Source of the DNA: Dehalococcoidia bacterium
Lineage (GTDB): Bacteria; Chloroflexota; Dehalococcoidia; SZUA-161; SpSt-899
Length of the DNA: 64,000 nucleotides
Direction of reading: 5' to 3'
NCBI GenBank assembly: GCA_034434815.1
Contig: DAOTYO010000036.1
Location: forward strand, 3,673 to 67,672
Below are positions 1 through 64,000 of the stretch, in pieces. Numbering within the stretch: position 1 is the first letter of the stretch; each line of letters opens with the position of its first letter. The translations under genes were made by a program, and so were the position numbers. The notes below the pieces were generated by a model. It worked only from the letters and a program-made list of their open reading frames with translations, was not told where the DNA came from and did not search any database.

Positions 1-1122
1 GCCGATCGACAACCCGAGTTCACTCAGCTCGATATCGAGATGAGTTTCGTGGACGAGGAGGATGTGATCGGCCTCATCGAAGAGCTCTTCACCGAGCTCA
101 TGGCCAAGATCAAGCCGGAGATCAAGATCGTCAGACCCTTCCCGCAGCTCACCTATGCGGAGTCCATGGCCAAGTATGGCAACGATAAGCCCGATTTGCG
201 GTTCGGACTCGAAATGGCGGAGATCTCCGATATCGTCAAAGATTCTCAGTTCGGCGTCTTCCGGAATGCCGTTTCTCAGGGCGGGATCGTGAAGGGATTT
301 GCCGCCCCGGGGTGCGCCGGATACTCACGCAAGGATCAGGCGGATCTCGTGGAGTTCGTCCGGGTGCGGGGGGCCAAGGGACTGGTGACTATGGCGCTCG
401 AAGGTGACCCGGGGGATTCGCTGGAGAACCTCACCCTCGAAAATGTGCGCTCGCAGGTGACCAAGTTTTTCACCCTCGACCAAATCCGGGCCATGGCGCA
501 GCGGCTCGGCGCCCGGCCGGGAGACCTCATGCTCATCGGGGCGGATCAGCCCGCCATCGTCAACACGGCGATGAGTCAACTCCGCGTGGAGATGGGGCGA
601 AGGCTCGGCCTGGCCGACCCCAATCGGATGGTCTTTGCGTTCATTCGGGATTATCCCCTCTTCGAGTGGAACGCGGAATTGGGGAAGTGGGATTCCACCC
701 ATCATCCCTTCACCGCCCCCCGCGATGAAGATATTCCCCTCCTCGATACCGATCCCGGAAGGGTCAAGGCCAAGCATTACGATTTCGTGTGCAACGGATA
801 CGAGATTTCGAGCGGCTCGATTCGAATCCATAACGCCGATCTTCAACTCAAGATCTTCAAGATTTTGGGGTATCAAGAGGCGGAGATCCGGGAGCTCTTC
901 TCCCATCTTCTCGAAGCCCTTGAGAACGGCGCTCCGCCGCACGGCGGGATCGCGCCGGGGATCGATCGTTTTCTGATGCTATTGGCCGGTGAGGAGACGA
1001 TCCGGGAGGTCATCGCTTTCCCCAAGACGAAGATGGCCACCGATTTGATGACCAATTCCCCGGACGTCGTCTCCGAGCAGCAATTGCGGGAGCTTCATCT
1101 GATGATCCGTCCCGATCAGTGA
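1..1122 (+). CDS. aspS: aspartyl-tRNA synthetase, C-terminal catalytic portion (5' end lies outside window)
   Basis: Reading frame is open from nt 1 in frame with ORF 40..1122. Class II aaRS motifs are present (…GGIAPGIDRFLMLL…, …FPKT…), with AspRS-like insertion and C-terminus. Confidence 0.9.
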   Translation, partial: ADRQPEFTQLDIEMSFVDEEDVIGLIEELFTELMAKIKPEIKIVRPFPQLTYAESMAKYGNDKPDLRFGLEMAEISDIVKDSQFGVFRNAVSQGGIVKGFAAPGCAGYSRKDQADLVEFVRVRGAKGLVTMALEGDPGDSLENLTLENVRSQVTKFFTLDQIRAMAQRLGARPGDLMLIGADQPAIVNTAMSQLRVEMGRRLGLADPNRMVFAFIRDYPLFEWNAELGKWDSTHHPFTAPRDEDIPLLDTDPGRVKAKHYDFVCNGYEISSGSIRIHNADLQLKIFKILGYQEAEIRELFSHLLEALENGAPPHGGIAPGIDRFLMLLAGEETIREVIAFPKTKMATDLMTNSPDVVSEQQLRELHLMIRPDQ

Positions 1123-1143
1123 GGAGCCGGGGGGAAACCGCAA

Positions 1144-1830
1144 ATGGCATTGGACCTTCTCGAGAAGGCGCACCTTCTGGGGCGATCCATTTTGTTTGCC
1201 GGGCTAGCGGCGGAGGATCTGGGCAAGCTTGCGGCCATCGCCGCCGAGCGGAGCTTTTCAGCGGACGAAACGATCCTCTGGGAAGGGGACCCCCCGGAAT
1301 GGTTTTACGTTGTGGCGGAGGGGAAAGTGAAAGTGGTCAAGTTCGCTAGTTCCGGCAAGGAGCTGATCGTGGCCATTTTCACCCCCGGCCATACCTTCGG
1401 GGAAGTGGCCGTCTTCGATGGAATTCCCTATCCGGCCACGGCGATTTCCGTGGGGAAAAGCACGGTACTGGGCTTCAAGCGGGATGCTTTTCTGAAGTTC
1501 TTGAGCGAGAACCCCACGGTGGCCCTCAAGATCATCAATCTCCTCGGCGGACGGTTGAGGGATGCCCACGATCGTCTGCGGGACATGGCGGGCGAGCGGG
1601 CCGAACAGCGGATCGCCAATACTCTTCTCATGCTTTCCGCAAAGCTCGGTCCGACGATCCCCTTCACCCGGCAAGAGATCGCCGCCATGACGGGCGTCAC
1701 CACCGAGACCACCATCCGGCTGACAACGCGGCTCAAGGACTCCGGCATCATCGATACCCAGCGGGGTCGGATCACCATTCTCGATGAAGCCCGGTTGAAG
1801 GCATTGGGCGAGGGTTCGGTGATCGAATAG
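1144..1830 (+). CDS. Crp/Fnr-family transcriptional regulator (cNMP-binding domain + C-terminal HTH)
   Basis: N-terminal cNMP-binding beta-barrel signature (…GKVKVVK…FGEVAVFDG…) and C-terminal HTH (…RQEIAAMTGVTTETTIRLT…); 228 aa. Confidence 0.85.
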   Translation: MALDLLEKAHLLGRSILFAGLAAEDLGKLAAIAAERSFSADETILWEGDPPEWFYVVAEGKVKVVKFASSGKELIVAIFTPGHTFGEVAVFDGIPYPATAISVGKSTVLGFKRDAFLKFLSENPTVALKIINLLGGRLRDAHDRLRDMAGERAEQRIANTLLMLSAKLGPTIPFTRQEIAAMTGVTTETTIRLTTRLKDSGIIDTQRGRITILDEARLKALGEGSVIE

Positions 1831-1907
1831 GATGCCTCAGGGAGACTTGCCGCGATCCGCTTTTCGATCGTTCGTTGGGGGAGGGGCTTAGCGAGGGAGG
1901 GGAAAGA

Positions 1908-1950
1908 AAGGGTTGGTTCGGGGATTTGCGGTTTCCCCGGACCAACCCTC
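1908..1950. terminator. GC-rich hairpin between convergent genes (candidate bidirectional intrinsic terminator)
   Basis: GGGTTGGTTCGGGGA-N8-TCCCCGGACCAACCC is a near-perfect 15-bp stem. The minus-strand side is followed by a U-rich TTTCTTTCC tract. Confidence 0.5.
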
Positions 1951-1992
1951 TTGATTCAAAATCGCTACCGGTCAAAAGTCCCGAAGTCTCGT

Positions 1993-2673
1993 TTAGAGCT
2001 CGATGTTCTCTGTAGTTCCCTTCGGCCGGCGCAGGCGGAACCATGCAAATCCGCCCAACCCCACGATGCCAACGCCGATCAAGGTCAGGGTCGGGAACTC
2101 CGGCACGGGCGGCACCGGCTCTTCATAGCAGAAGATGATGTGGCTGATCTCCGGCACCCCCCCTGTTTTACAGAACCACCATTTCCAATGGACGTTCGGC
2201 GGGGCGTGAAGTTCTCCGTCCTCAGTGGCACCATCGTAGAAATAGACGTTGGCGCCTTGGTTGCCGCCCTTGACGATCACATAGCACACGGGGATGTTGG
2301 ATTGCCAGCTGAAGTACTTGCCATCTGGGGAGGCGTCAATTGTCACCGTGAACTCGCCATCCGGACTGGTGTAGGTGCCGTCCTTTATCAGGCAATCGCA
2401 GCAATCGCACCAGGACCACCAGGAGCAGTCCTTGTACCATGGTTGTTTCTCGCACTCGATTTTGAGGCTGTTCCCGCAATCCCCGACATCGCTGCATCGG
2501 GGGTTATCCGGATAGACAACCGGCGTGATGCCGCCGCTCGATGGATCGCCCGGCGTGGGTGGGCATGATGGCAAGCACTGGATCACGGGGTCGCTCACCG
2601 ATTCGGCAAGCGCCATCGCCGGCACCATGGCCAGGATTCCCGCCAGTAGCATCGCGAGTAGAATTCTTTTCAT
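1993..2673 (-). CDS. secreted Cys-rich protein with PEF/PEP-CTERM-like C-terminal sorting signal
   Basis: Start chosen at the ATG preceded by AAGGGAG (ORF track extends 12 codons further). N-terminal signal peptide (MKRILLAMLLAGILAMVPAMALA). Cys-rich core (…CSWWSWCDCCDC…). C-terminus VPEFPTLTLIGVGIVGLGGFAWFRLRRPKG = PEx motif + TM helix + Arg cluster. Region looks lower in GC than its neighbours (by eye). Confidence 0.6.
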   Translation of the reverse strand: MKRILLAMLLAGILAMVPAMALAESVSDPVIQCLPSCPPTPGDPSSGGITPVVYPDNPRCSDVGDCGNSLKIECEKQPWYKDCSWWSWCDCCDCLIKDGTYTSPDGEFTVTIDASPDGKYFSWQSNIPVCYVIVKGGNQGANVYFYDGATEDGELHAPPNVHWKWWFCKTGGVPEISHIIFCYEEPVPPVPEFPTLTLIGVGIVGLGGFAWFRLRRPKGTTENIEL

Positions 2674-2910
2674 TCGCCGATCTCCCTTTTGCTCGTGTTC
2701 CGATTTCACGCGTTCAAGCGCAGAGAAACTTCAACGGCGTAGCGGTTGCGTGACACTCCTCAGCCGCCCCTCTGTCACTTGCCCGAACGAGACTAATATA
2801 CTATGCCAAGGTAAAAAAACGGGTAAACGAATCGTAAATGATCCGTGGGGGGCGTCTCATGCGCTTCGAAGGTGGGGCCGCCTTTCCTTATTTCCCCGGA
2901 TTCTAGTAGA

Positions 2911-5517
2911 ATGGACTCGATGAAAGAGGGCCTCACCCCCATCCGCCGGCAGTACCTGCGCATCAAACAGCAGTATCCGGATGCCATCGTGTTCTTCCGG
3001 CTGGGCGATTTCTATGAGACCTTCGAATCGGATGCCGAGCTTGTGGCCCGCGAGCTCCAGATCGTGCTTACCTCCCGATCTATGGGCAAGGGCCAGCGGT
3101 TCCCGATGGCGGGTATCCCCTATCATGCGGTGGAAGGGTATCTGGCGAAGCTCATTCAGGCGGGCCATAAGGTCGCTATCTGCGAACAACTCACCGATCC
3201 CCGGAGCGGCAAGGGGCTCGTGGAGCGGGATGTCGTCCGTGTGGTCACCCCCGGAACCGTTCTGGAGCCCGGCCTTCTTGCGAGCACTTCCAACAACTAT
3301 CTTGTGGCGCTGATCATCGAGGGCGAGCGCGCGGGGATCGCATATGCGGATATCAGCACCGGCGAATTCGCCGCTACCCAGCTCGATGCCGGCCGCGTGA
3401 GCGCCGAGCTCGAGCGGCTCGGCCCATCCGAAGTCCTTGTTCCCAGAGATGGCCAGAGCCCGCCCCTCCCCGTTCGTCCCACCCCTTTGGATCCTCGATG
3501 GTTTGAGCTTGAAACCGCCCGCGAGGCCCTTCTCGATCATTTCGAGGTGAGCACGCTCGATGGTTACGGGTGCAGCGATCGGCCGCTGGCCGTCCGGGCC
3601 GCCGGAGCGATCATCCGGTATCTTGCCGAAACCCAGAAAGGTTCCCTCAGCCGTTTGCCCGGCCTTTCAACGTATTCGGTGGATTCCTTCATGGTCCTCG
3701 ATACCCAGACCCGGCGCAATCTGGAGATCTTCGAATCCACTCAGCTCGGCCGGCAGGGCGCCTCTTTGCTCTCGGTGATCGATCTCACGAAGACGCCGAT
3801 GGGCGGAAGATTGCTCAAGAAGTGGCTCGGCCAACCGCTCCTCGAGATCGGGCCGCTTACCCGCCGGCTCGATGCGGTGGAGTGGCTCGCCGCCGAGGCC
3901 ACCCGCCGCGTCGAACTCCGCACGATTCTGGCCGGGATCCCCGATCTCGAACGGTTGGTCAATCGGGTGAAGTCCGGTGTAGCGGTGCCTCGAGAGCTCA
4001 TCGCCCTGCGCCGCGGCCTCGAATCCGTGCCTCAGATCAAGGCCCTCGCCGAAGCCGAATCTTCTCCGCTGGGCTGGATAACGCCGTGCCTCAGGCCATG
4101 CCATGAGACGGTCGAACTGATCGGCCGGGCCATCGCCGAAGAGCCCGAATCCCAATCCATCATTAAGCCCGGATTCTCCCCGGATCTAGACGCGATTCGT
4201 TCGGCTTCCCGCAACGCCAAACAATACCTTGCCGATCTCGAGCGCAAGGAGCGCGAACGCACGGGCATCAAATCCCTCAAGGTGGGATATAACAAGGTCT
4301 TCGGTTACTATATCGAGGTGACGACTCCGAATTTGGATCGGATCCCTTCGGACTATATCCGCAAGCAGACGCTGGTCGGCGCGGAGCGGTTCTTCACGCC
4401 GGAGCTCAAGGAGTATGAATCGCTCATCCTGAATGCCGATGAGCGCATCGCCGAGATGGAGGCCGCTATCTTGCGTCAGATCTGCCGTCAGGTGGGCGAT
4501 GCCTCCGAGTCCATCCTTCTTACGGCTCAGGCCATCGCCGAGCTCGATGTTCTGGCCGCCTTCGCCGAGGCGGCGGTCCGCTACAGATACGTTCGGCCTC
4601 AGCTCACCACCGATGATACCATCCGGATCGTCGCCGGACGGCATCCCGTGGTGGAACAGACCCTCCCCCCCGGAAGCTTTGTTCCCAACGACACCTATCT
4701 TTCGAACGGCGATGCTCAGATCATCCTCCTCACCGGTCCGAACATGGCGGGGAAATCCACATACATGCGTCAGGTTGCGCTCATCGTCCTCATGGCCCAG
4801 ATCGGAAGCTTTGTCCCGGCCGATGCCGCCACCATCGGACTCGTGGATCGCATCTTCACCCGAGTGGGGCTCGTGGATGATCTGGCCGCCGGCCGTTCCA
4901 CGTTCATGATCGAAATGACCGAGACGGCGAATATCTTGAACAACGCCACATCACGATCGCTCATCGTTCTCGATGAGATCGGCCGGGGCACGAGCACATA
5001 CGACGGACTTTCCATCGCCCACGCCGTCATCGAGCATATCCATAATCACCCTCGTCTCGGCGCCAAAACCCTGTTCGCCACCCACTATCACGAGTTGGTG
5101 GCTCTGGCGGATGTTCTCCCGCGGGTGAAGAATTTCAACGTGGCGGTCGCCGATGAAGGGGAGAAGGTGATTTTCTTGCGGAAGATTGTTCCCGGCGGCG
5201 CCGACCGGAGCTATGGCATTCATGTGGCGCGGCTGGCCGGATTGCCCCGGTCCGTGATCCGCAGGGCCGAAGAAGTCCTCAAGGGCCTCGAGGATGGGTC
5301 CCGTCCAATGGCCCGATCCGTTTCGAAGAAGGCCCCAAGGCGGCCGACCGTTCCCGCCCAGATCCCGCTGTTCGGGGTCAAACCCCCCGTGATCGAGGAA
5401 CTCGAATCGCTCGATATCGATTCGCTCACCCCGCTGGAGGCCATCACCAAGCTGTACGAGCTCCAGAAGAAAGCACGGAACCATGAGCAAACACGAAAGG
5501 AATATGGGGCGTCATGA
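2911..5517 (+). CDS. mutS: DNA mismatch repair protein MutS
   Basis: N-terminal mismatch-binding motif (…GDFYETF…), Walker A (…LTGPNMAGKSTYMRQ…), …DEIGRGTSTYDG… and ABC-type ATPase domain. Start taken at the ATG (2911) after TAGAAT; the ORF track extends to 2845. Confidence 0.95.
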   Translation: MDSMKEGLTPIRRQYLRIKQQYPDAIVFFRLGDFYETFESDAELVARELQIVLTSRSMGKGQRFPMAGIPYHAVEGYLAKLIQAGHKVAICEQLTDPRSGKGLVERDVVRVVTPGTVLEPGLLASTSNNYLVALIIEGERAGIAYADISTGEFAATQLDAGRVSAELERLGPSEVLVPRDGQSPPLPVRPTPLDPRWFELETAREALLDHFEVSTLDGYGCSDRPLAVRAAGAIIRYLAETQKGSLSRLPGLSTYSVDSFMVLDTQTRRNLEIFESTQLGRQGASLLSVIDLTKTPMGGRLLKKWLGQPLLEIGPLTRRLDAVEWLAAEATRRVELRTILAGIPDLERLVNRVKSGVAVPRELIALRRGLESVPQIKALAEAESSPLGWITPCLRPCHETVELIGRAIAEEPESQSIIKPGFSPDLDAIRSASRNAKQYLADLERKERERTGIKSLKVGYNKVFGYYIEVTTPNLDRIPSDYIRKQTLVGAERFFTPELKEYESLILNADERIAEMEAAILRQICRQVGDASESILLTAQAIAELDVLAAFAEAAVRYRYVRPQLTTDDTIRIVAGRHPVVEQTLPPGSFVPNDTYLSNGDAQIILLTGPNMAGKSTYMRQVALIVLMAQIGSFVPADAATIGLVDRIFTRVGLVDDLAAGRSTFMIEMTETANILNNATSRSLIVLDEIGRGTSTYDGLSIAHAVIEHIHNHPRLGAKTLFATHYHELVALADVLPRVKNFNVAVADEGEKVIFLRKIVPGGADRSYGIHVARLAGLPRSVIRRAEEVLKGLEDGSRPMARSVSKKAPRRPTVPAQIPLFGVKPPVIEELESLDIDSLTPLEAITKLYELQKKARNHEQTRKEYGAS

Positions 5518-6290
5518 GGCAGCATACGCTGGAGGATCTCAGAAAGTGGTTCGAGCGCTATGTGGCCGGCTTCAAATCCGGGGATGCCGTCCGTGATGCG
5601 AGTTTCACTCTGAAGGAGGAGCACACCCATCGGGTGTGCCGGGAGATCCTCTATATCGGGGAAGAATTGAGGTTGGCCCCGGAAGAACGGGCTCTGGCCG
5701 AAGCCATCGCCCTTCTCCATGATACCGGTCGGTTCGAGCAATTTGCCCGGTACGGCACCTTCAACGATCGGGAGTCGGCCGATCACGCGGCGCTGGGCGT
5801 CCGGATCCTTCGGGAGAAAGGGGCTCTGGCCGCCGTTGATCCCCCGGAGCGGGAATTGATCCTGCGGGCGATTGCCTATCACAACCGTCCGGTCCTCCCC
5901 ACCGATGAGTCCGAGCGGTGCCTCCTTTTCAGCCGCATGATCCGGGATGCGGATAAGCTCGATATCTGGGGGGTGTTTTTGGATCACTATGCCCGCAGAG
6001 ATTCGGATGAGGCGGTGATCCACTTCCTTCCCGATACGCCGGGCTTTTCGGAGAAGGTCCGCCGGCAACTGATCGGGCGATCCATCGTGAATTATGCCGA
6101 TATCACCAATCTCAACGATTTCAAGCTTCTTCAGCTCGGGTGGATCTTCGATCTGAACTTCCCCCCCTCGTTCCGAAGGTTCAGGGAGCGGCGCTATATG
6201 GAACGATATCGCGAGTTTCTGCCTCGATCGGAGAAGATCTCTGAAGTCTTCGCGGCGGTCGAAGCGTATCTTGCGGCGAAGGGAATCTGA
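5514..6290 (+). CDS. HD-domain metal-dependent phosphohydrolase
   Basis: …LLHDTGR… HD motif and downstream D residues. Overlaps the mutS stop by 4 nt (ATGA). Confidence 0.7.
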   Translation: MRQHTLEDLRKWFERYVAGFKSGDAVRDASFTLKEEHTHRVCREILYIGEELRLAPEERALAEAIALLHDTGRFEQFARYGTFNDRESADHAALGVRILREKGALAAVDPPERELILRAIAYHNRPVLPTDESERCLLFSRMIRDADKLDIWGVFLDHYARRDSDEAVIHFLPDTPGFSEKVRRQLIGRSIVNYADITNLNDFKLLQLGWIFDLNFPPSFRRFRERRYMERYREFLPRSEKISEVFAAVEAYLAAKGI

Positions 6291-7342
6291 TGGTGACCCG
6301 CACGAGGATCGGCCCCCTCACCATTGGCACGCTGCAGATCGAGGTGCCCTTGATGTTAGCGCCGATGGCCGGTTTCACCACGCCGGTGTTCCGGGCGATC
6401 TGCCGGCGGATGGGAAGCGGTATCGTGTTCACCGAGATGGTCCCCTCCGAGGGCATCCGCCGGCGCCTTCCCCAGACGATGCTTTATCTTGAAACGATGC
6501 CGGAGGAACGGCCGGTGGGCGCCCATATCTACGGGAACGACCCCGATTCGATGGCGGCCGCCGCCGCGATCATCGAATCCTTGCACCGGTTCGATCTCAT
6601 CGATATCAATTGTGGGTGCCCCGTTCCCAAGATCATGAACAAGGGGGCCGGAGTCGGCCTCATGCGCGATCCCCGGAAGATCGGGGCCATCGTTCGGAAG
6701 ATCCGGGAGGCGACATCGCTCCCCGTGACCGTGAAGATGCGTCTGGGGCTATCGCACCGGGAGTTCACCGCTCCGGAAGCGGCCCAAGCGGCCGAGGAGG
6801 CGGGAGCCTCGGCGATCTTTCTCCACGCGCGTTTCGCCACCCAGCGCCACAGCGGACCCGTGGACCTCGAGGCCCTCGAACGGATCAAGTCCGAGCGATC
6901 CATTCCCGTGATCGGCAACGGCGGGATCACCGATGCCGCTCGGGCGGCCGCCATGATCGAAGCCACGGGGGTGGATGGGGTGATGATCGGGCAAGGTGCG
7001 ATCGGCAACCCGTGGGTCTTCAAAGAGATCCGCAGTGCATGGGTGGGGCTTCCCTACGAGCCGCCGTCGCCGGAGGAGCGCTTCGCCATCATCTCGGAAC
7101 ATTTGCGAGGCCTTTACGCTCTCTTTTCAGAGAAGAACCGGTGCAAGAGACGGCCCAGTCCGCACATCGAACGACTTGCATGTCAGGCGTTCCGGGCCCA
7201 TTTGGGGAGGTATCTGCGGGGGGCGAGGGGCATCAAAGCGCTTCAGCGGAACTTGATGCAAATGGAAACCATCGAAGATGTGCTCCATGCCGTAGCCGAG
7301 ATCCTCGAAATCCGGACGAAAGGAGGAGACACCCCTCAATGA
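6290..7342 (+). CDS. dus: tRNA-dihydrouridine synthase
   Basis: …LMLAPMAGFTTPVFR…, …DINCGCPVPKI… and …VTVKMRLG… are typical Dus/FMN TIM-barrel motifs. Confidence 0.85.
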   Translation: MVTRTRIGPLTIGTLQIEVPLMLAPMAGFTTPVFRAICRRMGSGIVFTEMVPSEGIRRRLPQTMLYLETMPEERPVGAHIYGNDPDSMAAAAAIIESLHRFDLIDINCGCPVPKIMNKGAGVGLMRDPRKIGAIVRKIREATSLPVTVKMRLGLSHREFTAPEAAQAAEEAGASAIFLHARFATQRHSGPVDLEALERIKSERSIPVIGNGGITDAARAAAMIEATGVDGVMIGQGAIGNPWVFKEIRSAWVGLPYEPPSPEERFAIISEHLRGLYALFSEKNRCKRRPSPHIERLACQAFRAHLGRYLRGARGIKALQRNLMQMETIEDVLHAVAEILEIRTKGGDTPQ

Positions 7343-8490
7343 TCCGAACCCCGGAGGCCCTCGCTGCTTTCATCGAGCGGGCCGCGCAGGCCAAGTGCGT
7401 CGGACTCGATACCGAGTTCGTTTGGGAACGGACGTACTATCCCGCCCTCGGGTTGGTGCAAGCCGCCCTTTCCGAAAGGGAGGTCTTCCTCATTGATGTG
7501 CCCGCTCTGGGGGATATCTCTCCGCTCGGTCGGGTTCTCTCCGATCCGACCATTGTGAAGATCCTTCATGATGCCCAGCAAGACCTGACCATCCTGCGGC
7601 GCGCCACCGGTGCTTTCCCCCGGAACATCTTCGATACCCGGCTTGCCGCCGGATTTGTGGGGATGAGTTCCACCGTCTCGCTGGAGGAGCTTCTGCGGGA
7701 GGTCCTCGGCGTTCGATTGCCCAAGACCGAGACGCGAACGGATTGGCTCCGGAGGCCCCTCTCCGAACGGCAGATCGCGTACGCCATGGACGATGTCCGG
7801 TATCTTCCCCGGTTGCGTCAGACCATCCTTTCCAAGGCCGGTTCCCGCGGCGCGTGGATCGAGGAGGAATCCGCGATCTATGACAATCCCGAATTGTATC
7901 GGGACCCGGATCCATGGGAGCAATTCCGGAGGATCAAAGGCGCCGGAAAACTTCCGCCCGGCAAACGCGCTGTGCTCCGGGAGCTTGCCGCATGGCGGGA
8001 ACAGCAAGCGCAATCGGCCGATTCACCGCGCCTCTGGATGATCTCCGATGAAGTGCTCATGAATTTGGCCAAGCAAGCTCCCCGGACGGCGGAGGAGATG
8101 CGCCGGATAAAAGGCCTTTCCGATCGTGAGATCGAAGCTTACGGAGCCGCGATCGTCCGTGCCATACGGGTTGCTCTGGCCCGGCCGCGTCATGAGTGGC
8201 CTTTGGACGAAGAGCACTTCAAGGAAGATAACGGTTTGGCTGCCCGCATCGACCTTGTGCTGGCCTTCATGAGGGGGAAATGTCTGGCCGCGGGGATCGA
8301 TCCCGCGCTCGTTGCTTCGCGGTCCGAGATCGCCGCTCTGGTTCAAGAGGGGAGCAATGCCGATCATGGACGGCACCGGCTTCTCGGGGGATGGCGGGGG
8401 GAGTTCATCGGCCGGGAGATCCTGAGGCTACTCGAAGGAGCCATCGCCATCCGCCTCGATACGAAAACGGGATTGCCCACGGCGGATTAA
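7339..8490 (+). CDS. rnd: ribonuclease D (DEDDy 3'-5' exonuclease + HRDC domain)
   Basis: …VGLDTEFVW… (Exo I), …HDAQQDL… and …YAMDDVRYL… (Exo III, Y) motifs, plus a C-terminal HRDC-like region. The in-frame ATG overlaps the dus stop (ATGA). The longer 6610..8490 ORF is a frame artefact over dus. Confidence 0.8.
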   Translation: MIRTPEALAAFIERAAQAKCVGLDTEFVWERTYYPALGLVQAALSEREVFLIDVPALGDISPLGRVLSDPTIVKILHDAQQDLTILRRATGAFPRNIFDTRLAAGFVGMSSTVSLEELLREVLGVRLPKTETRTDWLRRPLSERQIAYAMDDVRYLPRLRQTILSKAGSRGAWIEEESAIYDNPELYRDPDPWEQFRRIKGAGKLPPGKRAVLRELAAWREQQAQSADSPRLWMISDEVLMNLAKQAPRTAEEMRRIKGLSDREIEAYGAAIVRAIRVALARPRHEWPLDEEHFKEDNGLAARIDLVLAFMRGKCLAAGIDPALVASRSEIAALVQEGSNADHGRHRLLGGWRGEFIGREILRLLEGAIAIRLDTKTGLPTAD

Positions 8491-8553
8491 TGCCATTCCG
8501 GGGCGCGGGGTTCGAGGGAGCGGTGCGGACTTCTTTCCGAAGGAGCGAATGCG

Positions 8554-8976
8554 ATGACCCGAATGATGGATTATCTCACCGGAATTGTGCGGGGGGATAT
8601 CCCCCCGCCGCCTATCGAGCAGACGCTGGGATTCAGGATGGTCGCCGTTGAACGCGGGCGCGCGGTGATGGAGCTTACGCTCGATGACCGCCATGCCAAC
8701 CCTTTCGGCACCGGGCACGGCGGCCTGATCGCAGACCTCGCCGATGCCGCCATGGGCGCCGCTTGTCACAGCACCCTCGCCGATGACCAGAAATGCTCCA
8801 CATTGGAGCTGAAAATCAGCTTTCTCAGGCCCGCTCTCAGCGGGGTGCTCCGGGCCGAGGGCAAAGTGCTCAAGGACGGCCGCACCGTAAGCTTCCTTGA
8901 ATGCGATGTGACCGATGCCGGAGGCGATCTCATCGCCCGGGCCACGGCAACGCTGCTCAAGTCCCGCGCCCGATAG
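8554..8976 (+). CDS. PaaI/4HBT-type hotdog-fold thioesterase
   Basis: 140 aa; …NPFGTGHGGLIADLADAAMG… is the hotdog thioesterase core motif. Confidence 0.75.
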   Translation: MTRMMDYLTGIVRGDIPPPPIEQTLGFRMVAVERGRAVMELTLDDRHANPFGTGHGGLIADLADAAMGAACHSTLADDQKCSTLELKISFLRPALSGVLRAEGKVLKDGRTVSFLECDVTDAGGDLIARATATLLKSRAR

Positions 8977-8987
8977 TTTTTCGGAAA

Positions 8988-9197
8988 GCCCCAAAACGCG
9001 ATTGAAGAGGAGTGTGCACGAGATATCTCCCTCGGGGGATGGGGGTCTCCCCTAAGAGAACCCTTTGGTCGGGTGGGATCGGAGAAGCCGGATCGTTCAT
9101 GAGGTGTGGGGGAATTCCGGGACAAGGTCCGCAGTGAGATGATCAAGGTCCTTCACCCGAGGGTGAAGGCTCCAAAGCGGAATCGCTCTTTTCGGGG
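8988..9197 (+). mobile_element. MITE-like repeat, copy A (~210 bp, terminal inverted repeats)
   Basis: Ends CCCCAAAACGCGATTG… and …GGAATCGCTCTTTTCGGGG are inverted repeats. Internal conserved blocks GGGGGATGGGGGTCTCCCC, GGATCGTTCATG, GGAATTCCGGGACAAGGTCCG and TCACCCGAGGGTGAAGGCTCCAAAGCGG are shared with copies at 30063, 58826 (rc) and 63376. Confidence 0.7.
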
Positions 9198-9209
9198 AAA
9201 GGTCCGCCA

Positions 9210-9239
9210 TTGAAGAGCCTTTCCCATTGCGGGTACAAT
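9210..9239 (+). promoter_or_regulatory. sigma70-like promoter TTGAAG-18-TACAAT upstream of apgM
   Basis: Hexamers with 18-nt spacer lie immediately downstream of MITE copy A and ~20 nt before the apgM ATG. Confidence 0.4.
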
Positions 9240-9258
9240 AGCACTGAAGGGGGAGAGG

Positions 9259-10464
9259 ATGATTGATCTCGAGATTCTCAAGGAGCTATCGCTCAGGACT
9301 CCCACGAAGATCGTTCTCTTGGTACTGGACGGCCTCGGCGGGTTGCCGCATCCCAATACCGGCCAGACGGAGCTCGAGACGGCGCACAAGCCGAATCTCG
9401 ATCGGCTTGCTGCCGAGGGGGTGTGCGGTCTTCTCGTACCGGTGAGTTCGGGAATTACCCCCGGGAGCGGACCGGGGCATCTGGCGCTCTTCGGGTACGA
9501 TCCCATCCGCTATACGGTGGGAAGGGGGGTGCTCGAAGCGCTGGGGCTGGATTTCGATCTTCAGGATGGCGATGTGGCGGCAAGGTGCAACTACTGTACA
9601 GTGGACGAATCGGGAGTGATCACCGACCGGCGCGCCGGCCGCATTCCCAGCGAGAAGAACGCCGAGCTCTGCCGGAAGCTCCGGGAGATCCGCATTGATG
9701 GCACTGAAATCTTTATCCTTCCCGGAAAGGAGCACCGATTCGCTGCCGTCTTCCGGGGAAAGGGGCTCGGCGGGGAGGTGGCCGATACCGATCCCCAGAA
9801 GGTCGGCCTGAAGCCCAAAGAGGCGGTCCCGCTCTCTCCCGCAGGTGCGCGCACCGCCGAGGTGATCAATGAATTCATCGCCAGAGCCAGAGCTGTTCTC
9901 GCCGGGTCCCATCCGGCCAACATGATCCTCTTCCGGGGGATTTCCCAGCGGCCGAACTTGCCCCGGATGAGCGAAGTGTTCAAGCTGAATCCTGCCGCCA
10001 TCGCATCATATCCCATGTATCGGGGGCTGGCCAAGCTTGTGGGCATGAAGGTGCTCGACACCGGTTCAACCTTTGCGGATGAGCTGAAAACCCTGGGGGC
10101 TCACTGGGCGGAACATGACTACTTTTACGTTCATTACAAAGCCACCGATACTGCCGGAGAGGATGGCGATTTCGCCCGCAAGGTTCACGCGATCGAAGAG
10201 GCCGATGCCCTGATCCCCAAGATCCTCGCCCTCAATCCGGATGTGCTCGTCGTCACCGGAGATCACTCCACGCCGGCTATCCTGAAGGGGCATAGCTGGC
10301 ATCCCGTTCCGGTTGTGGTCCATTCCAAATACTGCCGGAAGGGGGGCACCAAGGAGTTCTCCGAGAAGGCATGTGCGGGGGGCAGTCTGGGGCGGATCCG
10401 CGCTGCCGACCTCATGCCGATCGCGATGGCCAATGCCCTGAAGCTAGAGAAGTTCGGCGCGTGA
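9259..10464 (+). CDS. apgM: 2,3-bisphosphoglycerate-independent phosphoglycerate mutase, archaeal type
   Basis: 401 aa. …VLLVLDGLGG… N-terminus, …DGDFARKVHAIEEAD… and C-terminal …HSTPAILKGHSWHPVP… are typical of ApgM-family cofactor-independent PGM. Confidence 0.85.
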   Translation: MIDLEILKELSLRTPTKIVLLVLDGLGGLPHPNTGQTELETAHKPNLDRLAAEGVCGLLVPVSSGITPGSGPGHLALFGYDPIRYTVGRGVLEALGLDFDLQDGDVAARCNYCTVDESGVITDRRAGRIPSEKNAELCRKLREIRIDGTEIFILPGKEHRFAAVFRGKGLGGEVADTDPQKVGLKPKEAVPLSPAGARTAEVINEFIARARAVLAGSHPANMILFRGISQRPNLPRMSEVFKLNPAAIASYPMYRGLAKLVGMKVLDTGSTFADELKTLGAHWAEHDYFYVHYKATDTAGEDGDFARKVHAIEEADALIPKILALNPDVLVVTGDHSTPAILKGHSWHPVPVVVHSKYCRKGGTKEFSEKACAGGSLGRIRAADLMPIAMANALKLEKFGA

Positions 10465-10520
10465 GCTTTTTCGATCGGGTGATCTCGTCCCCGACGTATC
10501 GCTGAAGCCGAGGAGGTATC

Positions 10521-11279
10521 ATGCGTACACCGATCATTGCCGGCAATTGGAAGATGAACACCACGGTGGCCGAGGCGCTCGAGCTGATCGGCGCGATGAG
10601 GGAACGGCTTCAGCGGATCCGCGGCGTGGAGGTGGTCATCTGTCCCCCCTTTGTCTCGCTGGTTCGTGCGGCCGAGGCGCTCGAAGGCACTCCCATCCGG
10701 TTGGGCGCCCAGAACATGCACTTCGAGGAAAAAGGGGCTTTCACCGGTGAGATTTCCCCCCTCATGTTGAAGGGCCTCTGCGAATACGTGATCCTCGGTC
10801 ACTCCGAGCGCCGGATGTACTTCGGCGAGACCGATGAGATGGTCAATCGGAAGGTCAAAGCGGCGCTTGCGGCAGGGCTCAAGCCGATCGTATGTGTGGG
10901 CGAAACTCTTGCGGAAAACGAATCGGGGCGGACCGAAGCGGTAGTGACCCGGCAGGTTCAGGCGGCCCTCGATGGGGTTCCTTCCATCGAGAATATCGTC
11001 ATTGCCTATGAGCCCGTGTGGGCCATCGGCACCGGCAGAGCGGCGAGCGAATCCCAAGCGGGTGCCACCATCGGACTCGTTCGGCGGATTGTGCGCGATC
11101 GCTACGGCAAGGCGGCGGAAGCCCTGCGCATCCAGTATGGCGGGAGCACCAATGCCAAGAACATCGCCGGCTTCATGAGGGGGCCCGAGATTGACGGGGC
11201 GCTGGTGGGGGGGGCCAGCCTCAAAGCGGACGAGTTCGTGAGCATGGTGGAACAGACCGCGGCAATCAAAGGATCATGA
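10521..11279 (+). CDS. tpiA: triosephosphate isomerase
   Basis: …IIAGNWKMN…, …ILGHSERR…, …[11 protein letters not shown]… and …QYGGS… are canonical TIM motifs. Confidence 0.95.
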
Positions 11280-12226
11280 GGAAGCGGCTTATCGCCATCG
11301 TCGGCCCGACGGGCATCGGGAAGAGCGCGCTGGCGCTTCCCTTGGCCCGCCGGTGGGAGGGCGAGATCGTGAACGCCGATAGCCGTCAGGTTTACCGGCA
11401 CATGGATATCGGCACCGCTAAGCCGTCCCCCGCCGAACGTTCCCTCGTTCCCCATCATCTGTACGATATCGTGGACCCCGATGGGGAGTTCAACCTCGCT
11501 TTGTACCAGAGCTTGGCCTCCTCGACGATTGAGGCCATCCACAATCGGGGGCGTTTACCTTTTCTGGTGGGCGGAAGCGGGCAGTACGTCTGGGCCGTCC
11601 TCGAGGGTTGGGCCATCCCCGAAGTCCCTCCCGATCGTGCCCTTCGCGAGGAGTTGGAATCCCGCGCCCGTTCGGAAGGCACCGAAAGGCTCTATCGGGA
11701 GCTTCGGGAGCTCGATCCCCGTGCAGCGGCGCGAATCGATCCCCGGAATGCCAGAAGGATCGTGCGGGCACTTGAAGTGTGTCTTCTGAGCGGGAGGCCT
11801 TTCTCCGAACTTCAGGCCAGATCCTCGCCCCCTTTCGATGCGCTGATCATCGGATTGACCATGGAACGCCAAGCCCTCTACCGCCGCATCGATGAGCGGG
11901 TGGACCGGATGATCGCCGAAGGGTTTATCGCCGAAGTAAAGGGCCTTCTCGAACGCGGGTACGCGCTCGATCTTCCCGCGATGTCGAGTCTGGGTTATCG
12001 GGAGATCGGGACGTATCTTCTCGGGAAGATGAGTCTTGCGGATGCCGTACAGCGGATCAAGTTCGAGACCCACCGCTTCGCGCGGTATCAGAGCACGTGG
12101 TTCCGGCCCAAGGATCCGCGCATTCACTGGCTGCGGGTCGAGGAAGGAGTCGAACGAGCGGCCGAGGAGTTGATCGGCCGGTGGGTGCATTCAGATCCCC
12201 TGACGGGGATCCCCTCGGAGCGCTGA
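11276..12226 (+). CDS. miaA: tRNA dimethylallyltransferase
   Basis: P-loop …IVGPTGIGKS…, …DSRQVYR…DIGTAKP…; overlaps the tpiA stop. Confidence 0.9.
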   Translation: MRKRLIAIVGPTGIGKSALALPLARRWEGEIVNADSRQVYRHMDIGTAKPSPAERSLVPHHLYDIVDPDGEFNLALYQSLASSTIEAIHNRGRLPFLVGGSGQYVWAVLEGWAIPEVPPDRALREELESRARSEGTERLYRELRELDPRAAARIDPRNARRIVRALEVCLLSGRPFSELQARSSPPFDALIIGLTMERQALYRRIDERVDRMIAEGFIAEVKGLLERGYALDLPAMSSLGYREIGTYLLGKMSLADAVQRIKFETHRFARYQSTWFRPKDPRIHWLRVEEGVERAAEELIGRWVHSDPLTGIPSER

Positions 12227-12241
12227 GGAGCCCTTCCCTCC

Positions 12242-12841
12242 TCACTTCTTGAACAATATGAGCGAGCGGATCCCATATCCGCACTCGAGTTCGGCGGTGC
12301 GCGCGATCTCGGCACGATGGTCGGAAAGGATGCGCTTCACGCCGCGTGTGACTTCGGGCCAATCCTCGAACTCCCAATCATGGAAGCCGATGGCGCCTCC
12401 GCTCACAAGACGAGGCCAGATGATCTTGAAGTCGTTGATCACGAAGGCTTCTTGATGACACCCGTCCACGAATCCAAAGCAGAACTTTTGCCCCTTACCG
12501 AAGCGCACCTTTCTCGAATCCTTCCGGATGGTGACGATGTTATCGAATCCGGTGGTGGCTTCACGGTAAACCTCCCACATCGATCGGCCTTGGAGAAATG
12601 CTAGATACACCTCTCGGGCGGTGGCGCCTTTGGGACTGACGGTCTCGTCGAGCTCAGGATCGAAGATATCCACGACGAACACTTTCTTTCCGCATCGCTG
12701 GGCGAAGGCGGCAAGCTTGACCGTTCCCCCTCCCATGAACGCCCCGATTTCGATAAGATCTCCCTCGAGGGTGTGGAGGTGGTGTTCCTCGACGAAGGCG
12801 ATGAGGGCTTCGTAACCGACGAAGTCGGGGGGTGGATTCAT
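12242..12841 (-). CDS. class I SAM-dependent methyltransferase
   Basis: 199 aa. …LIEIGAFMGGGTVKLA… is a Rossmann SAM-binding motif I, with …VDGCH… downstream. Last gene of a 4-gene minus-strand operon. Confidence 0.6.
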   Translation of the reverse strand: MNPPPDFVGYEALIAFVEEHHLHTLEGDLIEIGAFMGGGTVKLAAFAQRCGKKVFVVDIFDPELDETVSPKGATAREVYLAFLQGRSMWEVYREATTGFDNIVTIRKDSRKVRFGKGQKFCFGFVDGCHQEAFVINDFKIIWPRLVSGGAIGFHDWEFEDWPEVTRGVKRILSDHRAEIARTAELECGYGIRSLILFKK

Positions 12842-12842
12842 T

Positions 12843-13865
12843 CTAGCGCTCGTTGAAGCGTTCCCAGAAATCCCTGACCAGTTGATCGCCGTTGGTCAGT
12901 TGGGTTGTGGCGGCGATGGCCATGCCCGCGGAGACCCATGTGAACTTCTTTTCTTCCGGCCATACCGTTTCTTCCGGAATCTTCATGCCGCTCCAGAACG
13001 AACCGGGCTTATCCTGCAGCCGGAGGATCCACTGCAAAAGCTGCCGCGCTCTTCCCCACTCCCCCAGACGTGCCAGCGCTACGATCAGTTCGCACGTTTC
13101 CCCGGCGGTCACCCAGAAGGGGGCTTCCACAATGCATTTGCAACCCCAGTTTTCGATGATGAAGTCGTTCCAGCGCCGCAAGATACGGTGCCGGGCCGCC
13201 GGACCCGTGATCACCCCGGAGAGCACCGGATAGAACCATGCCATGGCATAATCGCACTGCCGGTAGCCGGGGTCGTCGAATCGCTCCGGATGGTAGCGCA
13301 AAGCATGGGCGAGCTTATCGCGGGCCTTCTCCCAATCGGGCCGCGATTTGCCCAAGGCTCTGGCGATCTTGATGCCGGAGGTGAGGCTCAGACAGATGCA
13401 ACTGCACGATGCGGAAAGGGCTCGATCCCACGGCCGATTCTGGGGATCGAGGCTCCAGTAGATCTCTCCTGTCGGCTGTTGAAGGCTCACGGCGAAGTCC
13501 AGCCCCCGCTCGATCGTCGGCCACATGTATTCGAGAAAGTCGGCATCTTCTGTGGCCAGATACCGGCACCACATCCCCACGGCGATATAGGAAGAGTAGT
13601 TCGTATCGCGGGCCAGTTCAGTGGGCTGATCGTTCACGTAATTCGAATACCAGCTTCCATCGGGGTTCTGCATCCGGCGGAGCCACTCGTATGCCTTTCG
13701 GGCTTCCTCGTGGCGGCGCGAGAGATCGAGGGCGATGGCGCACTCCACGTGGTCCCATGGATCTGTGACGTCCCCTTTCTGCCATGGGATCGCGCCGGAG
13801 GGGAGCTGATGCTGCGCGATGTACTCGGCGGAATCGTGAATTACGTTACGAAACAGATTGGCCAT
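12843..13865 (-). CDS. alpha/alpha-toroid protein (prenyltransferase/squalene-oxidase-repeat or six-hairpin glycosidase-like)
   Basis: 340 aa with repeated …GAIPW…DPWDHVE…, …NPDGSWY…, …QPTGEIYW… and …KPGSFWSG… aromatic-rich repeats typical of (alpha/alpha)6 barrels. Function not assignable from sequence. Confidence 0.45.
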   Translation of the reverse strand: MANLFRNVIHDSAEYIAQHQLPSGAIPWQKGDVTDPWDHVECAIALDLSRRHEEARKAYEWLRRMQNPDGSWYSNYVNDQPTELARDTNYSSYIAVGMWCRYLATEDADFLEYMWPTIERGLDFAVSLQQPTGEIYWSLDPQNRPWDRALSASCSCICLSLTSGIKIARALGKSRPDWEKARDKLAHALRYHPERFDDPGYRQCDYAMAWFYPVLSGVITGPAARHRILRRWNDFIIENWGCKCIVEAPFWVTAGETCELIVALARLGEWGRARQLLQWILRLQDKPGSFWSGMKIPEETVWPEEKKFTWVSAGMAIAATTQLTNGDQLVRDFWERFNER

Positions 13866-13871
13866 AGGCGT

Positions 13872-14600
13872 TTACCCGGCAGTGGTCCCGTTTCGACGCT
13901 TGCGCGCATACAAAACGATGCTCTTGGCAAAGACGGTGTTGAGGGCATCATCGAGGAGCCGGACGGGAGTGGTCCGCGTTTTCAGATCCCACACAAGGAA
14001 CTTATGGTATAGCGAAGGGATCAGCGCTTTGTCGTTATCGGCCCCGAATAGGCAGCGCGAAATCCAGTAAAAGGAATGGAGGGCATGCTTATGGCGGACG
14101 GCAAAGATCTCGAGGTTGTTCTGGGAAAGTTTGGCTTTAAGCTCCCCCGCCCGATAGATCCTCACATGCCCCCCGGGGCTGGTCCGGTAGGACCGGGAAA
14201 GCTTCCAACAGATCCTTTCGGGAAGATAGGAAGGGACGCTTACGGCGAGGGTGCCATCGTCTTTGAGGACACGGACAAGCTCGCGCATGGCCTGCACATC
14301 GTCCGGGATATGCTCCAGAACTTCGGAGCAGATCACCTTGTCGAAGGTGCCGTCTCGGAAGGGAAGCCTGAGGATATCCGCCTGAGCCAGAAGCCAGACC
14401 CCTTTGGATTCGCCTTGATCCTCGAGCCGCCGGAAGACGCCGTACCCCTTGCGAAGGCTCTCGCGGTTCAAGTCCAACGCACAAACGATGCATTCCCCCT
14501 GTTTGCAGGCTTCCCAGCTATGGCGCCCTTCCCCACACCCGATATCGAGCACCCTCTCGCCCGGCCGCAGGGTGAGGAGTTTGTAATCGATGGTCAACAT
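13872..14600 (-). CDS. class I SAM-dependent methyltransferase (Methyltransf_11/UbiE-like)
   Basis: …VLDIGCGEGRH… motif I, …LLAQADILRLPFRDGTFDKVICSEVLEHIPD… motifs II/III. Confidence 0.75.
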   Translation of the reverse strand: MLTIDYKLLTLRPGERVLDIGCGEGRHSWEACKQGECIVCALDLNRESLRKGYGVFRRLEDQGESKGVWLLAQADILRLPFRDGTFDKVICSEVLEHIPDDVQAMRELVRVLKDDGTLAVSVPSYLPERICWKLSRSYRTSPGGHVRIYRAGELKAKLSQNNLEIFAVRHKHALHSFYWISRCLFGADNDKALIPSLYHKFLVWDLKTRTTPVRLLDDALNTVFAKSIVLYARKRRNGTTAG

Positions 14601-15829
14601 CTAACCATCTCCTCGTAGACGGCCACTGTGTTCTCGGCGGCCCGTCTCCACGTGAAGTGGTTTTCCACGCGCCTTCGGCCTGCCTCCCCCATCCGCTTCC
14701 TGAGGTGCGGATCGGTGAGGAGGAGTTTGATGGCGGTGGCCAGGGCACCGGGGTCGGCCGGGGGAACGGAAAGCCCCGCTTCGCTATCGGTTCCGATCAC
14801 CTCCGGCAGGGCTCCCGCACGCGAGACGATCACCGGAAGGCCGCAGGCCATCGCTTCGGTGGCGGGCAGACCGAACCCTTCATAGAGGGAAGGGACTACG
14901 GCCACTTCGGAGGCCGAGTAACGGGCTACCAGTTCACGGTCATCAATCCTTCCGGTGAAGGTGACGATATCCTGCAGGTGATGTCTGCGGATGAGGGTTT
15001 CGCTTCTTCCGCCGGGGATCGGAGATCCGACGATTGTCAACTTGGGTTGTATTCCATTTCGAACAAGGCTGAGCGCCTCGAGTAAATAGCCGACTCCCTT
15101 CATCGGGCTATCGGCGCTGTTTACCGTGATGAGACTGTTGGGTTCCTTTTGGGCTGACTGATCGGGACGGAAGAGGGTTTCGTCCGTGCCGTTGTAAACG
15201 ACGCGGGTTTTTTCCTTGGGGACCCCGAAGGCGCGGCTCGTATCCGCCGCGGCGGCATTGGAAACCGAGATGATCCGATCCATCCGCCGGGCCACGTATC
15301 CCTGCATGCGGATAAAGGAATACCATCGCTTGAGGCGGAGTTTCCAATAGAGGTTCTTGGCCGAAGCGATGTCGACATCTCGATCGACTGTCACGGGATG
15401 ATGGATGGTGGCCACCACCGGAATCTTGAGAAACCGCTTGATCCACAAAAGCCCGTAACCAAGCCCTTGATTATCGTGGACGATATCGAATTTGTAGATG
15501 GGCTGAAGCTCGCGGAGCTTCATGAAAGCCCGGACGCTGAAGGTGAATGGCTCGGGAAAGCCGCCCAGGGCCACATCGCCATATTCGTACAGATTGAGGG
15601 GGGTCGGTTTCTTGGGAAAGTCAAATGGAAAACGGCGGGTGGATTCATAGAGATTGAGGCTCGGGAGTCTGTGAAGGACCACACCCTCCTCCACCACGGG
15701 ATACGGAGGCCCCGATATCACATGCACCGTGTGTCCCAGACGAAGGAGCTCGCGGGAAAGATAGTAGATGTAAACCCCCTGTCCCCCGCAATTGGGTTTC
15801 CCTCTATAGCATAGAAGACAGATATTCAT
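14594..15829 (-). CDS. glycosyltransferase family 4 (GT-B fold)
   Basis: N-terminal …YRGKPNCGGQGVYIYYLSRELLRLGHTVHVISGPPYP… and C-terminal …EGFGLPATEAMACGLPVI… (EX7E-type GT4 motif). Overlaps the downstream methyltransferase by 7 nt. Confidence 0.8.
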   Translation of the reverse strand: MNICLLCYRGKPNCGGQGVYIYYLSRELLRLGHTVHVISGPPYPVVEEGVVLHRLPSLNLYESTRRFPFDFPKKPTPLNLYEYGDVALGGFPEPFTFSVRAFMKLRELQPIYKFDIVHDNQGLGYGLLWIKRFLKIPVVATIHHPVTVDRDVDIASAKNLYWKLRLKRWYSFIRMQGYVARRMDRIISVSNAAAADTSRAFGVPKEKTRVVYNGTDETLFRPDQSAQKEPNSLITVNSADSPMKGVGYLLEALSLVRNGIQPKLTIVGSPIPGGRSETLIRRHHLQDIVTFTGRIDDRELVARYSASEVAVVPSLYEGFGLPATEAMACGLPVIVSRAGALPEVIGTDSEAGLSVPPADPGALATAIKLLLTDPHLRKRMGEAGRRRVENHFTWRRAAENTVAVYEEMVRC

Positions 15830-16037
15830 GGCTACCTTCTCCTACATGCTTCCCGTTCTTCCTAAGGGTGAGGCGATTCAAGAGAGGGGTTTCACCCGAT
15901 TCCACAGTGGCCGTTCCCTTGCCGGGAAGAATCCCCCTTCTTCGCCTGCGAAGGGCGGCGACAATCTGGCCGAGTATAACCCATCGGCACCGGATTTGTC
16001 AACCCGCCGTTGGACAAGTCGTGCATGCTTGTAAAGT

Positions 16038-16061
16038 AATTTGGACGATTTGATCCAAATT
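16038..16061. promoter_or_regulatory. perfect inverted repeat AATTTGGA-N8-TCCAAATT (candidate operator)
   Basis: 8-bp perfect palindromic arms ~45 nt upstream of the -35 of the SBP operon promoter. A second imperfect IR TTGTCAAC-N5-GTTGGACAA lies just upstream. Confidence 0.4.
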
Positions 16062-16105
16062 ATGCCGTTCGCAGTGACACTAGTATCAGAACATGGCCTT
16101 GCAGC

Positions 16106-16135
16106 TTGACATCTTTCTCCGGCCGGTGGTAGAAT
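16106..16135 (+). promoter_or_regulatory. sigma70-like promoter TTGACA-18-TAGAAT
   Basis: Consensus -35 and near-consensus -10, ~100 nt upstream of the SBP start. Confidence 0.45.
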
Positions 16136-16233
16136 CTCGGCGAATATGGCGCTTGTTCGGTGGTGCTCCGGACAGAGGTGTGCTAGACTATCATCGGCCC
16201 TTGGGTGAGCAGACTCTCGAAGGAGGGATCGGG

Positions 16234-17517
16234 ATGGTGAGAAGTGCGTTCAAGCGATGGGCACCTCTTGTGGCGGTTCTCTTGGTTTCCAGCTTGATGC
16301 TCGCGGCGTGTGGTGGTGGGGGAGAGGGAGATGAGACGAAGACCACGGGGCAAACCTCACCCACCGGCAAGGCCGCGAAGAAGACGGTGATCATCGGCAA
16401 TCTCACGGATATGACGGGTGCCATGCAGGCGGCGGGAGAGGTTCTCGATATGGCGCTCCACGATACGGCGGATTATTTCAATGAGAAGGGGCTGATCCCC
16501 GGAGTGGAGCTCAAAGTCATCGATTACGATGGGGCGTATGATCCTTCTAAGGATATCCCGGGCTATGAGTGGTTGAAGGAGAGGGGTGCGGATGTGATCT
16601 GGACACCCGTCCCGGCCACTCCGCTGGCAATCCGTCCCCTCGCCGATCGGGATCACATGCTGGTGTTCGCGGCTTCGGCGAGCCCCCGATCATTGCTCCC
16701 GCCGGGGTGGGTCTTCAGTCCGGGCAACTTTCCCTTTGATGAGGGTTACACCCTTCTCAAATGGGTCGCCGAGAACGATTGGGACTACAAAACCAAAGGC
16801 CCGGCGAAAGTGGCCGGGGTGAGCTGGCCGACCCCGAATGTTCTGGAGCTGATTGATGGGGCGAAGAGATATGCCGAGGAGCACCCCGATCAGTTCCAGT
16901 GGGAGGGGAAGTTCGCCAGCGCGGCGATCGTATTCGCATGGGATAGCGAAGTGCTGGCCACGAAGAATTGCGATTACATTATCCCCCCCGGCGTCCCGGT
17001 GAATTTCGTCAAACAGTATCGAGAGGCAGGTTACAAAGCGAAGTTCATCGGCACCTCCGTTCAACTGGCCTTCATCTCATTGATAAACGATGCGAATCTC
17101 TGGGATGAGCTCGATGGCGGCGTATTTCTGAACGCCACGCGATGGTGGAACGAAGAGGGCACGATGATCAATCTGACCCGAGATCTCCTCAATGGGAACC
17201 ATCCCGATAGGGCCAAAGAGATCATGCGTGCCGGTTCGGGATATCTGGCCGTTGCCAATGCCTATCAGTTGTGTGAGATCATCCAGAAAGCAGTGGCGAC
17301 AGCAGGGGTGGAGGCCATTGATACGGAGGACTTCGCTCAAGCCCTCTATGAGGCGGCAGAAGCTTACGAGATGGAAGTCGATGGAGTGAAGCAGTATAGC
17401 TTCTCTCCAACCAAACGCACCGCACCGAACTATGTGGGCTTCTACCGGCTGGATGCCTCTCAGAAGGACATTTTCCGGCAGGGCGGATGGTATCCCATCG
17501 AGTTTGTGCAACAGTAG
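16234..17517 (+). CDS. ABC transporter substrate-binding lipoprotein (branched-chain amino-acid-binding / Peripla_BP_6-like)
   Basis: Signal peptide + lipobox (…LMLAACGGGG…), size ~430 aa and type-I periplasmic binding-protein-like composition. Start taken at the ATG after GGAGGGATCGGG. Confidence 0.65.
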   Translation: MVRSAFKRWAPLVAVLLVSSLMLAACGGGGEGDETKTTGQTSPTGKAAKKTVIIGNLTDMTGAMQAAGEVLDMALHDTADYFNEKGLIPGVELKVIDYDGAYDPSKDIPGYEWLKERGADVIWTPVPATPLAIRPLADRDHMLVFAASASPRSLLPPGWVFSPGNFPFDEGYTLLKWVAENDWDYKTKGPAKVAGVSWPTPNVLELIDGAKRYAEEHPDQFQWEGKFASAAIVFAWDSEVLATKNCDYIIPPGVPVNFVKQYREAGYKAKFIGTSVQLAFISLINDANLWDELDGGVFLNATRWWNEEGTMINLTRDLLNGNHPDRAKEIMRAGSGYLAVANAYQLCEIIQKAVATAGVEAIDTEDFAQALYEAAEAYEMEVDGVKQYSFSPTKRTAPNYVGFYRLDASQKDIFRQGGWYPIEFVQQ

Positions 17518-17562
17518 AAAATCGGATTCGCTCGTTTCGATTTCTGTGAAAAGGAGATATCG

Positions 17563-19008
17563 ATGATCGGAATCACGGCGTACGGAGCCTATATCCCCTG
17601 GCACCGGATGGAAAGGCAACTCTGTGTCAAGGCATGGGGGGGATTCGCCATGCCGGGGGAAAAGGCGGTGGCGTTCTTCGATGAGGACAGCGTCACCATG
17701 GGCGTTGCCGCCGCCCTGGATTGCATGGGAGATGTGGACCCCCAGACGATTGATGGCCTGTATTTCAGCACCACTACACCGCCTTATAAGGAGAAGCAAT
17801 CGGCGGCCATCATGGCGATCGCTCTGGGACTGCGGCGCGATGTGCGCACCGCCGATTTCGGCACCTCGCTCCGGGCCGGCACCATCGCTTTCGGCGCAGC
17901 GCACGATGCCTTGAAGGCCGGCACCGCAAAGAGCATCCTTGTGACCGCAGCGGATATGCGCCTTGCGGCTCCCGGCGGCATTACGGAACAGGGCCTGGGG
18001 GATGGAGCGGCCGCCTTTCTCTTGGGCACGGAGAACGTGATCGCCGAGATTCAGGGGAGCTACTCCATCACCGATGAGCTTGCCGGAACATGGCGCGCGG
18101 CCGATGACACCTTCATCCGCTCATGGGAAGACCGCATGGTCCTCGATGAGGGCTATTCGGTCATCATCCCGGAGGCGTTGACCGGGATCATGAAGAAGTA
18201 CGGGCTTTCCCCCAAGGACTTCACCAAGGTGGTATTCGATAGCCCTGTGGACGGCCGCCGGCATGGCAAGGCGGCCGCTGCAGCGGGCTTCGATGCTTCT
18301 CAGGTTCAAGAGCCGTTCACCCTCTTCTTGAAGGTCGGGCTTACGGGATGTGCATCCGCCCCGATGATGTTGGTGAGCGCTCTCGAATCCGCCAAGCCCG
18401 GCGATAGGATCCTCTATGCCGGCAGCGGTGATGGGGTGGACGCCTTTATCCTTCGCGTGACCGATGCCATCACCAAACTTTCACCGCGCCGGGGAATCAA
18501 GGGGCATTTGGCTTCCAAGAAAATGATGGATAGCTACAATGCGTATCTGGTCTGGCGGGGCATCGTTCCTCAGGAAGAGGCACGCCGTCCCCCCAAGACG
18601 CCCGCCCGGCTTTCCGCTATCTGGCGGGAGAGAAGGCAACAACTCGGGCTCTGGGGTATCAAGTGTCGCAAATGCGGGACCGTTCAATACGATAACGGCG
18701 CCGCGGCTACCACGCCCATCCGCATCTGCGCGGTTTGCGGCGCGAAGGATGACTTCGAGGACTATAACTTCTCCCGGAGGAAGGCCAAGATCTTCAGCTA
18801 TACGCATGATAACCTTGCGCCCGTAGCGGATCCGCCGGCCTCGGTCGTTTTGGTGGATTTCGAGGGCGGCGGGCGCGCCTTCTTCGATCTCACGGATCGG
18901 GACCCCGCGGAGATCGCCGTGGGCACCGAGGTCGAGATGACCTTCAGGCGGATGCAGGTCAATCGGGGACTGAGCATTTACCACTGGAAAGCCCGCCCCG
19001 TGCGGTAG
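17563..19008 (+). CDS. HMG-CoA synthase-like (thiolase-fold) domain fused to DUF35 (Zn ribbon + OB fold)
   Basis: N-terminus MIGITAYGAYIPWHR resembles archaeal HMGCS (M..GI.G.GAYIPRYR). C-terminal 130 aa carry CRKCG…CAVCG Zn ribbon + OB fold (DUF35). No Cys in the region where the HMGCS nucleophile is expected. Confidence 0.65.
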   Translation: MIGITAYGAYIPWHRMERQLCVKAWGGFAMPGEKAVAFFDEDSVTMGVAAALDCMGDVDPQTIDGLYFSTTTPPYKEKQSAAIMAIALGLRRDVRTADFGTSLRAGTIAFGAAHDALKAGTAKSILVTAADMRLAAPGGITEQGLGDGAAAFLLGTENVIAEIQGSYSITDELAGTWRAADDTFIRSWEDRMVLDEGYSVIIPEALTGIMKKYGLSPKDFTKVVFDSPVDGRRHGKAAAAAGFDASQVQEPFTLFLKVGLTGCASAPMMLVSALESAKPGDRILYAGSGDGVDAFILRVTDAITKLSPRRGIKGHLASKKMMDSYNAYLVWRGIVPQEEARRPPKTPARLSAIWRERRQQLGLWGIKCRKCGTVQYDNGAAATTPIRICAVCGAKDDFEDYNFSRRKAKIFSYTHDNLAPVADPPASVVLVDFEGGGRAFFDLTDRDPAEIAVGTEVEMTFRRMQVNRGLSIYHWKARPVR

Positions 19009-19029
19009 ATATGATAAAGGAGAAAAGAG

Positions 19030-20199
19030 ATGCCGGGGAGTATCAAGGATCGAGTTGCAATCGTTGGAATGGGGTGCACCCAGTTCGGGGAATTGTGGGG
19101 CAAGGGCCCGACCGATCTCATTGTCGAGGCGGTGAGTGAAGCCCTGGCCGATGCCGAAATCGAGATCAAGGACATTCAAGCCGTGTGGAGCGGTACGCTC
19201 TTCAGCGGGAACGGCGGCCGGACGGTCAGCGAAGCCCTGCGGCTTCCTTATCTGCCGGTGACGCGGGTGGAGAACGCCTGCGGCTCCGGGCACGAGGCGG
19301 TCAGAGGCGCATCTTATGCGGTGGCCGCCGGCATCTATGATATCTGTCTGGCCGTCGGCTATGAGAAGCTCAAGGACGAGGGCATGAGCGGATTGCCCGG
19401 CATGCAAAACCGAACGGGCACCCATTACGAATCGAGCATGCCCGGGGTCTTCGCCATGATGGCGACCCGCTATTTCAACCGGTACGGCCTTTCCCCACAG
19501 GAGGGAAAAGCCATGCTGGGAAGGATCTCCGTCAAGAGCCATCATAATGGGGCCTTGAATCCCAAGGCGCACCTCCGCCGGGAGATCACCCTCGAACAGG
19601 TGCTCAATGCGCCCATCATCGCTTGGCCGCTCGGCCTGTTCGATTGTTGCGGCGTCTCCGACGGGGCGGCGGCCGCCATCATCGTCCGCGCCGATATGGT
19701 CAAGAGCTTCAAGAACAGGCCGGTCTATGTGAAGGCCCTTCAGATCTGCGCCAGCCCCACTTCGGGCCGGATGGTGACGGACTACGACTACACGCATGTG
19801 GAGGAAGCCTATCGGGCGGGGATCGCCGCTTATAAGGAAGCCGGCATTACCAATCCCCGCAAGGAAGTGAGCATGGCGGAAGTTCACGATTGCTTCTCGA
19901 TCACCGAGGCCGTCACCATGGAAGACCTTCAGTTCAGTCCACGCGGCCGGGTGAAAGAAGATATCGAAGCGGGCACCTTCGAGCTCACCGGTCCCCTTCC
20001 CGTTCAACCGGATGGCGGACTCAAGTGCTTCGGGCACCCGATCGGCGCTTCCGGAATCCGGATGCTGTATGAGCCTTACCTTCAATTTCAGGGCCGCGCC
20101 GGCAAGCGGCAGATCAAGGACCCCAAGATCGCGTTGGCCCACAATATGGGCAATGAACCCTATGCGCCGGTGGTGAGCGTCTGCATCGTCGGCGTCTAA
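19030..20199 (+). CDS. thiolase (SCP2/archaeal acetoacetyl-CoA thiolase type)
   Basis: …VENACGSG… nucleophilic Cys motif, …FGHPIGASGIRM… C-terminal His motif; 389 aa. Confidence 0.8.
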   Translation: MPGSIKDRVAIVGMGCTQFGELWGKGPTDLIVEAVSEALADAEIEIKDIQAVWSGTLFSGNGGRTVSEALRLPYLPVTRVENACGSGHEAVRGASYAVAAGIYDICLAVGYEKLKDEGMSGLPGMQNRTGTHYESSMPGVFAMMATRYFNRYGLSPQEGKAMLGRISVKSHHNGALNPKAHLRREITLEQVLNAPIIAWPLGLFDCCGVSDGAAAAIIVRADMVKSFKNRPVYVKALQICASPTSGRMVTDYDYTHVEEAYRAGIAAYKEAGITNPRKEVSMAEVHDCFSITEAVTMEDLQFSPRGRVKEDIEAGTFELTGPLPVQPDGGLKCFGHPIGASGIRMLYEPYLQFQGRAGKRQIKDPKIALAHNMGNEPYAPVVSVCIVGV

Positions 20200-20256
20200 A
20201 AACGGCTGAAGTCTCGCCGATTGGAGCGGGGATTCGGCGCATGGCGTGAAGAGCGA

Positions 20257-20296
20257 AGTGGGGCGCGCACGGATGTGCGCGCCCCACTTCTTTTCC
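20257..20296 (+). terminator. intrinsic terminator after thiolase
   Basis: AGTGGGGCGCGCAC-GGAT-GTGCGCGCCCCACT hairpin followed by TCTTTTCC. Confidence 0.65.
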
Positions 20297-20333
20297 CATT
20301 CCGCACCGGAGCCCGTGCTATAATGGGCACGGC

Positions 20334-21269
20334 ATGATAATGGACGCCTTGATCATCCTCGCGATTGCCTTGCTCACGGATATCCTGATCGGCGATCCCC
20401 CCACCCCCCTTCACCCCGTCGGTTGGATGGGCAGGCTTATTTCCCTCCTCCAGAGAGGTTCACCCCCACAGGGTCCCCGCATTCAGCTTGCATACGGGTT
20501 CGGCATCGTGCTTTTCGGGGTGGGAATCGTCGCCGCCTCCGCCTATTTTTCGCTCATGTATTTGGAGCGGGTCAGCCATATCGCCTTTCTCATCGTGGGA
20601 GGCCTTCTTCTCAAGAGCACCTTCGCCGTCCGCGGACTGGGTCGGCACGCCGGGCGGATCCGTAAGTTGCTCTCGCGCGGCGATGTCTCCACCGCGCGTG
20701 CTCGCATGAACGCACTCGTCAGTCGGGATACCCGAACCCTGAACGAATCTCAATTGGTGGCCGCCACCGTGGAATCGGTCGCCGAGAACACGTCCGATAG
20801 CTTCGTCGCCCCCATCTTCTATTTCATGCTCTTCGGCGTTCCCGGTGCGATGGCCTACCGGATGGCGAATACCTTCGATGCCATGATCGGCTATCATGGG
20901 GAATATGAGTATCTTGGCAAGGCGGCGGCCCGCCTCGATGATGTCCTCAACTTCATCCCCGCGCGGCTCACCGGATTGCTGATGATCGTTGCGGCCTTCG
21001 TCCTCCGGTATGATCCGAGACGGGCATGGCATATCATGCTCCGCGATCACGCCAAAACTGAAAGCCCCAATGCCGGATGGCCCATGAGCGCCGCCGCCGG
21101 CGCGCTCGGCGTTCAGCTCGAGAAAGCGGGGCATTACCGCTTGGGGGATGCCCGTAACCTTCTCTTGAGCCAACAGATCGATCGGAGCATCGCGCTCATG
21201 TATGGCACCGCTCTCGTCTGGGTTTTCCTCTGTGGGGCCGTGAGGGGGGTGATCATTGTTGCATCCTAG
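20334..21269 (+). CDS. cbiB: adenosylcobinamide-phosphate synthase CbiB/CobD (membrane)
   Basis: Multi-TM protein with …HPVGWMGR…, …YRMANTFDAMIGY… and …NAGWPMSAAAGALGVQL… CbiB signature blocks. Confidence 0.9.
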   Translation: MIMDALIILAIALLTDILIGDPPTPLHPVGWMGRLISLLQRGSPPQGPRIQLAYGFGIVLFGVGIVAASAYFSLMYLERVSHIAFLIVGGLLLKSTFAVRGLGRHAGRIRKLLSRGDVSTARARMNALVSRDTRTLNESQLVAATVESVAENTSDSFVAPIFYFMLFGVPGAMAYRMANTFDAMIGYHGEYEYLGKAAARLDDVLNFIPARLTGLLMIVAAFVLRYDPRRAWHIMLRDHAKTESPNAGWPMSAAAGALGVQLEKAGHYRLGDARNLLLSQQIDRSIALMYGTALVWVFLCGAVRGVIIVAS

Positions 21270-22338
21270 GCCGGAAATCCGGGCGCTTCACCCGTGTCCC
21301 CACGGCGGACCCAATTTCGCCGAGGCCCTTTCCTTGGGAATTCCGCCGGAATCCATCCTTGATTTCAGCGTGAGCGCCAATCCCTTCGGACCCGCTCCGG
21401 CGGTGCGATCCGCCGCCGCTGTGGCCCCCATCGACCGGTATCCCGATTCCGCTTGCATCGAGCTTCGTGGGACCATTGCCCGGGCGCTCGGTCTCGCCCC
21501 GGAAAACCTCTTCATCGGGAGCGGCTCGATGGAGATCATCCGCCTATTGGCTTTGGCTTACATCTCCCCGGGTGATCGGGTTCTCATTCCGGAGCCCACT
21601 TTCGGCGAGTACGAAGTCGCCGCGAAGATCATGGGCGCTCGGATCATCCGGTGCCGCGCGGGCGAGGGGACGGGGTTTCGCTTCGAGGTGAATGATCTTC
21701 TCGCCCGGATTCAAGAGCATCATCCCCGGATCGTTTTCCTGAGCAATCCCAATAACCCCACCGGCCAGTACTGGCGCAGGGACGAAGTTGAATCCATCCT
21801 CCGGGCCGATGCGGATGCCCTCCTTGCTTTGGACGAGGCCTATATCGCATTCACTGAAGATCGGTGGAACGCCATTGACTTGCTTTCTTATCGGAATCTC
21901 TTGATCATCCGTTCGCTGACCAAAGATCATGCCCTGGCCGGACTGCGCATCGGGTATGCCGTTGGGAGCCCTGAGCTCATCGAAACGCTTCGGAAGGTGA
22001 GCCCTCCATGGAACGTAAACGCTCCGGCCCAATACGCGGCGGCCGCCGCTATCCAAGAGCAAGCTTATGTGGAGCGATGCCGCGAGCAAGTCCTTGCGGC
22101 GCGCGACTATCTCGTGAAGGCGCTGTTGCAGCGGGGATTCCGGGTTCTGCCCACAGAGGCCCATTTCTTTCTAGTGAAGGTGGGAAACGCCGCCGTTTTC
22201 CGAGAAGATCTCCTCCGGCGGGGCATCGCGGTTCGGGATTGCACCTCATTCGGGCTGCCCGAGTATATTCGAATCGCTCCCCGTACCATGCCCGAGTGCC
22301 GGAAACTGATCGAAGCCATTGACTCTCCGGGAAAATGA
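21256..22338 (+). CDS. cobD: L-threonine-O-3-phosphate decarboxylase / class I-II aminotransferase (CobD/CobC type)
   Basis: PLP-fold I motifs (…SNPNNPTG…, …SLTKDHALAGLRIGY…) in a cobalamin gene context. A histidinol-phosphate aminotransferase-like alternative cannot be excluded. Confidence 0.65.
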   Translation: MLHPRPEIRALHPCPHGGPNFAEALSLGIPPESILDFSVSANPFGPAPAVRSAAAVAPIDRYPDSACIELRGTIARALGLAPENLFIGSGSMEIIRLLALAYISPGDRVLIPEPTFGEYEVAAKIMGARIIRCRAGEGTGFRFEVNDLLARIQEHHPRIVFLSNPNNPTGQYWRRDEVESILRADADALLALDEAYIAFTEDRWNAIDLLSYRNLLIIRSLTKDHALAGLRIGYAVGSPELIETLRKVSPPWNVNAPAQYAAAAAIQEQAYVERCREQVLAARDYLVKALLQRGFRVLPTEAHFFLVKVGNAAVFREDLLRRGIAVRDCTSFGLPEYIRIAPRTMPECRKLIEAIDSPGK

Positions 22339-22847
22339 AAGCTGTGGTTTTCGCCCTTGCGGTGGCTCTTGCGGCGCTGCCGGTGGTGGGCGGCGCTTGC
22401 GGGAAAGCGGGTTCGCCCGTAAAGGTGAGCATCTCGGAAATCGCCCTTGCCGAGGTCTCCTACAGTATGATTGTGGTGGAGGTGACGGTTCAAATCGTCA
22501 ACGGGGGAGATTCGCCGGCGGTGATGGATAGGATCGAATACGATATCTACTTCGGGCACAAGGATAAGTGGATCTGGTTGGGGCGGGGAAGCGAAACGCA
22601 GCGGGAGATCGGCGCCGGGCAGACGATGGGTTTCACCATTCAGACTCAGATCGACAACAGTCGGCTCATCCGCCTTGTGACGGAAGCGATCTTCGGCACG
22701 GAGCCCTCGCAGCTCAAGGTGGATGGCCGGGCCTCCTTCACCCGCGGCACGTCCGCTTTTCAGGTGCGCTTCGATAAGAAAATGACCTCTCCTTCTTCTC
22801 CCGGTGAGCAATCCGCAAATCCGCTTCTACGGGGGAGGGAGGGCTGA
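22335..22847 (+). CDS. putative lipoprotein, LEA_2/WHy-like beta-sandwich domain
   Basis: Signal peptide + …VVGGACG… lipobox-like motif; …VTVQIVNGGDSP…IEYDIYFG… resembles LEA14/LEA_2 topology. Weak call. Confidence 0.35.
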   Translation: MKAVVFALAVALAALPVVGGACGKAGSPVKVSISEIALAEVSYSMIVVEVTVQIVNGGDSPAVMDRIEYDIYFGHKDKWIWLGRGSETQREIGAGQTMGFTIQTQIDNSRLIRLVTEAIFGTEPSQLKVDGRASFTRGTSAFQVRFDKKMTSPSSPGEQSANPLLRGREG

Positions 22848-23772
22848 GATGCGGGAAGGGATTGTCATCGAGGCGTATCCCGTCTTCGGGAAGGGCACGT
22901 TCAGGGCGTACCCGGAGCTCTTCGAGCCGTATCTTCGGAATCAACCGGCCCATATTCGCGAGAAGTACCGCAAGGCCCGGCGAACGCTGCCGAAGTTCGA
23001 GGGGAGCATCAAATGGCAGACCATCCGCGGGACCGGATTCTGTGCCTCCATCCATCCGGGAAGCGCCAAGGTCTTCCATGCGCTCATGACGGGCGCGGCA
23101 CACCCCATATACGTAAGTGATTGTCTGTACATCAATCTCCGCCATCGCATCTTCGCCCTCTCCGATCCGCCGGGAATGACCACCCTCTCCCGTTCCCTTC
23201 TCGAAGCTCTGGACCGGTATCTGAAGGCGGATCCCCGGGCGGATCTCGAAGCCATCATCAACCGGGTCAACCGGGAGGCCGGAGAGGGGTTGAGGGATCG
23301 GGCTACGTTGAGCCTTCTGCATTTGCCCCCGGATGATCCGAACACCGCCCGTCTCGTTCTGGCCGGCGATAGCTATCTCTGGCACGGCAGCGGGGAGACG
23401 GGAGAGCTACGTCTTGCCCAAGCCGTCCCCAACCGCTGGGGCACGCCCAATATGGAACTTTACATAAATTCAGTGCCTTTGAAAGAAGGCGACTTTTTTC
23501 TTCTCGCGACGGATGGGGTCATCGCTCTTCGCTATCGTTTTCCCGATGAAGGTCTCGAGGAGGCGCTGGCGCGCCGGGTGCGAACGGACGGCCCGGCGTT
23601 CGCCGAACGATTGGCCCGGGAATGCAATGACGTGCTGATCGAACTGACGCCCGAGGGGCGGCAAGCGCGGTTTGCGGGCGGGGATGATCTTGCCGTTGTT
23701 CTGGTTCATCCGCGGAGTCTGCCGGGCCCCGAGATCGGAGAAACCTATATCCTTGGCGGTTACGTGATCTGA
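22846..23772 (+). CDS. PP2C/SpoIIE-like serine/threonine phosphatase domain protein
   Basis: Three acidic PP2C motifs in order (…FALSDPPG…, …LLATDGV…, …GGDDLAVVLV…). Start at the ATG preceded by GGGAGGG (the ORF track offers 22804). Confidence 0.5.
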   Translation, partial: EMREGIVIEAYPVFGKGTFRAYPELFEPYLRNQPAHIREKYRKARRTLPKFEGSIKWQTIRGTGFCASIHPGSAKVFHALMTGAAHPIYVSDCLYINLRHRIFALSDPPGMTTLSRSLLEALDRYLKADPRADLEAIINRVNREAGEGLRDRATLSLLHLPPDDPNTARLVLAGDSYLWHGSGETGELRLAQAVPNRWGTPNMELYINSVPLKEGDFFLLATDGVIALRYRFPDEGLEEALARRVRTDGPAFAERLARECNDVLIELTPEGRQARFAGGDDLAVVLVHPRSLPGPEIGETYILGGYVI

Positions 23773-23776
23773 AAGG

Positions 23777-25165
23777 ATGCATGAGATGGAGGACCCCTGC
23801 GCGGTTGCCCGGATCCTCATCGCCGGAACCCATAGCGGCGTCGGCAAGACAACATTTTCGATCGGCATCATGGCCGCGCTTCAGGCGCGGGGATTGGATA
23901 TCCGGCCGTACAAGGTCGGGCCGGATTATATTGATCCCTCCCATCACAGCGCCGCCTCAGGGCGCCTGTGCCGCAATCTCGATAGTTGGATGCTCCCTCC
24001 TTCAGCCCTCGTAGAGATCTTTTGCCGTTCCGCTCGCGGAGCCGATATCGCGGTCATCGAAGGCGTCATGGGCTTGTTCGATGGCCTCAGCGGATTGGAT
24101 GACTCCGGCAGCACGGCGGAGGTAGCTCGGATCCTGCGCACGCCGGTGATTCTAGTGATCGATGCCGGTTCGATGGCCCGTAGCGCCGCCGCCGTGGCGC
24201 AGGGCTATGCCCGTTTCGATCCGACCCTCCCCCTTGCCGGATTCCTCATCAACGGCATCGGCAGCGAGCGGCACTTCGCATGGGTGCGGGAGGCCATCGA
24301 AACGGCCGTATCGCTTCCTGTGCTGGGATATCTGCCCAAACGTGCCGAGATCACGATCCCCGAAAGGCATTTGGGATTGATCCCCGCTGCCGAGGCGGGG
24401 GGCAAGACGCCCATCGAGGCCCTTCGCCGCGAGATTGAGGAGACGGTGGACCTTGACCGCATCGTCGCCATTGGGCGCACCGCTGAGCCGTTGACCCCTC
24501 CGAGCGGCGGTGAAGGTCTCTTTCCCGCCGAGCCCTTTCCTCCCGCTGCAATAATCGCTTATGCCCGCGATGAGGCCTTCAGCTTCTACTACCCGGATAA
24601 CCTCGATTTGATCGAAGCCTATGGCGGCGAACTCGTGCCTTTCAGCCCGCTGGCCGAACCCGCTCTGCCCTCGGGTACACGGGGGATCTACATCGGCGGG
24701 GGATTCCCCGAAATCTATGCCGAACGGCTGAGCGCCAATCGTCCCCTCATCCGGTCCATCCGCAGCGCCGCCGCCGCCGGAATCCCTATCTATGCCGAAT
24801 GCGGCGGGCTCATGTACCTCTCGGAGGGGATCACGGACCGCAGCGGCCGCTTTCACCCCATGGTCGGGATCGTGCCCGGACGGGTGCGCATGACGGGAGG
24901 GCTTTCGCGGATGGGTTATGTGGAAGTGGCCCTTGCGCATGATGGTCCTCTCGGGCCGGCCGGGCTTCGGGCCCGGGGGCACGAGTTCCACTGGTCGGAA
25001 ACGGAAGGCGATCTCTCGCCCCCGGCCCATCGGGTGATCTTCCCCGAAGATCGGGAGGAAGGATATGCCTTTGGGAATGTGATCGCCTCTTACATTCATC
25101 TTCACTTCGGTTCCAATCCCGCTCTGGCGCGGAACCTCGTTTCGGCATGTCTTAAGAGAATTTGA
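23777..25165 (+). CDS. cbiA: cobyrinate a,c-diamide synthase
   Basis: N-terminal …IAGTHSGVGKTTFS… and …VGPDYIDPS… with a C-terminal GATase-1-like domain (…YAECGGLMYL…); 462 aa. Confidence 0.85.
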   Translation: MHEMEDPCAVARILIAGTHSGVGKTTFSIGIMAALQARGLDIRPYKVGPDYIDPSHHSAASGRLCRNLDSWMLPPSALVEIFCRSARGADIAVIEGVMGLFDGLSGLDDSGSTAEVARILRTPVILVIDAGSMARSAAAVAQGYARFDPTLPLAGFLINGIGSERHFAWVREAIETAVSLPVLGYLPKRAEITIPERHLGLIPAAEAGGKTPIEALRREIEETVDLDRIVAIGRTAEPLTPPSGGEGLFPAEPFPPAAIIAYARDEAFSFYYPDNLDLIEAYGGELVPFSPLAEPALPSGTRGIYIGGGFPEIYAERLSANRPLIRSIRSAAAAGIPIYAECGGLMYLSEGITDRSGRFHPMVGIVPGRVRMTGGLSRMGYVEVALAHDGPLGPAGLRARGHEFHWSETEGDLSPPAHRVIFPEDREEGYAFGNVIASYIHLHFGSNPALARNLVSACLKRI

Positions 25166-25167
25166 TT

Positions 25168-25196
25168 TTGACAAAGTCTAGTTGATTTGCTATAGT
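25168..25196 (+). promoter_or_regulatory. sigma70 promoter TTGACA-17-TATAGT driving the B12 riboswitch/cobT
   Basis: Consensus -35 and good -10 with 17-nt spacer, immediately 5' of the riboswitch. Confidence 0.6.
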
Positions 25197-25204
25197 TTGA
25201 ACGG

Positions 25205-25425
25205 CAGTTTCATGTGCCCTGAGGCGTCCGGGAGAAGGACTCAATAGGGAAGGCCCGTGGGAATCGGGCGCGGTCCCGCCGCTGTGACCGGGGACGAAAG
25301 GTGAAAGGGTTGCCACTGCCCGTCTTGAGGCGGGTGGGAAGGCTCACCGAGTAGGGGGATCCGGAAGCCAGAAGACCTGCCGAGGGCATTCCCGAATCTT
25401 CGGGGAAGGGGCTTCTCCGGGGAGA
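25205..25425 (+). ncRNA. cobalamin (B12) riboswitch
   Basis: …CTCAATAGGGAAGGCCCGTGGGAATCGGGCGCGGTCCCGCCGCTGTGACC… core plus B12 box …AGCCAGAAGACCTGCC… Located 5' of cobT. Confidence 0.85.
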
Positions 25426-25433
25426 TGGCAAAT

Positions 25434-25473
25434 CCCCAAGCCAAGATTCTTGGTTTGGGGATTTTTTATTTTT
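25434..25473 (+). terminator. intrinsic terminator (riboswitch expression platform)
   Basis: CCCCAAGCCAAGA-TTC-TTGGTTTGGGG hairpin followed by ATTTTTTATTTTT. Lies 12 nt before the cobT SD/ATG. Confidence 0.8.
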
Positions 25474-25485
25474 GAAGGAGGAAAG

Positions 25486-26556
25486 ATGAGCACATTGCTT
25501 GAGAGGACGATCGGATCCATCGGGCCGCTGAATGAGGTCGCGATGCGGGCCGCCCGCGAGCGGCAAGATCAGCTCACCAAGCCGTTGGGGAGTCTGGGTA
25601 GGTTGGAGGCTCTTTCCGTTCAAGTGGCCGGAATCACCGGCAAGCCCCGCCCGAAGATCATTCACAAGGCCGTCATTGTCATGGCCGCCGATCACGGGGT
25701 GGTCCGCCAAGGGGTTAGCCTCTACCCACAGGAGGTTACCGCTCAGATGGTGCGGGGGTTCCTTGCCGGTCATGCGGGGATCAACGTTCTGGCCCGGCAT
25801 GTAGGGGCGCGGGTCACGGTAGTGGATATGGGGGTCATCGGGGGATTCGAACCGCATCCCGATCTCGTCTGCAAGATGATTGATTTCGGCACGAAGGACA
25901 TGACCGAGGGCCCGGCCATGACCCGGCTTCAGGCGGTACAGGCCGTCGAATCGGGCATCGAAGTGCTCGAAGCGGAGCGGGCGAAAGGGCTGGATCTTGT
26001 GGGCACCGGCGATATGGGCATCGGCAATACCACCGCCTCTTCGGCCATCACGGCCGCCATCACGGGAAGGCCGGCACGGGAGGTAACGGGGCGGGGGACG
26101 GGGTTGGGGGATGAACAGTTGGCGCGTAAGGTCCGGTTGGTGGAAGAAGCGCTCCGCCGCAATGCTCCAGACCCTTCCGATGCGCTGGACGTGCTCTCGA
26201 AGGTCGGGGGATTTGAGATCGGCGGCCTTGCGGGGGTGATTCTGGGGGCGGCGGCACACCGCATCCCCGTGGTGATCGACGGGTTCATTTCCGGGGCGGC
26301 GGCGCTCATCGCCTTTGGCCTTTGCCCCCGCTCTCGGGACTACATGATCGCCGGGCATCGCTCGGTGGAGATCGGGCACCGGGCGATCTATGAGCATATC
26401 GGCCTTGAGCCGGTATTGGATCTGGGGCTCCGGCTCGGCGAAGGCACGGGGGGAGCACTCGCCATGAGTGTGGTCGAGGCTTCTTGCAAAATCCTCGATG
26501 AGATGCTCACCTTTGCCGAAGCGGAGGTCTCGGAAGCGGATAAGAGAGCAGAGTAG
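25486..26556 (+). CDS. cobT: nicotinate-nucleotide--dimethylbenzimidazole phosphoribosyltransferase
   Basis: …KPLGSLGRLE…, …VIVMAADHGV… and …GTGDMGIGNTT… are canonical CobT motifs. Start at the ATG after GGAGG (the ORF track starts 36 nt earlier, inside the terminator). Confidence 0.9.
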   Translation: MSTLLERTIGSIGPLNEVAMRAARERQDQLTKPLGSLGRLEALSVQVAGITGKPRPKIIHKAVIVMAADHGVVRQGVSLYPQEVTAQMVRGFLAGHAGINVLARHVGARVTVVDMGVIGGFEPHPDLVCKMIDFGTKDMTEGPAMTRLQAVQAVESGIEVLEAERAKGLDLVGTGDMGIGNTTASSAITAAITGRPAREVTGRGTGLGDEQLARKVRLVEEALRRNAPDPSDALDVLSKVGGFEIGGLAGVILGAAAHRIPVVIDGFISGAAALIAFGLCPRSRDYMIAGHRSVEIGHRAIYEHIGLEPVLDLGLRLGEGTGGALAMSVVEASCKILDEMLTFAEAEVSEADKRAE

Positions 26557-26591
26557 GTGTGAACGATCCGTTTGGGGCGGTGGGGGAGAAT

Positions 26592-26616
26592 CCCCCTCTC
26601 CGATTCGGAGAGGGGG
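26592..26616. repeat. REP-like palindrome CCCCCTCTCCG-ATTC-GGAGAGGGGG (copy 1 of 3)
   Basis: Perfect 10/11-bp arms. Near-identical palindromes at 46197-46221 and 51569-51595. Sits between convergent cobT and mscS. Confidence 0.5.
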
Positions 26617-26681
26617 ATAATTTGGGGGGATTTCCCTCGTTGACTCATAGATTCCCCGAGGCCGGGGCTTTCCTTTGAGCC

Positions 26682-27839
26682 TTACTGATCGTTTTCCACC
26701 ATCTCGCCGCCCACGTCGGTGCGCAGCGGCCGATCACCGGCCGGTGGCGGGGAAATGGGGGGGGATGAGGGCGCCGTCTCCGGCTCCGCGAAATAGATCT
26801 TCCGAGCTGGATACTGGATTTCGATTCCTTCTTCGTTGAAGCGCCGGTGAAGCGCTTTGATGAACTCGCTCTTCAGGGGGAAATGCGCCATGCGATTGAC
26901 CGCCTTGAGCACAACGGCGAAATCGATGTTCGAATCTCCGAAGTTCTTGAACCGCACCACCGGCTCGAAGTCCTTTGCCCCCTCCGGGAACTTCTGCATC
27001 ACCTCCCGAGCAACTTCCAAGGCCACTTTTTCGACCTTCTCGAGATCGCTATCGTAACTCACGCCGCATTCCACCCGGAACAGCATCGGGGGGCTGGGCA
27101 CTTCGAAATCCGTGACGATCGCTTCGGCCAACCTCGAGTTGGGCAGAACGATCAAGTTGCCATCCCAACTGCGGATCTTGGTGATGCGCCAGCCGATCTC
27201 CTCGACGTATCCCTCTTGGCCGCTGTCGAGCACGATGTAATGATCCTTGCGGATCACGGCGTCGGTGGTTACATAAGTGCCGGCCAAGAAATTGACCAAG
27301 GTGGGTTGAAGGGCGAGGGCTACCGCCAGTCCCCCGATGCCCAGGCCCGCGATCAAGGGGCTGATGTTCACGTTCAGGCGATCGAGGATGATCATGAAGG
27401 CGATGGAGTACACGATGACTTTCTCCACCCGTTTGAAAACCGGGAGGAGCTTATCGTCAATATCGGTATGGGTGCGGGTTGCGATCTCTGAGCCATACCA
27501 GCTCATGAGGGCGTCGATTATGCGGGCTACCGCCATGGCGGCGATGCCGATATACAGCACCACTGCCACCTTGTGGGCGATATCCTGATGCTTGTCGAGT
27601 TCGGGAACCTGAACGACGGCCAGCCATATCCCGAGAACGATGAAGCCAAGGAAGAGGGGGGTTCTCAGGGCGTTGATGATGAGATCGTCAAGGCTTGTTT
27701 TGGTTCGGTGGGCGATTAAAACAGTCAGTTGGGTGAGAATGAAACGGGAAGCAAAGGCGATCCCCAGAAACAGGAGGAAAATCCCACCTGAAATGGCCCA
27801 TCGGACCCAGGGGTCGAGTTCGCTCAGATCGATATCCAT
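26682..27839 (-). CDS. mechanosensitive ion channel, MscS family
   Basis: N-terminal TM helices, …LIAGLGIGGLAVALALQPTLVNFLAG… pore-lining TM3 motif, C-terminal beta domain. Confidence 0.9.
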   Translation of the reverse strand: MDIDLSELDPWVRWAISGGIFLLFLGIAFASRFILTQLTVLIAHRTKTSLDDLIINALRTPLFLGFIVLGIWLAVVQVPELDKHQDIAHKVAVVLYIGIAAMAVARIIDALMSWYGSEIATRTHTDIDDKLLPVFKRVEKVIVYSIAFMIILDRLNVNISPLIAGLGIGGLAVALALQPTLVNFLAGTYVTTDAVIRKDHYIVLDSGQEGYVEEIGWRITKIRSWDGNLIVLPNSRLAEAIVTDFEVPSPPMLFRVECGVSYDSDLEKVEKVALEVAREVMQKFPEGAKDFEPVVRFKNFGDSNIDFAVVLKAVNRMAHFPLKSEFIKALHRRFNEEGIEIQYPARKIYFAEPETAPSSPPISPPPAGDRPLRTDVGGEMVENDQ

Positions 27840-27876
27840 ACTTCATCTCCCGAAGACCGCTGAAGGATCTGAGATG

Positions 27877-28422
27877 CTAGAGGAGCGGTTTGCAGATAAT
27901 TTCGTGGATCTTCAGGGAGGTGAGCTTGGTGCTCGGGGCCGCCGTGACCACGAGGGCCGTATCCGCCCCCGCCCCGCTTCCCGCTACAGCGATGACCTTT
28001 TTCCCGATCTCCACACACCCGCCATCGCAGGCCATCAGGGAGATTTCCACACACACCTTCGTGCCCTGCCCGAAGATTCTGAGAAGATTGGCCATTGTCC
28101 GGGGGGCCTTCATGCCGTAGAAATCCTCGGTGTGGAACAACATCGTTCCGAAGTGGACGCGATGCCCTTCTTTCTGAAGCTCGGTGACCATCTGCGGCGG
28201 GAAGGGTTGCGCATCGCCGAAGCCGTATTGCCACGGGATCACCACGAGGTGCAGTCCACTCCCTTTGAAGGCGGCCGCCGCGGCCTTTGCCGTTTGCCCC
28301 CGCGTCGAGGCCAGCACTACGGTGTCGATGCCTCTGGCTTTTGCACGCGCCTTGACGAGTGAGAGCACCTCGGGGGTGTTCAGTTCCCCCGGCCGTTCGA
28401 AGTAAACGATCTTCTCTTCCAT
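27877..28422 (-). CDS. stand-alone pyruvate kinase C-terminal (alpha/beta) domain-like protein
   Basis: 181 aa; resembles PK_C-only proteins (…TVVLASTRGQTA…GAGADTALVVTA…). Low-confidence family assignment from memory. Confidence 0.4.
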   Translation of the reverse strand: MEEKIVYFERPGELNTPEVLSLVKARAKARGIDTVVLASTRGQTAKAAAAAFKGSGLHLVVIPWQYGFGDAQPFPPQMVTELQKEGHRVHFGTMLFHTEDFYGMKAPRTMANLLRIFGQGTKVCVEISLMACDGGCVEIGKKVIAVAGSGAGADTALVVTAAPSTKLTSLKIHEIICKPLL

Positions 28423-28449
28423 GATGCGTGAGACCTCCCGTTCGAAGTT

Positions 28450-29991
28450 CTAATGTCGGAAGTGTCGTACCCCGGTGAAGAGCATGGCCATATTATAACG
28501 GTCCGCCATTTCGATGACGATCTCGTCCCTCACCGATCCGCCCGGATGAACCACGGCGGTCACCCCGCCCTTGGCCGCCACCTCGATGCCATCCGGGAAC
28601 GGGAACATGGCATCGGAGGCCAAGACGGCTCCTTTGGCCCTTTCCCCTGCTTTTTTCAGCGCAATTTCCACGCTGTCCACGCGACTCGGCTGACCGGCCC
28701 CCATCCCGAGGAGTGTGGTGCCGGTGGCGATAACGATGGCATTGGACTTGACGTGTTTGGCCACTTTCCACGCAAAGGCAAGGCCCCCGAGTTCATCTTG
28801 GCTCGGTGCGCGTTTGCTCACTTGCCGCCATCTCCTCGGGTCCTCTTCAATGGCATCGGGGGTTTGAACGAGGAATCCGCCGCTCACCCGACGGTAGTCG
28901 AACGAACCGGCGGGGGAAGGCCGCCCCACGGATCCCATCTCCAGAACGCGGAGGTCCTTTTTTGTTTTGAGGATCTCGAACGCCTCCGGCCGGTAGGCGG
29001 GGGCGATGATGATCTCGTAGAAGGTCTTGACGATTTCCTCGGCGAGAGAGCGGTCCACGGGCCGATTGATGGCCACTATCCCGCCGAAAGCGGAAACGGG
29101 ATCGCCGGCCAGTGCCCTCCGGTAGGCCTCGGCCAGATCGGGATGGCAGGCCAGGCCGCAGGGATTCGTATGTTTGATGATGGCCACGGTGGGCTCCGGA
29201 AAGTCGGTGGCGGCATTCCACGCCGCATCGGCATCCAGAATGTTGTTAAAGGAAAGCTCCTTGCCCCACAGTTGTTTGGCTTGGGCCATGGTATCGCTGC
29301 GGAATTGACCGCCGATCCGTTGCTCTTGATAGAAGGCCGCCGATTGGTGTGGGTTCTCCCCATAGCGCAAGCCGAAGCGCTTCTTGAGGGCGATGGTCAT
29401 CTCCTCGGGGAATCCCGGGAAATCCATCCCGAGGTACTGAGCGATCGCCGTATCGTACACGGCCACGTGTTGAAAAGCCTTCTGGGCAAGCCGCTTGCGG
29501 TCCGCCATGGCGATCGCGCCGGTGCGCAGCTTTTGCAGAACATCGGGGTAGTCGGCCGGGTCCACCACCACAAGGACGTGCGGGAAATTCTTGGCCGCCG
29601 CGCGGATAAGGGTTGGTCCGCCGATATCGATGTTCTCGAGGGCATCGGCAAGGCTCACCCCCGACTTGGAGACGGTCTGTACGAACGGATAAAGGTTGAC
29701 CACCACCATGTCAATGGGCATGATGCGGTTCTGAGAAAGTTCCTTCATGTGAGAAGGGAGATCGCGCCGTGCTAGAATCCCGCCGTGAACGGCGGGGTGA
29801 AGCGTCTTGACCCGCCCGTCGAGGATTTCGGGGAAGCCCGTGAGTTCGCTGATGCTTCGCGCCGGAATGCCCGCCTCGGCTAAAGCTTTGTGAGTTCCCC
29901 CCGTGCTGTAGATCTGCACCTTGAGGTCTGCCAATCCCCGGGCAAAATCGGCTAGACCGCTCTTATCCGAGACGCTGATGATCGCCTTCAT
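28450..29991 (-). CDS. purH: bifunctional AICAR transformylase / IMP cyclohydrolase
   Basis: …[10 protein letters not shown]…STGGT… MGS-like N-terminus and AICARFT domain (…GGIVAINRP…); 513 aa. Confidence 0.95.
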
Positions 29992-30062
29992 TTGGAAACC
30001 TCCGCAAGCAAAACCGAGATGATTATATCAGAAGAAAGGGGATTCTTACTGCAAGGAAGAAT

Positions 30063-30260
30063 CCCCCAAAAGAGCGATTGGAGAAGAGGGTGCAAAAGAT
30101 ACTTCTCTAGGGGGGATGTCCCCCAAGAAACTCTTTGGGTGGGAGCAAAGAAGCCGATCGTTCATGGGGAATGGAGGAATTCCGGGGCAAGGTCCGGATG
30201 GGGTGATCATGTGGTTCGTCACCCGAGGGTGAAGACTCCAAAGCGGGATCGGCTTTTTGG
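30063..30260 (+). mobile_element. MITE-like repeat, copy B
   Basis: CCCCCAAAAGAGCGATTGGAGAAGAGGGTGCAAAAGATAC…GATCGTTCATGG…GGAATTCCGGGGCAAGGTCCG…TCACCCGAGGGTGAAGACTCCAAAGCGGGATCGGCTTTTTGG. Same architecture as copy A; 3' inverted repeat degenerate. Confidence 0.65.
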
Positions 30261-30469
30261 CAAGCCCGGCGATTCTGAGTGGGCTGAAGGGGTGGGGGGA
30301 GCGACGGTCGGGCGGTTCTCCCCTTGTTTTGGGTGGTATCCGGAAATACCGGGAGGGTTGTACCGACCCCCCGTAGGGATGAAGGGCCTTGCTAGTGGGG
30401 CGTTGGAAGCGTATAATGCGCTCAGATTAGAATTTATCACAATCGCTGTTGGGATGGTGATCGTGGGGT

Positions 30470-32269
30470 GTGATCGAGGGGAGAGAATGTGAGCCCGGGG
30501 AGCCCCGGCTCAGTGATCGGAAGGACGAGATGCCGAACGGAAGTGAGATCGCGTTCTCCCGGGTGGAGCGAGGGCCGAGGGGGTCGGCGCGAAGACCTCC
30601 GGGGGAAATGCTCCGCGAGTGCGAGGCGCGGTATCAGATGCTGATCGAGACGGCGAGCCGGGCCGGTCAGGGGATCGGGATTTTTCAGGATCGGCAAGGG
30701 GTGGAGGCGATGTGCGTATTCGCCAATGATGCGTTTGCGCACATGCTGGGATACCGGCCGGAAGAGCTTGTAGGGAGACCTATGCGCGAGTTGCTCCCAT
30801 CCGATCTCGAGGAGGTCATCCTTGAGCGCTATCGGAAGCGTCAGGCGGGAGAGCCCGTGCCGCCTGTGTATGAGATGCGGGTTACGCGGCGGGGTGGTGA
30901 CTCCGTTTGTTTGGAAGTCGGGGTGGGGGTCACGAGTTTTCAGGGCTGTCCGGCATCGGTGGCCTTTATGAGGGATGTCACCGATCGAAAGTTGGTGATG
31001 GAATCCCTTCAGCGGCGGATCAGGTTCGAACGCGTCATTTCGGAGATCTCCGCACGCTTTGTGAGCGGTCGGGATGTGGATTCGAACATTGTCGCCTCGC
31101 TGGCGGATATCGGGGGCATCACGGGAGCGGATCGGGCCTATCTATTCCTTTTCCGAGCGGGAGGCGCCGTAATTGACAATACGCACGAATGGTGTGCCGA
31201 AGGCGTTGTTCCCCAGAAGGATCGTCTCCAGAATGTGCCCTGTGAACCCTACCAATGGTGGTTGCGCAAGATGCATCGCCGTGAAGTGATCCATGTGCCC
31301 GATGTCTCGAAGATGCCCGGGGAGGCCGCGGCCGAAAAAGCGCTGGTGGAAAGCCAGGATATCAAGTCGTTCGTGCTGGTGCCCGTGTTTGTGGGGGGTG
31401 AGTTGGGGGGGATGATCGGATTGGATAATGTCTGCGAGGCGGTGCCTTGGAGTGAAGATGACCTGACCGTGCTGCGGATTTCCGGGGAGATCATCGGCAA
31501 TGCAATTGAACGGGAGCGTGCTCAGAGACGGGAGGTGGAGACCCAAGCTCTCAAGGAGTTGGACCGGTTGAGGAGCCAGTTCATAGCGGCCGTTTCTCAT
31601 GAGGTGCGCACGCCGTTGACCACGATCAAGGGATACGCCTCTATGCTTCTGGAAGAGGATCGAGCCGGGAGACTAAGGGGGGGATTCGATCAGCCGCTCA
31701 CAGCGATCATTCGTGCGGCGGACCGTCTTACGGGTATTGTGGATACGCTTCTTGACTTTTCGCAATTGGAAAGGGGGGTTCTCAAACTGGAAGCAGTGCC
31801 GGTAGATCTCGGAGAGGTATTGCGGATGGCCGTCGCCCAGGCCCGCTTGCAAGCTCCCCGCCATCGCATTCACGACGAGATCCCTTCGGCACTTCCGAAG
31901 GTCCGGGCCGAGCCGAGGCGTGTTCGGCAGATCGTAGATAACCTCTTCAGTAATGCGCTCAAGTACTCATCTGAAGGGACCACGATAACCGTGCGGGCGT
32001 GCCCGCAAGAGGACAACTTTGTGGCGGTGAGTATCGCGGATGAGGGGATCGGCATTCCGGAGAAGGACTTGCCGCGCGTGTTCGATCCCTTGTTCCATAT
32101 GGGCAGAAAGAAACGGCCCTCGATCGATGGTGTGGGTTTGGGCCTTGCCATCTCGAAAGGCCTTGTGGAAGCCCAAGGCGGCCGAATGTGGATTGAAAGC
32201 GCAGAGGGCAAGGGGACGGTTTGCTCCTTTACCCTTCCGCTCTGGGATGAAGAGAAAGAGAGCGGTTAA
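30470..32269 (+). CDS. sensor histidine kinase (PAS-GAF-HisKA-HATPase)
   Basis: H-box …SHEVRTPLTTIKG…, N/G boxes …NLFSNALKYS…, …DEGIGIP…, …GVGLGLAI…; upstream PAS/GAF-like regions. The true start may be the ATG at 30530. Confidence 0.85.
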   Translation: MIEGRECEPGEPRLSDRKDEMPNGSEIAFSRVERGPRGSARRPPGEMLRECEARYQMLIETASRAGQGIGIFQDRQGVEAMCVFANDAFAHMLGYRPEELVGRPMRELLPSDLEEVILERYRKRQAGEPVPPVYEMRVTRRGGDSVCLEVGVGVTSFQGCPASVAFMRDVTDRKLVMESLQRRIRFERVISEISARFVSGRDVDSNIVASLADIGGITGADRAYLFLFRAGGAVIDNTHEWCAEGVVPQKDRLQNVPCEPYQWWLRKMHRREVIHVPDVSKMPGEAAAEKALVESQDIKSFVLVPVFVGGELGGMIGLDNVCEAVPWSEDDLTVLRISGEIIGNAIERERAQRREVETQALKELDRLRSQFIAAVSHEVRTPLTTIKGYASMLLEEDRAGRLRGGFDQPLTAIIRAADRLTGIVDTLLDFSQLERGVLKLEAVPVDLGEVLRMAVAQARLQAPRHRIHDEIPSALPKVRAEPRRVRQIVDNLFSNALKYSSEGTTITVRACPQEDNFVAVSIADEGIGIPEKDLPRVFDPLFHMGRKKRPSIDGVGLGLAISKGLVEAQGGRMWIESAEGKGTVCSFTLPLWDEEKESG

Positions 32270-32325
32270 TGGCGCGGCCTTTGGGTTGCGCCTTGCCGAT
32301 GATAACGAGAAGAAGGAGGATATCT

Positions 32326-33030
32326 GTGCCCCCCAAAGAACCTTCCGTATTGATCGTCGAAGATGATCCCGATGTGTTGCACATGATTCAAGAGATCCTT
32401 GAGCAGAAAGGGTATCGCGTGTTCACTGCCACTGATGGCGAAAGCGCTATCGGGGCTGTCGGCAAGCTGAACCCGGATGTGGTTTTGCTGGACTTGATGT
32501 TGCCCGGGATGGATGGGTATGAAGTGTGCGAGCGGATTCGCAAATTCTCTGAAATCCCGATCATCATTGTTTCGGCCAAGGTGGAGGATGAGGACAAAGT
32601 CAAGGGGCTCGATAGCGGCGCCGATGACTATCTGACCAAACCCTTCTCGGCGTCCGAGCTTGTGGCCCGGATTCGGGCGGCCCTTCGCCGTCCCTCCCTC
32701 AAGAAAGAAGGGGCGCAAACCACTTTTCAGGTTGAAGACCTTGTCATTGACTTTGCCCGCCGCCGTGTGACGGTGGGTGGGAAGTTGGTGCCCGTCACAA
32801 CGATCGAATACAAGCTGATATCCCATCTAGCTTTGAATGCCGGGCGGGTGGTGCCCGCCGATGAGCTTCTCGAAGCGATATGGGGGAAGGATGCCACGGG
32901 GAACCATCACTTGCTGCAGGTGAACGTGGCCCGGCTTCGCATAAAGCTCGGTGAAGAGAAGGGGAACCGGAAGTATATTCGGACGGAACATGGCACGGGC
33001 TATCTGATGGTCAAAGAGCCGGGAGGGTAG
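32326..33030 (+). CDS. OmpR-family response regulator (REC + winged helix)
   Basis: …LIVEDDPDV…LLDLMLPGMDG… receiver motifs and a C-terminal …TIEYKLISHLA…GTGY… wHTH. GTG start after AGGAGGA (the ORF track offers 32269). Confidence 0.85.
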   Translation: MPPKEPSVLIVEDDPDVLHMIQEILEQKGYRVFTATDGESAIGAVGKLNPDVVLLDLMLPGMDGYEVCERIRKFSEIPIIIVSAKVEDEDKVKGLDSGADDYLTKPFSASELVARIRAALRRPSLKKEGAQTTFQVEDLVIDFARRRVTVGGKLVPVTTIEYKLISHLALNAGRVVPADELLEAIWGKDATGNHHLLQVNVARLRIKLGEEKGNRKYIRTEHGTGYLMVKEPGG

Positions 33031-33212
33031 AAGGGAAAACTGCTTATCCCCTTCGGGTATTTCCGGGCGTGCCGCTTTCACGGTGTTCTTCGGTGGGTTC
33101 GTGGATTGTCGCCATCCGGTGAGAGGCGGTCATGGTGTTGGGTTCAGTGATAGGCAAATGTACGTTTGGCAATGCTTGGCTGTCCTCATATTTTTTGGGG
33201 GCAATGGACTAT

Positions 33213-33240
33213 TGACAACCCATACCTCTTGTGCTAGCAT
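33213..33240 (+). promoter_or_regulatory. promoter-like TTGACA-16-TAGCAT upstream of the 23S rRNA
   Basis: Consensus -35. The -10 is 4/6 and the spacer 16 nt, so this is a weaker call. Confidence 0.35.
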
Positions 33241-33329
33241 TCAATAGTGCCGAAAGGCATAGAGGAGTGTAGAAACAAACGTGAGTCGCCCGGGAAGTTA
33301 AAAGGCCTGAGAAGGCTTGATGCGGACCA

Positions 33330-33368
33330 AGTAGCGGCTTGGAAAACATCAGGCCGCTACTTTTTTGT
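33330..33368 (+). terminator. terminator-like hairpin + U tract in the 23S leader
   Basis: AGTAGCGGC-N13-GCCGCTACT followed by TTTTTTGT, ~60 nt upstream of the mature 23S 5' end. Confidence 0.45.
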
Positions 33369-33426
33369 GTAGAGGGCGATTCGCGGAGCACCTTAACAAG
33401 TGAATAAGGTTTCTCTTTTCGATCCT

Positions 33427-36420
<2,994 letters not shown>

Positions 36421-36444
36421 GTCGAAAGAGAAACCTTATCCCAT

Positions 36445-36519
36445 CGCGGGGTGGAGCAGTGGAAGCTCGTCGGGCTCATAACCCGAAGGCCGTTGGTTCG
36501 AATCCAACCCCCGCTACCA
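36445..36519 (+). tRNA. tRNA-Met (CAU), initiator type
   Basis: CGCGGGGTGGAGCAGTGGAAGCTCGTCGGGCTCATAACCCGAAGGCCGTTGGTTCGAATCCAACCCCCGCTACCA has a C1:U72 mismatch and three G-C pairs closing the anticodon stem. It is near-identical to E. coli tRNA-fMet. CCA is encoded. Confidence 0.85.
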
Positions 36520-36534
36520 GTTTTGAACATTGGC

Positions 36535-36571
36535 TCTCTGGGGAACTTCCCCGGAGGGCCTTTTGTTTTTT
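36535..36571. terminator. intrinsic terminator after tRNA-fMet (possibly bidirectional)
   Basis: CTCTGGGG-AACTT-CCCCGGAG hairpin followed by GGCCTTTTGTTTTTT. Confidence 0.55.
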
Positions 36572-36604
36572 GAGGCCGTGAAAGTGGTTTTCACCGGAGA
36601 ATCA

Positions 36605-37114
36605 TTATGTTCTGGCCTCGCTCCCCCAACACGGCGGACGGGCCGTGGGAATGCTGCGGGCGAACCTTGCCACTTTGGGCTTCACCAGTCGTGCAAAATC
36701 CTTGTAGGCGATCCTCATGACCTCCGTATGCGAACCCGCATTGAATGTGATCCGCTCTTCTGATGCGAGGGCCTCCTCCACATATACCTCTATCCCATAG
36801 AGGTTCCCAAATGGCGGCATGGCCCCCACCGTACATCCGGGGAACATGTCCTTGAATTCCTGTTCGCGAGCAAGCTCCACTGTCCTTGCCCCAATAGCCT
36901 CTTTGAGAAGGAGGAGATCCACCCGCTGGGATGCTGGCAGAACGGTCATGATCAGTCTTCCATCCGCCTTGATCATGACCGTTTTGGCCAGTTCTCGGCC
37001 GGGAATATGCGTGGCCGCCGCGATCTCCTGAGCCGTGTAGACGGTCGCGTGTTTGATGCATTCGTAGCTTACACCGTAATCCTCTAGGAATTCTTTTAAC
37101 TGTTGGGTGGGCAT
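36605..37114 (-). CDS. YbaK/ProX-type aminoacyl-tRNA deacylase
   Basis: 169 aa, …HATVYTAQE…, …KTVMIKADGRLIMTVLP… and …GAMPPFGNLYG… are typical of the YbaK editing domain. Confidence 0.7.
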   Translation of the reverse strand: MPTQQLKEFLEDYGVSYECIKHATVYTAQEIAAATHIPGRELAKTVMIKADGRLIMTVLPASQRVDLLLLKEAIGARTVELAREQEFKDMFPGCTVGAMPPFGNLYGIEVYVEEALASEERITFNAGSHTEVMRIAYKDFARLVKPKVARFARSIPTARPPCWGSEART

Positions 37115-37180
37115 GAGAAGACCTCCTTTGAATTTGGCGTTGCATCGCCCGGCTGATCTGTGGCCATAGGCTTGAGTGGT

Positions 37181-37789
37181 CTATTCTGAGAAGGCACTGA
37201 CCGCTTTCCCCTCCGCCCATTCCTCCCCCAGAGCGGACCGCCACTCCAACATCTCCCGTCTGAATGTCTCGTATTCTTGCTCCAGGGCACGATAGATGCG
37301 GGCATTCTCCAGTGCGATCGCCCCCAAGTTGGCCGCGGCGCTCACAAAGTAAATATCCCCTTCGGTGAACTCGTAGGGTTCGGCGGTGTAAATCCTGATC
37401 ACCCCGATGGTCTCATCTCGCAGCTTGATCGGTACCGAAAGGATGGAAGCGATCCCTTCCCTGCGCGCTTGCTCCCGATACTGAATCCGCTCATCCTCAG
37501 CGGCATTCACCGCCGCCACCGGTTTGCCCGAGAGGGCTTCCGAAAGACTCTTGTCCACGGATACGGGCCCCTTTCGGATATATGCATCGCTCAAACCGTA
37601 GGCGATGGTATGAAGCAAGTGCTTTCTATCGGGTGAGAGAAGCATGATCGAACATCCCTTCGCCCCCATGATGGTGGCCACCTTCCTTACGAGGTATCGC
37701 AGCACGGCCGCCGGCGTGCCCGCGGAATTCACTTTGGCCGCAATCTCATACAGACCCTCATAGTATTTGCGCTCCGCTGTTACTGTCAT
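37181..37789 (-). CDS. GAF-domain protein
   Basis: …GAKGCSIMLLSPD… and …IASILSVPIKLRDETIGVIRIYT… match the GAF fold; no output domain. Confidence 0.6.
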   Translation of the reverse strand: MTVTAERKYYEGLYEIAAKVNSAGTPAAVLRYLVRKVATIMGAKGCSIMLLSPDRKHLLHTIAYGLSDAYIRKGPVSVDKSLSEALSGKPVAAVNAAEDERIQYREQARREGIASILSVPIKLRDETIGVIRIYTAEPYEFTEGDIYFVSAAANLGAIALENARIYRALEQEYETFRREMLEWRSALGEEWAEGKAVSAFSE

Positions 37790-38014
37790 GATATCCCTGC
37801 CTTTCTCGGCTCTTGGCCGATCGTTCTATGGATGTCTAGGATTTGGTCCGACTGTGAGCCCATTATGGGCGTTCCCTCTTCAAAGTGTCATCCGCCGAAA
37901 AGATGGCTTTCGTCTACTTCGATGCCGACTGCCCCTGCCGCAAGCGGACGTTTTTGGCGCCGGATCGTCTCAGTCGAATTAAGCAATTAACACATCATTC
38001 ATTAAGCAACTATA

Positions 38015-38043
38015 TCGACAAGCGCTCCGTAATGTGATATGAT
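38015..38043 (+). promoter_or_regulatory. sigma70-like promoter TCGACA-17-TATGAT for the LuxR-type regulator
   Basis: Sits in an AT-rich region with the direct repeats ATTAAGCAA(T/C)TA x2 overlapping the -35. Confidence 0.4.
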
Positions 38044-38131
38044 GCTCCTACCCCTTGAAGATGTGCGGCAACGCTTGCCCTTTTTCTATATTGTTCTTAT
38101 ATGAATTTTATCTGGCGGCGGGTGATGCACC

Positions 38132-38794
38132 ATGGAGGATATCCGGATACTCATCGCCGAGGAGCATGGGATCTTCCGCGAAACGCTCCGCACGTTCCTT
38201 GAACTTGAAGAGGGATTTCAAGTCGTGGGGGAGGCGGAGGATGGCGAGGATCTCGTACGGCAAGCGATCGCTCTCAAGCCGGACGTGATCCTCATGGATG
38301 TGATCATGCCGAAGCTCAACGGCATCGAGGCGACGAAGCGGATCAAGTCCTTTTTGCCCTCGACGGCCATTCTCATCTTGACGGCCCATAGTTACGAAGC
38401 CTATGTGTTGGCGGTTCTCAAGGCGGGAGCGGCGGGGTTTCTTTCCAAGGGGTCGCGCGGCAAGGACCTCATTGCGGCGATCAAGGCGGTTCGAGTCGGA
38501 GAGCCGGTAGTGGATCAGACGGCGGCCTTCAAGATTCTGACCCGTCTTCTCTCGGTCACCGAATCGAACCGGCACGGCGCGCTCGATGAGATGCACGAAC
38601 GCGAATTGGAAGTGTTGAGACTCGCCGCCAAGGGCTTGACCAATCGAGAAATCGCTCAGGAGCTTTCCATCAGCGAGCGAACGGTGCAGACCCACTTCAT
38701 CAATATCTTCCGGAAACTCAATGTCGGTTCCCGCACCGAAGCCGTTCTCCGTTCCCTCAAGGAAGGTTGGCTTTCTATGGAGGACCTGCCTTGA
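38132..38794 (+). CDS. NarL/FixJ-family response regulator (REC + LuxR HTH)
   Basis: …ILIAEEH…ILMDVIMPKLNG… receiver and a C-terminal …LTNREIAQELSISERTVQTH… LuxR-type HTH. Confidence 0.85.
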   Translation: MEDIRILIAEEHGIFRETLRTFLELEEGFQVVGEAEDGEDLVRQAIALKPDVILMDVIMPKLNGIEATKRIKSFLPSTAILILTAHSYEAYVLAVLKAGAAGFLSKGSRGKDLIAAIKAVRVGEPVVDQTAAFKILTRLLSVTESNRHGALDEMHERELEVLRLAAKGLTNREIAQELSISERTVQTHFINIFRKLNVGSRTEAVLRSLKEGWLSMEDLP

Positions 38795-38914
38795 GGCCTT
38801 TGACGATCTAGGGGGCCTCGCTTTGTTCCGCTCACTGCGGACCTTGTCCCGGAATCTTCCATATCCGATGAACGATCGTGCTTCTCCGATCGTGTTTTGG
38901 GAGGAGATCGCTTA

Positions 38915-38943
38915 TTGAACCCGTTTGCGAGTGGTGCTATACT
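38915..38943 (+). promoter_or_regulatory. sigma70-like promoter TTGAAC-17-TATACT upstream of lysC
   Basis: Hexamers with 17-nt spacer, ~50 nt before the lysC ATG. Confidence 0.4.
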
Positions 38944-38991
38944 AGCTTCCGCATTTCGGTTCTGCGGGTCTGACCCGCGAGGAAAGAGAGT

Positions 38992-40209
38992 ATGTCCATC
39001 ATCGTTCAGAAATATGGCGGGAGTTCGGTTGCCGATGCCGACAAGATTCGGAACGTTGCCCGCAGGGCAATCCGTAGTAAAGAAGCGGGGAATGATGTGG
39101 TGGTGGTGGTCTCGGCCATGGGAAAAACCACGGATCAGTTGATCGCCTTGGCCCATCAGATCACCGATCAACCGATCCCCCGGGAGCTCGATTCCCTTCT
39201 CTCCACCGGGGAGATCGTGACGTCCACCTTGCTCAGCATGGCCCTGCGTTCCATGGGTCATGAGGCGGTGAGTCTGACGGGGGCTCAGGCGGGTATTCGC
39301 ACGGATTCCACTTACACGAAGGCGCGTATCAAGGGAATCAATCCGAAGCGGATCCTCAAGGAGCTCGAGGAGGGGAAGATTGTGGTGGTGGCCGGGTTTC
39401 AGGGCCTCACCGATGACCTCGATGTGACGACGCTGGGCCGTGGTGGCTCCGATACCACGGCCGTGGCCCTTGCCATCGCGCTGAAGGCCAAGCAATGCGA
39501 TATCTACACCGATGTGGACGGCGTCTACACTGCCGATCCCCGGATTGTCCCCAATGCGCGCAAGCTCGATGAGATTGGCTACGAGGAGATGTTGGAGATG
39601 GCATCGGTGGGTTCCAAAGTGATGCACAACCGGGCGGTGGAGCTCGGGTGGGTCTATCACATGCCGATTCTGGTGGCATCCTCATTCAATGATAATCCCG
39701 GCACTCTCATTCATGGAGGCGCTTCGATGGAGATCCGAAACAAGGTCACGGGCATAGCCCATGATTTGAACGTTGCCAAGGTCAGCATTCTGGGCATTCC
39801 CGATAAACCCGGCATCGCGAGTGCCATTTTTGAGGCCCTTGCGGACGCCGGCATCAGTGTGGATACCATCGTGCAGAATGCCAGCACTGATCGGATTGCC
39901 GATCTGACCTTCACAGTGGCCCGCGGTGAGGTGAAAAAGGCCATGGAAGTCCTCAAGCCGGTGATCAAGTCCATCGGCGCGAGGGATTGTGTGAGCGATG
40001 CGACGCTGGGAAAGGTGAGCATCGTGGGCGCGGGCATGCAGACGGGGCCGGGTTATGCGGCGCGCATGTTCAAGGCGCTTTCCGAGAGGGGCATCAATAT
40101 CGAGATGATCACCACCTCTGAGATCCGGATTACTTGCATTATCGAAGGGTCCAGGGTTCCTGAGGCGGTCAAGGCCCTGCACGATGCGTTCGAACTGGAG
40201 GCGGGCTAG
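38992..40209 (+). CDS. lysC: aspartate kinase (with C-terminal ACT domains)
   Basis: …IVQKYGGSSV…, …VVVSAMGKTTD…, two ACT repeats (…VSILGIPDKPG…, …VSIVGAGM…). Confidence 0.9.
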   Translation: MSIIVQKYGGSSVADADKIRNVARRAIRSKEAGNDVVVVVSAMGKTTDQLIALAHQITDQPIPRELDSLLSTGEIVTSTLLSMALRSMGHEAVSLTGAQAGIRTDSTYTKARIKGINPKRILKELEEGKIVVVAGFQGLTDDLDVTTLGRGGSDTTAVALAIALKAKQCDIYTDVDGVYTADPRIVPNARKLDEIGYEEMLEMASVGSKVMHNRAVELGWVYHMPILVASSFNDNPGTLIHGGASMEIRNKVTGIAHDLNVAKVSILGIPDKPGIASAIFEALADAGISVDTIVQNASTDRIADLTFTVARGEVKKAMEVLKPVIKSIGARDCVSDATLGKVSIVGAGMQTGPGYAARMFKALSERGINIEMITTSEIRITCIIEGSRVPEAVKALHDAFELEAG

Positions 40210-40961
40210 GCCCACGGTTTCGTATACCAGTCCCAGAGAATGTGCCCCCACAGGAGGGCGGTCATCGCTCCTACGGCCAAGAATGGCCCGAAGGGGATGA
40301 CCTGTTTTCTCCCCTTTTTGCCGGTCACGAGCAAGGCGATAGCAACTAGTCCTCCTATGACAATCCCGATGAAGAGCCCTACGAAGATGATCGGGAACCC
40401 GAGCGCTAGCCCCATCAGGGCGGCCATCTTCACATCCCCCCACCCCATTCCTCCTCTTGAGAGCACGACCACGGTGAAGAGGAGGGCGAATCCCACTGCC
40501 CCCCCGATGAGGGCTTCGGGGAAGGAGAGATCATCCCACAGCGGCACGGTGGCCAGTGCGAAGACGGCCCCCGGATAGGTGAGCTTGTTGAGGATGAGTT
40601 GATGATCGAGGTCGATCACGAAGATGACGAGGAAGAGACACGCATAAGCGGCCAGCAATCCGAACTGGGCTGTGAGTCCATAGTAGGCATAGAGCCCGGC
40701 GAAAGCTCCGCCCGTCGCGAGTTCAACGAGGAAAACGCGGCGGGGAATGGGAGCGGCACAGTACCGGCACCGACCTTTTAGCCAGAGATAGCTGAAGACG
40801 GGGATAAGGTCCCGGGCCCGAAGCCGGGTGTTGCAGACGGGACAATGAGAGGGCGGCCGGACGAGCGATTGGCCCGCCGGCAACCGGTCGATGACCACGT
40901 TCAAGAAACTCCCGATCTCGATGCCGAGGATGAAGAAGAAGATGATTCGTACAGCTTCCAA
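40206..40961 (-). CDS. pilD: prepilin (type IV leader) peptidase, A24 family
   Basis: N-terminal CPVC…CRYC Zn-binding cluster, …GMGWGDVKMAALMGL… active-site region, multiple TM segments. Confidence 0.85.
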   Translation of the reverse strand: MEAVRIIFFFILGIEIGSFLNVVIDRLPAGQSLVRPPSHCPVCNTRLRARDLIPVFSYLWLKGRCRYCAAPIPRRVFLVELATGGAFAGLYAYYGLTAQFGLLAAYACLFLVIFVIDLDHQLILNKLTYPGAVFALATVPLWDDLSFPEALIGGAVGFALLFTVVVLSRGGMGWGDVKMAALMGLALGFPIIFVGLFIGIVIGGLVAIALLVTGKKGRKQVIPFGPFLAVGAMTALLWGHILWDWYTKPWA

Positions 40962-41062
40962 GATTTGCCCCCGCTTGCGACATTATAGCGGTAGAGAGAT
41001 GTGGGCACACAAGAGGGCATGCCCCCAAAAGCAGCCGCGGGTTTAGCTGCAGTCTCAAGCGC

Positions 41063-41842
41063 TCAGAGCGCGGCCCTGAGCGTCCGGACGAACGTTTTCA
41101 TCTTACCGAGTGTGGGGTCCTCCTCGATGAGCTTGATGATCCGGCTGCCCACGATGACCCCGTCGGCCACTTGCGCCACCCGTCTGGCTTGCTCTGCGGT
41201 GGCGATCCCGAACCCCACGCAAAGGGGCTTATCCGTTCTATTCCTTACCCGATTCACGAACTCCTCGAGCTCCGGCGGGAGCTCCGCCCCCGATCCCGTC
41301 ACCCCGGTGAGCGAGACGAGATAGATGAATCCGCGGGAGCGCTCGGCCACGATCCGGATGCGCTCGTCATCGCTCGTGGGGGCCAAAAGATAGATGAGAT
41401 CCATACCTTCCCTTTGCGAGAAACCCTCGAGTTCTGCGCCTTCCTCTGGGGGGAGATCGGGGATGATGAGCCCATCCACGCCTGCGGCGGCACCGGCGCG
41501 GCAGAATGCCTCCGGCCCGTAGTGGAGGATGGGATTGTAATATCCCATGAAGATGAGGGGAACATCGAGCTCTGCCCGCAGCGCCCGGGCTATCTCGATG
41601 CACTTGGGGAGGGTGATGCCCTTCCGGAGGGCTTCGAAGCTCGATTTCTGAATGATCGGGCCATCCGCAAGGGGATCGGAGAAGGGAATGCCGAGCTCGA
41701 TGATATCGCATCCGCTCTCTACGAGCGCCGGCACGATCCTGAGGGTTGCCTCGGGGCTGGGGTAACCGATGGTCACATATCCGATGAGCGCCCTCCGGCG
41801 GAACCGGTCTTCGAAAAATCTGTCAATTCTGTTGGTGTTCAT
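41063..41842 (-). CDS. trpA: tryptophan synthase alpha subunit
   Basis: …[15 protein letters not shown]…, …[13 protein letters not shown]…. Confidence 0.9.
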
Positions 41843-43041
41843 AGCTGTATCCCCATGGCATCGGCGACGATATTGAGGTCTTTGTCCCCCCGGCCGGAGA
41901 GGTTCACCACGATGGTGCGGTCTTTCGGGAGCTTTGCGGCCATTTGCGCGGCGTAATATACGGCATGGGAGGATTCGAGCGCCGGGATGATCCCTTCCGT
42001 TTCGGAAAGGAGCTTGAAGCCTTCGAGAGCCTGAGCATCGGTGACCGAGACGTATTCCGCCCGGCCCGAATCCTTGAGAAAGCTGTGTTCCGGACCCACG
42101 CCGGGGTAATCGAGCCCGGCCGAGATGCTATGGGTCGGACTCACCTGACCGTGCTCATCTTGGAGAAGATACGATTTGGCCCCGTGGAGAACGCCGGGGC
42201 TTCCCACGGAAAGGGTGGCGCAATGCTCTCCCGTTTCGATCCCTCTCCCCGCCGCCTCTACCCCGATGAGCCGGACGGCTCTATCTTTCAGAAAGGCCGA
42301 GAAGATGCCCATGGCGTTGCTCCCGCCGCCCACACACGCCACCACGAAGTCCGGAAGCCGCTTATAGGAGCGAAGCATTTGCCGGCGGGTTTCCCGGCCG
42401 ATGATGGACTGAAAATCCCGCACGATCATGGGATATGGGTGTGGGCCGACCACCGATCCGATCAGATAATAGGTGGTCCGCACGTTCGTCACCCAATCGC
42501 GGATGGCTTCGTTGATGGCGTCTTTCAGGGTTCGGCTCCCCGTCAGAACGGGCCGTACCTCCGCGCCCAAGAGCTTCATCCGAAAGACGTTCATGGATTG
42601 CCGGTGAACGTCCTCTTCCCCCATGTACACGATGCACTCGAGTCCGAGGAGCGCGCAGGCGGTGGCGGTGGCCACGCCGTGTTGCCCGGCGCCGGTCTCG
42701 GCGATGATGCGCCGTTTGCCCATCCGTTGCGCAAGGAGCGCCTGACCCAAAGCGTTATTGATCTTGTGGGCGCCGGTATGGGCCAGATCCTCCCTTTTGA
42801 GAAGGATCTGTGCCCCGCTGAGCTTGGCGGTCAGCCGTTCGGCGGGGTACAGAGGTGTGGGCCGACCTACGTAATCCCGGCAAAGCCTCGCGAAGTTAGA
42901 CCAGAAGGCTCGGTCTTTCCGGGCCCGGGCGTAGGCGTGTTCAAGCTCGGCGAGCGCGGGCATGAGGGTTTCGGGAACGAACTTCCCCCCCCACGGCCCG
43001 AAGTGCCCCCGAGCGTCCGGTAGCTTGAGTTTGGGTGTCAT
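41839..43041 (-). CDS. trpB: tryptophan synthase beta subunit
   Basis: …[16 protein letters not shown]…, …[11 protein letters not shown]…, …GGGSNAMG…; overlaps the trpA start. Confidence 0.95.
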
Positions 43042-43053
43042 GTCATGTTCCTT

Positions 43054-43686
43054 TCATAGCGGCGGAGCGTTTCGGTGCTCCGAGTGCTTTGCCCTAATTG
43101 CCTCGATGAATTCCCTCATCTTCCGGTGGTCTTTCTTGCCGGGGCTTTCTTCGATCCCGCTGGAGATGTCCACCGCGTACGGTTGCGCGATTTCGATGGC
43201 TTTGGATACGTTCTCCGGGGCAAGTCCCCCGGCCAAAATGACCTTTCCGTAAGCGCTCACCTCCCGCGCGATGGGCCAAATATCCTCCGGCGAAGATTTG
43301 TTTGGGCCCTTTTCCCGATCGATCAAGAATGCGGCTACGCGGTAGCGCCTCAGTTCCTCAAGAGGCGGGATGGTGTTCGGGGTGAAGGCCTTGATGACCT
43401 TCGGGAAGAGGGCCGCGCAATCCTCCGGGCGCTCGCCGCCGTGAAGCTGAGCGAGATCGACTCCGCTGATATCCATCACCCGCCGGATTTCATCGATGGG
43501 TCGGTTCACGAACACGCCGACTTTGGTGATGAACGGGGGGAGCTCGGCGATGATCGCCCGGGCGGCCTCGGGGGTCACCCGCCGGGGGCTTTCGGCGAAG
43601 ATGAACCCCAGCGCATCGGCGCCGAACGCCGCCGCGGCTAGGGCGTCCTTTAGATTGGTGATTCCGCAAATCTTGATCTTAACCAT
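43054..43686 (-). CDS. trpF: phosphoribosylanthranilate isomerase
   Basis: …KICGITN…, …ADALGFIF…, …KVGVFVN…; 210 aa TIM barrel. Confidence 0.85.
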   Translation of the reverse strand: MVKIKICGITNLKDALAAAAFGADALGFIFAESPRRVTPEAARAIIAELPPFITKVGVFVNRPIDEIRRVMDISGVDLAQLHGGERPEDCAALFPKVIKAFTPNTIPPLEELRRYRVAAFLIDREKGPNKSSPEDIWPIAREVSAYGKVILAGGLAPENVSKAIEIAQPYAVDISSGIEESPGKKDHRKMREFIEAIRAKHSEHRNAPPL

Positions 43687-44452
43687 GGAGAAGCTCCCCG
43701 ATCTTTCCCGCCGGGTCCGGGCTTGTCACCAAAGCTTCCCCGACGAGGATCGCGTTCACGCCGGCATCCCGGAGCCTTCGCACATCGGCCGGCGAGTGGA
43801 TGCCGCTCTCGCTGACCACAACCTTGCCTTGGGGAATGAGGGGCCGGAGTTCGAGCGTGGTTTCCAAGCTTACGTTGAAGGTTTTAAGGTCCCGATTGTT
43901 GATCCCGATCACCTTCGCATCGAGTTCGAGCACCCGTTCAAGCTCCGCTCGGTCGTGCACCTCGACGAGCGCGGTCATGGCCAGTTGATGGGTCGCCTTG
44001 AGAAGTCGGGCGAGATCGCCCATCGGCAATGCCGCCGCGATGAGCAAGACCGCATCGGCGCCAGCGGCTCTGGCTTCCCATAGCTGATAGGTATCGATGA
44101 TGAAGTCCTTCCGAAGGATCGGCAAATTCACCGTTTCCCGAACCGCCTCGAGATCGGCCGGACTCCCCTTGAAGAATTCCGGCTCGGTGAGCACTGAGAT
44201 GGCCGAGGCCCCGGCCCTCTCGTAGGTTCGGGCCAGAGAGGGCGCATCGAGGTTGGCGGTAAGAAGACCTTTCGAAGGCGATGCCCGTTTGATCTCCGCG
44301 ATGAGTTTGATCCCCTTTCCCTTCAATGCCGCCGCGAAATCCTTGGGCGGGCGTTGCTTTGCCGCCTTGCAATCGAGTTCGCCGATGGGCCGCTCGATCT
44401 TGCGTCTCTCCACGAGCTTCTTTGTGGAAGCGATGATGGTATCGAGGATCAT
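43679..44452 (-). CDS. trpC: indole-3-glycerol-phosphate synthase
   Basis: …IAEIKRASPSKG…, …VLTEPEFFKGS…, …IGINNRDLKTF…. Confidence 0.9.
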   Translation of the reverse strand: MILDTIIASTKKLVERRKIERPIGELDCKAAKQRPPKDFAAALKGKGIKLIAEIKRASPSKGLLTANLDAPSLARTYERAGASAISVLTEPEFFKGSPADLEAVRETVNLPILRKDFIIDTYQLWEARAAGADAVLLIAAALPMGDLARLLKATHQLAMTALVEVHDRAELERVLELDAKVIGINNRDLKTFNVSLETTLELRPLIPQGKVVVSESGIHSPADVRRLRDAGVNAILVGEALVTSPDPAGKIGELLHG

Positions 44453-44455
44453 CCG

Positions 44456-45028
44456 CTATGCCTCTTGCTTGGCCGGTTTTCGCTGAAGAAACGTCCGATA
44501 CCCCACATAAATCAAGACCGCGAGGCTCAGGGTCACCCCGATGAATCGGATCTCATCCGGCAAGTCCTCTTGAGCGATGGCGTAGATCATGATCGCGATC
44601 CCGCCGAGGGTGAGACCCGGTCTGAGCACATCGAGCCTCAACTTGAGTTCGGTCCCGAGTATCACGAAGAGAAGGCCGATCGGATAGGCAATCGCGAACA
44701 CGTTCCGATAATGATCGCGCAAGTCCGCTTCGTGGGCTTTCCATTTCGCGTTCCACTCCGCCTCCCAAGCCTTTTGTTCGGGCGATCCGTAGTAATCGGG
44801 CGATTTGTATGCGTCCGCTGGTTCATCGTACACGGGGGATTGCGGGGCCTCATAGAAGGCGGCGATCCCCGCGGCCATGGTTCCCACCAGAAATCCCGCA
44901 ATCGCCATCACGTAGATGATCTTCAGAATGCCCATCGTTCCGTTGCCTCCTCGATACTCGCTGATCCCATACGCAATCAGGGCGATCCACGCCAGTGTAA
45001 TGCCAACCCCTATGAACGCCCCCCACAT
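44456..45028 (-). CDS. integral membrane protein embedded in the trp operon (4 predicted TM helices)
   Basis: 190 aa with hydrophobic segments at N-terminus, ~35-60, ~110-135 and ~150-175, Trp/Tyr-rich loop. No recognisable catalytic motifs. Confidence 0.5.
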   Translation of the reverse strand: MWGAFIGVGITLAWIALIAYGISEYRGGNGTMGILKIIYVMAIAGFLVGTMAAGIAAFYEAPQSPVYDEPADAYKSPDYYGSPEQKAWEAEWNAKWKAHEADLRDHYRNVFAIAYPIGLLFVILGTELKLRLDVLRPGLTLGGIAIMIYAIAQEDLPDEIRFIGVTLSLAVLIYVGYRTFLQRKPAKQEA

Positions 45029-45044
45029 TTTGACAACTCCTCGA

Positions 45045-46082
45045 TCACCCGGCTTCTCTACTGAAGCTCTGACTCATCCGGATGAGCGCATCGACCTTCT
45101 CGAGCGCCTTGCCGCCGTCGATGGCCTCCGCCGCAAGCGCGATCCCTTCGGAAAAGTCCCGGGCCTTTTCGCCCGCCACGAGCACCGCCGCGGCGTTGAG
45201 GAGCACGGTATCGCGCTTGGGACCCTTCTCGCCGCCGAGTATGGCGCGGGTGATGGCGGCGTTCTCTTCGAGCGTACCGCCCGCAAGATCGGAAAGCGCC
45301 GTGCGGGGAAGGCCGAGCTTTCGAGGATCGAGATCGAACACCTTGATCTCGCCGTCCTTGATCTCGGCCACTTCGTTCGTCCCGATTGTCGAAAGCTCGT
45401 CGAGTCCGCCGGCGCCGTGGACTACGAAGGCGTGTTCCGTGCCCATGCTCCGGAGGACCTCGGCGATAGTGGGGACGAGATGGGCACTGTAGACCCCCAC
45501 GAGTTGCCGTTTGGCCCATGCGGGACTCGTGAGGGGACCGAGCACGTTGAAAATGGTCCGGAGGCCGATCTCTTGGCGAACGGGGGTTGCGTGTTTCATC
45601 GCCGGATGGAAGGCCGGGGCGAAGAGGAAGCCGATGCCGATCTCGTCAATGCACCGGGCCACTTGCTCGGGGGTGAGATCGATCTTGACGCCGAGCGCGC
45701 CCATGAGGTCGGCGCTCCCGCACTTGCTTGAAACCGAACGATTGCCGTGTTTGGCCACGGCGAGTCCCGCGCCGGCGGCCACGAAGGCCACGGTGGTGGA
45801 GATATTGAAAGTGCCTGCGGCATCGCCGCCGGTGCCGCAGGTATCCACCACGTCGGTCCGTTTGGGCTGAACGCGTCTAGCGTTGGCCCTCATCACACGC
45901 GCGCACCCGGCGATCTCGGCGGCGGTCTCGCCCTTCATCCGGAGCGCCGTCAGAAAAGCCCCGATCTGAGCGGGGGTTGCCTGACCGCTCATGATTTCAC
46001 TCATCACCCCTTCGGTCTCGGTGATGGTGAGGTTTTGCTTCTCGACGAGTTTGGCAATGGCCTCTTTGATCATTTTGTGCAC
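45045..46082 (-). CDS. trpD: anthranilate phosphoribosyltransferase
   Basis: …DTCGTGGD…, …VAKHGNRSVSSKCGSADL…. Confidence 0.9.
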   Translation of the reverse strand: MHKMIKEAIAKLVEKQNLTITETEGVMSEIMSGQATPAQIGAFLTALRMKGETAAEIAGCARVMRANARRVQPKRTDVVDTCGTGGDAAGTFNISTTVAFVAAGAGLAVAKHGNRSVSSKCGSADLMGALGVKIDLTPEQVARCIDEIGIGFLFAPAFHPAMKHATPVRQEIGLRTIFNVLGPLTSPAWAKRQLVGVYSAHLVPTIAEVLRSMGTEHAFVVHGAGGLDELSTIGTNEVAEIKDGEIKVFDLDPRKLGLPRTALSDLAGGTLEENAAITRAILGGEKGPKRDTVLLNAAAVLVAGEKARDFSEGIALAAEAIDGGKALEKVDALIRMSQSFSREAG

Positions 46083-46196
46083 CTTTCACAATTTTCGATA
46101 CTGAAACCTTGGTTTTTGAAGCTTGACCCGGAATCTATCCCCTCTTGAGAGGGGTGGCCGAAGGCCGGGGGCGCTTTCGAACCTCACCCCCTCTAT

Positions 46197-46221
46197 CCCC
46201 CTCTCCGGTTCGGAGAGGGGG
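46197..46221. repeat. REP-like palindrome CCCCCTCTCCG-GTTC-GGAGAGGGGG (copy 2 of 3)
   Basis: Near-identical to 26592-26616. Embedded in a hairpin-rich trpG-trpD spacer (also CCCCTCT-TGA-GAGGGG and CCGGGG-GGAA-CCCCGG). Confidence 0.5.
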
Positions 46222-46394
46222 AAGGAAAATCCGGGGGGAACCCCGGAATCCCCGCCAAAGGGCTTCGCCCTCTGGATCCTCGAATATGGCGGAATCGTTG
46301 CCATTTTGCCCTCGATGCGCGATGGCCTCACCGTCGTCCCTATTATCCATGCCTATGTCATTTCCCCGAAGTAGGGGCGATTCGTGAATCGCCC

Positions 46395-46979
46395 CTACCG
46401 GATTTGTGAATCGCCCCTACCGGCCTTCACGAAATTGGCCAATATCTTTTTCCCCTCGAAGGTCAGGATCGATTCCGGATGGAATTGCACCCCTTCGAGC
46501 GGGTACTCTCTGTGCCGGAGCCCCATGATCTCCCCCTCTTGGGTCCATGCGGAAATTTCGAGTTCCGGAGCGACGGGCTCATAGGCAAGGAGCGAATGAT
46601 ACCGTGTGGCCTCGAATGGATTCGAGAGTCCTTCGAAAATCCCCTTGCCGTCATGATACACCATCGAGGTCTTGCCGTGCATCAAGCGCTTGGCCCGATC
46701 CACCTTCATTCCGAAGGCATGGGCGAGGCACTGGTGTCCCAAACAGACCCCCAGAATCGGGATCCGCCGGTAGAACGCCTTGATGATTTCGATGGAGATT
46801 CCCCCATCCTCCGGTCTGCCCGGCCCGGGCGAGATCACGATCCGCGATGGCTTGAGATTTCTGATCTTGCCCGGGGTGATTTTATCGTTGCGAAAGACCG
46901 TGAGTTCTTCCCCAAGCTCGCCCAGCATTTGAACGAGATTATAGGTGAAGGAATCGTAATTGTCGATAACGAGAATCAT
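46395..46979 (-). CDS. trpG: anthranilate synthase component II (glutamine amidotransferase)
   Basis: Class-I GATase triad motifs …GVCLGHQ… and …HPES…. Confidence 0.85.
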   Translation of the reverse strand: MILVIDNYDSFTYNLVQMLGELGEELTVFRNDKITPGKIRNLKPSRIVISPGPGRPEDGGISIEIIKAFYRRIPILGVCLGHQCLAHAFGMKVDRAKRLMHGKTSMVYHDGKGIFEGLSNPFEATRYHSLLAYEPVAPELEISAWTQEGEIMGLRHREYPLEGVQFHPESILTFEGKKILANFVKAGRGDSQIR

Positions 46980-47072
46980 TCGGGTTACCCCCTTTGCTCT
47001 TCGTTTCGCGGAAACGTTCGGCCCGGCTTCACCTCGGAATAGTCCCCGGCGGCGAGAATCCGAAGCGCCCTT

Positions 47073-48563
47073 TCAGCCGGTTTCCGCAATCGCAATCGCC
47101 CGTTCGAGTGCCCTCATTTTGTTGATGGTCTCTTGATATTCGGTTGCCGGATCGGAATCCGCCACGATGCCGGCGCCGGCCTGAAGGTACACCATGTCCC
47201 CTTTCATGACGATCGTCCGAATGGTGATGCACGTATCCATGTTGCCGGAGAAGTCGAAGTAGCCCACCGCCCCGGCATAGGGACCCCGTTTGGTCTTTTC
47301 GAGTTCGGCGATGATCTCCATAGCGCGGATTTTGGGAGCCCCGGAGACCGTGCCGGCGGGGAAGGATGCCCGAAGGAGGGAGAAGGCATTTTCTCCCGGA
47401 TTGAGCTTTCCCTCCACCTCAGAAACGATGTGGCTCACGTGCGAATACTTCTCGATGACCATGAGTTCCGGGACCCGGACGGTTCCGTACCGGCACACCC
47501 GTCCCAGATCATTGCGGGCCAAGTCCACGAGCATTACATGCTCGGCGCGTTCCTTGGGATCGGCAAGGAGCTCGGCGATGAGTCTCCGGTCCTCTTCCTC
47601 GGTTGCGCCGCGGGGGCGCGTTCCGGCGATGGGACGGGAAACGGCCCGATCGCCCTGAGCCTTCACCAGAACCTCGGGGCTCGACCCGATGAGTTGGAAA
47701 TCCCCGAAGTTGAAATAGAACATATAGGGCGAAGGGTTGAGCATCCGCAGGGCCCGGTAAATGCTGAAGGGGTCGGCGCTTGTCCGGCGGCGGAACCGTT
47801 GCGAGAGGACGATTTGAATGGCATCGCCGGCCGCGATGTATTCCTTGGCCGCCCGGACGATCCCATCGAACTCGGCTTTGGTGAAGTTGGAAGCAAGCTC
47901 CTTACCGCCGGCCGCCGCCTCGGTGGCGATGAAGGTCTGGAGTTTCCGGGGCAAAGGTTTCGAAAGGCTTTCGATCACGCGTTCGATCTTGGCCGCCGCA
48001 TCGCCGTAGGCCCGATCGGCATCGCTATCCACATAAGCGTTGGCGATCACCTTCATCTTGTGTTGCACATGATCGAAGGCGATCATGGTATCGGTGAGGA
48101 GAAAGATCGCATCCGGAAGGCCCAATTCATCGTGATCGGGCTCGGGCAACTCTTCGAAGAAATTGACCACATCGTAGGAAAGGTATCCCACGGCTCCGCC
48201 CGAAAAGGGCGGGAGGCCGGGGAGCGGGATTGCCCGCCTCCTTGCCAGTGTTTCTTGAATGAGATGGAGCGGATCGCGGCGGTGGGAGAGGGCGATTCGT
48301 CGTTTGGTGGTTCGATTGCGAATGGTGGCTTGCCGTCCCCCGCACTCGATGATTTCCGAGTGCCCGAGTCCGATGAACGAATACCGGCCGAGGTTTTCGC
48401 CCCGCTCCACGCTTTCGAGGAGGAAGACCGGCGGCTTCTGGCCGAGTTTGAGGAATACGGAGACGGGCGTATCGAGATCGGCGGCAAGTTCCCCTGATAC
48501 CGGGATGAGGGTGCCTCCCTCTGCGATCCGCCGGAATGTTTGTGGATCGGGAAAGTATTTCAT
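47073..48563 (-). CDS. trpE: anthranilate synthase component I
   Basis: Chorismate-binding domain …GAVGYFDFSGNMDTCITIRT…; 496 aa. Confidence 0.9.
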   Translation of the reverse strand: MKYFPDPQTFRRIAEGGTLIPVSGELAADLDTPVSVFLKLGQKPPVFLLESVERGENLGRYSFIGLGHSEIIECGGRQATIRNRTTKRRIALSHRRDPLHLIQETLARRRAIPLPGLPPFSGGAVGYLSYDVVNFFEELPEPDHDELGLPDAIFLLTDTMIAFDHVQHKMKVIANAYVDSDADRAYGDAAAKIERVIESLSKPLPRKLQTFIATEAAAGGKELASNFTKAEFDGIVRAAKEYIAAGDAIQIVLSQRFRRRTSADPFSIYRALRMLNPSPYMFYFNFGDFQLIGSSPEVLVKAQGDRAVSRPIAGTRPRGATEEEDRRLIAELLADPKERAEHVMLVDLARNDLGRVCRYGTVRVPELMVIEKYSHVSHIVSEVEGKLNPGENAFSLLRASFPAGTVSGAPKIRAMEIIAELEKTKRGPYAGAVGYFDFSGNMDTCITIRTIVMKGDMVYLQAGAGIVADSDPATEYQETINKMRALERAIAIAETG

Positions 48564-48599
48564 CTCTCACCTCTTCTGAGTCGGATCCCGAATGGATAC

Positions 48600-48906
48600 G
48601 AGCAAATTAAAAAGCCTCCGCCCCAAAGGGGCGGAGGCTTCTCCGCGGTGCCACCCTTCTTGACCGAACGCGCTTACAGCGTTGGCCATCTCGTGAGGGT
48701 ACGACCGTTTTCGGTGATACCCTGGGCTTTGATCACGGTGCCCTTCCGGCAAGGCCTACTTGCCCGCTTGCGCGGGGTTCGGTTTGCGGCTCCCAGGCCC
48801 ATTCCCCTTCGGCATCGGCATCGGGCTCTCACCTTACCCCGACTCTCTGTGGCCTAGCGGTGAAAGGTACTCTTCCTGTTCACAGCCTTTGGTCGTTATT
48901 CGATTG
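48600..48906 (-). ncRNA. T-box leader (tRNA-sensing riboswitch) with terminator, upstream of trpE
   Basis: The minus strand reads …AGAAGGGTGGCACCGCGG (T-box consensus AAUUAGGGUGGNACCGCG) followed by GGAGAAGCCTCCGCCCC-TTT-GGGGCGGAGGC + TTTTTAATTT terminator. A promoter TTGACA-18-TATATT sits on the minus strand at 48943-48914. Confidence 0.7.
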
Positions 48907-48939
48907 TGATGCCAATATACCAAGGCGAGCGGGGATTTG

Positions 48940-49956
48940 TCAATTGATCAGCACATTTCGCTCGCCCGGGATAACTTCACCGATAACCCTTGCGCCGGGA
49001 AGGGCCGCGAGCAATTCGTCCGCGTCCGCGGGTGAGCAGAAGATCGCCATGCCGATCCCCATGTTGAAGACGCGATACATCTCGCGCTCATCGATCTTTC
49101 CTTGCCGCTGAATCATCTTGAAGATCGGTGGGACCTCCCAGCTTTCTTTGCGGATGTGGGCCGCGATCGGAGATCGAAAGAGGCGGGGGATGTTGTCGAG
49201 CAGTCCCCCTCCGGTGATATGAGCCAACCCTTTGATCCGGGGCAGAAGGGGTTTGAGATCGTGAAGATAGCACCGGTGAGGGGTCAATAGCGCCTCCCCG
49301 AGGGTCGAGCCCAGCTCTGCATGGAAGGTTTTGAGCACCGTGGGCTCGGTGCCGAATATCTTTCTCACGAGCGAATAGCCGTTGGTGTGAAGTCCGCTCG
49401 AGGGGAGCCCGATGATGGTATCGCCGGGGGCGATGGATGTGCCGTCCAGAATCCTCGGCCGTTCCACCACGCCTACGATGAACCCGACCAGATCGTAATC
49501 CCCCGCTGCATAGAGGCCGGGCATCTCTGCCGTCTCGCCGCCGATGAGGGCGCAACGGGCATTCCGGCAGGCTTCGGCCAAGCCCTTCACCACGTCGGCT
49601 ATTTGTTCCGGAACGAGCTTGCCGGTGCCGATGTAATCGAGGAAGAAAAGTGGCTCGGCGCCGCAGGTGAGGATATCGTTCACACAGTGATTGACGAGAT
49701 CGATGCCCACGGTATCGTGTCTTCCGAGGGCTGCGGCGATCTTGAGCTTGGTTCCCACGCCGTCTGCGCTGGCTACGAGGACGGGGTTCTCGTAGCCTTT
49801 GAACTCGAAGAGGCCGCCGAAGAAGCCGATATCTCCCAGAACTTCAGGGCGCCGGGCGATGCGGGCGCGTTCTTTGATGAGCGCTTTGGCGCGGTCGGCG
49901 GCATCGATATCCACGCCGGCGGCGGCATAGGCGGAGCGATTCTTACTGTTGCTCAT
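48940..49956 (-). CDS. purM: phosphoribosylformylglycinamidine cyclo-ligase (AIR synthetase)
   Basis: …YAAAGVDIDA…, …VASADGVGTKL…, …GGETAEMPG…. Confidence 0.95.
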   Translation of the reverse strand: MSNSKNRSAYAAAGVDIDAADRAKALIKERARIARRPEVLGDIGFFGGLFEFKGYENPVLVASADGVGTKLKIAAALGRHDTVGIDLVNHCVNDILTCGAEPLFFLDYIGTGKLVPEQIADVVKGLAEACRNARCALIGGETAEMPGLYAAGDYDLVGFIVGVVERPRILDGTSIAPGDTIIGLPSSGLHTNGYSLVRKIFGTEPTVLKTFHAELGSTLGEALLTPHRCYLHDLKPLLPRIKGLAHITGGGLLDNIPRLFRSPIAAHIRKESWEVPPIFKMIQRQGKIDEREMYRVFNMGIGMAIFCSPADADELLAALPGARVIGEVIPGERNVLIN

Positions 49957-49972
49957 AAGAGGGATCCGGACG

Positions 49973-51409
49973 CTAATCCCCGGCGAGCGTCTTTTCCGGG
50001 CTCAACGCCGCCACCGGAGGCTCGAGGGCGAATTTATCGAGTTCGAGCTGAATGGGCACCGGATAGTTGCCGGTGAAGCAAGCCAGACAGAACATCTCTC
50101 TGGGAAGTCCCACGGACGCGATGAGCCCTTCGATGCTGAGGTATCCCAGCGAATCGGCGCCGATCCACTGGCAGATCTCGGGAACCGACTTGTGGGCAGC
50201 GATGAGCTCACGCCGGGTGGCCATATCGATCCCGAACACGCACGGATGGCGAATTGGGGGGGCGCAGATCCGGAAGTGGACCTCCTTGGTGCCGGCCTTC
50301 CGCAGGAGTTCGACGATCCGCGGGGTGGTAGTTCCCCGGACGATGCTATCGTCCACCACGACCACTCGCTTGCCGGCGAGCACTTCCGTGAGTGGACTGA
50401 ATTTGAGGCGGACGCCCACATCTCGGAGCCGCTGATCGGGCTGGATGAAGGTGCGGCCCACGTATCGGCTCTTGATCAATCCTTCCCCGAAGGGGATGCC
50501 CGAGGCCTGTGAGTACCCCACAGCGGCGGCGGTAGCGGAATCGGGGACGCCGATGACGATATCGGCGTTCACGGGGTGCTCGCGGGAGAGGGCTGCCCCC
50601 ATGGCCTGCCGGGCGGCATAGAGCCGTCTCCCGGCAATGGTGCTATCCGGCCGGGCAAAATAAATGAACTCGAAGATGCACAGGGCCCTTTCCCCGGAAG
50701 GGGTTTCCGCCGGGTAACTGCGGAGCCCCGTTTGGTCGATGGATACGATCTCGCCGGGCATGATGGATCGCTGATATTGAAAGCCGAGCTGATCCATGGC
50801 GCAACTCTCGGAAGCGATGGCCCATCCCGTGCCGTTGACCGTTCCAATGCAAAGAGGCCGAACGCCGAGATAGTCGCGCACGCCGATGAGTTGGTCTTTC
50901 GTCATGATGACCAAGCTATAGGCCCCCTGAAGACGGGCCATGGCGTGCCGGATCTTCTCGACGAGGGAAATCCCCGGTGAAGCACAGATGAGCTGGGCGA
51001 TCACCTCGGAATCGGTCGAGGTGCGGAAGGAATATCCTTGAGCTTCGAGCTCGCTGCGCAAATAGGGGGCATTGATGAGGTTTCCATTGTGGCCCAATGC
51101 CATTTCCCCCATGGGGCCGCGTACAACGATCGGCTGGGCGTTGACGAAGTGACTCGAACCGGTGGTGGAATATCGGTTGTGGCCGATGGCGATGTGACCG
51201 CGGAGCCGCTGGAGGATATCCTCCGTGAAAACCTGGGATACCAATCCCATGTCGGCGTAGAGAAGAATGCTCTGCCCATCGCTCGTGGCGATGCCGCTGC
51301 TCTCTTGGCCGCGGTGTTGGAGGGAGTAGAGGCCGAAATATGTGAGTCTGGCGACGTCTTCCTTCGGCGCAAAAATCCCAAAGATGCCGCAAGACTCATG
51401 CAGGGACAT
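49973..51409 (-). CDS. purF: amidophosphoribosyltransferase
   Basis: Ntn propeptide then …CGIFGIF…, PRPP-binding …VVVVDDSIVRGTT…. Start taken at MSLHESC (the ORF track extends 29 codons further upstream to 51496). Confidence 0.9.
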   Translation of the reverse strand: MSLHESCGIFGIFAPKEDVARLTYFGLYSLQHRGQESSGIATSDGQSILLYADMGLVSQVFTEDILQRLRGHIAIGHNRYSTTGSSHFVNAQPIVVRGPMGEMALGHNGNLINAPYLRSELEAQGYSFRTSTDSEVIAQLICASPGISLVEKIRHAMARLQGAYSLVIMTKDQLIGVRDYLGVRPLCIGTVNGTGWAIASESCAMDQLGFQYQRSIMPGEIVSIDQTGLRSYPAETPSGERALCIFEFIYFARPDSTIAGRRLYAARQAMGAALSREHPVNADIVIGVPDSATAAAVGYSQASGIPFGEGLIKSRYVGRTFIQPDQRLRDVGVRLKFSPLTEVLAGKRVVVVDDSIVRGTTTPRIVELLRKAGTKEVHFRICAPPIRHPCVFGIDMATRRELIAAHKSVPEICQWIGADSLGYLSIEGLIASVGLPREMFCLACFTGNYPVPIQLELDKFALEPPVAALSPEKTLAGD

Positions 51410-51568
51410 AAATGTTCTGTGCTCCAGATTAGGCACCCCTATTATAGGCCCTCTGTGATTTTGGGTCAAGGCAGTTGGGAGGCATGGAAAGAGCAATTGA
51501 GATGGCGCGGAGTACTGATGGAAGACCCTCCAACGGGGCCCGCTGGGGGTGCACCCGTTTTTTCCGGT

Positions 51569-51595
51569 CCCCCTCTCCGAGATCGGAAAGGGGGA
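51569..51595. repeat. REP-like palindrome CCCCCTCTCCG-AGAT-CGGAAAGGGGG (copy 3 of 3)
   Basis: Imperfect member of the same palindrome family. Located in the purF / groES divergent region. Confidence 0.4.
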
Positions 51596-51729
51596 CTATG
51601 AGGGGAGGTTGATTCACCCATAGGTTGACCGCGATCACCCCCGGCGTGAACCTTCTGAACGCTAGGTCGTGGATTACGGGCGCGGGCGATTATCTTGACA
51701 ACCGCCATTTCAGTATGATAAAAGATCAG

Positions 51730-51756
51730 TTAGCACTCTCATGATGAGAGTGCTAA
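51730..51756 (+). promoter_or_regulatory. CIRCE operator (HrcA-binding site) upstream of groES
   Basis: TTAGCACTC-N9-GAGTGCTAA is a perfect match to the CIRCE consensus. Preceded by TTGACA (51695-51700). Confidence 0.9.
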
Positions 51757-51795
51757 ACCAAGCAAAACTAAAATAAAAACAGATGGAGGTAGGTG

Positions 51796-53725
<1,930 letters not shown>

Positions 53726-53760
53726 ACCCTGACCGATGAGGATCGGTGTTGGGTGAGGAA

Positions 53761-53806
53761 GGGAGGGGGCGGCCCGCCTTTGGCGGGCCGCCCCCTCCCT
53801 TTTTAG
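53761..53806. terminator. strong intrinsic terminator after groEL (bidirectional, also follows thpR)
   Basis: GGGAGGGGGCGGCCCGCC-TTTG-GCGGGCCGCCCCCTCCC followed by TTTTTA. Confidence 0.85.
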
Positions 53807-53812
53807 CGGACC

Positions 53813-54409
53813 TTAACCGGCTTGCGGCATCAGCGGAATCACGCTTACGCGATCATACAGAGGCCCTTTGGGTGTCAGCGTGCTTTTCATGAGGCATATG
53901 TGGGTTACGGGAATGGCAATCCCCTTCGGCATTTCAATCATCCCTAGCTTCTTCCCCAGCTCTGCCCGTTCCTTGGGAAATATGCCCTCCCGCACCCGGC
54001 CGAGCGTGAGATGAGGTGAAAATTCCTTGCCCTCGGGTGCAAAGCCCAATGGAGTCAAGGCTCTCTCGATCTCCTTTTGCAGCGCTTGGAGTGTGGGGAT
54101 ATCTCCGCTCACCCCCGCCCAGATCACGCGGGGGGTTCGATCATTCGGGAAAGCCCCCAGCCCGTTCATTTCTAAGAGGAAAGGCTTGATCGTCCGGGCG
54201 GCTTGCCGGATGGCCTCTGTAACCTCCGGTGCTTTCTCGAAACGCGTGTTTCCCAGAAACTTCAGCGTCAGATGAATGAGTTGGGGATCGACCCACTTGA
54301 CCGATCTTTCGTGGCCGGCTCTGAGCTCAGCGATCACGCGGGAAAGCTCCTCGTGCACCGGCGGCGGCAGTTCGATGGCAATGAACGCTCGGAATTCTTC
54401 CATCATCAC
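53813..54409 (-). CDS. thpR: RNA 2',3'-cyclic phosphodiesterase (2H family, ThpR/LigT)
   Basis: Two H-x-T-x motifs (…HLTLKFLG… and …HLTLGRV…). Confidence 0.75.
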   Translation of the reverse strand: MMMEEFRAFIAIELPPPVHEELSRVIAELRAGHERSVKWVDPQLIHLTLKFLGNTRFEKAPEVTEAIRQAARTIKPFLLEMNGLGAFPNDRTPRVIWAGVSGDIPTLQALQKEIERALTPLGFAPEGKEFSPHLTLGRVREGIFPKERAELGKKLGMIEMPKGIAIPVTHICLMKSTLTPKGPLYDRVSVIPLMPQAG

Positions 54410-55242
54410 AACCCCAGAAGACGTTGTGCGTTCTCCCCAAGGATGAGGGCCTTGCTTTCATCCGGCATCGGCAGATCGCGAAGCCGCTTGATGATCCGGA
54501 TCTGGGTGATGAGGGGGAAATCGCTTCCGAAGAGGATTTTCCCCGGCCCCACGAGCTCGGCCACCCGGAGGAAGACATCGTATTTGTACAGAAAGGGTGA
54601 GGCAGCGGTATCGAAGTAGACGTTCTTGAGGGCCTCGCCCACTTCCGGCATGAGGGCGTAGAAGGGAAGCCCCCCTCCCCAGTGAGCGCAGACGATCGGC
54701 GCATCGGGAAAAGCGGCGATGAACCGGTAGAGCATCCCCGGAAAGACATTGCCCTTCCCCGGATAGATGTGCCCCACCGGCTCCGAGGAGTGCGTGAGGA
54801 TAATCATGCCGTGCTCTTTGGCCGCTTCGACGATGGGTGCCATCAGCGCCTTTTCCCCTAAATCGAACCCCTGAATGTGGGGCATGAGTTCCCCCACCCC
54901 CCTCAAGCCGCCCCGGGCGCAGCGTTCGATCTCCAGAGGGGCGTCGTTCGATTGCGGCACGATGGTGCAAAATCCGATAAGTCGCTTGGGATATTTGGCC
55001 ACCGATTCCATGATGTAGTCGTTGGTCTCATGACAAAGCTCCGGCCGGGTCCAACCGATATTGGTGACGACTGAAACGTCAATGCCGTCACGTTCCATGC
55101 TCTCGATGAGGTCTTCGGCGGTGGCCATCTTGGCTTTTGGGTCCGAGTAAAGATCACGGAAGCAAGGGTCCCGGGAGACGAGCGATTCGCGGCGCTCCTT
55201 GATGGACGGCGGGACGATGTGGGTGTGGAAATCAATGATCAC
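54406..55242 (-). CDS. amidohydrolase-2 family TIM-barrel metal-dependent hydrolase
   Basis: …IIDFHTHIVP…, …HWGGG… and …FGSDFP… metal-ligand motifs. Confidence 0.7.
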   Translation of the reverse strand: MIIDFHTHIVPPSIKERRESLVSRDPCFRDLYSDPKAKMATAEDLIESMERDGIDVSVVTNIGWTRPELCHETNDYIMESVAKYPKRLIGFCTIVPQSNDAPLEIERCARGGLRGVGELMPHIQGFDLGEKALMAPIVEAAKEHGMIILTHSSEPVGHIYPGKGNVFPGMLYRFIAAFPDAPIVCAHWGGGLPFYALMPEVGEALKNVYFDTAASPFLYKYDVFLRVAELVGPGKILFGSDFPLITQIRIIKRLRDLPMPDESKALILGENAQRLLGL

Positions 55243-55354
55243 GGTGGCATTATATCAATGCCGCTTGGCGGGGGTCAATTTGAATCTCCCGCTCTATACG
55301 CGGCGTATGCCTTTGCCCTATAATTCATTCGATTAGAAGCCTTCGAGATGGCTC

Positions 55355-57061
55355 ATGGTTGAAGATCTGAGTTTGCTGGCGAGCATGGCCCTTGTCCTCG
55401 GCGTCGCCCTCGGTGCCGGACTTCTGCTCAGTCTCCTCAGGTTGCCGATGATCCTTGGTTATCTGGTTGCCGGCATTGTCATCGGACCCTATGTGTTGGG
55501 CTTGGTCGAGCACATTGAAGATGTCGAGATGCTGGCGACCATCGGTGTTGTCCTCCTCATGTTCACGCTGGGATTGGAGCTCTCTCCAAACACCTTGCGG
55601 CGGGTGGGCAAGGTGGCCATTTTGGGGGGAATCGCCCAGATCGCCGCCACGACCATTCTCGGGTTTGGGATCGGTTTCCTTTTCGATTGGTCCGTCAAAG
55701 AGGCGGTGCTTTTCGGCTTCTTCATCTCCATGAGCAGTACGGTCATCGTCATGAAGCTTCTCATGGACCGCGGGGATCTCGGCAGCGTACATGGCCGCAT
55801 CATGATCGGCATTCTTCTGGTTCAGGACTTGAGTGTGGTCCCGATCATGGCCGTGCTCCCTTCGCTGGAGAAATCGGGCATGGCTCTCCTGACCGATCTG
55901 GGATGGGCGTTGCTGAAGGCCGATGCGTTTCTGGTTGCGGTCCTCGTTCTGGGGGGATGGGGACTCCCCCGGCTCGTGAGGCGCGTAGTGGTGCGCCGAT
56001 CGCGGGAGTTGTTTCTGCTGGCCATTGTCTGCGTTTGCTTCGGGGCGGGGTTCGCCGCCTATCATCTGGGGCTCTCCATCGCGCTGGGGGCGTTTCTGGC
56101 CGGTCTCCTCCTCAGCGAATCGGATTACGCTCATCAGGCCCGGGCCGATATCCGGCCTCTCAGGGATGTCTTCTCCGTTCTCTTTTTCGTTGCTCTGGGC
56201 ATGCTCGCCGATCCCGCCTTTATCGCCGATAACCCCGGGAAGATCGCCATCGTGGTGGCCGTGGTCGTGATCGGAAAATTCGCTATCGTCGTGTTGATCC
56301 TTCGGGCGTTCGGGCACAAAACCAAAACCGATCTTTTTGCCGGAAGCGGGCTTTTCCAGATCGGCGAGTTCAGTTTTGTGCTGGCGGCGCTGGCTCTGAG
56401 CGAAGATCTGATCTCGGATGATCTATATGCTACGGTCATGGCCACGGCGTTTATTACGATCCTCCTTACCCCGTTCGCCATGACGCTCACTTCGCATCTC
56501 TACTACCGGAAGATCGGGAAGAAAGAGGGCTTCGCCAAAGATGGTTCCCGGGAAGCTGCGGTGGAAAACGATCTTCGGCCGTCGTCTGCGAGGACGCTCT
56601 CCAATCATGTGGTGATGTGTGGGTACGGCAAGATAGCGCGATATCTCGGCCGGGTGCTGGAGCAACGCGGGTTTTCATATCTCGTGATCGATCTGGACCC
56701 TGACGCCATCGAGCTTGCCCGCAAAAAAGGGGTTCCGGCAATCTTCGGGGATGCTTGCAATCCGGAGATTCTGGCTGAGGCGTGCCTTGAGAGGGCCCGG
56801 ATTCTGATTGTGGGGTTTGCTGATCCGATTGCCACAAAGCTGATCGTCCGGAACGCGAAGCGGATCAATCGCCGCCTCGATATTGTGGCCCGGGCATACG
56901 GCGATGAAGAGACCAAAGCGTTGCGGGCCGACGGGGCCTCCGAGGTGGTGAGGCCGGATCTGGAGGTGGGACTGGAAATCGTTCGTCATACTTTGCACCG
57001 CTTCGGCATGACCCCTCAGGAAATTCAATATGTGCTGAGCAAACTTCGCGAGGAGTTCTAA
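55355..57061 (+). CDS. CPA2-family cation:proton antiporter with C-terminal TrkA/RCK domain
   Basis: ~12 TM Na+/H+ exchanger core followed by …VVMCGYGKIARYLGRVL… Rossmann RCK-N. Confidence 0.85.
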   Translation: MVEDLSLLASMALVLGVALGAGLLLSLLRLPMILGYLVAGIVIGPYVLGLVEHIEDVEMLATIGVVLLMFTLGLELSPNTLRRVGKVAILGGIAQIAATTILGFGIGFLFDWSVKEAVLFGFFISMSSTVIVMKLLMDRGDLGSVHGRIMIGILLVQDLSVVPIMAVLPSLEKSGMALLTDLGWALLKADAFLVAVLVLGGWGLPRLVRRVVVRRSRELFLLAIVCVCFGAGFAAYHLGLSIALGAFLAGLLLSESDYAHQARADIRPLRDVFSVLFFVALGMLADPAFIADNPGKIAIVVAVVVIGKFAIVVLILRAFGHKTKTDLFAGSGLFQIGEFSFVLAALALSEDLISDDLYATVMATAFITILLTPFAMTLTSHLYYRKIGKKEGFAKDGSREAAVENDLRPSSARTLSNHVVMCGYGKIARYLGRVLEQRGFSYLVIDLDPDAIELARKKGVPAIFGDACNPEILAEACLERARILIVGFADPIATKLIVRNAKRINRRLDIVARAYGDEETKALRADGASEVVRPDLEVGLEIVRHTLHRFGMTPQEIQYVLSKLREEF

Positions 57062-57085
57062 TCTCTCTGGAATGGGGACCATGCG

Positions 57086-57919
57086 ATGAAAGATTACTAT
57101 GCAATTCTGGGCGTTCCGGAGAACGCCGCTCCCGAGGAGATCAAGAGCGCTTTTCGGCGGCTTGCTTTCCAGTATCATCCCGATAAGAATCCGGGCAATG
57201 AGAAACAGGCCAGCGAACGATTCAAGGAGATCAACGAGGCCTACAGCGTGCTGTGCGATGAATCCCGAAGGCGCGAGTACGATGCGTGCCGGCGCGGCGC
57301 CTTCGCCGGCACCCGAAGGGCTTCCACCGGATTCGATTATACTCAGGAAGAGATCTTCAGGCGCGCCTTCGCCAGCGAAGCCCTCTATCAGGAGTTGCTC
57401 CGCATGTTCGCGCAGATGGGACTGCGCTTCGATGAGGACTTTCGAAACCGCGTGTTCTTCGGCGGGCGGGGCATACGCTTCGAGTTCCGCGTAGGTTCGT
57501 GGGAGTCGCCGGTATCCGGTCGGACCGAGAGGGTGGGATTCGGCGAAAGAGAGCCTTCGTGTGCCAAGGGCCGTCAACCGGCTATAAAGAGGCCGAATTG
57601 GATTGAACGGAAGCTTTTCAAGATGCTCGGCAAACTCACCGGCTATCTCTTGCGGAAGGCACTGGGCGCTCAGCCGATTTTGCCGGCAAGAGGAAGAGAT
57701 ATCCAAAGGGATCTGACGATCTCGGCCGAAGAGGCGCGTCTGGGGTGCTGCAAGAAGATCCGTTATAAACGAGGCAGAGAAAAGAAGACCCTCGAGGTGA
57801 CCGTTCCGGCCGGCATTGTCTCCGGGATGAGGGTCAAGCTGCGGGGAATGGGGGAGGGGGGGGAAGAGCCGGGGGACCTTTACCTGCGCATCACGGTGAA
57901 GCCGCGGGGGCGGGGGTAA
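57086..57919 (+). CDS. J-domain protein (DnaJ-like, no Zn-finger domain)
   Basis: …DYYAILGV…, …YHPDKNPG…, C-terminal DnaJ-CTD-like segment. Confidence 0.7.
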
Positions 57920-57925
57920 GTGTCG

Positions 57926-58741
57926 TTACTCCTCTTCCTCTTCGTCTTCTTCATCATCGTTGTTGTCCCGTGGGTTGCGCTCCCAGATCGGCTGGGTGAA
58001 GTGGTCGATGTACTTGACCATCATCTCCTGAGAGAGGGCCTTCATCATTTGGGCCATTTGTTCGGCTTCTTTGGCGATTGGTGAGAGATCGATATCGAGA
58101 TCGAGCACCTTGGTCAGCACTTGGAGCACCGCATAGGAAGCGATGGGATTCGGCATTTCCGCTGCGTACTGGGGGGTTTCGCCGAGGAAGCATATTCCAT
58201 CCATCCCCCGTTCCCGCGCGGCCCCGAGAAGGAGCCCGTTGAGTCCCCGGATCTGAAAATCACCCGCAAGGGTCACATCGTATTTCTTTATTTCCCGTAT
58301 GAGCCGGGAATCGGTGGCCGCCACGAGTACCCGGGATTTTTCCACACTGTGTTGGACCATGGCCGATGCACAGGTGTAGATCCGCTTCACTCTGAACCTT
58401 TCCGCCGCATCAAGGACCACATGGGCCAGATCGTAGTGATGCTGATCGGGCTGGGCATCGCAATAGAAGATGATCAGATCGCTCTTCCCCTTGGGCGTTT
58501 TGGCCAGATAGAAGGTGCTTTCGGGGAAGACGGGAATCTGGGCGACGTTTTGCGTGACGCGGATTCCCACGGGGATGAAGAAGTCCTCGGGCTCTATTTG
58601 GGCGAACGGCTCGGCATCCAGCGCCTCGCGAAGGTAGGCCGCTACCTCGAGGGCGACATTGCTGACCCCCGGCCAAGCGGCCAGCATGACCGGTTTCTTG
58701 AACCGGGGGTACCGATACATCGTCAGAGGATCGTAGTCCAT
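57926..58741 (-). CDS. PAC2-family (proteasome assembly chaperone-like) protein with acidic tail
   Basis: 271 aa, C-terminal DDEEDEEEEE. Overall resemblance to archaeal/actinobacterial PAC2 proteins; family call from memory. Confidence 0.5.
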   Translation of the reverse strand: MDYDPLTMYRYPRFKKPVMLAAWPGVSNVALEVAAYLREALDAEPFAQIEPEDFFIPVGIRVTQNVAQIPVFPESTFYLAKTPKGKSDLIIFYCDAQPDQHHYDLAHVVLDAAERFRVKRIYTCASAMVQHSVEKSRVLVAATDSRLIREIKKYDVTLAGDFQIRGLNGLLLGAARERGMDGICFLGETPQYAAEMPNPIASYAVLQVLTKVLDLDIDLSPIAKEAEQMAQMMKALSQEMMVKYIDHFTQPIWERNPRDNNDDEEDEEEEE

Positions 58742-58825
58742 TGAGCGAAAGAAACTCCCGCCGCGATAGTATGCGACAAGAGCATTGTATCATACCTGTG
58801 TTGTCGGGAAAACACCGGTTTATAG

Positions 58826-59038
58826 CCCCAAAAGAGCGATTCCGCTTTGCGGCCTTCACCCTCAGGGTGAATACCATGATCTCCTCACTCCGGACCTCGC
58901 CCCCAAGTCCCCCCTATTCGACGAACGATCAGGCTTCTTCGATCCCACCCACCCGCCCAAAGGGTTTTCTTGGGGGACACCCCCAATCCCCCGAGAGAGG
59001 TATCTTGTGCACGCTCTTCTTCAATCGCTCTTTTTGGC
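58826..59038 (-). mobile_element. MITE-like repeat, copy C (inverted orientation)
   Basis: The reverse complement reads CCAAAAAGAGCGATTGAAGAAGAGCGTGCACAAGATACCTCTCTCGGGGGATTGGGGGTGTCCCCCAAGAAAACCCTTTGGGCGGGTGGGTGGGATC…TTCACCCTGAGGGTGAAGGCCGCAAAGCGGAATCGCTCTTTTGGGG. Left half nearly identical to copy D. Confidence 0.7.
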
Positions 59039-59121
59039 TATGGGCAATCTCGGTATGCTCGTCTGCGGCGAGGGGAAACAAAAGTCTTCAATCAGATAGG
59101 AGGCGGTTTGGGTCCGTTTCC

Positions 59122-60411
59122 TCATCTATGCTGACGGGGCGCTTTCGAGGTTCCGGGCCTTCTCATGGCCAATACGAGGGGGATGGAGAGGAAATTGGCG
59201 ATGGCGAAGGCGATCCATGCGGGCTGATAGTCTCCGCCTGAATCGAACACCCACCCGGCCACTACCGGCCCGATGACTCCCCCGAGGGTCACGACTCCCA
59301 TGAGAAGCCCCTGAATCGCCCCGAAAGCGCTTCTTCCGAAGTAGTCTCTTTGGATTGCGGGCCGAAGCGCAATGGCCCCCCCATATCCAATCCCGAAAGT
59401 GATCAGAAAAAGGGCGATCGCTGCGGTGTTCGGGGCATAGCAGAATGCCCCGAGTCCGATGATTTGGAGAACCACACTCCAGGCCAGAATCCCCTTTTTT
59501 GAGTAGATATCGCCGGCCCACCCCAATCCCATTCTCCCCAAGATGCTCGCCAGCGGGAGAAATGTGGTGGTAACCCAGATCATGCCTGTGGATGCCTCCT
59601 CATCGTCTAGATAGGAGGCGACCAGCGCGGTCACGGCGTTCATTCCCATGAATCCGATGGCCGCGGAGACGGCGAGGAACCAGAAGGCCTGTGCTCTCAA
59701 TGCCTGCCGCGGGGAGAGTTCCGGGCCGGAAGCCCCGGCATCGTTCGAAGCACTTTGAGCGCTGGGGACGGCTGTACCATCGGGCACGTATCCGCAATCT
59801 TCCGGTCGGCGGCGGATGATGGAGCCTAGGAGGGGAACCGCCACACACGTTCCTGCCCCCAAGACGATCGAGGCCGTCTGCCAACCGTGGGCATCCACCA
59901 GCCATCCCACTCCGGGCATGAGAATCCCCCCCAATCCAAAGCCGGCAAGGGTCAGCCCCATGGCAAGTCCCACTCGCCGACGGAACCAGTTGGCGACAAC
60001 GGTGGTGAGCACCACGCTTCCACAGGCGCTGAAGCCGAGGGCTACAAAGACGAAGACGGCGTAGAACATGGGGAGTGAATTCGTTTGACTGAGGAGAATG
60101 AACCCGATGCCGCCCATGAGTCCGCCGCCCACGAGGAGCCGGCGCGGACCCCACCGGTTCACGGCAAAGCCGACGATGGGAGCCGCGATGCCCAGTTCGA
60201 TCGTCCTGAGGGATACGGCCCACATGATGGTCGCATGGCTCCATCCGAATTCCTCCGCCATGGGATCCACAAAAAAGGTGATCCCATAGAAAAAAGCGCC
60301 GGTGATCATGGCGATGAGGACGGAGGCCAGAACGATCCACCATCCGTAGAAGACCCGCTGTTCCCTCATGAAGAAGCGATCTCCCGCAACCAACCGGGGA
60401 ATCCGAGTCAA
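59122..60411 (-). CDS. MFS transporter
   Basis: 12 TM segments, …GRRLLVGGG…-type loop motifs; 429 aa. Confidence 0.8.
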   Translation of the reverse strand: MTRIPRLVAGDRFFMREQRVFYGWWIVLASVLIAMITGAFFYGITFFVDPMAEEFGWSHATIMWAVSLRTIELGIAAPIVGFAVNRWGPRRLLVGGGLMGGIGFILLSQTNSLPMFYAVFVFVALGFSACGSVVLTTVVANWFRRRVGLAMGLTLAGFGLGGILMPGVGWLVDAHGWQTASIVLGAGTCVAVPLLGSIIRRRPEDCGYVPDGTAVPSAQSASNDAGASGPELSPRQALRAQAFWFLAVSAAIGFMGMNAVTALVASYLDDEEASTGMIWVTTTFLPLASILGRMGLGWAGDIYSKKGILAWSVVLQIIGLGAFCYAPNTAAIALFLITFGIGYGGAIALRPAIQRDYFGRSAFGAIQGLLMGVVTLGGVIGPVVAGWVFDSGGDYQPAWIAFAIANFLSIPLVLAMRRPGTSKAPRQHR

Positions 60412-60507
60412 TAGTAGCAGAGTTTGAAGCGGATACCAAAATATGGGGACAGTGCGCTCGGAAAGTTCTTTCGAGCTTGTGTTCTTCGAAGGGCGCGAGC
60501 GGGATCG

Positions 60508-61740
60508 CTATTTCAGTTCGAGCAAGAATTTGCGCAGTTCGTTCAGGGCGGCCAGAGCGGCATATTGCTTGACCCGGGTGCGATGCTGAGGGAAGACGGC
60601 GTGAAATGAACGGGAGGTACCTTGCCCGGAGAGGCCGATGTACATGGTGCCCACCGGTTTACCCTCGATCGCGTCGGGCCCCGCCACCCCCGTCACGCCC
60701 ACCCCGATATCCGCATCGAATCGGCGCCGGGCGGCATCGGCCATGCCCAGAGCAACGGGTGCGCTCACCGCTCCGTGCCCTTCGATGAGTTCCGCATTCA
60801 CCCCGAAGGCGATCTTCGCCTCGTTCGAATAGGAGATGATGCCCCCTTTGAAATAATCGGAGCTTCCGGGGACATCGGTGATGAGCGCGCTCAGAAGTCC
60901 GCCGGTGCACGATTCCATGGTGGCCAGACTCAGGCGCTTGATCCGGAGGAGATCGCCCACGATCTTCTCCAGCGTCTCGTCGTCCGTTCCCCATATCTTC
61001 TCGCCGACGATGGTGCGGATCCGGGATTCGACGGGGGCGATGAGGGCTTCGGCTTCCGCCCGGGTGGGAGCCTTGGCGGTGATCCGGAGCTCGATGCCGG
61101 TGGGTTTGGCATAGGTGCCGATGGAAGGATTGCGCGAATGGAGGAGGGGACTCAACATCTCATCCACGTTCGCCTCGCCGATGCCCAGAAGCTTTATGGT
61201 TCGGGAGACGATGATCGCGGTAGGAATGCGTTCCCGGAGCTTCTCTCGGATTTCCTTTTCCCACATGTGTTGCATCTCGGCGGGGGGGCCGGGCATGGCC
61301 AGAAGGATCCTTCCCTCCTTTTCCACCCACCATCCCGGCGCGCTTCCCCTCGAGTTGGGTATGGCCCGTGCCGAAGGGATCCGCATGGCTTGTTTGATGT
61401 TGCACTCCGGCATCGTCCATCCGACGCGGGCGAAGAGCCCGCGGAGCCATTTTTCGAGGTCGGGGTCCACGGTCATGGGCTCGCCCAAGAGTTCGGCGAT
61501 GCTCTCGCGGGTGACATCGTCTTCGGTCGGGCCCAGACCGCCGGTGACGAGGATGAGGTCAGAACGATCCCATGCCCGGCGCAGGAGCTCCACTACCCGA
61601 GGTTGGTTATCGCCCACTTGGGAAATCCAGTACAGGTCGATCCCGAGTTGCGGCAGTTCGGAGGCGAGGTATGCGGCATTGGTATCAACGATCTGACCGA
61701 GGATGAGTTCCGTGCCGATCGAGAGGATCTCTGCTTTCAT
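60508..61740 (-). CDS. cinA: CinA-family protein (MoCF-biosynthesis domain + NMN deamidase PncC domain)
   Basis: …MKAEILSIGTELILGQIVDTNA… N-terminus, …LVTGGLGPTEDD…, C-terminal CinA domain. Confidence 0.85.
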   Translation of the reverse strand: MKAEILSIGTELILGQIVDTNAAYLASELPQLGIDLYWISQVGDNQPRVVELLRRAWDRSDLILVTGGLGPTEDDVTRESIAELLGEPMTVDPDLEKWLRGLFARVGWTMPECNIKQAMRIPSARAIPNSRGSAPGWWVEKEGRILLAMPGPPAEMQHMWEKEIREKLRERIPTAIIVSRTIKLLGIGEANVDEMLSPLLHSRNPSIGTYAKPTGIELRITAKAPTRAEAEALIAPVESRIRTIVGEKIWGTDDETLEKIVGDLLRIKRLSLATMESCTGGLLSALITDVPGSSDYFKGGIISYSNEAKIAFGVNAELIEGHGAVSAPVALGMADAARRRFDADIGVGVTGVAGPDAIEGKPVGTMYIGLSGQGTSRSFHAVFPQHRTRVKQYAALAALNELRKFLLELK

Positions 61741-61786
61741 ATTGGCGGGATATCCCCTTTCTGTTCTCCTGAGGGTTCATGTCTCT

Positions 61787-63082
61787 CTAGCATACCCGTT
61801 TGGGCGTCCCGAGATAATCACTCACAAGCTGCATGGCGCAGTATTTGCCGCACATGGTGCATCCGCGGCCTTCGGTGGATTGCCGTGCCCGGATTTCCGC
61901 CGCGCGTTTCGGATCGAGAGCGAGCTGGATCTGGGCCTCCCAATCGAGCTTTTTGCGGGCCATGGACATCTCCCAATCCCATTGCCAAGCCCTCCGGAGG
62001 CCCTTCGCGATGTCCCCGGCATGAGCGGCGATTCGGGCGGCAATCACCCCCTGGCGCACCTCTTCGGGCGTGGGCAGTGCCAGATGTTCCGAGGGGGTCA
62101 CGTAGCAAAGGAAATCGACCCCCGCCGCCGCCGCCACCGCCCCGCCGATGGCCGAGGTGATGTGATCGTGGCCTGCGGCCACATCGGTGACGAGGGGGCC
62201 CAGAACATAGAAGGGCGCTTCCTTGCATACGCGCTTCTCGATCAGCACGTTTGCGGCGATCTGATTCAGAGGCATGTGGCCGGGGCCCTCCACCATCACC
62301 TGAACCCCCGCCTCCCGTGCCCGATCCACCAGCTCACCGATCGTCAGGAGCTCCTCGAACTGGGCTCGATCGGAGGCATCGGCCAAGCTTCCGGGGCGGA
62401 GTCCATCTCCGAGGCTCAGGGTCACATCGTAGGTTCGGGCGATCTCGAGGAGGCGGTCGAAATCCTCGTACAGGGGGTTCTCGCGCTCGTTGTGGACCAT
62501 CCATCCGATCAAGAAGGATCCCCCTCGGGAGACGACGTCCATCAGCCGTCTATCGGCCTTGAGGCGGGCGAGGGTCTTGAGGTTGACGGCGCAGTGGACG
62601 GTCAGGAAATCCACCCCTTCCCGGGCTTGGTCTTCGATCGCTCTGAACATATCGTCGGCCGTCATGGCGACGATTGCGCCCCGTTCTTCGATGGCCCGGA
62701 TGCCGGCTTCATAGATGGGAACGGTTCCGAAGGGCACCGGACATCGGCTGAGGAGGGATCGGCGAATCGCGGGGATATTGCCGCCGGTGCTGAGGTCCAT
62801 CACCGTATCGGCGCCGGCATCGAGAGCCGCTTCGAGCTTGGCGATCTCCCGGCCGGGGTTGCACGAATCGGATGATGTGCCGATATTGGCATTGACCTTG
62901 GTGGTGAGCCCCTTCCCGATGCCGCAGGGAACCAAATGCCGGTGGTTCACGTTGGCCGGGATCACGATCGTGCCCTGGGCGATCCCCTCGCGTACGCGCT
63001 CGGGTTCAAGGCCCTCCGTGTGGGCCACCGCTTTCATTTGGGGGGTGAGGATGTTTTGTCTTGCCGATTCAAGTTGCGTCAC
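61787..63082 (-). CDS. thiC: phosphomethylpyrimidine synthase
   Basis: …GTVPIYEA…, …CYVTPSEHL…, C-terminal CMCGKYC radical-SAM cluster motif. GTG start after GAAGGAG. Confidence 0.95.
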
Positions 63083-63146
63083 GTCTCTTGCGCTCCTTCA
63101 GCCTATCCCTTCACCGAATGTGTCAACCGCTCCCCTACGAGGGCAC

Positions 63147-63290
63147 GAACAAAAAGACCGGGAGCCTAGGTGATTCGGTTCCCGGTCGTCTTGAGCACCG
63201 CTTCCCTACGCTCGCATTATCGAGGTCAGGTTCAAAGAGTTCCCCGCTCATCCGGGGTCTCAGCTTTGAGCACCTCTAGCGGTTGACCTG
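63147..63290 (-). ncRNA. TPP riboswitch (aptamer + terminator expression platform) upstream of thiC
   Basis: The minus strand reads …GCTGAGACCCCGGATGAGCGGGGAACTCTTTGAACCTGACCTCGATAATGCGAGCGTAGGGAAGCGG… (THI-box). This is followed by GACCGGGA-N16-TCCCGGTC + TTTTTGTT terminator. Confidence 0.85.
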
Positions 63291-63375
63291 TTGCATTGTA
63301 TGCAAATTTGCTCTATTCAGATTATAAGATGAGGGGACGCCGGGTTGCAAATTTCAGACGAGGGACTCTCATGCT

Positions 63376-63590
63376 TTTGGGATTGCCCCAAAAAGCGATT
63401 GACGAAGAGCGTATAGAGACACCTCTCTCGGGGGGATTGGGGGTGTCCCCCCAAAACCTTTGGGCGGGTGGGTGGGATCGGAGAAGCCGGATCGTTCATG
63501 GGGGGAATTCCGGGGCAAGGTCCGCCGTGACATGATCAAGCTCATTCACCTTGAGAGCGAAGGTTGCAAAGCTGAATCGCCTTTTCGATG
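63376..63590 (+). mobile_element. MITE-like repeat, copy D
   Basis: CCCCAAAAAGCGATTGACGAAGAGCGTATAGAGACACCTCTCTCGGGGGGATTGGGGGTGTCCCCCCAAAACCTTTGGGCGGGTGGGTGGGATCGGAGAAGCCGGATCGTTCATGGGGGGAATTCCGGGGCAAGGTCCG…CAAAGCTGAATCGCCTTTTCGATGG. Confidence 0.7.
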
Positions 63591-63603
63591 GATTCGGCTT
63601 ATA

Positions 63604-63632
63604 TTGACAGTGCATATCCCCTGATATAGAAT
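63604..63632 (+). promoter_or_regulatory. sigma70-like promoter TTGACA-17-TAGAAT
   Basis: Located between MITE copy D and the downstream BFN-domain gene. Confidence 0.45.
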
Positions 63633-63657
63633 GCCTGTACAGAGCGGGAGGCGCGTA

Positions 63658-64000
63658 ATGATCGAGATGACAATTGATAGCATCCGTGTGAGCATGATGA
63701 ACTATCAACGGGTGGTGATACTGAAGGAAAAGGATGCGGAGCGTTTTCTGCCCATCTGGATCGGCCCGGCGGAGGCTGATGCGATTGCGATCAAGCTGCA
63801 GGGTATCACACCTCCCCGGCCCCTGACGCACGATCTTCTGGTGAACAGCATTACGGAGCTCGGGGCCAGGGTGGAAAAGGTGGTGATCAGCGATCTTCAG
63901 AATGACACGTTCTATGCCAAGCTTATCTTGGATGTGAATGGAAAGCAGTTGCCCCTGGATTCGCGGCCGAGCGATGCCATGGCTCTGGCTTTGCGCGCTG
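63658..64000 (+). CDS. bifunctional-nuclease (BFN/DUF151) domain protein, N-terminal part (3' end outside window)
   Basis: …VVILKEKDAERFLPIWIGPAEADAI…RPLTHDLL… is typical of BFN-domain proteins. GGAGG SD; open to end of window. Confidence 0.6.
   Translation, partial: MIEMTIDSIRVSMMNYQRVVILKEKDAERFLPIWIGPAEADAIAIKLQGITPPRPLTHDLLVNSITELGARVEKVVISDLQNDTFYAKLILDVNGKQLPLDSRPSDAMALALRA

Follow-up and report, generated by a model that had tools for sequence, protein, structure and literature searches.

A probable MITE family beside predicted promoters in an uncultured Chloroflexota genome

In the window, namely the whole stretch of 64 kb of DNA that was analysed here (G+C content of 59%), a sequence of roughly 200 bp recurs between genes, which raises the question of what kind of element it represents and of why its copies are found where they are. 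According to the original prediction, four intergenic copies are present and would be relics of a non-autonomous transposon, with a structured small RNA as the fallback explanation. A nhmmer profile built from these four copies recovers all of them in the window, with E values of 1e-55 to 1e-67, and additionally detects a truncated relic of the same family. The coordinates given at first were right to within 1 nt for copies A, B, and C, whereas the start of copy D, placed at 63376, was 10 nt too early. The family is represented in the window by the following features.

8985-8988, no strand: left target-site duplication of copy A, AAAG, or GAAAG with the neighbouring G, as read from the sequence
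8989-9197, + strand: probable MITE copy A, 209 bp, from CCCCAAAACGCGATTG to AATCGCTCTTTTCGGGG, with its ends read directly; nhmmer E = 1.8e-67
9198-9201, no strand: right target-site duplication of copy A, AAAG
30063-30260, + strand: probable MITE copy B, 198 bp, nhmmer E = 1.4e-55; divergent purH (-) on one side and a PAS/GAF histidine kinase gene (+) on the other
38786-38891, - strand: truncated relic of the family, covering profile positions 91-195, nhmmer E = 5.8e-14; located between a LuxR-type response-regulator gene and an aspartate kinase gene, and antisense to both
58826-59037, - strand: probable MITE copy C, 212 bp, nhmmer E = 3.5e-63; an MFS transporter gene on one side and a PAC2-family gene on the other
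63386-63590, + strand: probable MITE copy D, 205 bp, nhmmer E = 3.9e-59; the thiC/TPP-riboswitch promoter region (-) on one side and a gene starting at 63659 (+) on the other
63381-63385 and 63591-63595: flanking duplication of copy D, GATTG and GATTC, respectively
Element end sequences: CCCCAAAAGAGCGATTG

The four window copies align with a mean column identity of 78%, the 20-nt flanks being counted in, and full copies of the family measure ~185-220 bp between their ends (198-212 bp in the window). These ends are 16-nt imperfect terminal inverted repeats, CCCCAAAAGAGCGATT and AATCGCTCTTTTGGGG, which are reverse complements of each other in the consensus, and 79% of the cells in the outer 14 terminal pairs are complementary across 31 copies. 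Thus, the 16-nt inverted ends noticed earlier hold in a proper alignment, and all the sequence blocks that had been described in a fixed order are seen in the alignments of the four copies as well as in those of the enlarged set. Two G+C-rich hairpins, GGGGG-TGT-CCCCC and TTCACCC-TGA-GGGTGAA, are found in the interior of the element. As had been anticipated, the family carries no conserved ORF, given that the longest closed ORFs have 13-66 aa, lie in various frames and on either strand, and are interrupted by indels; moreover, none of the genes in the window encodes a transposase domain, also in agreement with the original prediction.

The extent of the family was assessed in metagenome data. 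The phosphoglycerate mutase encoded next to copy A is present as the exact protein on contigs of IMG 3300009503, an ENA assembly, and several Logan assemblies, and the nearest named relatives of this protein belong to Chloroflexota/Dehalococcoidia MAGs, with 73-75% identity. IMG 3300009503 is among the IMG source data sets of a hydrothermal-sediment study on Hydrothermarchaeota (PMC9599585). A strict-pattern scan of the metagenome collection yielded 22 loci that, together with five loci carrying the exact mutase, make up ~300 kb of related DNA (L120-L146), in which the element profile gives 36 matches with a density of up to four per 10 kb. A copy identical to copy B is found in one of these loci (L136). 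After the removal of duplicates, the family comprises 37 distinct copies with unrelated flanks, 32 of them full length, and is thus large, in line with the original suggestion of a successful family. Pairwise identity among the copies is 76% on average and ranges from 60% to 91%. The loose pattern GATCGTTC-N14-30-CRAGGTCCG, when run over reference genome contigs, returned 119 chance loci, none of which matches the element profile. Short-read assemblies repeatedly stop inside the element, as is expected for a multi-copy repeat. Two assemblies of one and the same locus (L130 and L132) exhibit 25 differences in 8.2 kb, 23 of which are concentrated within the first 90 nt of the element, a pattern that is due either to copies having exchanged sequence or to the assembler having built a mosaic. 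With regard to the interior of the element, the central block GGGCGGGTGGGTGGGATCGGAGAAGCCGGATCGTTCATG, which includes a G-quadruplex-type run, is the best conserved part, with a mean column conservation of 0.93 compared to 0.83-0.88 for the inverted repeats, as measured in 11 copies picked independently of the search pattern. This higher conservation runs against simple neutral decay and hints at some constraint on the central block.

Traces of movement are preserved in the flanks of the copies. The last 12 nt of each left flank were compared with the 18 nt that follow the T-run of the right end, and the longest word shared by both had a mean length of 4.8 nt when the flanks belonged to the same copy and of 3.53 nt when they belonged to different copies, the observed mean being reached in none of 5000 permutations (p < 2e-4). 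Clean duplications include TAAAG, GGAAG, ACGGC, CGTTT, GATAG, and GAAAA, with a modal length of ~5 bp, and they are variable in sequence and often A-rich (AAAG, TAAAG, GAAAA), while about one third of the copies exhibit no recognisable duplication. On its promoter-distal side, the target revealed no conserved motif, apart from G tending to precede the duplication and C to follow it. The pairs AAAG/AAAG and GATTG/GATTC, proposed at the outset as possible duplications of copies A and D, are located exactly at the ends of these copies, and the corresponding signal is significant family-wide.

A comparison of empty and filled sites, as proposed together with the original prediction, could be carried out for copy A, whose site is the one orthologous empty site obtained. 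In L147, the closest relative found, the mutase (PGM) is 83% identical to the one adjoining copy A and the gene order equals that of the window over 14 kb (HD, Dus, RNase D, thioesterase, mutase, TIM, IPPT, and onward). The spacer between the thioesterase and mutase genes has 73 nt in L147 and 282 nt in the window, a difference that one element and one duplication together account for. The junction reads ...CCCGGAAAG-CGCCGTTGAAGG...TACAAT in L147 and ...CGGAAAG-element-AAAGGTCCGCCATTGAAG...TACAAT in the window, and thus the empty site contains a single GGAAAG followed by the same predicted TTGAAG-N18-TACAAT promoter; the flanks in L147 have diverged, and the empty junction is placed only approximately and not to the nucleotide. 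No copies of the element were detected in L147-L151. The simple reading of this comparison would be the insertion of the element into an existing site upstream of a promoter, loss in L147 being formally possible. The relatives retrieved with ThiC and PurH gave rearranged loci. In both of them the far-side gene is a different one; for the PurH relative (L154), similarity breaks off at about the window position at which the element starts, and for the ThiC relative (L152) ~25-30 nt short of the element.

The family thus exhibits six of the seven features by which MITEs are recognised, namely size (~185-220 bp, below the limit of ~600 bp), inverted repeats, target-site duplication, lack of coding capacity, dispersed copies, and presence/absence at a site. 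Therefore, these elements are very probably ~210-bp non-coding, non-autonomous MITEs of an uncultured Chloroflexota (Dehalococcoidia-like) genome, as originally proposed, a reading for which the inverted repeats, the ~5-bp duplications, the diverged and non-coding copies, their random orientation, and the single empty site all speak. Bacterial MITEs such as the Correia/NEMIS elements of Neisseria and MITEAba12 are likewise 100-300 bp long, non-coding, bounded by inverted repeats and short duplications, and located in intergenic regions, where they are also present in many copies that are presumed to be moved in trans by the transposase of an IS. MITEAba12 of Acinetobacter is an example of a bacterial MITE (PMC6382973). 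Unlike these known MITEs, the present family has no sequence similarity in the plasmid, phage, and viral collections searched: a BLAST query with one copy retrieved no plasmid or phage sequence, and viral contigs gave no match in two exact-pattern scans. In Correia elements, the duplicated target is TA, whereas the duplication in this family is of ~5 bp, variable, and often A-rich.

An autonomous IS or a transposase gene with matching ends, which would be the seventh feature, was found neither in the window nor in the ~300 kb of related loci nor in the collections of plasmids, phages, and viruses. When the inverted repeats were looked for in fuzzy form outside the known copies, three weak matches appeared in the 300 kb, and the only close one (L139, 9739-9756) was rejected as the end of a parent element, with no transposase-like ORF in its neighbourhood. 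The 5'-half copy at L130 2270-2387 was likewise considered as the end of a full-length IS and discarded; since the genes that follow it encode an unknown protein and a PfkB kinase, it represents a truncated relic. As no parent element was found in the sequences searched, mobilisation in trans and the family of the enzyme are matters that we only infer. The Tn3-derived miniature elements (TIMEs) share with this family a duplication of 5 bp. However, the inverted repeats of Tn3-type elements have ~38 bp and start with GGGG from outside to inside, whereas those of the present family have ~16 nt and start with CCCC, and are thus not repeats of the TIME kind. Duplications of 4-6 bp are produced by the IS families IS1380, IS1634, and ISH3, and ends initiated by CC together with a duplication of 4-5 bp would fit an IS1380-type enzyme, a likeness that is only a lead.

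The location of the copies with respect to genes was tallied for unique copies with a codon-usage gene caller. Twelve of them are located between divergent genes and at most one between convergent genes, and those between co-directional genes are divided into nine sense and ten antisense copies, without strand bias. An orientation towards the downstream gene is shared by the four full copies in the window, all of which lie on the strand of the gene after them, but as a rule for the whole family it was abandoned in view of the larger sample. The genes beside the copies are functionally unrelated, since they take part in glycolysis and purine synthesis or encode a PAC2 protein, tRNA-Val, and other products.

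What the copies do have in common is a spacing to predicted promoters. A total of 60 flanks of 70 nt were read outward, with the offset counted from the first base of the terminal G-run. Of the 13 occurrences of the exact pentamer TTGAC in these flanks, 12 fall at offsets 14-19 (P = 5e-12). Scoring of TTGACA-N16-19-TATAAT at each of the 45 offsets from 0 to 44, with at least 9/12 agreements defined as a strong match, placed 27 of the 30 strong matches at offsets 14-19 and the other three over the remaining 39 offsets (P = 6e-21); moreover, 24 of these 27 are found at offsets 16-18. At one of their ends, 24 of 30 copies present a predicted sigma-70-type promoter at that spacing (28 of 30 when the threshold is at least 8/12), only one copy does so at both ends, and the promoter is found beside the 3' end about as often as beside the 5' end. 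From the element outward, the geometry consists of the tip (GGGG), the 5-bp duplication, ~8 nt, and the -35 hexamer, with a total of ~13 bp between tip and hexamer. The predicted promoters direct transcription away from the element, for nearly all copies this direction matches that of the neighbouring gene, and in one locus (L138) the gene served by such a promoter is that of tRNA-Val. The promoters predicted next to the four full copies in the window are listed below.

9210-9239, + strand: predicted promoter of the apgM-tpiA operon, TTGAAG-18-TACAAT; its -35 starts 12 nt past the 3' end of copy A
30022-30049, - strand: predicted purH promoter immediately beside copy B, at its 5' end, 9/12, offset 18; weak -35 GTAAGA and TG-extended -10 TGATATAAT, the latter kept in L154
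58784-58812, - strand: predicted promoter of the PAC2 gene by the 3' end of copy C, 8/12, offset 17; poor -35 and TG-extended -10 TGATACAAT, with no call in a stricter scan
63604-63632, + strand: predicted promoter next to copy D, TTGACA-17-TAGAAT, 11/12; its -35 starts 13 nt past the 3' end

An independent promoter scan also calls the promoters of copies A and D. The possibility that the promoter forms part of the element was rejected: since the target-site duplication is located between the tip and the -35 box, the sequences in between are unrelated among copies, and either end of the element is used, the promoter belongs to the target. The family is therefore characterised by a promoter in the flank at a fixed distance, with no outward promoter parts inside the element. 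Beside copy A, the one testable case, the predicted promoter appears to predate the element, as TTGAAG-N18-TACAAT is also found in L147, where the element is absent. A limited full-text search of the literature brought up no bacterial MITE or IS family with a constant spacing to downstream -35 boxes, and to our knowledge no bacterial MITE family has been described with such a spacing. Thus, the MITE family itself is rated as ordinary and its promoter-adjacent placement as new, with the absence of a match in such a search being no proof of novelty.

As a tentative explanation, it is possible that the insertion machinery homes to sigma-70-type promoters, ~13 bp upstream of the -35 box and in either orientation, by means of contacts with the DNA or with RNA polymerase. 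The same spacing would also arise from MITEs devoid of promoter targeting if their insertions landed widely and only those in a neutral strip just upstream of promoters survived purifying selection, an explanation that we regard as unlikely. The spacers in question are short, that between the thioesterase gene and apgM consisting mostly of promoter and leader in its empty form of 73 nt, and the near absence of copies between convergent genes could be accounted for by selection or by spacer length. However, the concentration of 24 of the 27 matches at three adjacent offsets is too sharp for a tolerance zone. The spacing is, moreover, equal between divergent genes, where the far side offers tens of free nucleotides and space is not limiting (on the other side of copy D, the thiC -35 is found 35 nt from the opposite tip), and only one copy is flanked on both sides by promoters at that distance. 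Owing to the three-offset sharpness and the divergent-spacer cases, purifying selection alone is the weaker explanation, and we infer that the spacing derives from targeting, although selection after insertion could in principle contribute to it. Selection of another kind would be involved if the element were now a portable upstream regulatory module of the host and kept for that reason, which is rather improbable. The inverted repeat, positioned at ~-50 to -65, would in that case be bound by one protein (e.g., a regulator derived from a transposase) or would serve as an UP element or insulator. Both tips are alike, so that ...AATCGCTCTTTTGGGG is equally far from the -35 box in either orientation, the central block is better conserved than the inverted repeats, and the copies are old, as their mean identity indicates, yet mostly full length, all of which would suit such a module. 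Nevertheless, the promoter of copy A has the same hexamers in L147 without any element, the neighbouring genes have unrelated functions, the inverted repeats decay without compensation, and no binding protein is known.

The conspicuous palindromes of the element bring up two further explanations that involve secondary structure. A structured small RNA or cis-regulatory leader, with a closing stem formed by both ends, was the fallback in the original prediction and now appears highly improbable. Its appeal came from the fold of a single copy (-86.3 kcal/mol, z = -3.2), which is better than that of shuffled sequence, and from the shared orientation of the four full window copies with the genes after them. 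However, the strong fold of a single copy is no more than what inverted ends combined with G+C-rich palindromes impose on any sequence, and the consensus fold of 31 copies falls to -9.3 kcal/mol, the covariation term being +0.1. The closing stem and the five hairpins are paired in 87.2% of cells compared to 86.8% when the partners are shuffled, the former value being one reached in 102 of 500 shuffles, and variable positions mostly break pairs, columns 13/230 being unpaired in 20 of the 31 copies. The palindromes are inherited sequence, and their structure is not maintained. The Rfam comparison recommended at the outset gave no match at gathering thresholds to any copy of the window or of seven additional loci, and at E <= 10 copy A produced nothing credible, only a chance match to U3 located mostly in the flank; elsewhere in the window, Rfam does recognise the 23S rRNA, one tRNA, and three elements of the riboswitch or leader kind. 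Furthermore, sense and antisense copies are balanced between co-directional genes, the copies are located upstream of -35 boxes and outside transcription units, the genes next to them share no function, and the fixed orientation and position in the 5' untranslated region that distinguish a 5' leader are not found. Hairpins in intergenic DNA are also a feature of REP/BIME-like units and of IS200/IS605-type hairpin elements (PATEs) moved on single-stranded DNA by a Y1/RAYT transposase, and the internal G+C-rich hairpins and intergenic location of the present element agree with them. Such systems, however, have neither target duplications nor terminal inverted repeats, both of which are present here; in addition, their palindromic units have 20-40 bp, ~210 bp is several times the size of a REP, and the hairpins decay without compensation, which leaves this origin with a minimal probability.

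If promoter homing is retained as the tentative reading, insertion could proceed as follows. A DDE-type transposase encoded elsewhere would bind the 16-nt inverted repeats, excise or copy the element, and join its ends to 5-bp staggered cuts in the target, with target choice being directed to roughly -49 to -44 of promoters. Two routes could lead to this choice. The DNA itself might be recognised, as an A-rich stretch followed by a TTGAC-like hexamer 8 nt past the duplication, or the transposase might be tethered to promoter-bound RNA polymerase, for which sigma region 4 and the alpha C-terminal domain would be the candidate contacts. With regard to the former route, the left end of the element itself contains TTGAAG 14 nt from the tip, and the TTGAC-like hexamers in the flanks are found 12-14 nt from the junction; owing to the presence of TTGAAG in its own end, the transposase domain that reads the end could also read the target.

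Partial counterparts of such behaviour exist in other elements. IS1397 and ISKpn1 insert into REP units, and IS30, IS911, and IS21 insert beside sequences resembling their own ends. As in the present family, these IS elements have a recurrent intergenic target feature rather than a strict short consensus, and the end-like TTGAAG together with the TTGAC-like hexamers in the flanks would fit the end-like targeting of IS30, IS911, and IS21. In contrast, the recurrent feature in this family is a predicted promoter with a -10 box and a downstream gene, and not a repeat or the end of an IS. The Ty3 and Ty1 elements of yeast insert at fixed positions upstream of genes transcribed by RNA polymerase III through contact with the transcription machinery. 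If targeting is real, the family would resemble them in the narrow and fixed upstream distance, the use of either orientation, and the promoter being left intact. Ty3 and Ty1 are, however, retroelements with an integrase that operate in a eukaryote and with another polymerase, whereas for this family a contact with proteins is conjecture.

By itself, a new MITE family in an uncultured Chloroflexota from a thermal habitat is a routine catalogue entry, useful for annotation, and it accounts for breaks in the assemblies of this organism. The fixed spacing to promoters suggests, in addition, a safe-haven strategy in a compact genome, in which insertion takes place immediately upstream of a promoter and nothing is disrupted. 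If promoter homing is true, the family would constitute a bacterial DNA-transposon counterpart of Ty3/Ty1 at polymerase III genes, and, if the spacing is set by the transposase, a mode of promoter recognition would become open to study and possibly to reuse for the delivery of DNA beside promoters. In that case, moreover, dozens of unrelated promoters would have gained the same 16-nt inverted repeat at ~-50 to -65, a possible shared operator. A common sequence beside many promoters is raw material for regulatory rewiring, as has been proposed for plant MITEs.

Within the element, sequence conservation does not peak at the ends. The central block GGGCGGGTGGGTGGGATCGGAGAAGCCGGATCGTTCATG, which occupies columns 99-135 of alignment A3 and corresponds to window 9069-9102 in copy A, shows a conservation of 0.93 versus 0.83-0.88 for the inverted repeats among the 11 copies that were not ascertained by the pattern of the metagenome scan. 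This block also harbors a G-run of the G-quadruplex type, which is missing from some copies.

L130 and L132, which represent one locus recovered from two metagenomes, align over 8.2 kb with 99.8% identity and 25 differences, 23 of which cluster in the element's 5'-terminal 90 nt (L130 9979-10064), while its 3' 125 nt display no differences. This cluster reflects either copies exchanging sequence or an assembly mosaic. Among independent short-read assemblies, contigs L122-L124 begin at window 9168, within the element and ~30 nt from its 3' end, and L155 (1-70) breaks inside the 5' 70 nt; these contig ends are breaks induced by the repeat.

Beyond the duplication, the flanks of most copies tend to carry runs of G at the far left and runs of C at the far right, following the arrangement GGG-N5-[element]-N5-CCC (e.g., L131 6967, L139 1088, and L140 5988) and mirroring the CCCC...GGGG tips of the element, a tendency that may represent a target preference or a coincidence. 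A solitary CCAAAACAGCGATTGGGG at L139 9739-9756 (-) resembles the 5' inverted repeat with three mismatches, and neither a recognizable copy nor an adjoining transposase-like ORF was found around it. In L138 (57-408), a copy abuts the promoter TTGACT-18-TATAAT (11/12 match), and a gene for tRNA-Val(GAC) (L138 335-408) begins no more than ~15 nt downstream of this promoter; therefore, the element adjoins RNA-gene promoters too.

In the window, a likely promoter (TTGCAA-18-TATAAT) and a TPP riboswitch lie upstream of thiC; this region is shared with the ThiC relative L152, and conservation stops ~25-30 nt short of copy D. The cobalamin riboswitch cluster also includes an aminotransferase gene, and the trp operon behind the T-box leader and anthranilate synthase component I extends to window 41063. 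Three predicted genes of 170-190 aa, one of them within the trp operon, yielded no Pfam matches at E <= 1e-5.

Leaders, associated genes, and genes without Pfam match in the window
20334-21269, CobD/CbiB gene, cobalamin riboswitch cluster
22335-22847 (+), predicted gene without Pfam match
23777-25165, CobQ-like amidotransferase gene, same cluster
25205-25398 (+), cobalamin riboswitch, immediately 5' of the DBI_PRT gene
25450-26556, DBI_PRT (CobT-like) gene
27877-28422 (-), predicted gene without Pfam match
44456-45028 (-), predicted gene without Pfam match, trp operon
47073-48563, anthranilate synthase component I gene, preceded by the T-box leader
48624-48892 (-), T-box leader, 98 bits
63186-63287 (-), TPP riboswitch
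63321-63350 (-), likely promoter of TPP riboswitch/thiC

The window also carries a 23S rRNA gene (33428-36419, +), followed after 25 nt by tRNA-Met(CAT) (36445-36519). Since neither 16S nor 5S rRNA genes were found across the whole 64 kb, the rRNA genes are unlinked, an organization that fits a Dehalococcoidia-like Chloroflexota host.

Follow-up and report, generated by a model that had tools for sequence, protein, structure and literature searches.

The window, a stretch of 64,000 nucleotides of a Dehalococcoidia contig, carries at 17563-20199 two adjacent genes, encoding a fusion of an HMGCS-like domain to a DUF35 module and, after a spacing of 21 nt, an SCP2-type thiolase (Table 1). Both ORFs lie in a common reading frame with three stop codons between them, and an RBS (AAGGAGAAAAG) precedes the thiolase gene. 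The neighbourhood of the pair comprises genes for GT4 proteins and methyltransferases, as well as cobalamin genes; no PKS or NRPS machinery was found near it when the window genes were checked.

Upstream of the pair lies a gene for a substrate-binding lipoprotein, for which we found no relative among solved structures. We placed its start at the ATG at 16234, which is preceded by the RBS AAGGAGGG and gives the same 427 aa as the public gene call. A start at 16093 was rejected, since the conserved promoter falls inside this longer mechanical ORF. Orthologous loci retain the sigma-70-type promoter in every base, directly 5' of the fusion gene. In one sub-lineage only, the binding-protein gene has thus been inserted behind this conserved promoter and ahead of the fusion gene. 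The link to an ABC-type binding lipoprotein described in the first-pass annotation is present in the relatives with 95% and 88% identical fusion proteins, but we rejected it as a conserved link because the gene is absent from all eight orthologous loci at 75-81% fusion identity.

Two divergent promoters flank a perfect inverted repeat, which lies some 45 bp 5' of the plus-strand -35 element, at a site that in relatives is a conserved AT-rich element (TnTGrAC..TTTG). Compared with the 95% and 88% relatives, its left half and AT-rich core are conserved but the right arm is not, and the exact core had no match in the 54 loci searched. The palindrome previously called an operator is real, but its function as an operator is unproven, and we did not take it as evidence of regulation because the dyad is not conserved even in these close relatives. 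Downstream of the thiolase gene, a terminator-like hairpin (-41.1 kcal/mol, z = -5.85; none of 200 shuffles folded as stably) is predicted to close the three-gene unit. A consensus terminator scan did not pick up this hairpin.

Table 1. Features of the locus in window coordinates. Residues aligned to HMGCS refer to chain 6esq_I.
Feature	Position	Strand	Remarks
Inverted repeat	16037-16062	.	perfect, TAATTTGGA-N8-TCCAAATTA; 1 match, 0 in 100 shuffles
Sigma-70-type promoter	16106-16135	+	TTGACA, 18 nt, TG-n-TAGAAT; 11/12 matches, extended -10
Peripla_BP_6 (LivJ-type) substrate-binding lipoprotein	16234-17517	+	427 aa, signal/lipobox ...LMLAACGGG
Fusion gene (HMGCS-like + DUF35)	17563-19008	+	ORF confirmed, 481 aa, start MIGITAYGAYIPWHR
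HMGCS-like (thiolase-fold) domain	17563-18567	+	residues 1-335; catalytic residues replaced
Codon of Thr71	17773-17775		aligned to E82
Codon of Leu103	17869-17871		aligned to C114, in ..FGTSLRAGT..
Codon of Asp226	18238-18240		aligned to H238, in ..VVFDSPVD..
Codon of Leu260	18340-18342		aligned to N270
Linker	18568-18648	+	residues 336-362; low model confidence, least conserved segment
DUF35 module	18649-19008	+	residues 363-481 and stop codon; zinc ribbon, then OB fold
Zinc-ribbon C368, C371, C389, C392	18664-18666, 18673-18675, 18727-18729, 18736-18738	+	Cys4
SCP2-type thiolase gene	19030-20199	+	ORF confirmed, 389 aa
Codon of Cys84	19279-19281		nucleophile motif ENACGSG
Codons of His286, Cys288	19885-19887, 19891-19893		HDCF loop
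Codon of His336	20035-20037		G335-H336 in GHPIGASG
Intrinsic-terminator-like hairpin	20255-20298	+	perfect 16-bp G+C-rich stem, 4-nt loop, then CUUUUCCC

Fold and catalytic residues of the two proteins

The N-terminal ~335 aa of the fusion scored below the cut-offs of both models for archaeal HMG-CoA synthase, EC 2.3.3.10 (223.2 bits against 244 for NF003274, and 162 against 353.35 for TIGR00748). The closest solved relatives of this domain are the PhlA homologues 9skh_A (E 1e-39) and 5m3k_A (E 4e-37), and it also matched the HMGCS of M. thermolithotrophicus (6esq_I, E 2e-33). In the predicted structure of the fusion (pLDDT 76, pTM 0.83), Foldseek retrieved the PhlA homologues and the 6esq chains again, with target TM about 0.8, and the HMGCS/KAS III thiolase fold was recovered with a probability of 1.00 and a target TM of 0.82 to 6esq_I/J; the structure-based comparison that had been proposed as a check thus gave an HMGCS/PhlA fold. 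The C-terminus matched PF01796 (OB_ChsH2_C, DUF35 OB fold) and the DUF35 chain 6esq_E (E 7e-7), and its four zinc-ribbon Cys are 98% conserved among fused-family representatives, in line with the zinc ribbon and OB fold of the first-pass annotation. Between the two domains, pLDDT falls below 50 at residues 328-344, and the linker has a mean identity of 52% across loci, compared with 62% for the flanking domains.

HMGCS relies on the catalytic tetrad E82/C114/H238/N270 (PMC12960953). We mapped these residues by alignment to 6esq_I, whose chain numbering agrees with that publication, and found all four replaced, by Thr71, Leu103, Asp226 and Leu260, respectively. Both the missing catalytic Cys and the reading of the His position as VFDSPVD had been anticipated in the first-pass annotation. 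Its statement that no Cys lies between residues ~55 and ~290 did not hold, as Cys263 is present, and there is no Cys at the place (~293) where it had considered one. Across the family, a MAFFT alignment of 153 sequences, including 150 diverse fused representatives at 34-56% identity, contained no fused representative with the E-C-H-N tetrad (0/150). The nucleophile column holds Leu in 100 and Cys in none of the 150, and the Glu column Thr in 126. No conserved Cys was found elsewhere in the HMGCS-like domain of the aligned family, and Cys263, which lies away from the nucleophile position and is Cys in 15 of 130 representatives, was ruled out as a substitute nucleophile, like any other Cys, because none is conserved. 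Proper alignment, which had been named as the step that might restore a conserved triad, thus revealed neither a triad nor a compensating Cys. Judged from these residues, the whole fused family cannot be HMGCS.

The dead domain is nevertheless maintained. Its mean identity across loci equals that of the DUF35 module (both 62%; thiolase, 70%), and five residues specific to the fused family (T71, E77, R104, R133 and D147) are at least 88% conserved in place of HMGCS and PhlA residues.

The thiolase retains both motifs reported earlier, Cys84 in ENACGSG and His336 in GHPIGASG, and additionally an HDCF loop, which is an SCP2-thiolase signature (PMC12329534). C84, H286, C288 and H336 are invariant among 43 partner thiolases, as are the other motif residues except the Ser of the CxS motif (C84-G-S), which alternates with Thr. 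The protein scored 558 bits against NF004810 (cut-off 403) and matched PF00108 and PF22691 (Thiolase_N and Thiolase_C_1 fold). Among solved structures, the archaeal ACAT 6esq_A is closest to it (196 bits), the SCP2-thiolases 6hsj, 4bi9 and 3zbg are also among its solved relatives, and PhlC homologues reached only 77-80 bits. The nucleophilic Cys, together with the HDCF loop and the GH(P) motif, places it in the SCP2-type thiolase class.

Family spread and gene context

The survey of Cys-less HMGCS-DUF35 fusions and their neighbourhoods, likewise suggested at the outset, uncovered a large family with a wide spread, with members in Chloroflexota, Proteobacteria, Actinobacteria and haloarchaea, and a constant thiolase pairing. 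The fusion gene is followed by the thiolase gene at 12-25 nt in nearly all of the 54 Dehalococcoidia loci uncut by a contig end, and the two are also adjacent in Sphingomonas, Rhodococcus DK17, Novosphingobium ES2-1 and Azoarcus KH32C, as well as in Natronorubrum, where the order is reversed. The gene pair is therefore essentially invariant. Dehalococcoidia genomes carry three or more such pairs each, some in tandem. Larger fusions also occur, of the types HMGS-like-DUF35-SDR-SCP2 (911 aa), HMGS-like-DUF35-SDR (800 aa) and HMGS-like-DUF35-SCP2x2 (722 aa). P0157 (723 aa; HMGS-like, ATP-grasp and molybdopterin-binding) was set aside as an apparent chimera of assembly or gene calling.

Paralogues of the window copy usually lie amid acyl-CoA dehydrogenase, hydratase, CoA-transferase and SDR genes. 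We counted genes for type III CoA-transferase, acyl-CoA dehydrogenase, enoyl-CoA hydratase, MaoC, 3-oxoacid CoA-transferase and acetone-carboxylase-like proteins within 6 kb, and found such acyl-CoA-type genes in 27 of 46 informative Dehalococcoidia loci. In cultured organisms, the loci are operons with SDR, MaoC, ACAD, ECH or 3-hydroxyacyl-CoA dehydrogenase genes, and steroid-type clusters are also among the contexts of the family. The loci orthologous to the window copy itself have almost no acyl-CoA context, apart from a hydratase gene in one of eight, and the substrate is therefore assigned from paralogues and distant homologues.

Comparison with known complexes and the reaction of the pair

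Biochemical data on this type of complex were first reported in 2026, for PfACAT/HMGS-DUF35 of Pseudomonas fluorescens (Liao et al, Nat Commun; PMC12960953), described as belonging to about 1,000 bacterial loci of this kind. This complex consists of a fused, tetrad-less protein and an ACAT with Cys, HDxF and GHx; it cleaves acetoacetyl-CoA by thiolysis but produces no HMG-CoA and no acetoacetyl-CoA, and the H294Y substitution in the HDxF motif of PfACAT abolishes this activity. The window pair resembles it in the fusion, the loss of the tetrad, the adjacent ACAT with CxS/HDxF/GHx and the absence of PKS/NRPS genes. This likeness is one of published features; the proteobacterial fused homologues compared, full-length proteins with the same features from Sphingomonas, Variovorax, Paraburkholderia and Azoarcus, are 30-37% identical to the window protein. 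The window pair differs in its origin from Dehalococcoidia/Chloroflexota, in its T/L/D/L tetrad replacements and in its co-transcription with a binding-protein gene. It is another case of an already described type of thiolase/fused HMGCS-like-DUF35 complex and, for the window locus itself, an ordinary, well-explained enzyme pair.

We propose, with a probability of roughly 0.77, that the two genes at 17563-20199 specify a 3-ketoacyl-CoA thiolase complex of two subunits, one of them a non-catalytic HMGCS-like/DUF35 scaffold. The 389-aa thiolase would be the sole catalyst, with Cys84 as nucleophile, Cys288 of the HDCF loop as acid/base and His286 and His336 completing the site, and would split a 3-ketoacyl-CoA with CoA; acetoacetyl-CoA is the only substrate demonstrated for the characterised homologue (PMC12960953). 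The 481-aa partner, an HMGCS fold minus Glu-Cys-His-Asn covalently linked to DUF35, would act as a scaffold. In the solved archaeal thiolase/HMGCS/DUF35, PhlACB and MucABC complexes, DUF35 clamps the thiolase-fold subunits. By analogy, the scaffold probably stabilises the thiolase, and it may also supply part of the CoA-binding chamber or serve as a dock for adjacent beta-oxidation enzymes. The pair and the inserted binding-lipoprotein gene would be transcribed from the conserved promoter, with the unit ending at the strong hairpin. That the two proteins form a complex, that it works in the cleaving direction and that its natural substrate is a 3-ketoacyl-CoA is what we infer from these relatives and gene contexts. 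Sequence, predicted fold, family conservation and the 2026 biochemistry agree with the first-pass idea of a thiolase/DUF35 complex with a dead, probably structural HMGCS-like subunit.

Other known systems share parts of this arrangement. The archaeal complex (6ESQ) has the three modules in common with the window pair, and its HMGCS and DUF35 chains are clear homologues, but it consists of three separate proteins with an active HMGCS (E82, C114, H238, N270) and channels acetoacetyl-CoA to HMG-CoA for the mevalonate pathway, whereas the window protein has lost the synthase site and carries DUF35 on the same chain. The BbsAB benzoylsuccinyl-CoA thiolase (Geobacter/Thauera, PDB 7PXP) is an HDxF SCP2-type thiolase that requires a DUF35 Zn-finger subunit, and its operon is beta-oxidation-like (type III CoA-transferase, acyl-CoA dehydrogenase, hydratase), as are the contexts of the Dehalococcoidia paralogues. 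Unlike the window fusion, BbsA is DUF35 alone, without an HMGS-like domain, and the window proteins remain far under the Bbs model cut-offs (BbsA, 16.7 vs 250; BbsB, 157.3 vs 750). In the steroid side-chain aldolases Ltp2-ChsH2 and Sal-Shy, a thiolase-fold subunit is held by DUF35 fused to a MaoC-type domain. These are retro-aldolases with YDHF or YDCY loops and no thiolase nucleophile, and the aldolase/retro-Claisen partner entertained in the first-pass annotation is not favoured because the window thiolase has the thiolase-type HDCF loop and Cys84 instead.

Of the alternatives, the one that survives best is that the complex runs in the condensing, biosynthetic direction, on the model of the Sulfolobus thiolase/DUF35 fatty-acid-synthase assembly. 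A docked reductase would pull the unfavourable Claisen step, and the products would be acetoacetyl-CoA or longer 3-ketoacyl-CoAs. In favour of this direction, thiolase reactions can run both ways, an assembly of ketothiolase, ketoacyl-CoA reductase and dehydratase depends on DUF35 as mediator in S. acidocaldarius (bioRxiv 10.1101/2024.07.05.601840), the SDR domain fused in some members could be such a reductase, and the window copy lacks catabolic neighbours. However, PfACAT/HMGS-DUF35 cleaved acetoacetyl-CoA and made none from acetyl-CoA (PMC12960953), and the neighbours of the paralogues are of degradation type (type III CoA-transferases, acyl-CoA dehydrogenases, acetone-carboxylase-like and 3-oxoacid CoA-transferase genes), and we consider this direction unlikely.

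Less probable again is that the HMGS-like domain has gained a new site for ligand binding or catalysis, serving substrate specificity, effector binding or an accessory step such as hydrolysis or retro-aldol cleavage. The five family-specific residues and the conservation of the domain to the level of DUF35 would fit such a site, as would the interfacial chamber that the dead-HMGS complexes PhlACB and MucABC keep (PMC12960953). Against it, we found no conserved Cys or Ser nucleophile at or near the old HMGCS site in the fused-family alignment, catalysis in PhlACB involves PhlC residues only (PMC6392133), and the conserved charged residues may equally be salt bridges or interface contacts.

PhlACB (P. 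protegens, PDB 5M3K) and MucABC (S. macacae, PDB 9VBO) are Friedel-Crafts C-acetyltransferases in which only the thiolase-like subunit is catalytic and DUF35 is a clamp. Like the window pair, they have an HMGS-like subunit without the catalytic residues (Cys83 and Gly115 of PhlA at the Glu and Cys positions), and PhlA homologues are the nearest solved structures to our N-domain, which would suit a CoA-utilising C-acyltransferase with a small-molecule acceptor. Yet PhlC and MucB have lost HDxF, the motif required for thiolysis, and have a pocket remodelled for aromatic or tetramic-acid acceptors, whereas the window thiolase keeps it and is much closer to archaeal ACAT than to PhlC homologues. 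Moreover, their subunits are separate and lie within type III PKS or NRPS-PKS clusters, and the window pair, with HMGS-like and DUF35 parts fused, is in neither, which makes this reading very improbable. A genuine mevalonate-pathway HMG-CoA synthase with non-canonical catalytic residues, as the public annotation of many members and the 223 bits to NF003274 might suggest, can practically be dismissed: both HMGCS models stay under cut-off, none of the four replacements is able to act as nucleophile or base, and an archaeal HMGCS with tetrad substitutions is inactive, as is the fused P. fluorescens homologue in forming HMG-CoA (PMC12960953). The Friedel-Crafts acylase, the Ltp2-like aldolase and the genuine HMGCS were thus all rejected on motif tests.

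Meaning for annotation and for Dehalococcoidia

Thousands of fused-family proteins are publicly annotated as 'hydroxymethylglutaryl-CoA synthase', a label that, taken at face value, would attribute a mevalonate-pathway step to Dehalococcoidia and other bacteria in error. The sole biochemical study did not settle what the roughly 1,000 bacterial loci do, and its authors view PfACAT/HMGS-DUF35 as an evolutionary intermediate without a pathway (PMC12960953). In contrast, the gene contexts found here point to beta-oxidation-type catabolism.

A bolder and rather doubtful extension of the scaffold proposal is that the dead-HMGS/DUF35 protein is not a vestige but a modular platform on which a whole beta-oxidation metabolon docks. 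On this view, the expansion of paralogues would be one of thiolase modules with different substrates among recalcitrant organic acids and ketones, and T71, E77, R104, R133 and D147 would form a new acyl-/CoA- or partner-binding site. If true, this would overturn the published view of evolutionary intermediates.

For the two-subunit thiolase itself, the gene contexts yield a testable hypothesis, namely that fused-family pairs are beta-ketothiolase modules of catabolic pathways. The presence of several such modules per genome bears on which organic acids uncultured subsurface and aquatic Dehalococcoidia may be able to oxidise.

Loss of the synthase site and the intact partner thiolase

Over residues 1–334, the 481-aa fusion protein aligned end to end with the NCBIfam model of archaeal HMG-CoA synthase (HMGCS), NF003274, at 223 bits, below the cut-off of 244, and its TIGR00748 score was far under the cut-off. 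Pfam placed the DUF35 OB fold at residues 406–462 and returned a weak KAS III C-terminal match. The best solved relatives of the N-terminal domain were PhlA subunits of Friedel-Crafts acyltransferases (9skh_A, 1e-39; 5m3k_A, 4e-37), followed by the M. thermolithotrophicus HMGCS (6esq_I, 2e-33), and the C-terminal 130 residues matched 6esq_E, the DUF35 subunit of the M. thermolithotrophicus complex. An AlphaFold model of the fusion built with 42 homologues (pLDDT 76, pTM 0.83; the low-confidence parts being loops and the inter-domain linker) again retrieved PhlA/HMGCS-type solved relatives in Foldseek, with a target TM of ~0.8.

We rebuilt the 6esq_I sequence from its alignment to the fusion, and this numbering gives E82/C114/H238/N270, the Glu-Cys-His-Asn tetrad mutated by Liao et al (PMC12960953); the positions of Glu82 and Cys114 are also stated in PMC6392133. 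The first-pass annotation had proposed that the HMGCS catalytic residues were lost, and indeed all four are replaced in the window fusion, by Thr71, Leu103, Asp226 and Leu260. Its statement that no Cys lies within residues 55–290 was slightly wrong, as Cys263 is present; this position is Cys in only 15 of 130 representatives. The tetrad was found in none of 150 fused representatives (one taken from each 50% cluster, with 34–56% identity to the query). In that alignment, the nucleophile column never contains Cys (0/150) and is Leu in 100 sequences, Thr fills the Glu column in 126, Tyr, Pro, Ala or Ser occupy the His column, and Asn is kept in only 54.

The 389-aa thiolase passed the NCBIfam equivalog NF004810 ('acetyl-CoA acetyltransferase') with 558 bits against a cut-off of 403. 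The solved protein closest to it was the ACAT subunit of the archaeal 6ESQ complex, at 196 bits, with SCP2-type thiolases and BbsB next. It carries Cys84 (ACGSG), His286-Asp-Cys288-Phe and Gly335-His336, and Cys84, the HDCF residues and Gly335-His336 are invariant in 43 partner thiolases of related loci. The Cys of HDCF is said, in work by Harijan et al from 2013, to be the acid/base. HDCF marks SCP2-type thiolases; in the Ltp2 and Sal aldolases the loop reads YDHF and YDCY, respectively (PMC12329534).

Distribution and gene context of the family

Of the candidates scored in a word-indexed search, 3,168 were homologues of the fusion; nearly all of the best 120 are 481–485 aa long, 63–100% identical and from Chloroflexi/Dehalococcoidia MAGs. 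Scanning one genome per species yielded 54 loci, every one from Dehalococcoidia or Chloroflexota, and the fusion gene is followed by the thiolase gene in virtually all of those uncut by a contig end. Tandem fusion-thiolase-fusion-thiolase arrangements were seen at L013, L015 and L049, and at least three unlinked copies per genome in several Dehalococcoidia; the genomes noted for such multiple copies are CAZWIP01, CAZCXP01, CAYVES01, SOKG01 and DAOUEU01. Mean identity over 41 locus pairs was 62% for the tetrad-less domain, 62% for DUF35, 52% for the linker and 70% for the thiolase; the tetrad-less domain is under constraint. The zinc-ribbon cysteines (368, 371, 389 and 392) are 98% conserved. 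A fused homologue on a Sphingomonas paeninsulae plasmid (WP_121152073.1; L055, 7001–8446) keeps the remaining architecture and has zero CxxC motifs, so that the zinc ribbon of its DUF35 module is apparently gone.

Neighbouring ORFs were clustered and the clusters named by Pfam. They included type III CoA-transferases (16 loci), acyl-CoA dehydrogenases (13 loci), enoyl-CoA hydratases, MaoC dehydratase, aldehyde:ferredoxin oxidoreductase and acetone-carboxylase-like alpha, beta and gamma genes, and acyl-CoA/ketone-type genes lie within 6 kb of the pair in 27 of the 46 informative loci. Paralogous pairs adjoin acetone-carboxylase-like genes (hydantoinase A/B plus gamma subunit) at L012, L018, L019 and L051. 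At L018 and L019, the gene directly 3′ of the pair encodes a fused 3-oxoacid CoA-transferase and precedes the acetone-carboxylase-like genes, an order that suggests a coherent route from ketone through 3-oxoacid and 3-oxoacyl-CoA to thiolysis.

Catabolic megaplasmids also carry full-length homologues that lack the tetrad and have thiolase partners with HDCF/GHP. The gene order is SDR-MaoC-fusion-thiolase in Sphingomonas, fusion-thiolase-thiolase-SDR-crotonase in Rhodococcus sp. DK17, and ACAD-SDR-fusion-thiolase-ECH-ECH in Novosphingobium ES2-1, there followed by Ltp-like/OB-fold, P450 and FadD3 genes. Azoarcus KH32C has a homologue with an HDCF/GHP partner, and the haloarchaeon Natronorubrum has thiolase-fusion-3-hydroxyacyl-CoA dehydrogenase-hydratase. 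Some fusions, including those of Deltaproteobacteria MAGs, bear C-terminal SDR and/or SCP2 lipid-binding domains. Three such proteins lie outside the window: P0166 (911 aa) is HMGS-like-DUF35-SDR-SCP2, P0241 (800 aa) is extended by SDR, and P0185 (722 aa) by two SCP2 domains. The extended layout recalls peroxisomal MFE-2 and SCPx; we found no mention of these extended fusions in the literature examined.

The window copy and its surroundings

The genes for a LivJ-type binding protein, the fusion and the thiolase look like one transcription unit, because they are spaced 45 and 21 nt apart, with an AAGGAG-type RBS in each gap, and a perfect 16-bp G+C-rich hairpin (−41 kcal/mol, z = −5.85), then CUUUUCCC, lies 55 nt past the thiolase stop. 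The binding-protein start at 16093 of the mechanical ORF is too early, the promoter falling within that ORF; the later ATG is preceded by a strong RBS, AAGGAGGG, and is the start in public gene calls. The fusion and thiolase ORFs (17563–20199) share a reading frame, and their 21-nt spacer holds three stops (TAG, TGA and TAA). An antisense ORF that lies across the 3′ end of the fusion gene and over most of the thiolase gene is taken to be a shadow ORF of ~60% G+C sequence, since the plus-strand genes match families strongly.

Features of the window
Feature	Position	Strand	Remark
Methyltransf_24 protein	12242–12841	−	
340-aa protein	12843–13865	−	weak squalene-hopene-cyclase-like repeat match
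Methyltransf_11 protein	13872–14600	−	
GT4 glycosyltransferase	14594–15829	−	
Perfect palindrome	16037–16062		
Sigma-70-type promoter	16106–16135	+	TTGACA-18-TGGTAGAAT
Binding-protein gene, Peripla_BP_6	from ATG 16234	+	427 aa
Fusion gene	17563–19008	+	481 aa
Antisense ORF	18481–20142	−	553 aa
Thiolase gene	19030–20199	+	389 aa
CobD/CbiB	20334–21269		
Class I/II aminotransferase	21256–22338		
Small protein	22335–22847		no family match
SpoIIE-like phosphatase ORF	22804–23772		
CobB/CbiA-type amidase	23777–25165		
Cobalamin riboswitch	25205–25398		in front of CobT-type gene
CobT-type phosphoribosyltransferase	25450–26556		
23S rRNA gene	33428–36419		complete
tRNA	36445–36516		
T-box leader	48624–48892	−	gathering score
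TPP riboswitch	63186–63287	−	gathering score

The upstream synteny of the window is common to eight loci (L001–L006, L016 and L054), with fusion proteins 75–81% identical to that of the window and seven complete thiolases 83–89% identical. Most or all of the divergent four-gene cluster at 12242–15829 is syntenic with the pair in these loci, and an acyl-CoA gene is nearby in only one of the eight. The binding-protein gene is absent from all eight. In these loci, the intergenic region separating GT4 from the fusion gene can be aligned with the one between GT4 and the binding-protein gene in the window, both divergent promoters included, which places the binding-protein gene downstream of a conserved promoter and ahead of the fusion gene. 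The insertion is fixed in one sub-lineage, as the three-gene order recurs in relatives whose fusion proteins are 95% and 88% identical. The upstream palindrome noticed at first pass, a putative operator, is real and statistically unexpected; in the 95% relative its right arm has decayed, in the 88% relative that arm is missing, and orthologues further away carry another, imperfect dyad at the site.

Elsewhere in the window, a cobalamin-related run spans 20334–26556. 16S rRNA was not detected in the 33 kb upstream of the 23S rRNA gene, nor 5S rRNA at the gathering threshold; in this genome the rRNA genes seem not to be linked.

Published complexes and the proposed role

Liao et al (Nat Commun 2026, PMC12960953) solved the structure of the MucABC complex, showed that the E-C-H-N tetrad is missing from MucA and PhlA, and reported 1,030 bacterial loci in which HMGS-like, ACAT and DUF35 genes are found together, 1,001 of them without secondary-metabolism neighbours. 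One of these, from P. fluorescens, was characterised: its fused HMGS-DUF35 protein has a tetrad-less HMGS domain and its ACAT keeps Cys, HDxF and GHx (PMC12960953). The window pair shows all the sequence features of that description and belongs to this complex type; since the type was published in 2026, the pair is not a new kind. It is real, conserved and functional-looking. The first-pass reading of a thiolase/DUF35 complex with a dead HMGCS-like subunit was correct in its observation and main interpretation. The analysis shows the architecture, the lost synthase site, the intact thiolase site, the obligate pairing of the two genes and the catabolic setting of related loci.

By analogy with solved homologous complexes and the P. 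fluorescens assays, the fusion would use its DUF35 module and HMGS-like body to bind the thiolase, contributing stability and possibly part of a CoA chamber, and the thiolase alone would carry out CoA-dependent cleavage of 3-ketoacyl-CoA. A complex running in the condensing direction is unlikely; the P. fluorescens complex made neither HMG-CoA nor acetoacetyl-CoA and cleaved acetoacetyl-CoA thiolytically, and H294Y in HDxF of its ACAT nearly abolished thiolysis (PMC12960953). A new site in the tetrad-less domain seems improbable. In its favour, T71, E77, R104, R133 and D147 are conserved in the fused family, unlike both HMGCS and PhlA; against it, the representatives' alignment shows no general Cys elsewhere in this domain (Cys54 in 65%), and in PhlACB catalytic residues come from PhlC only, PhlA and PhlB being thought necessary for assembly (PMC6392133). 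We regard a Friedel-Crafts acylase as highly improbable; PhlC homologues match the window thiolase at only 77–80 bits. A true HMGCS, the source name of many of the best 120 homologues, can practically be dismissed.

Returning to thiolytic cleavage on a scaffold, the SDR/SCP2 fusions and DUF35-mediated assembly in Sulfolobus (bioRxiv 10.1101/2024.07.05.601840) hint that the preceding dehydrogenase may be recruited by the scaffold as well. What keeps the pair of interest is its physiological substrate, the common mislabelling of such proteins as HMG-CoA synthase, and the part played by the conserved dead domain.
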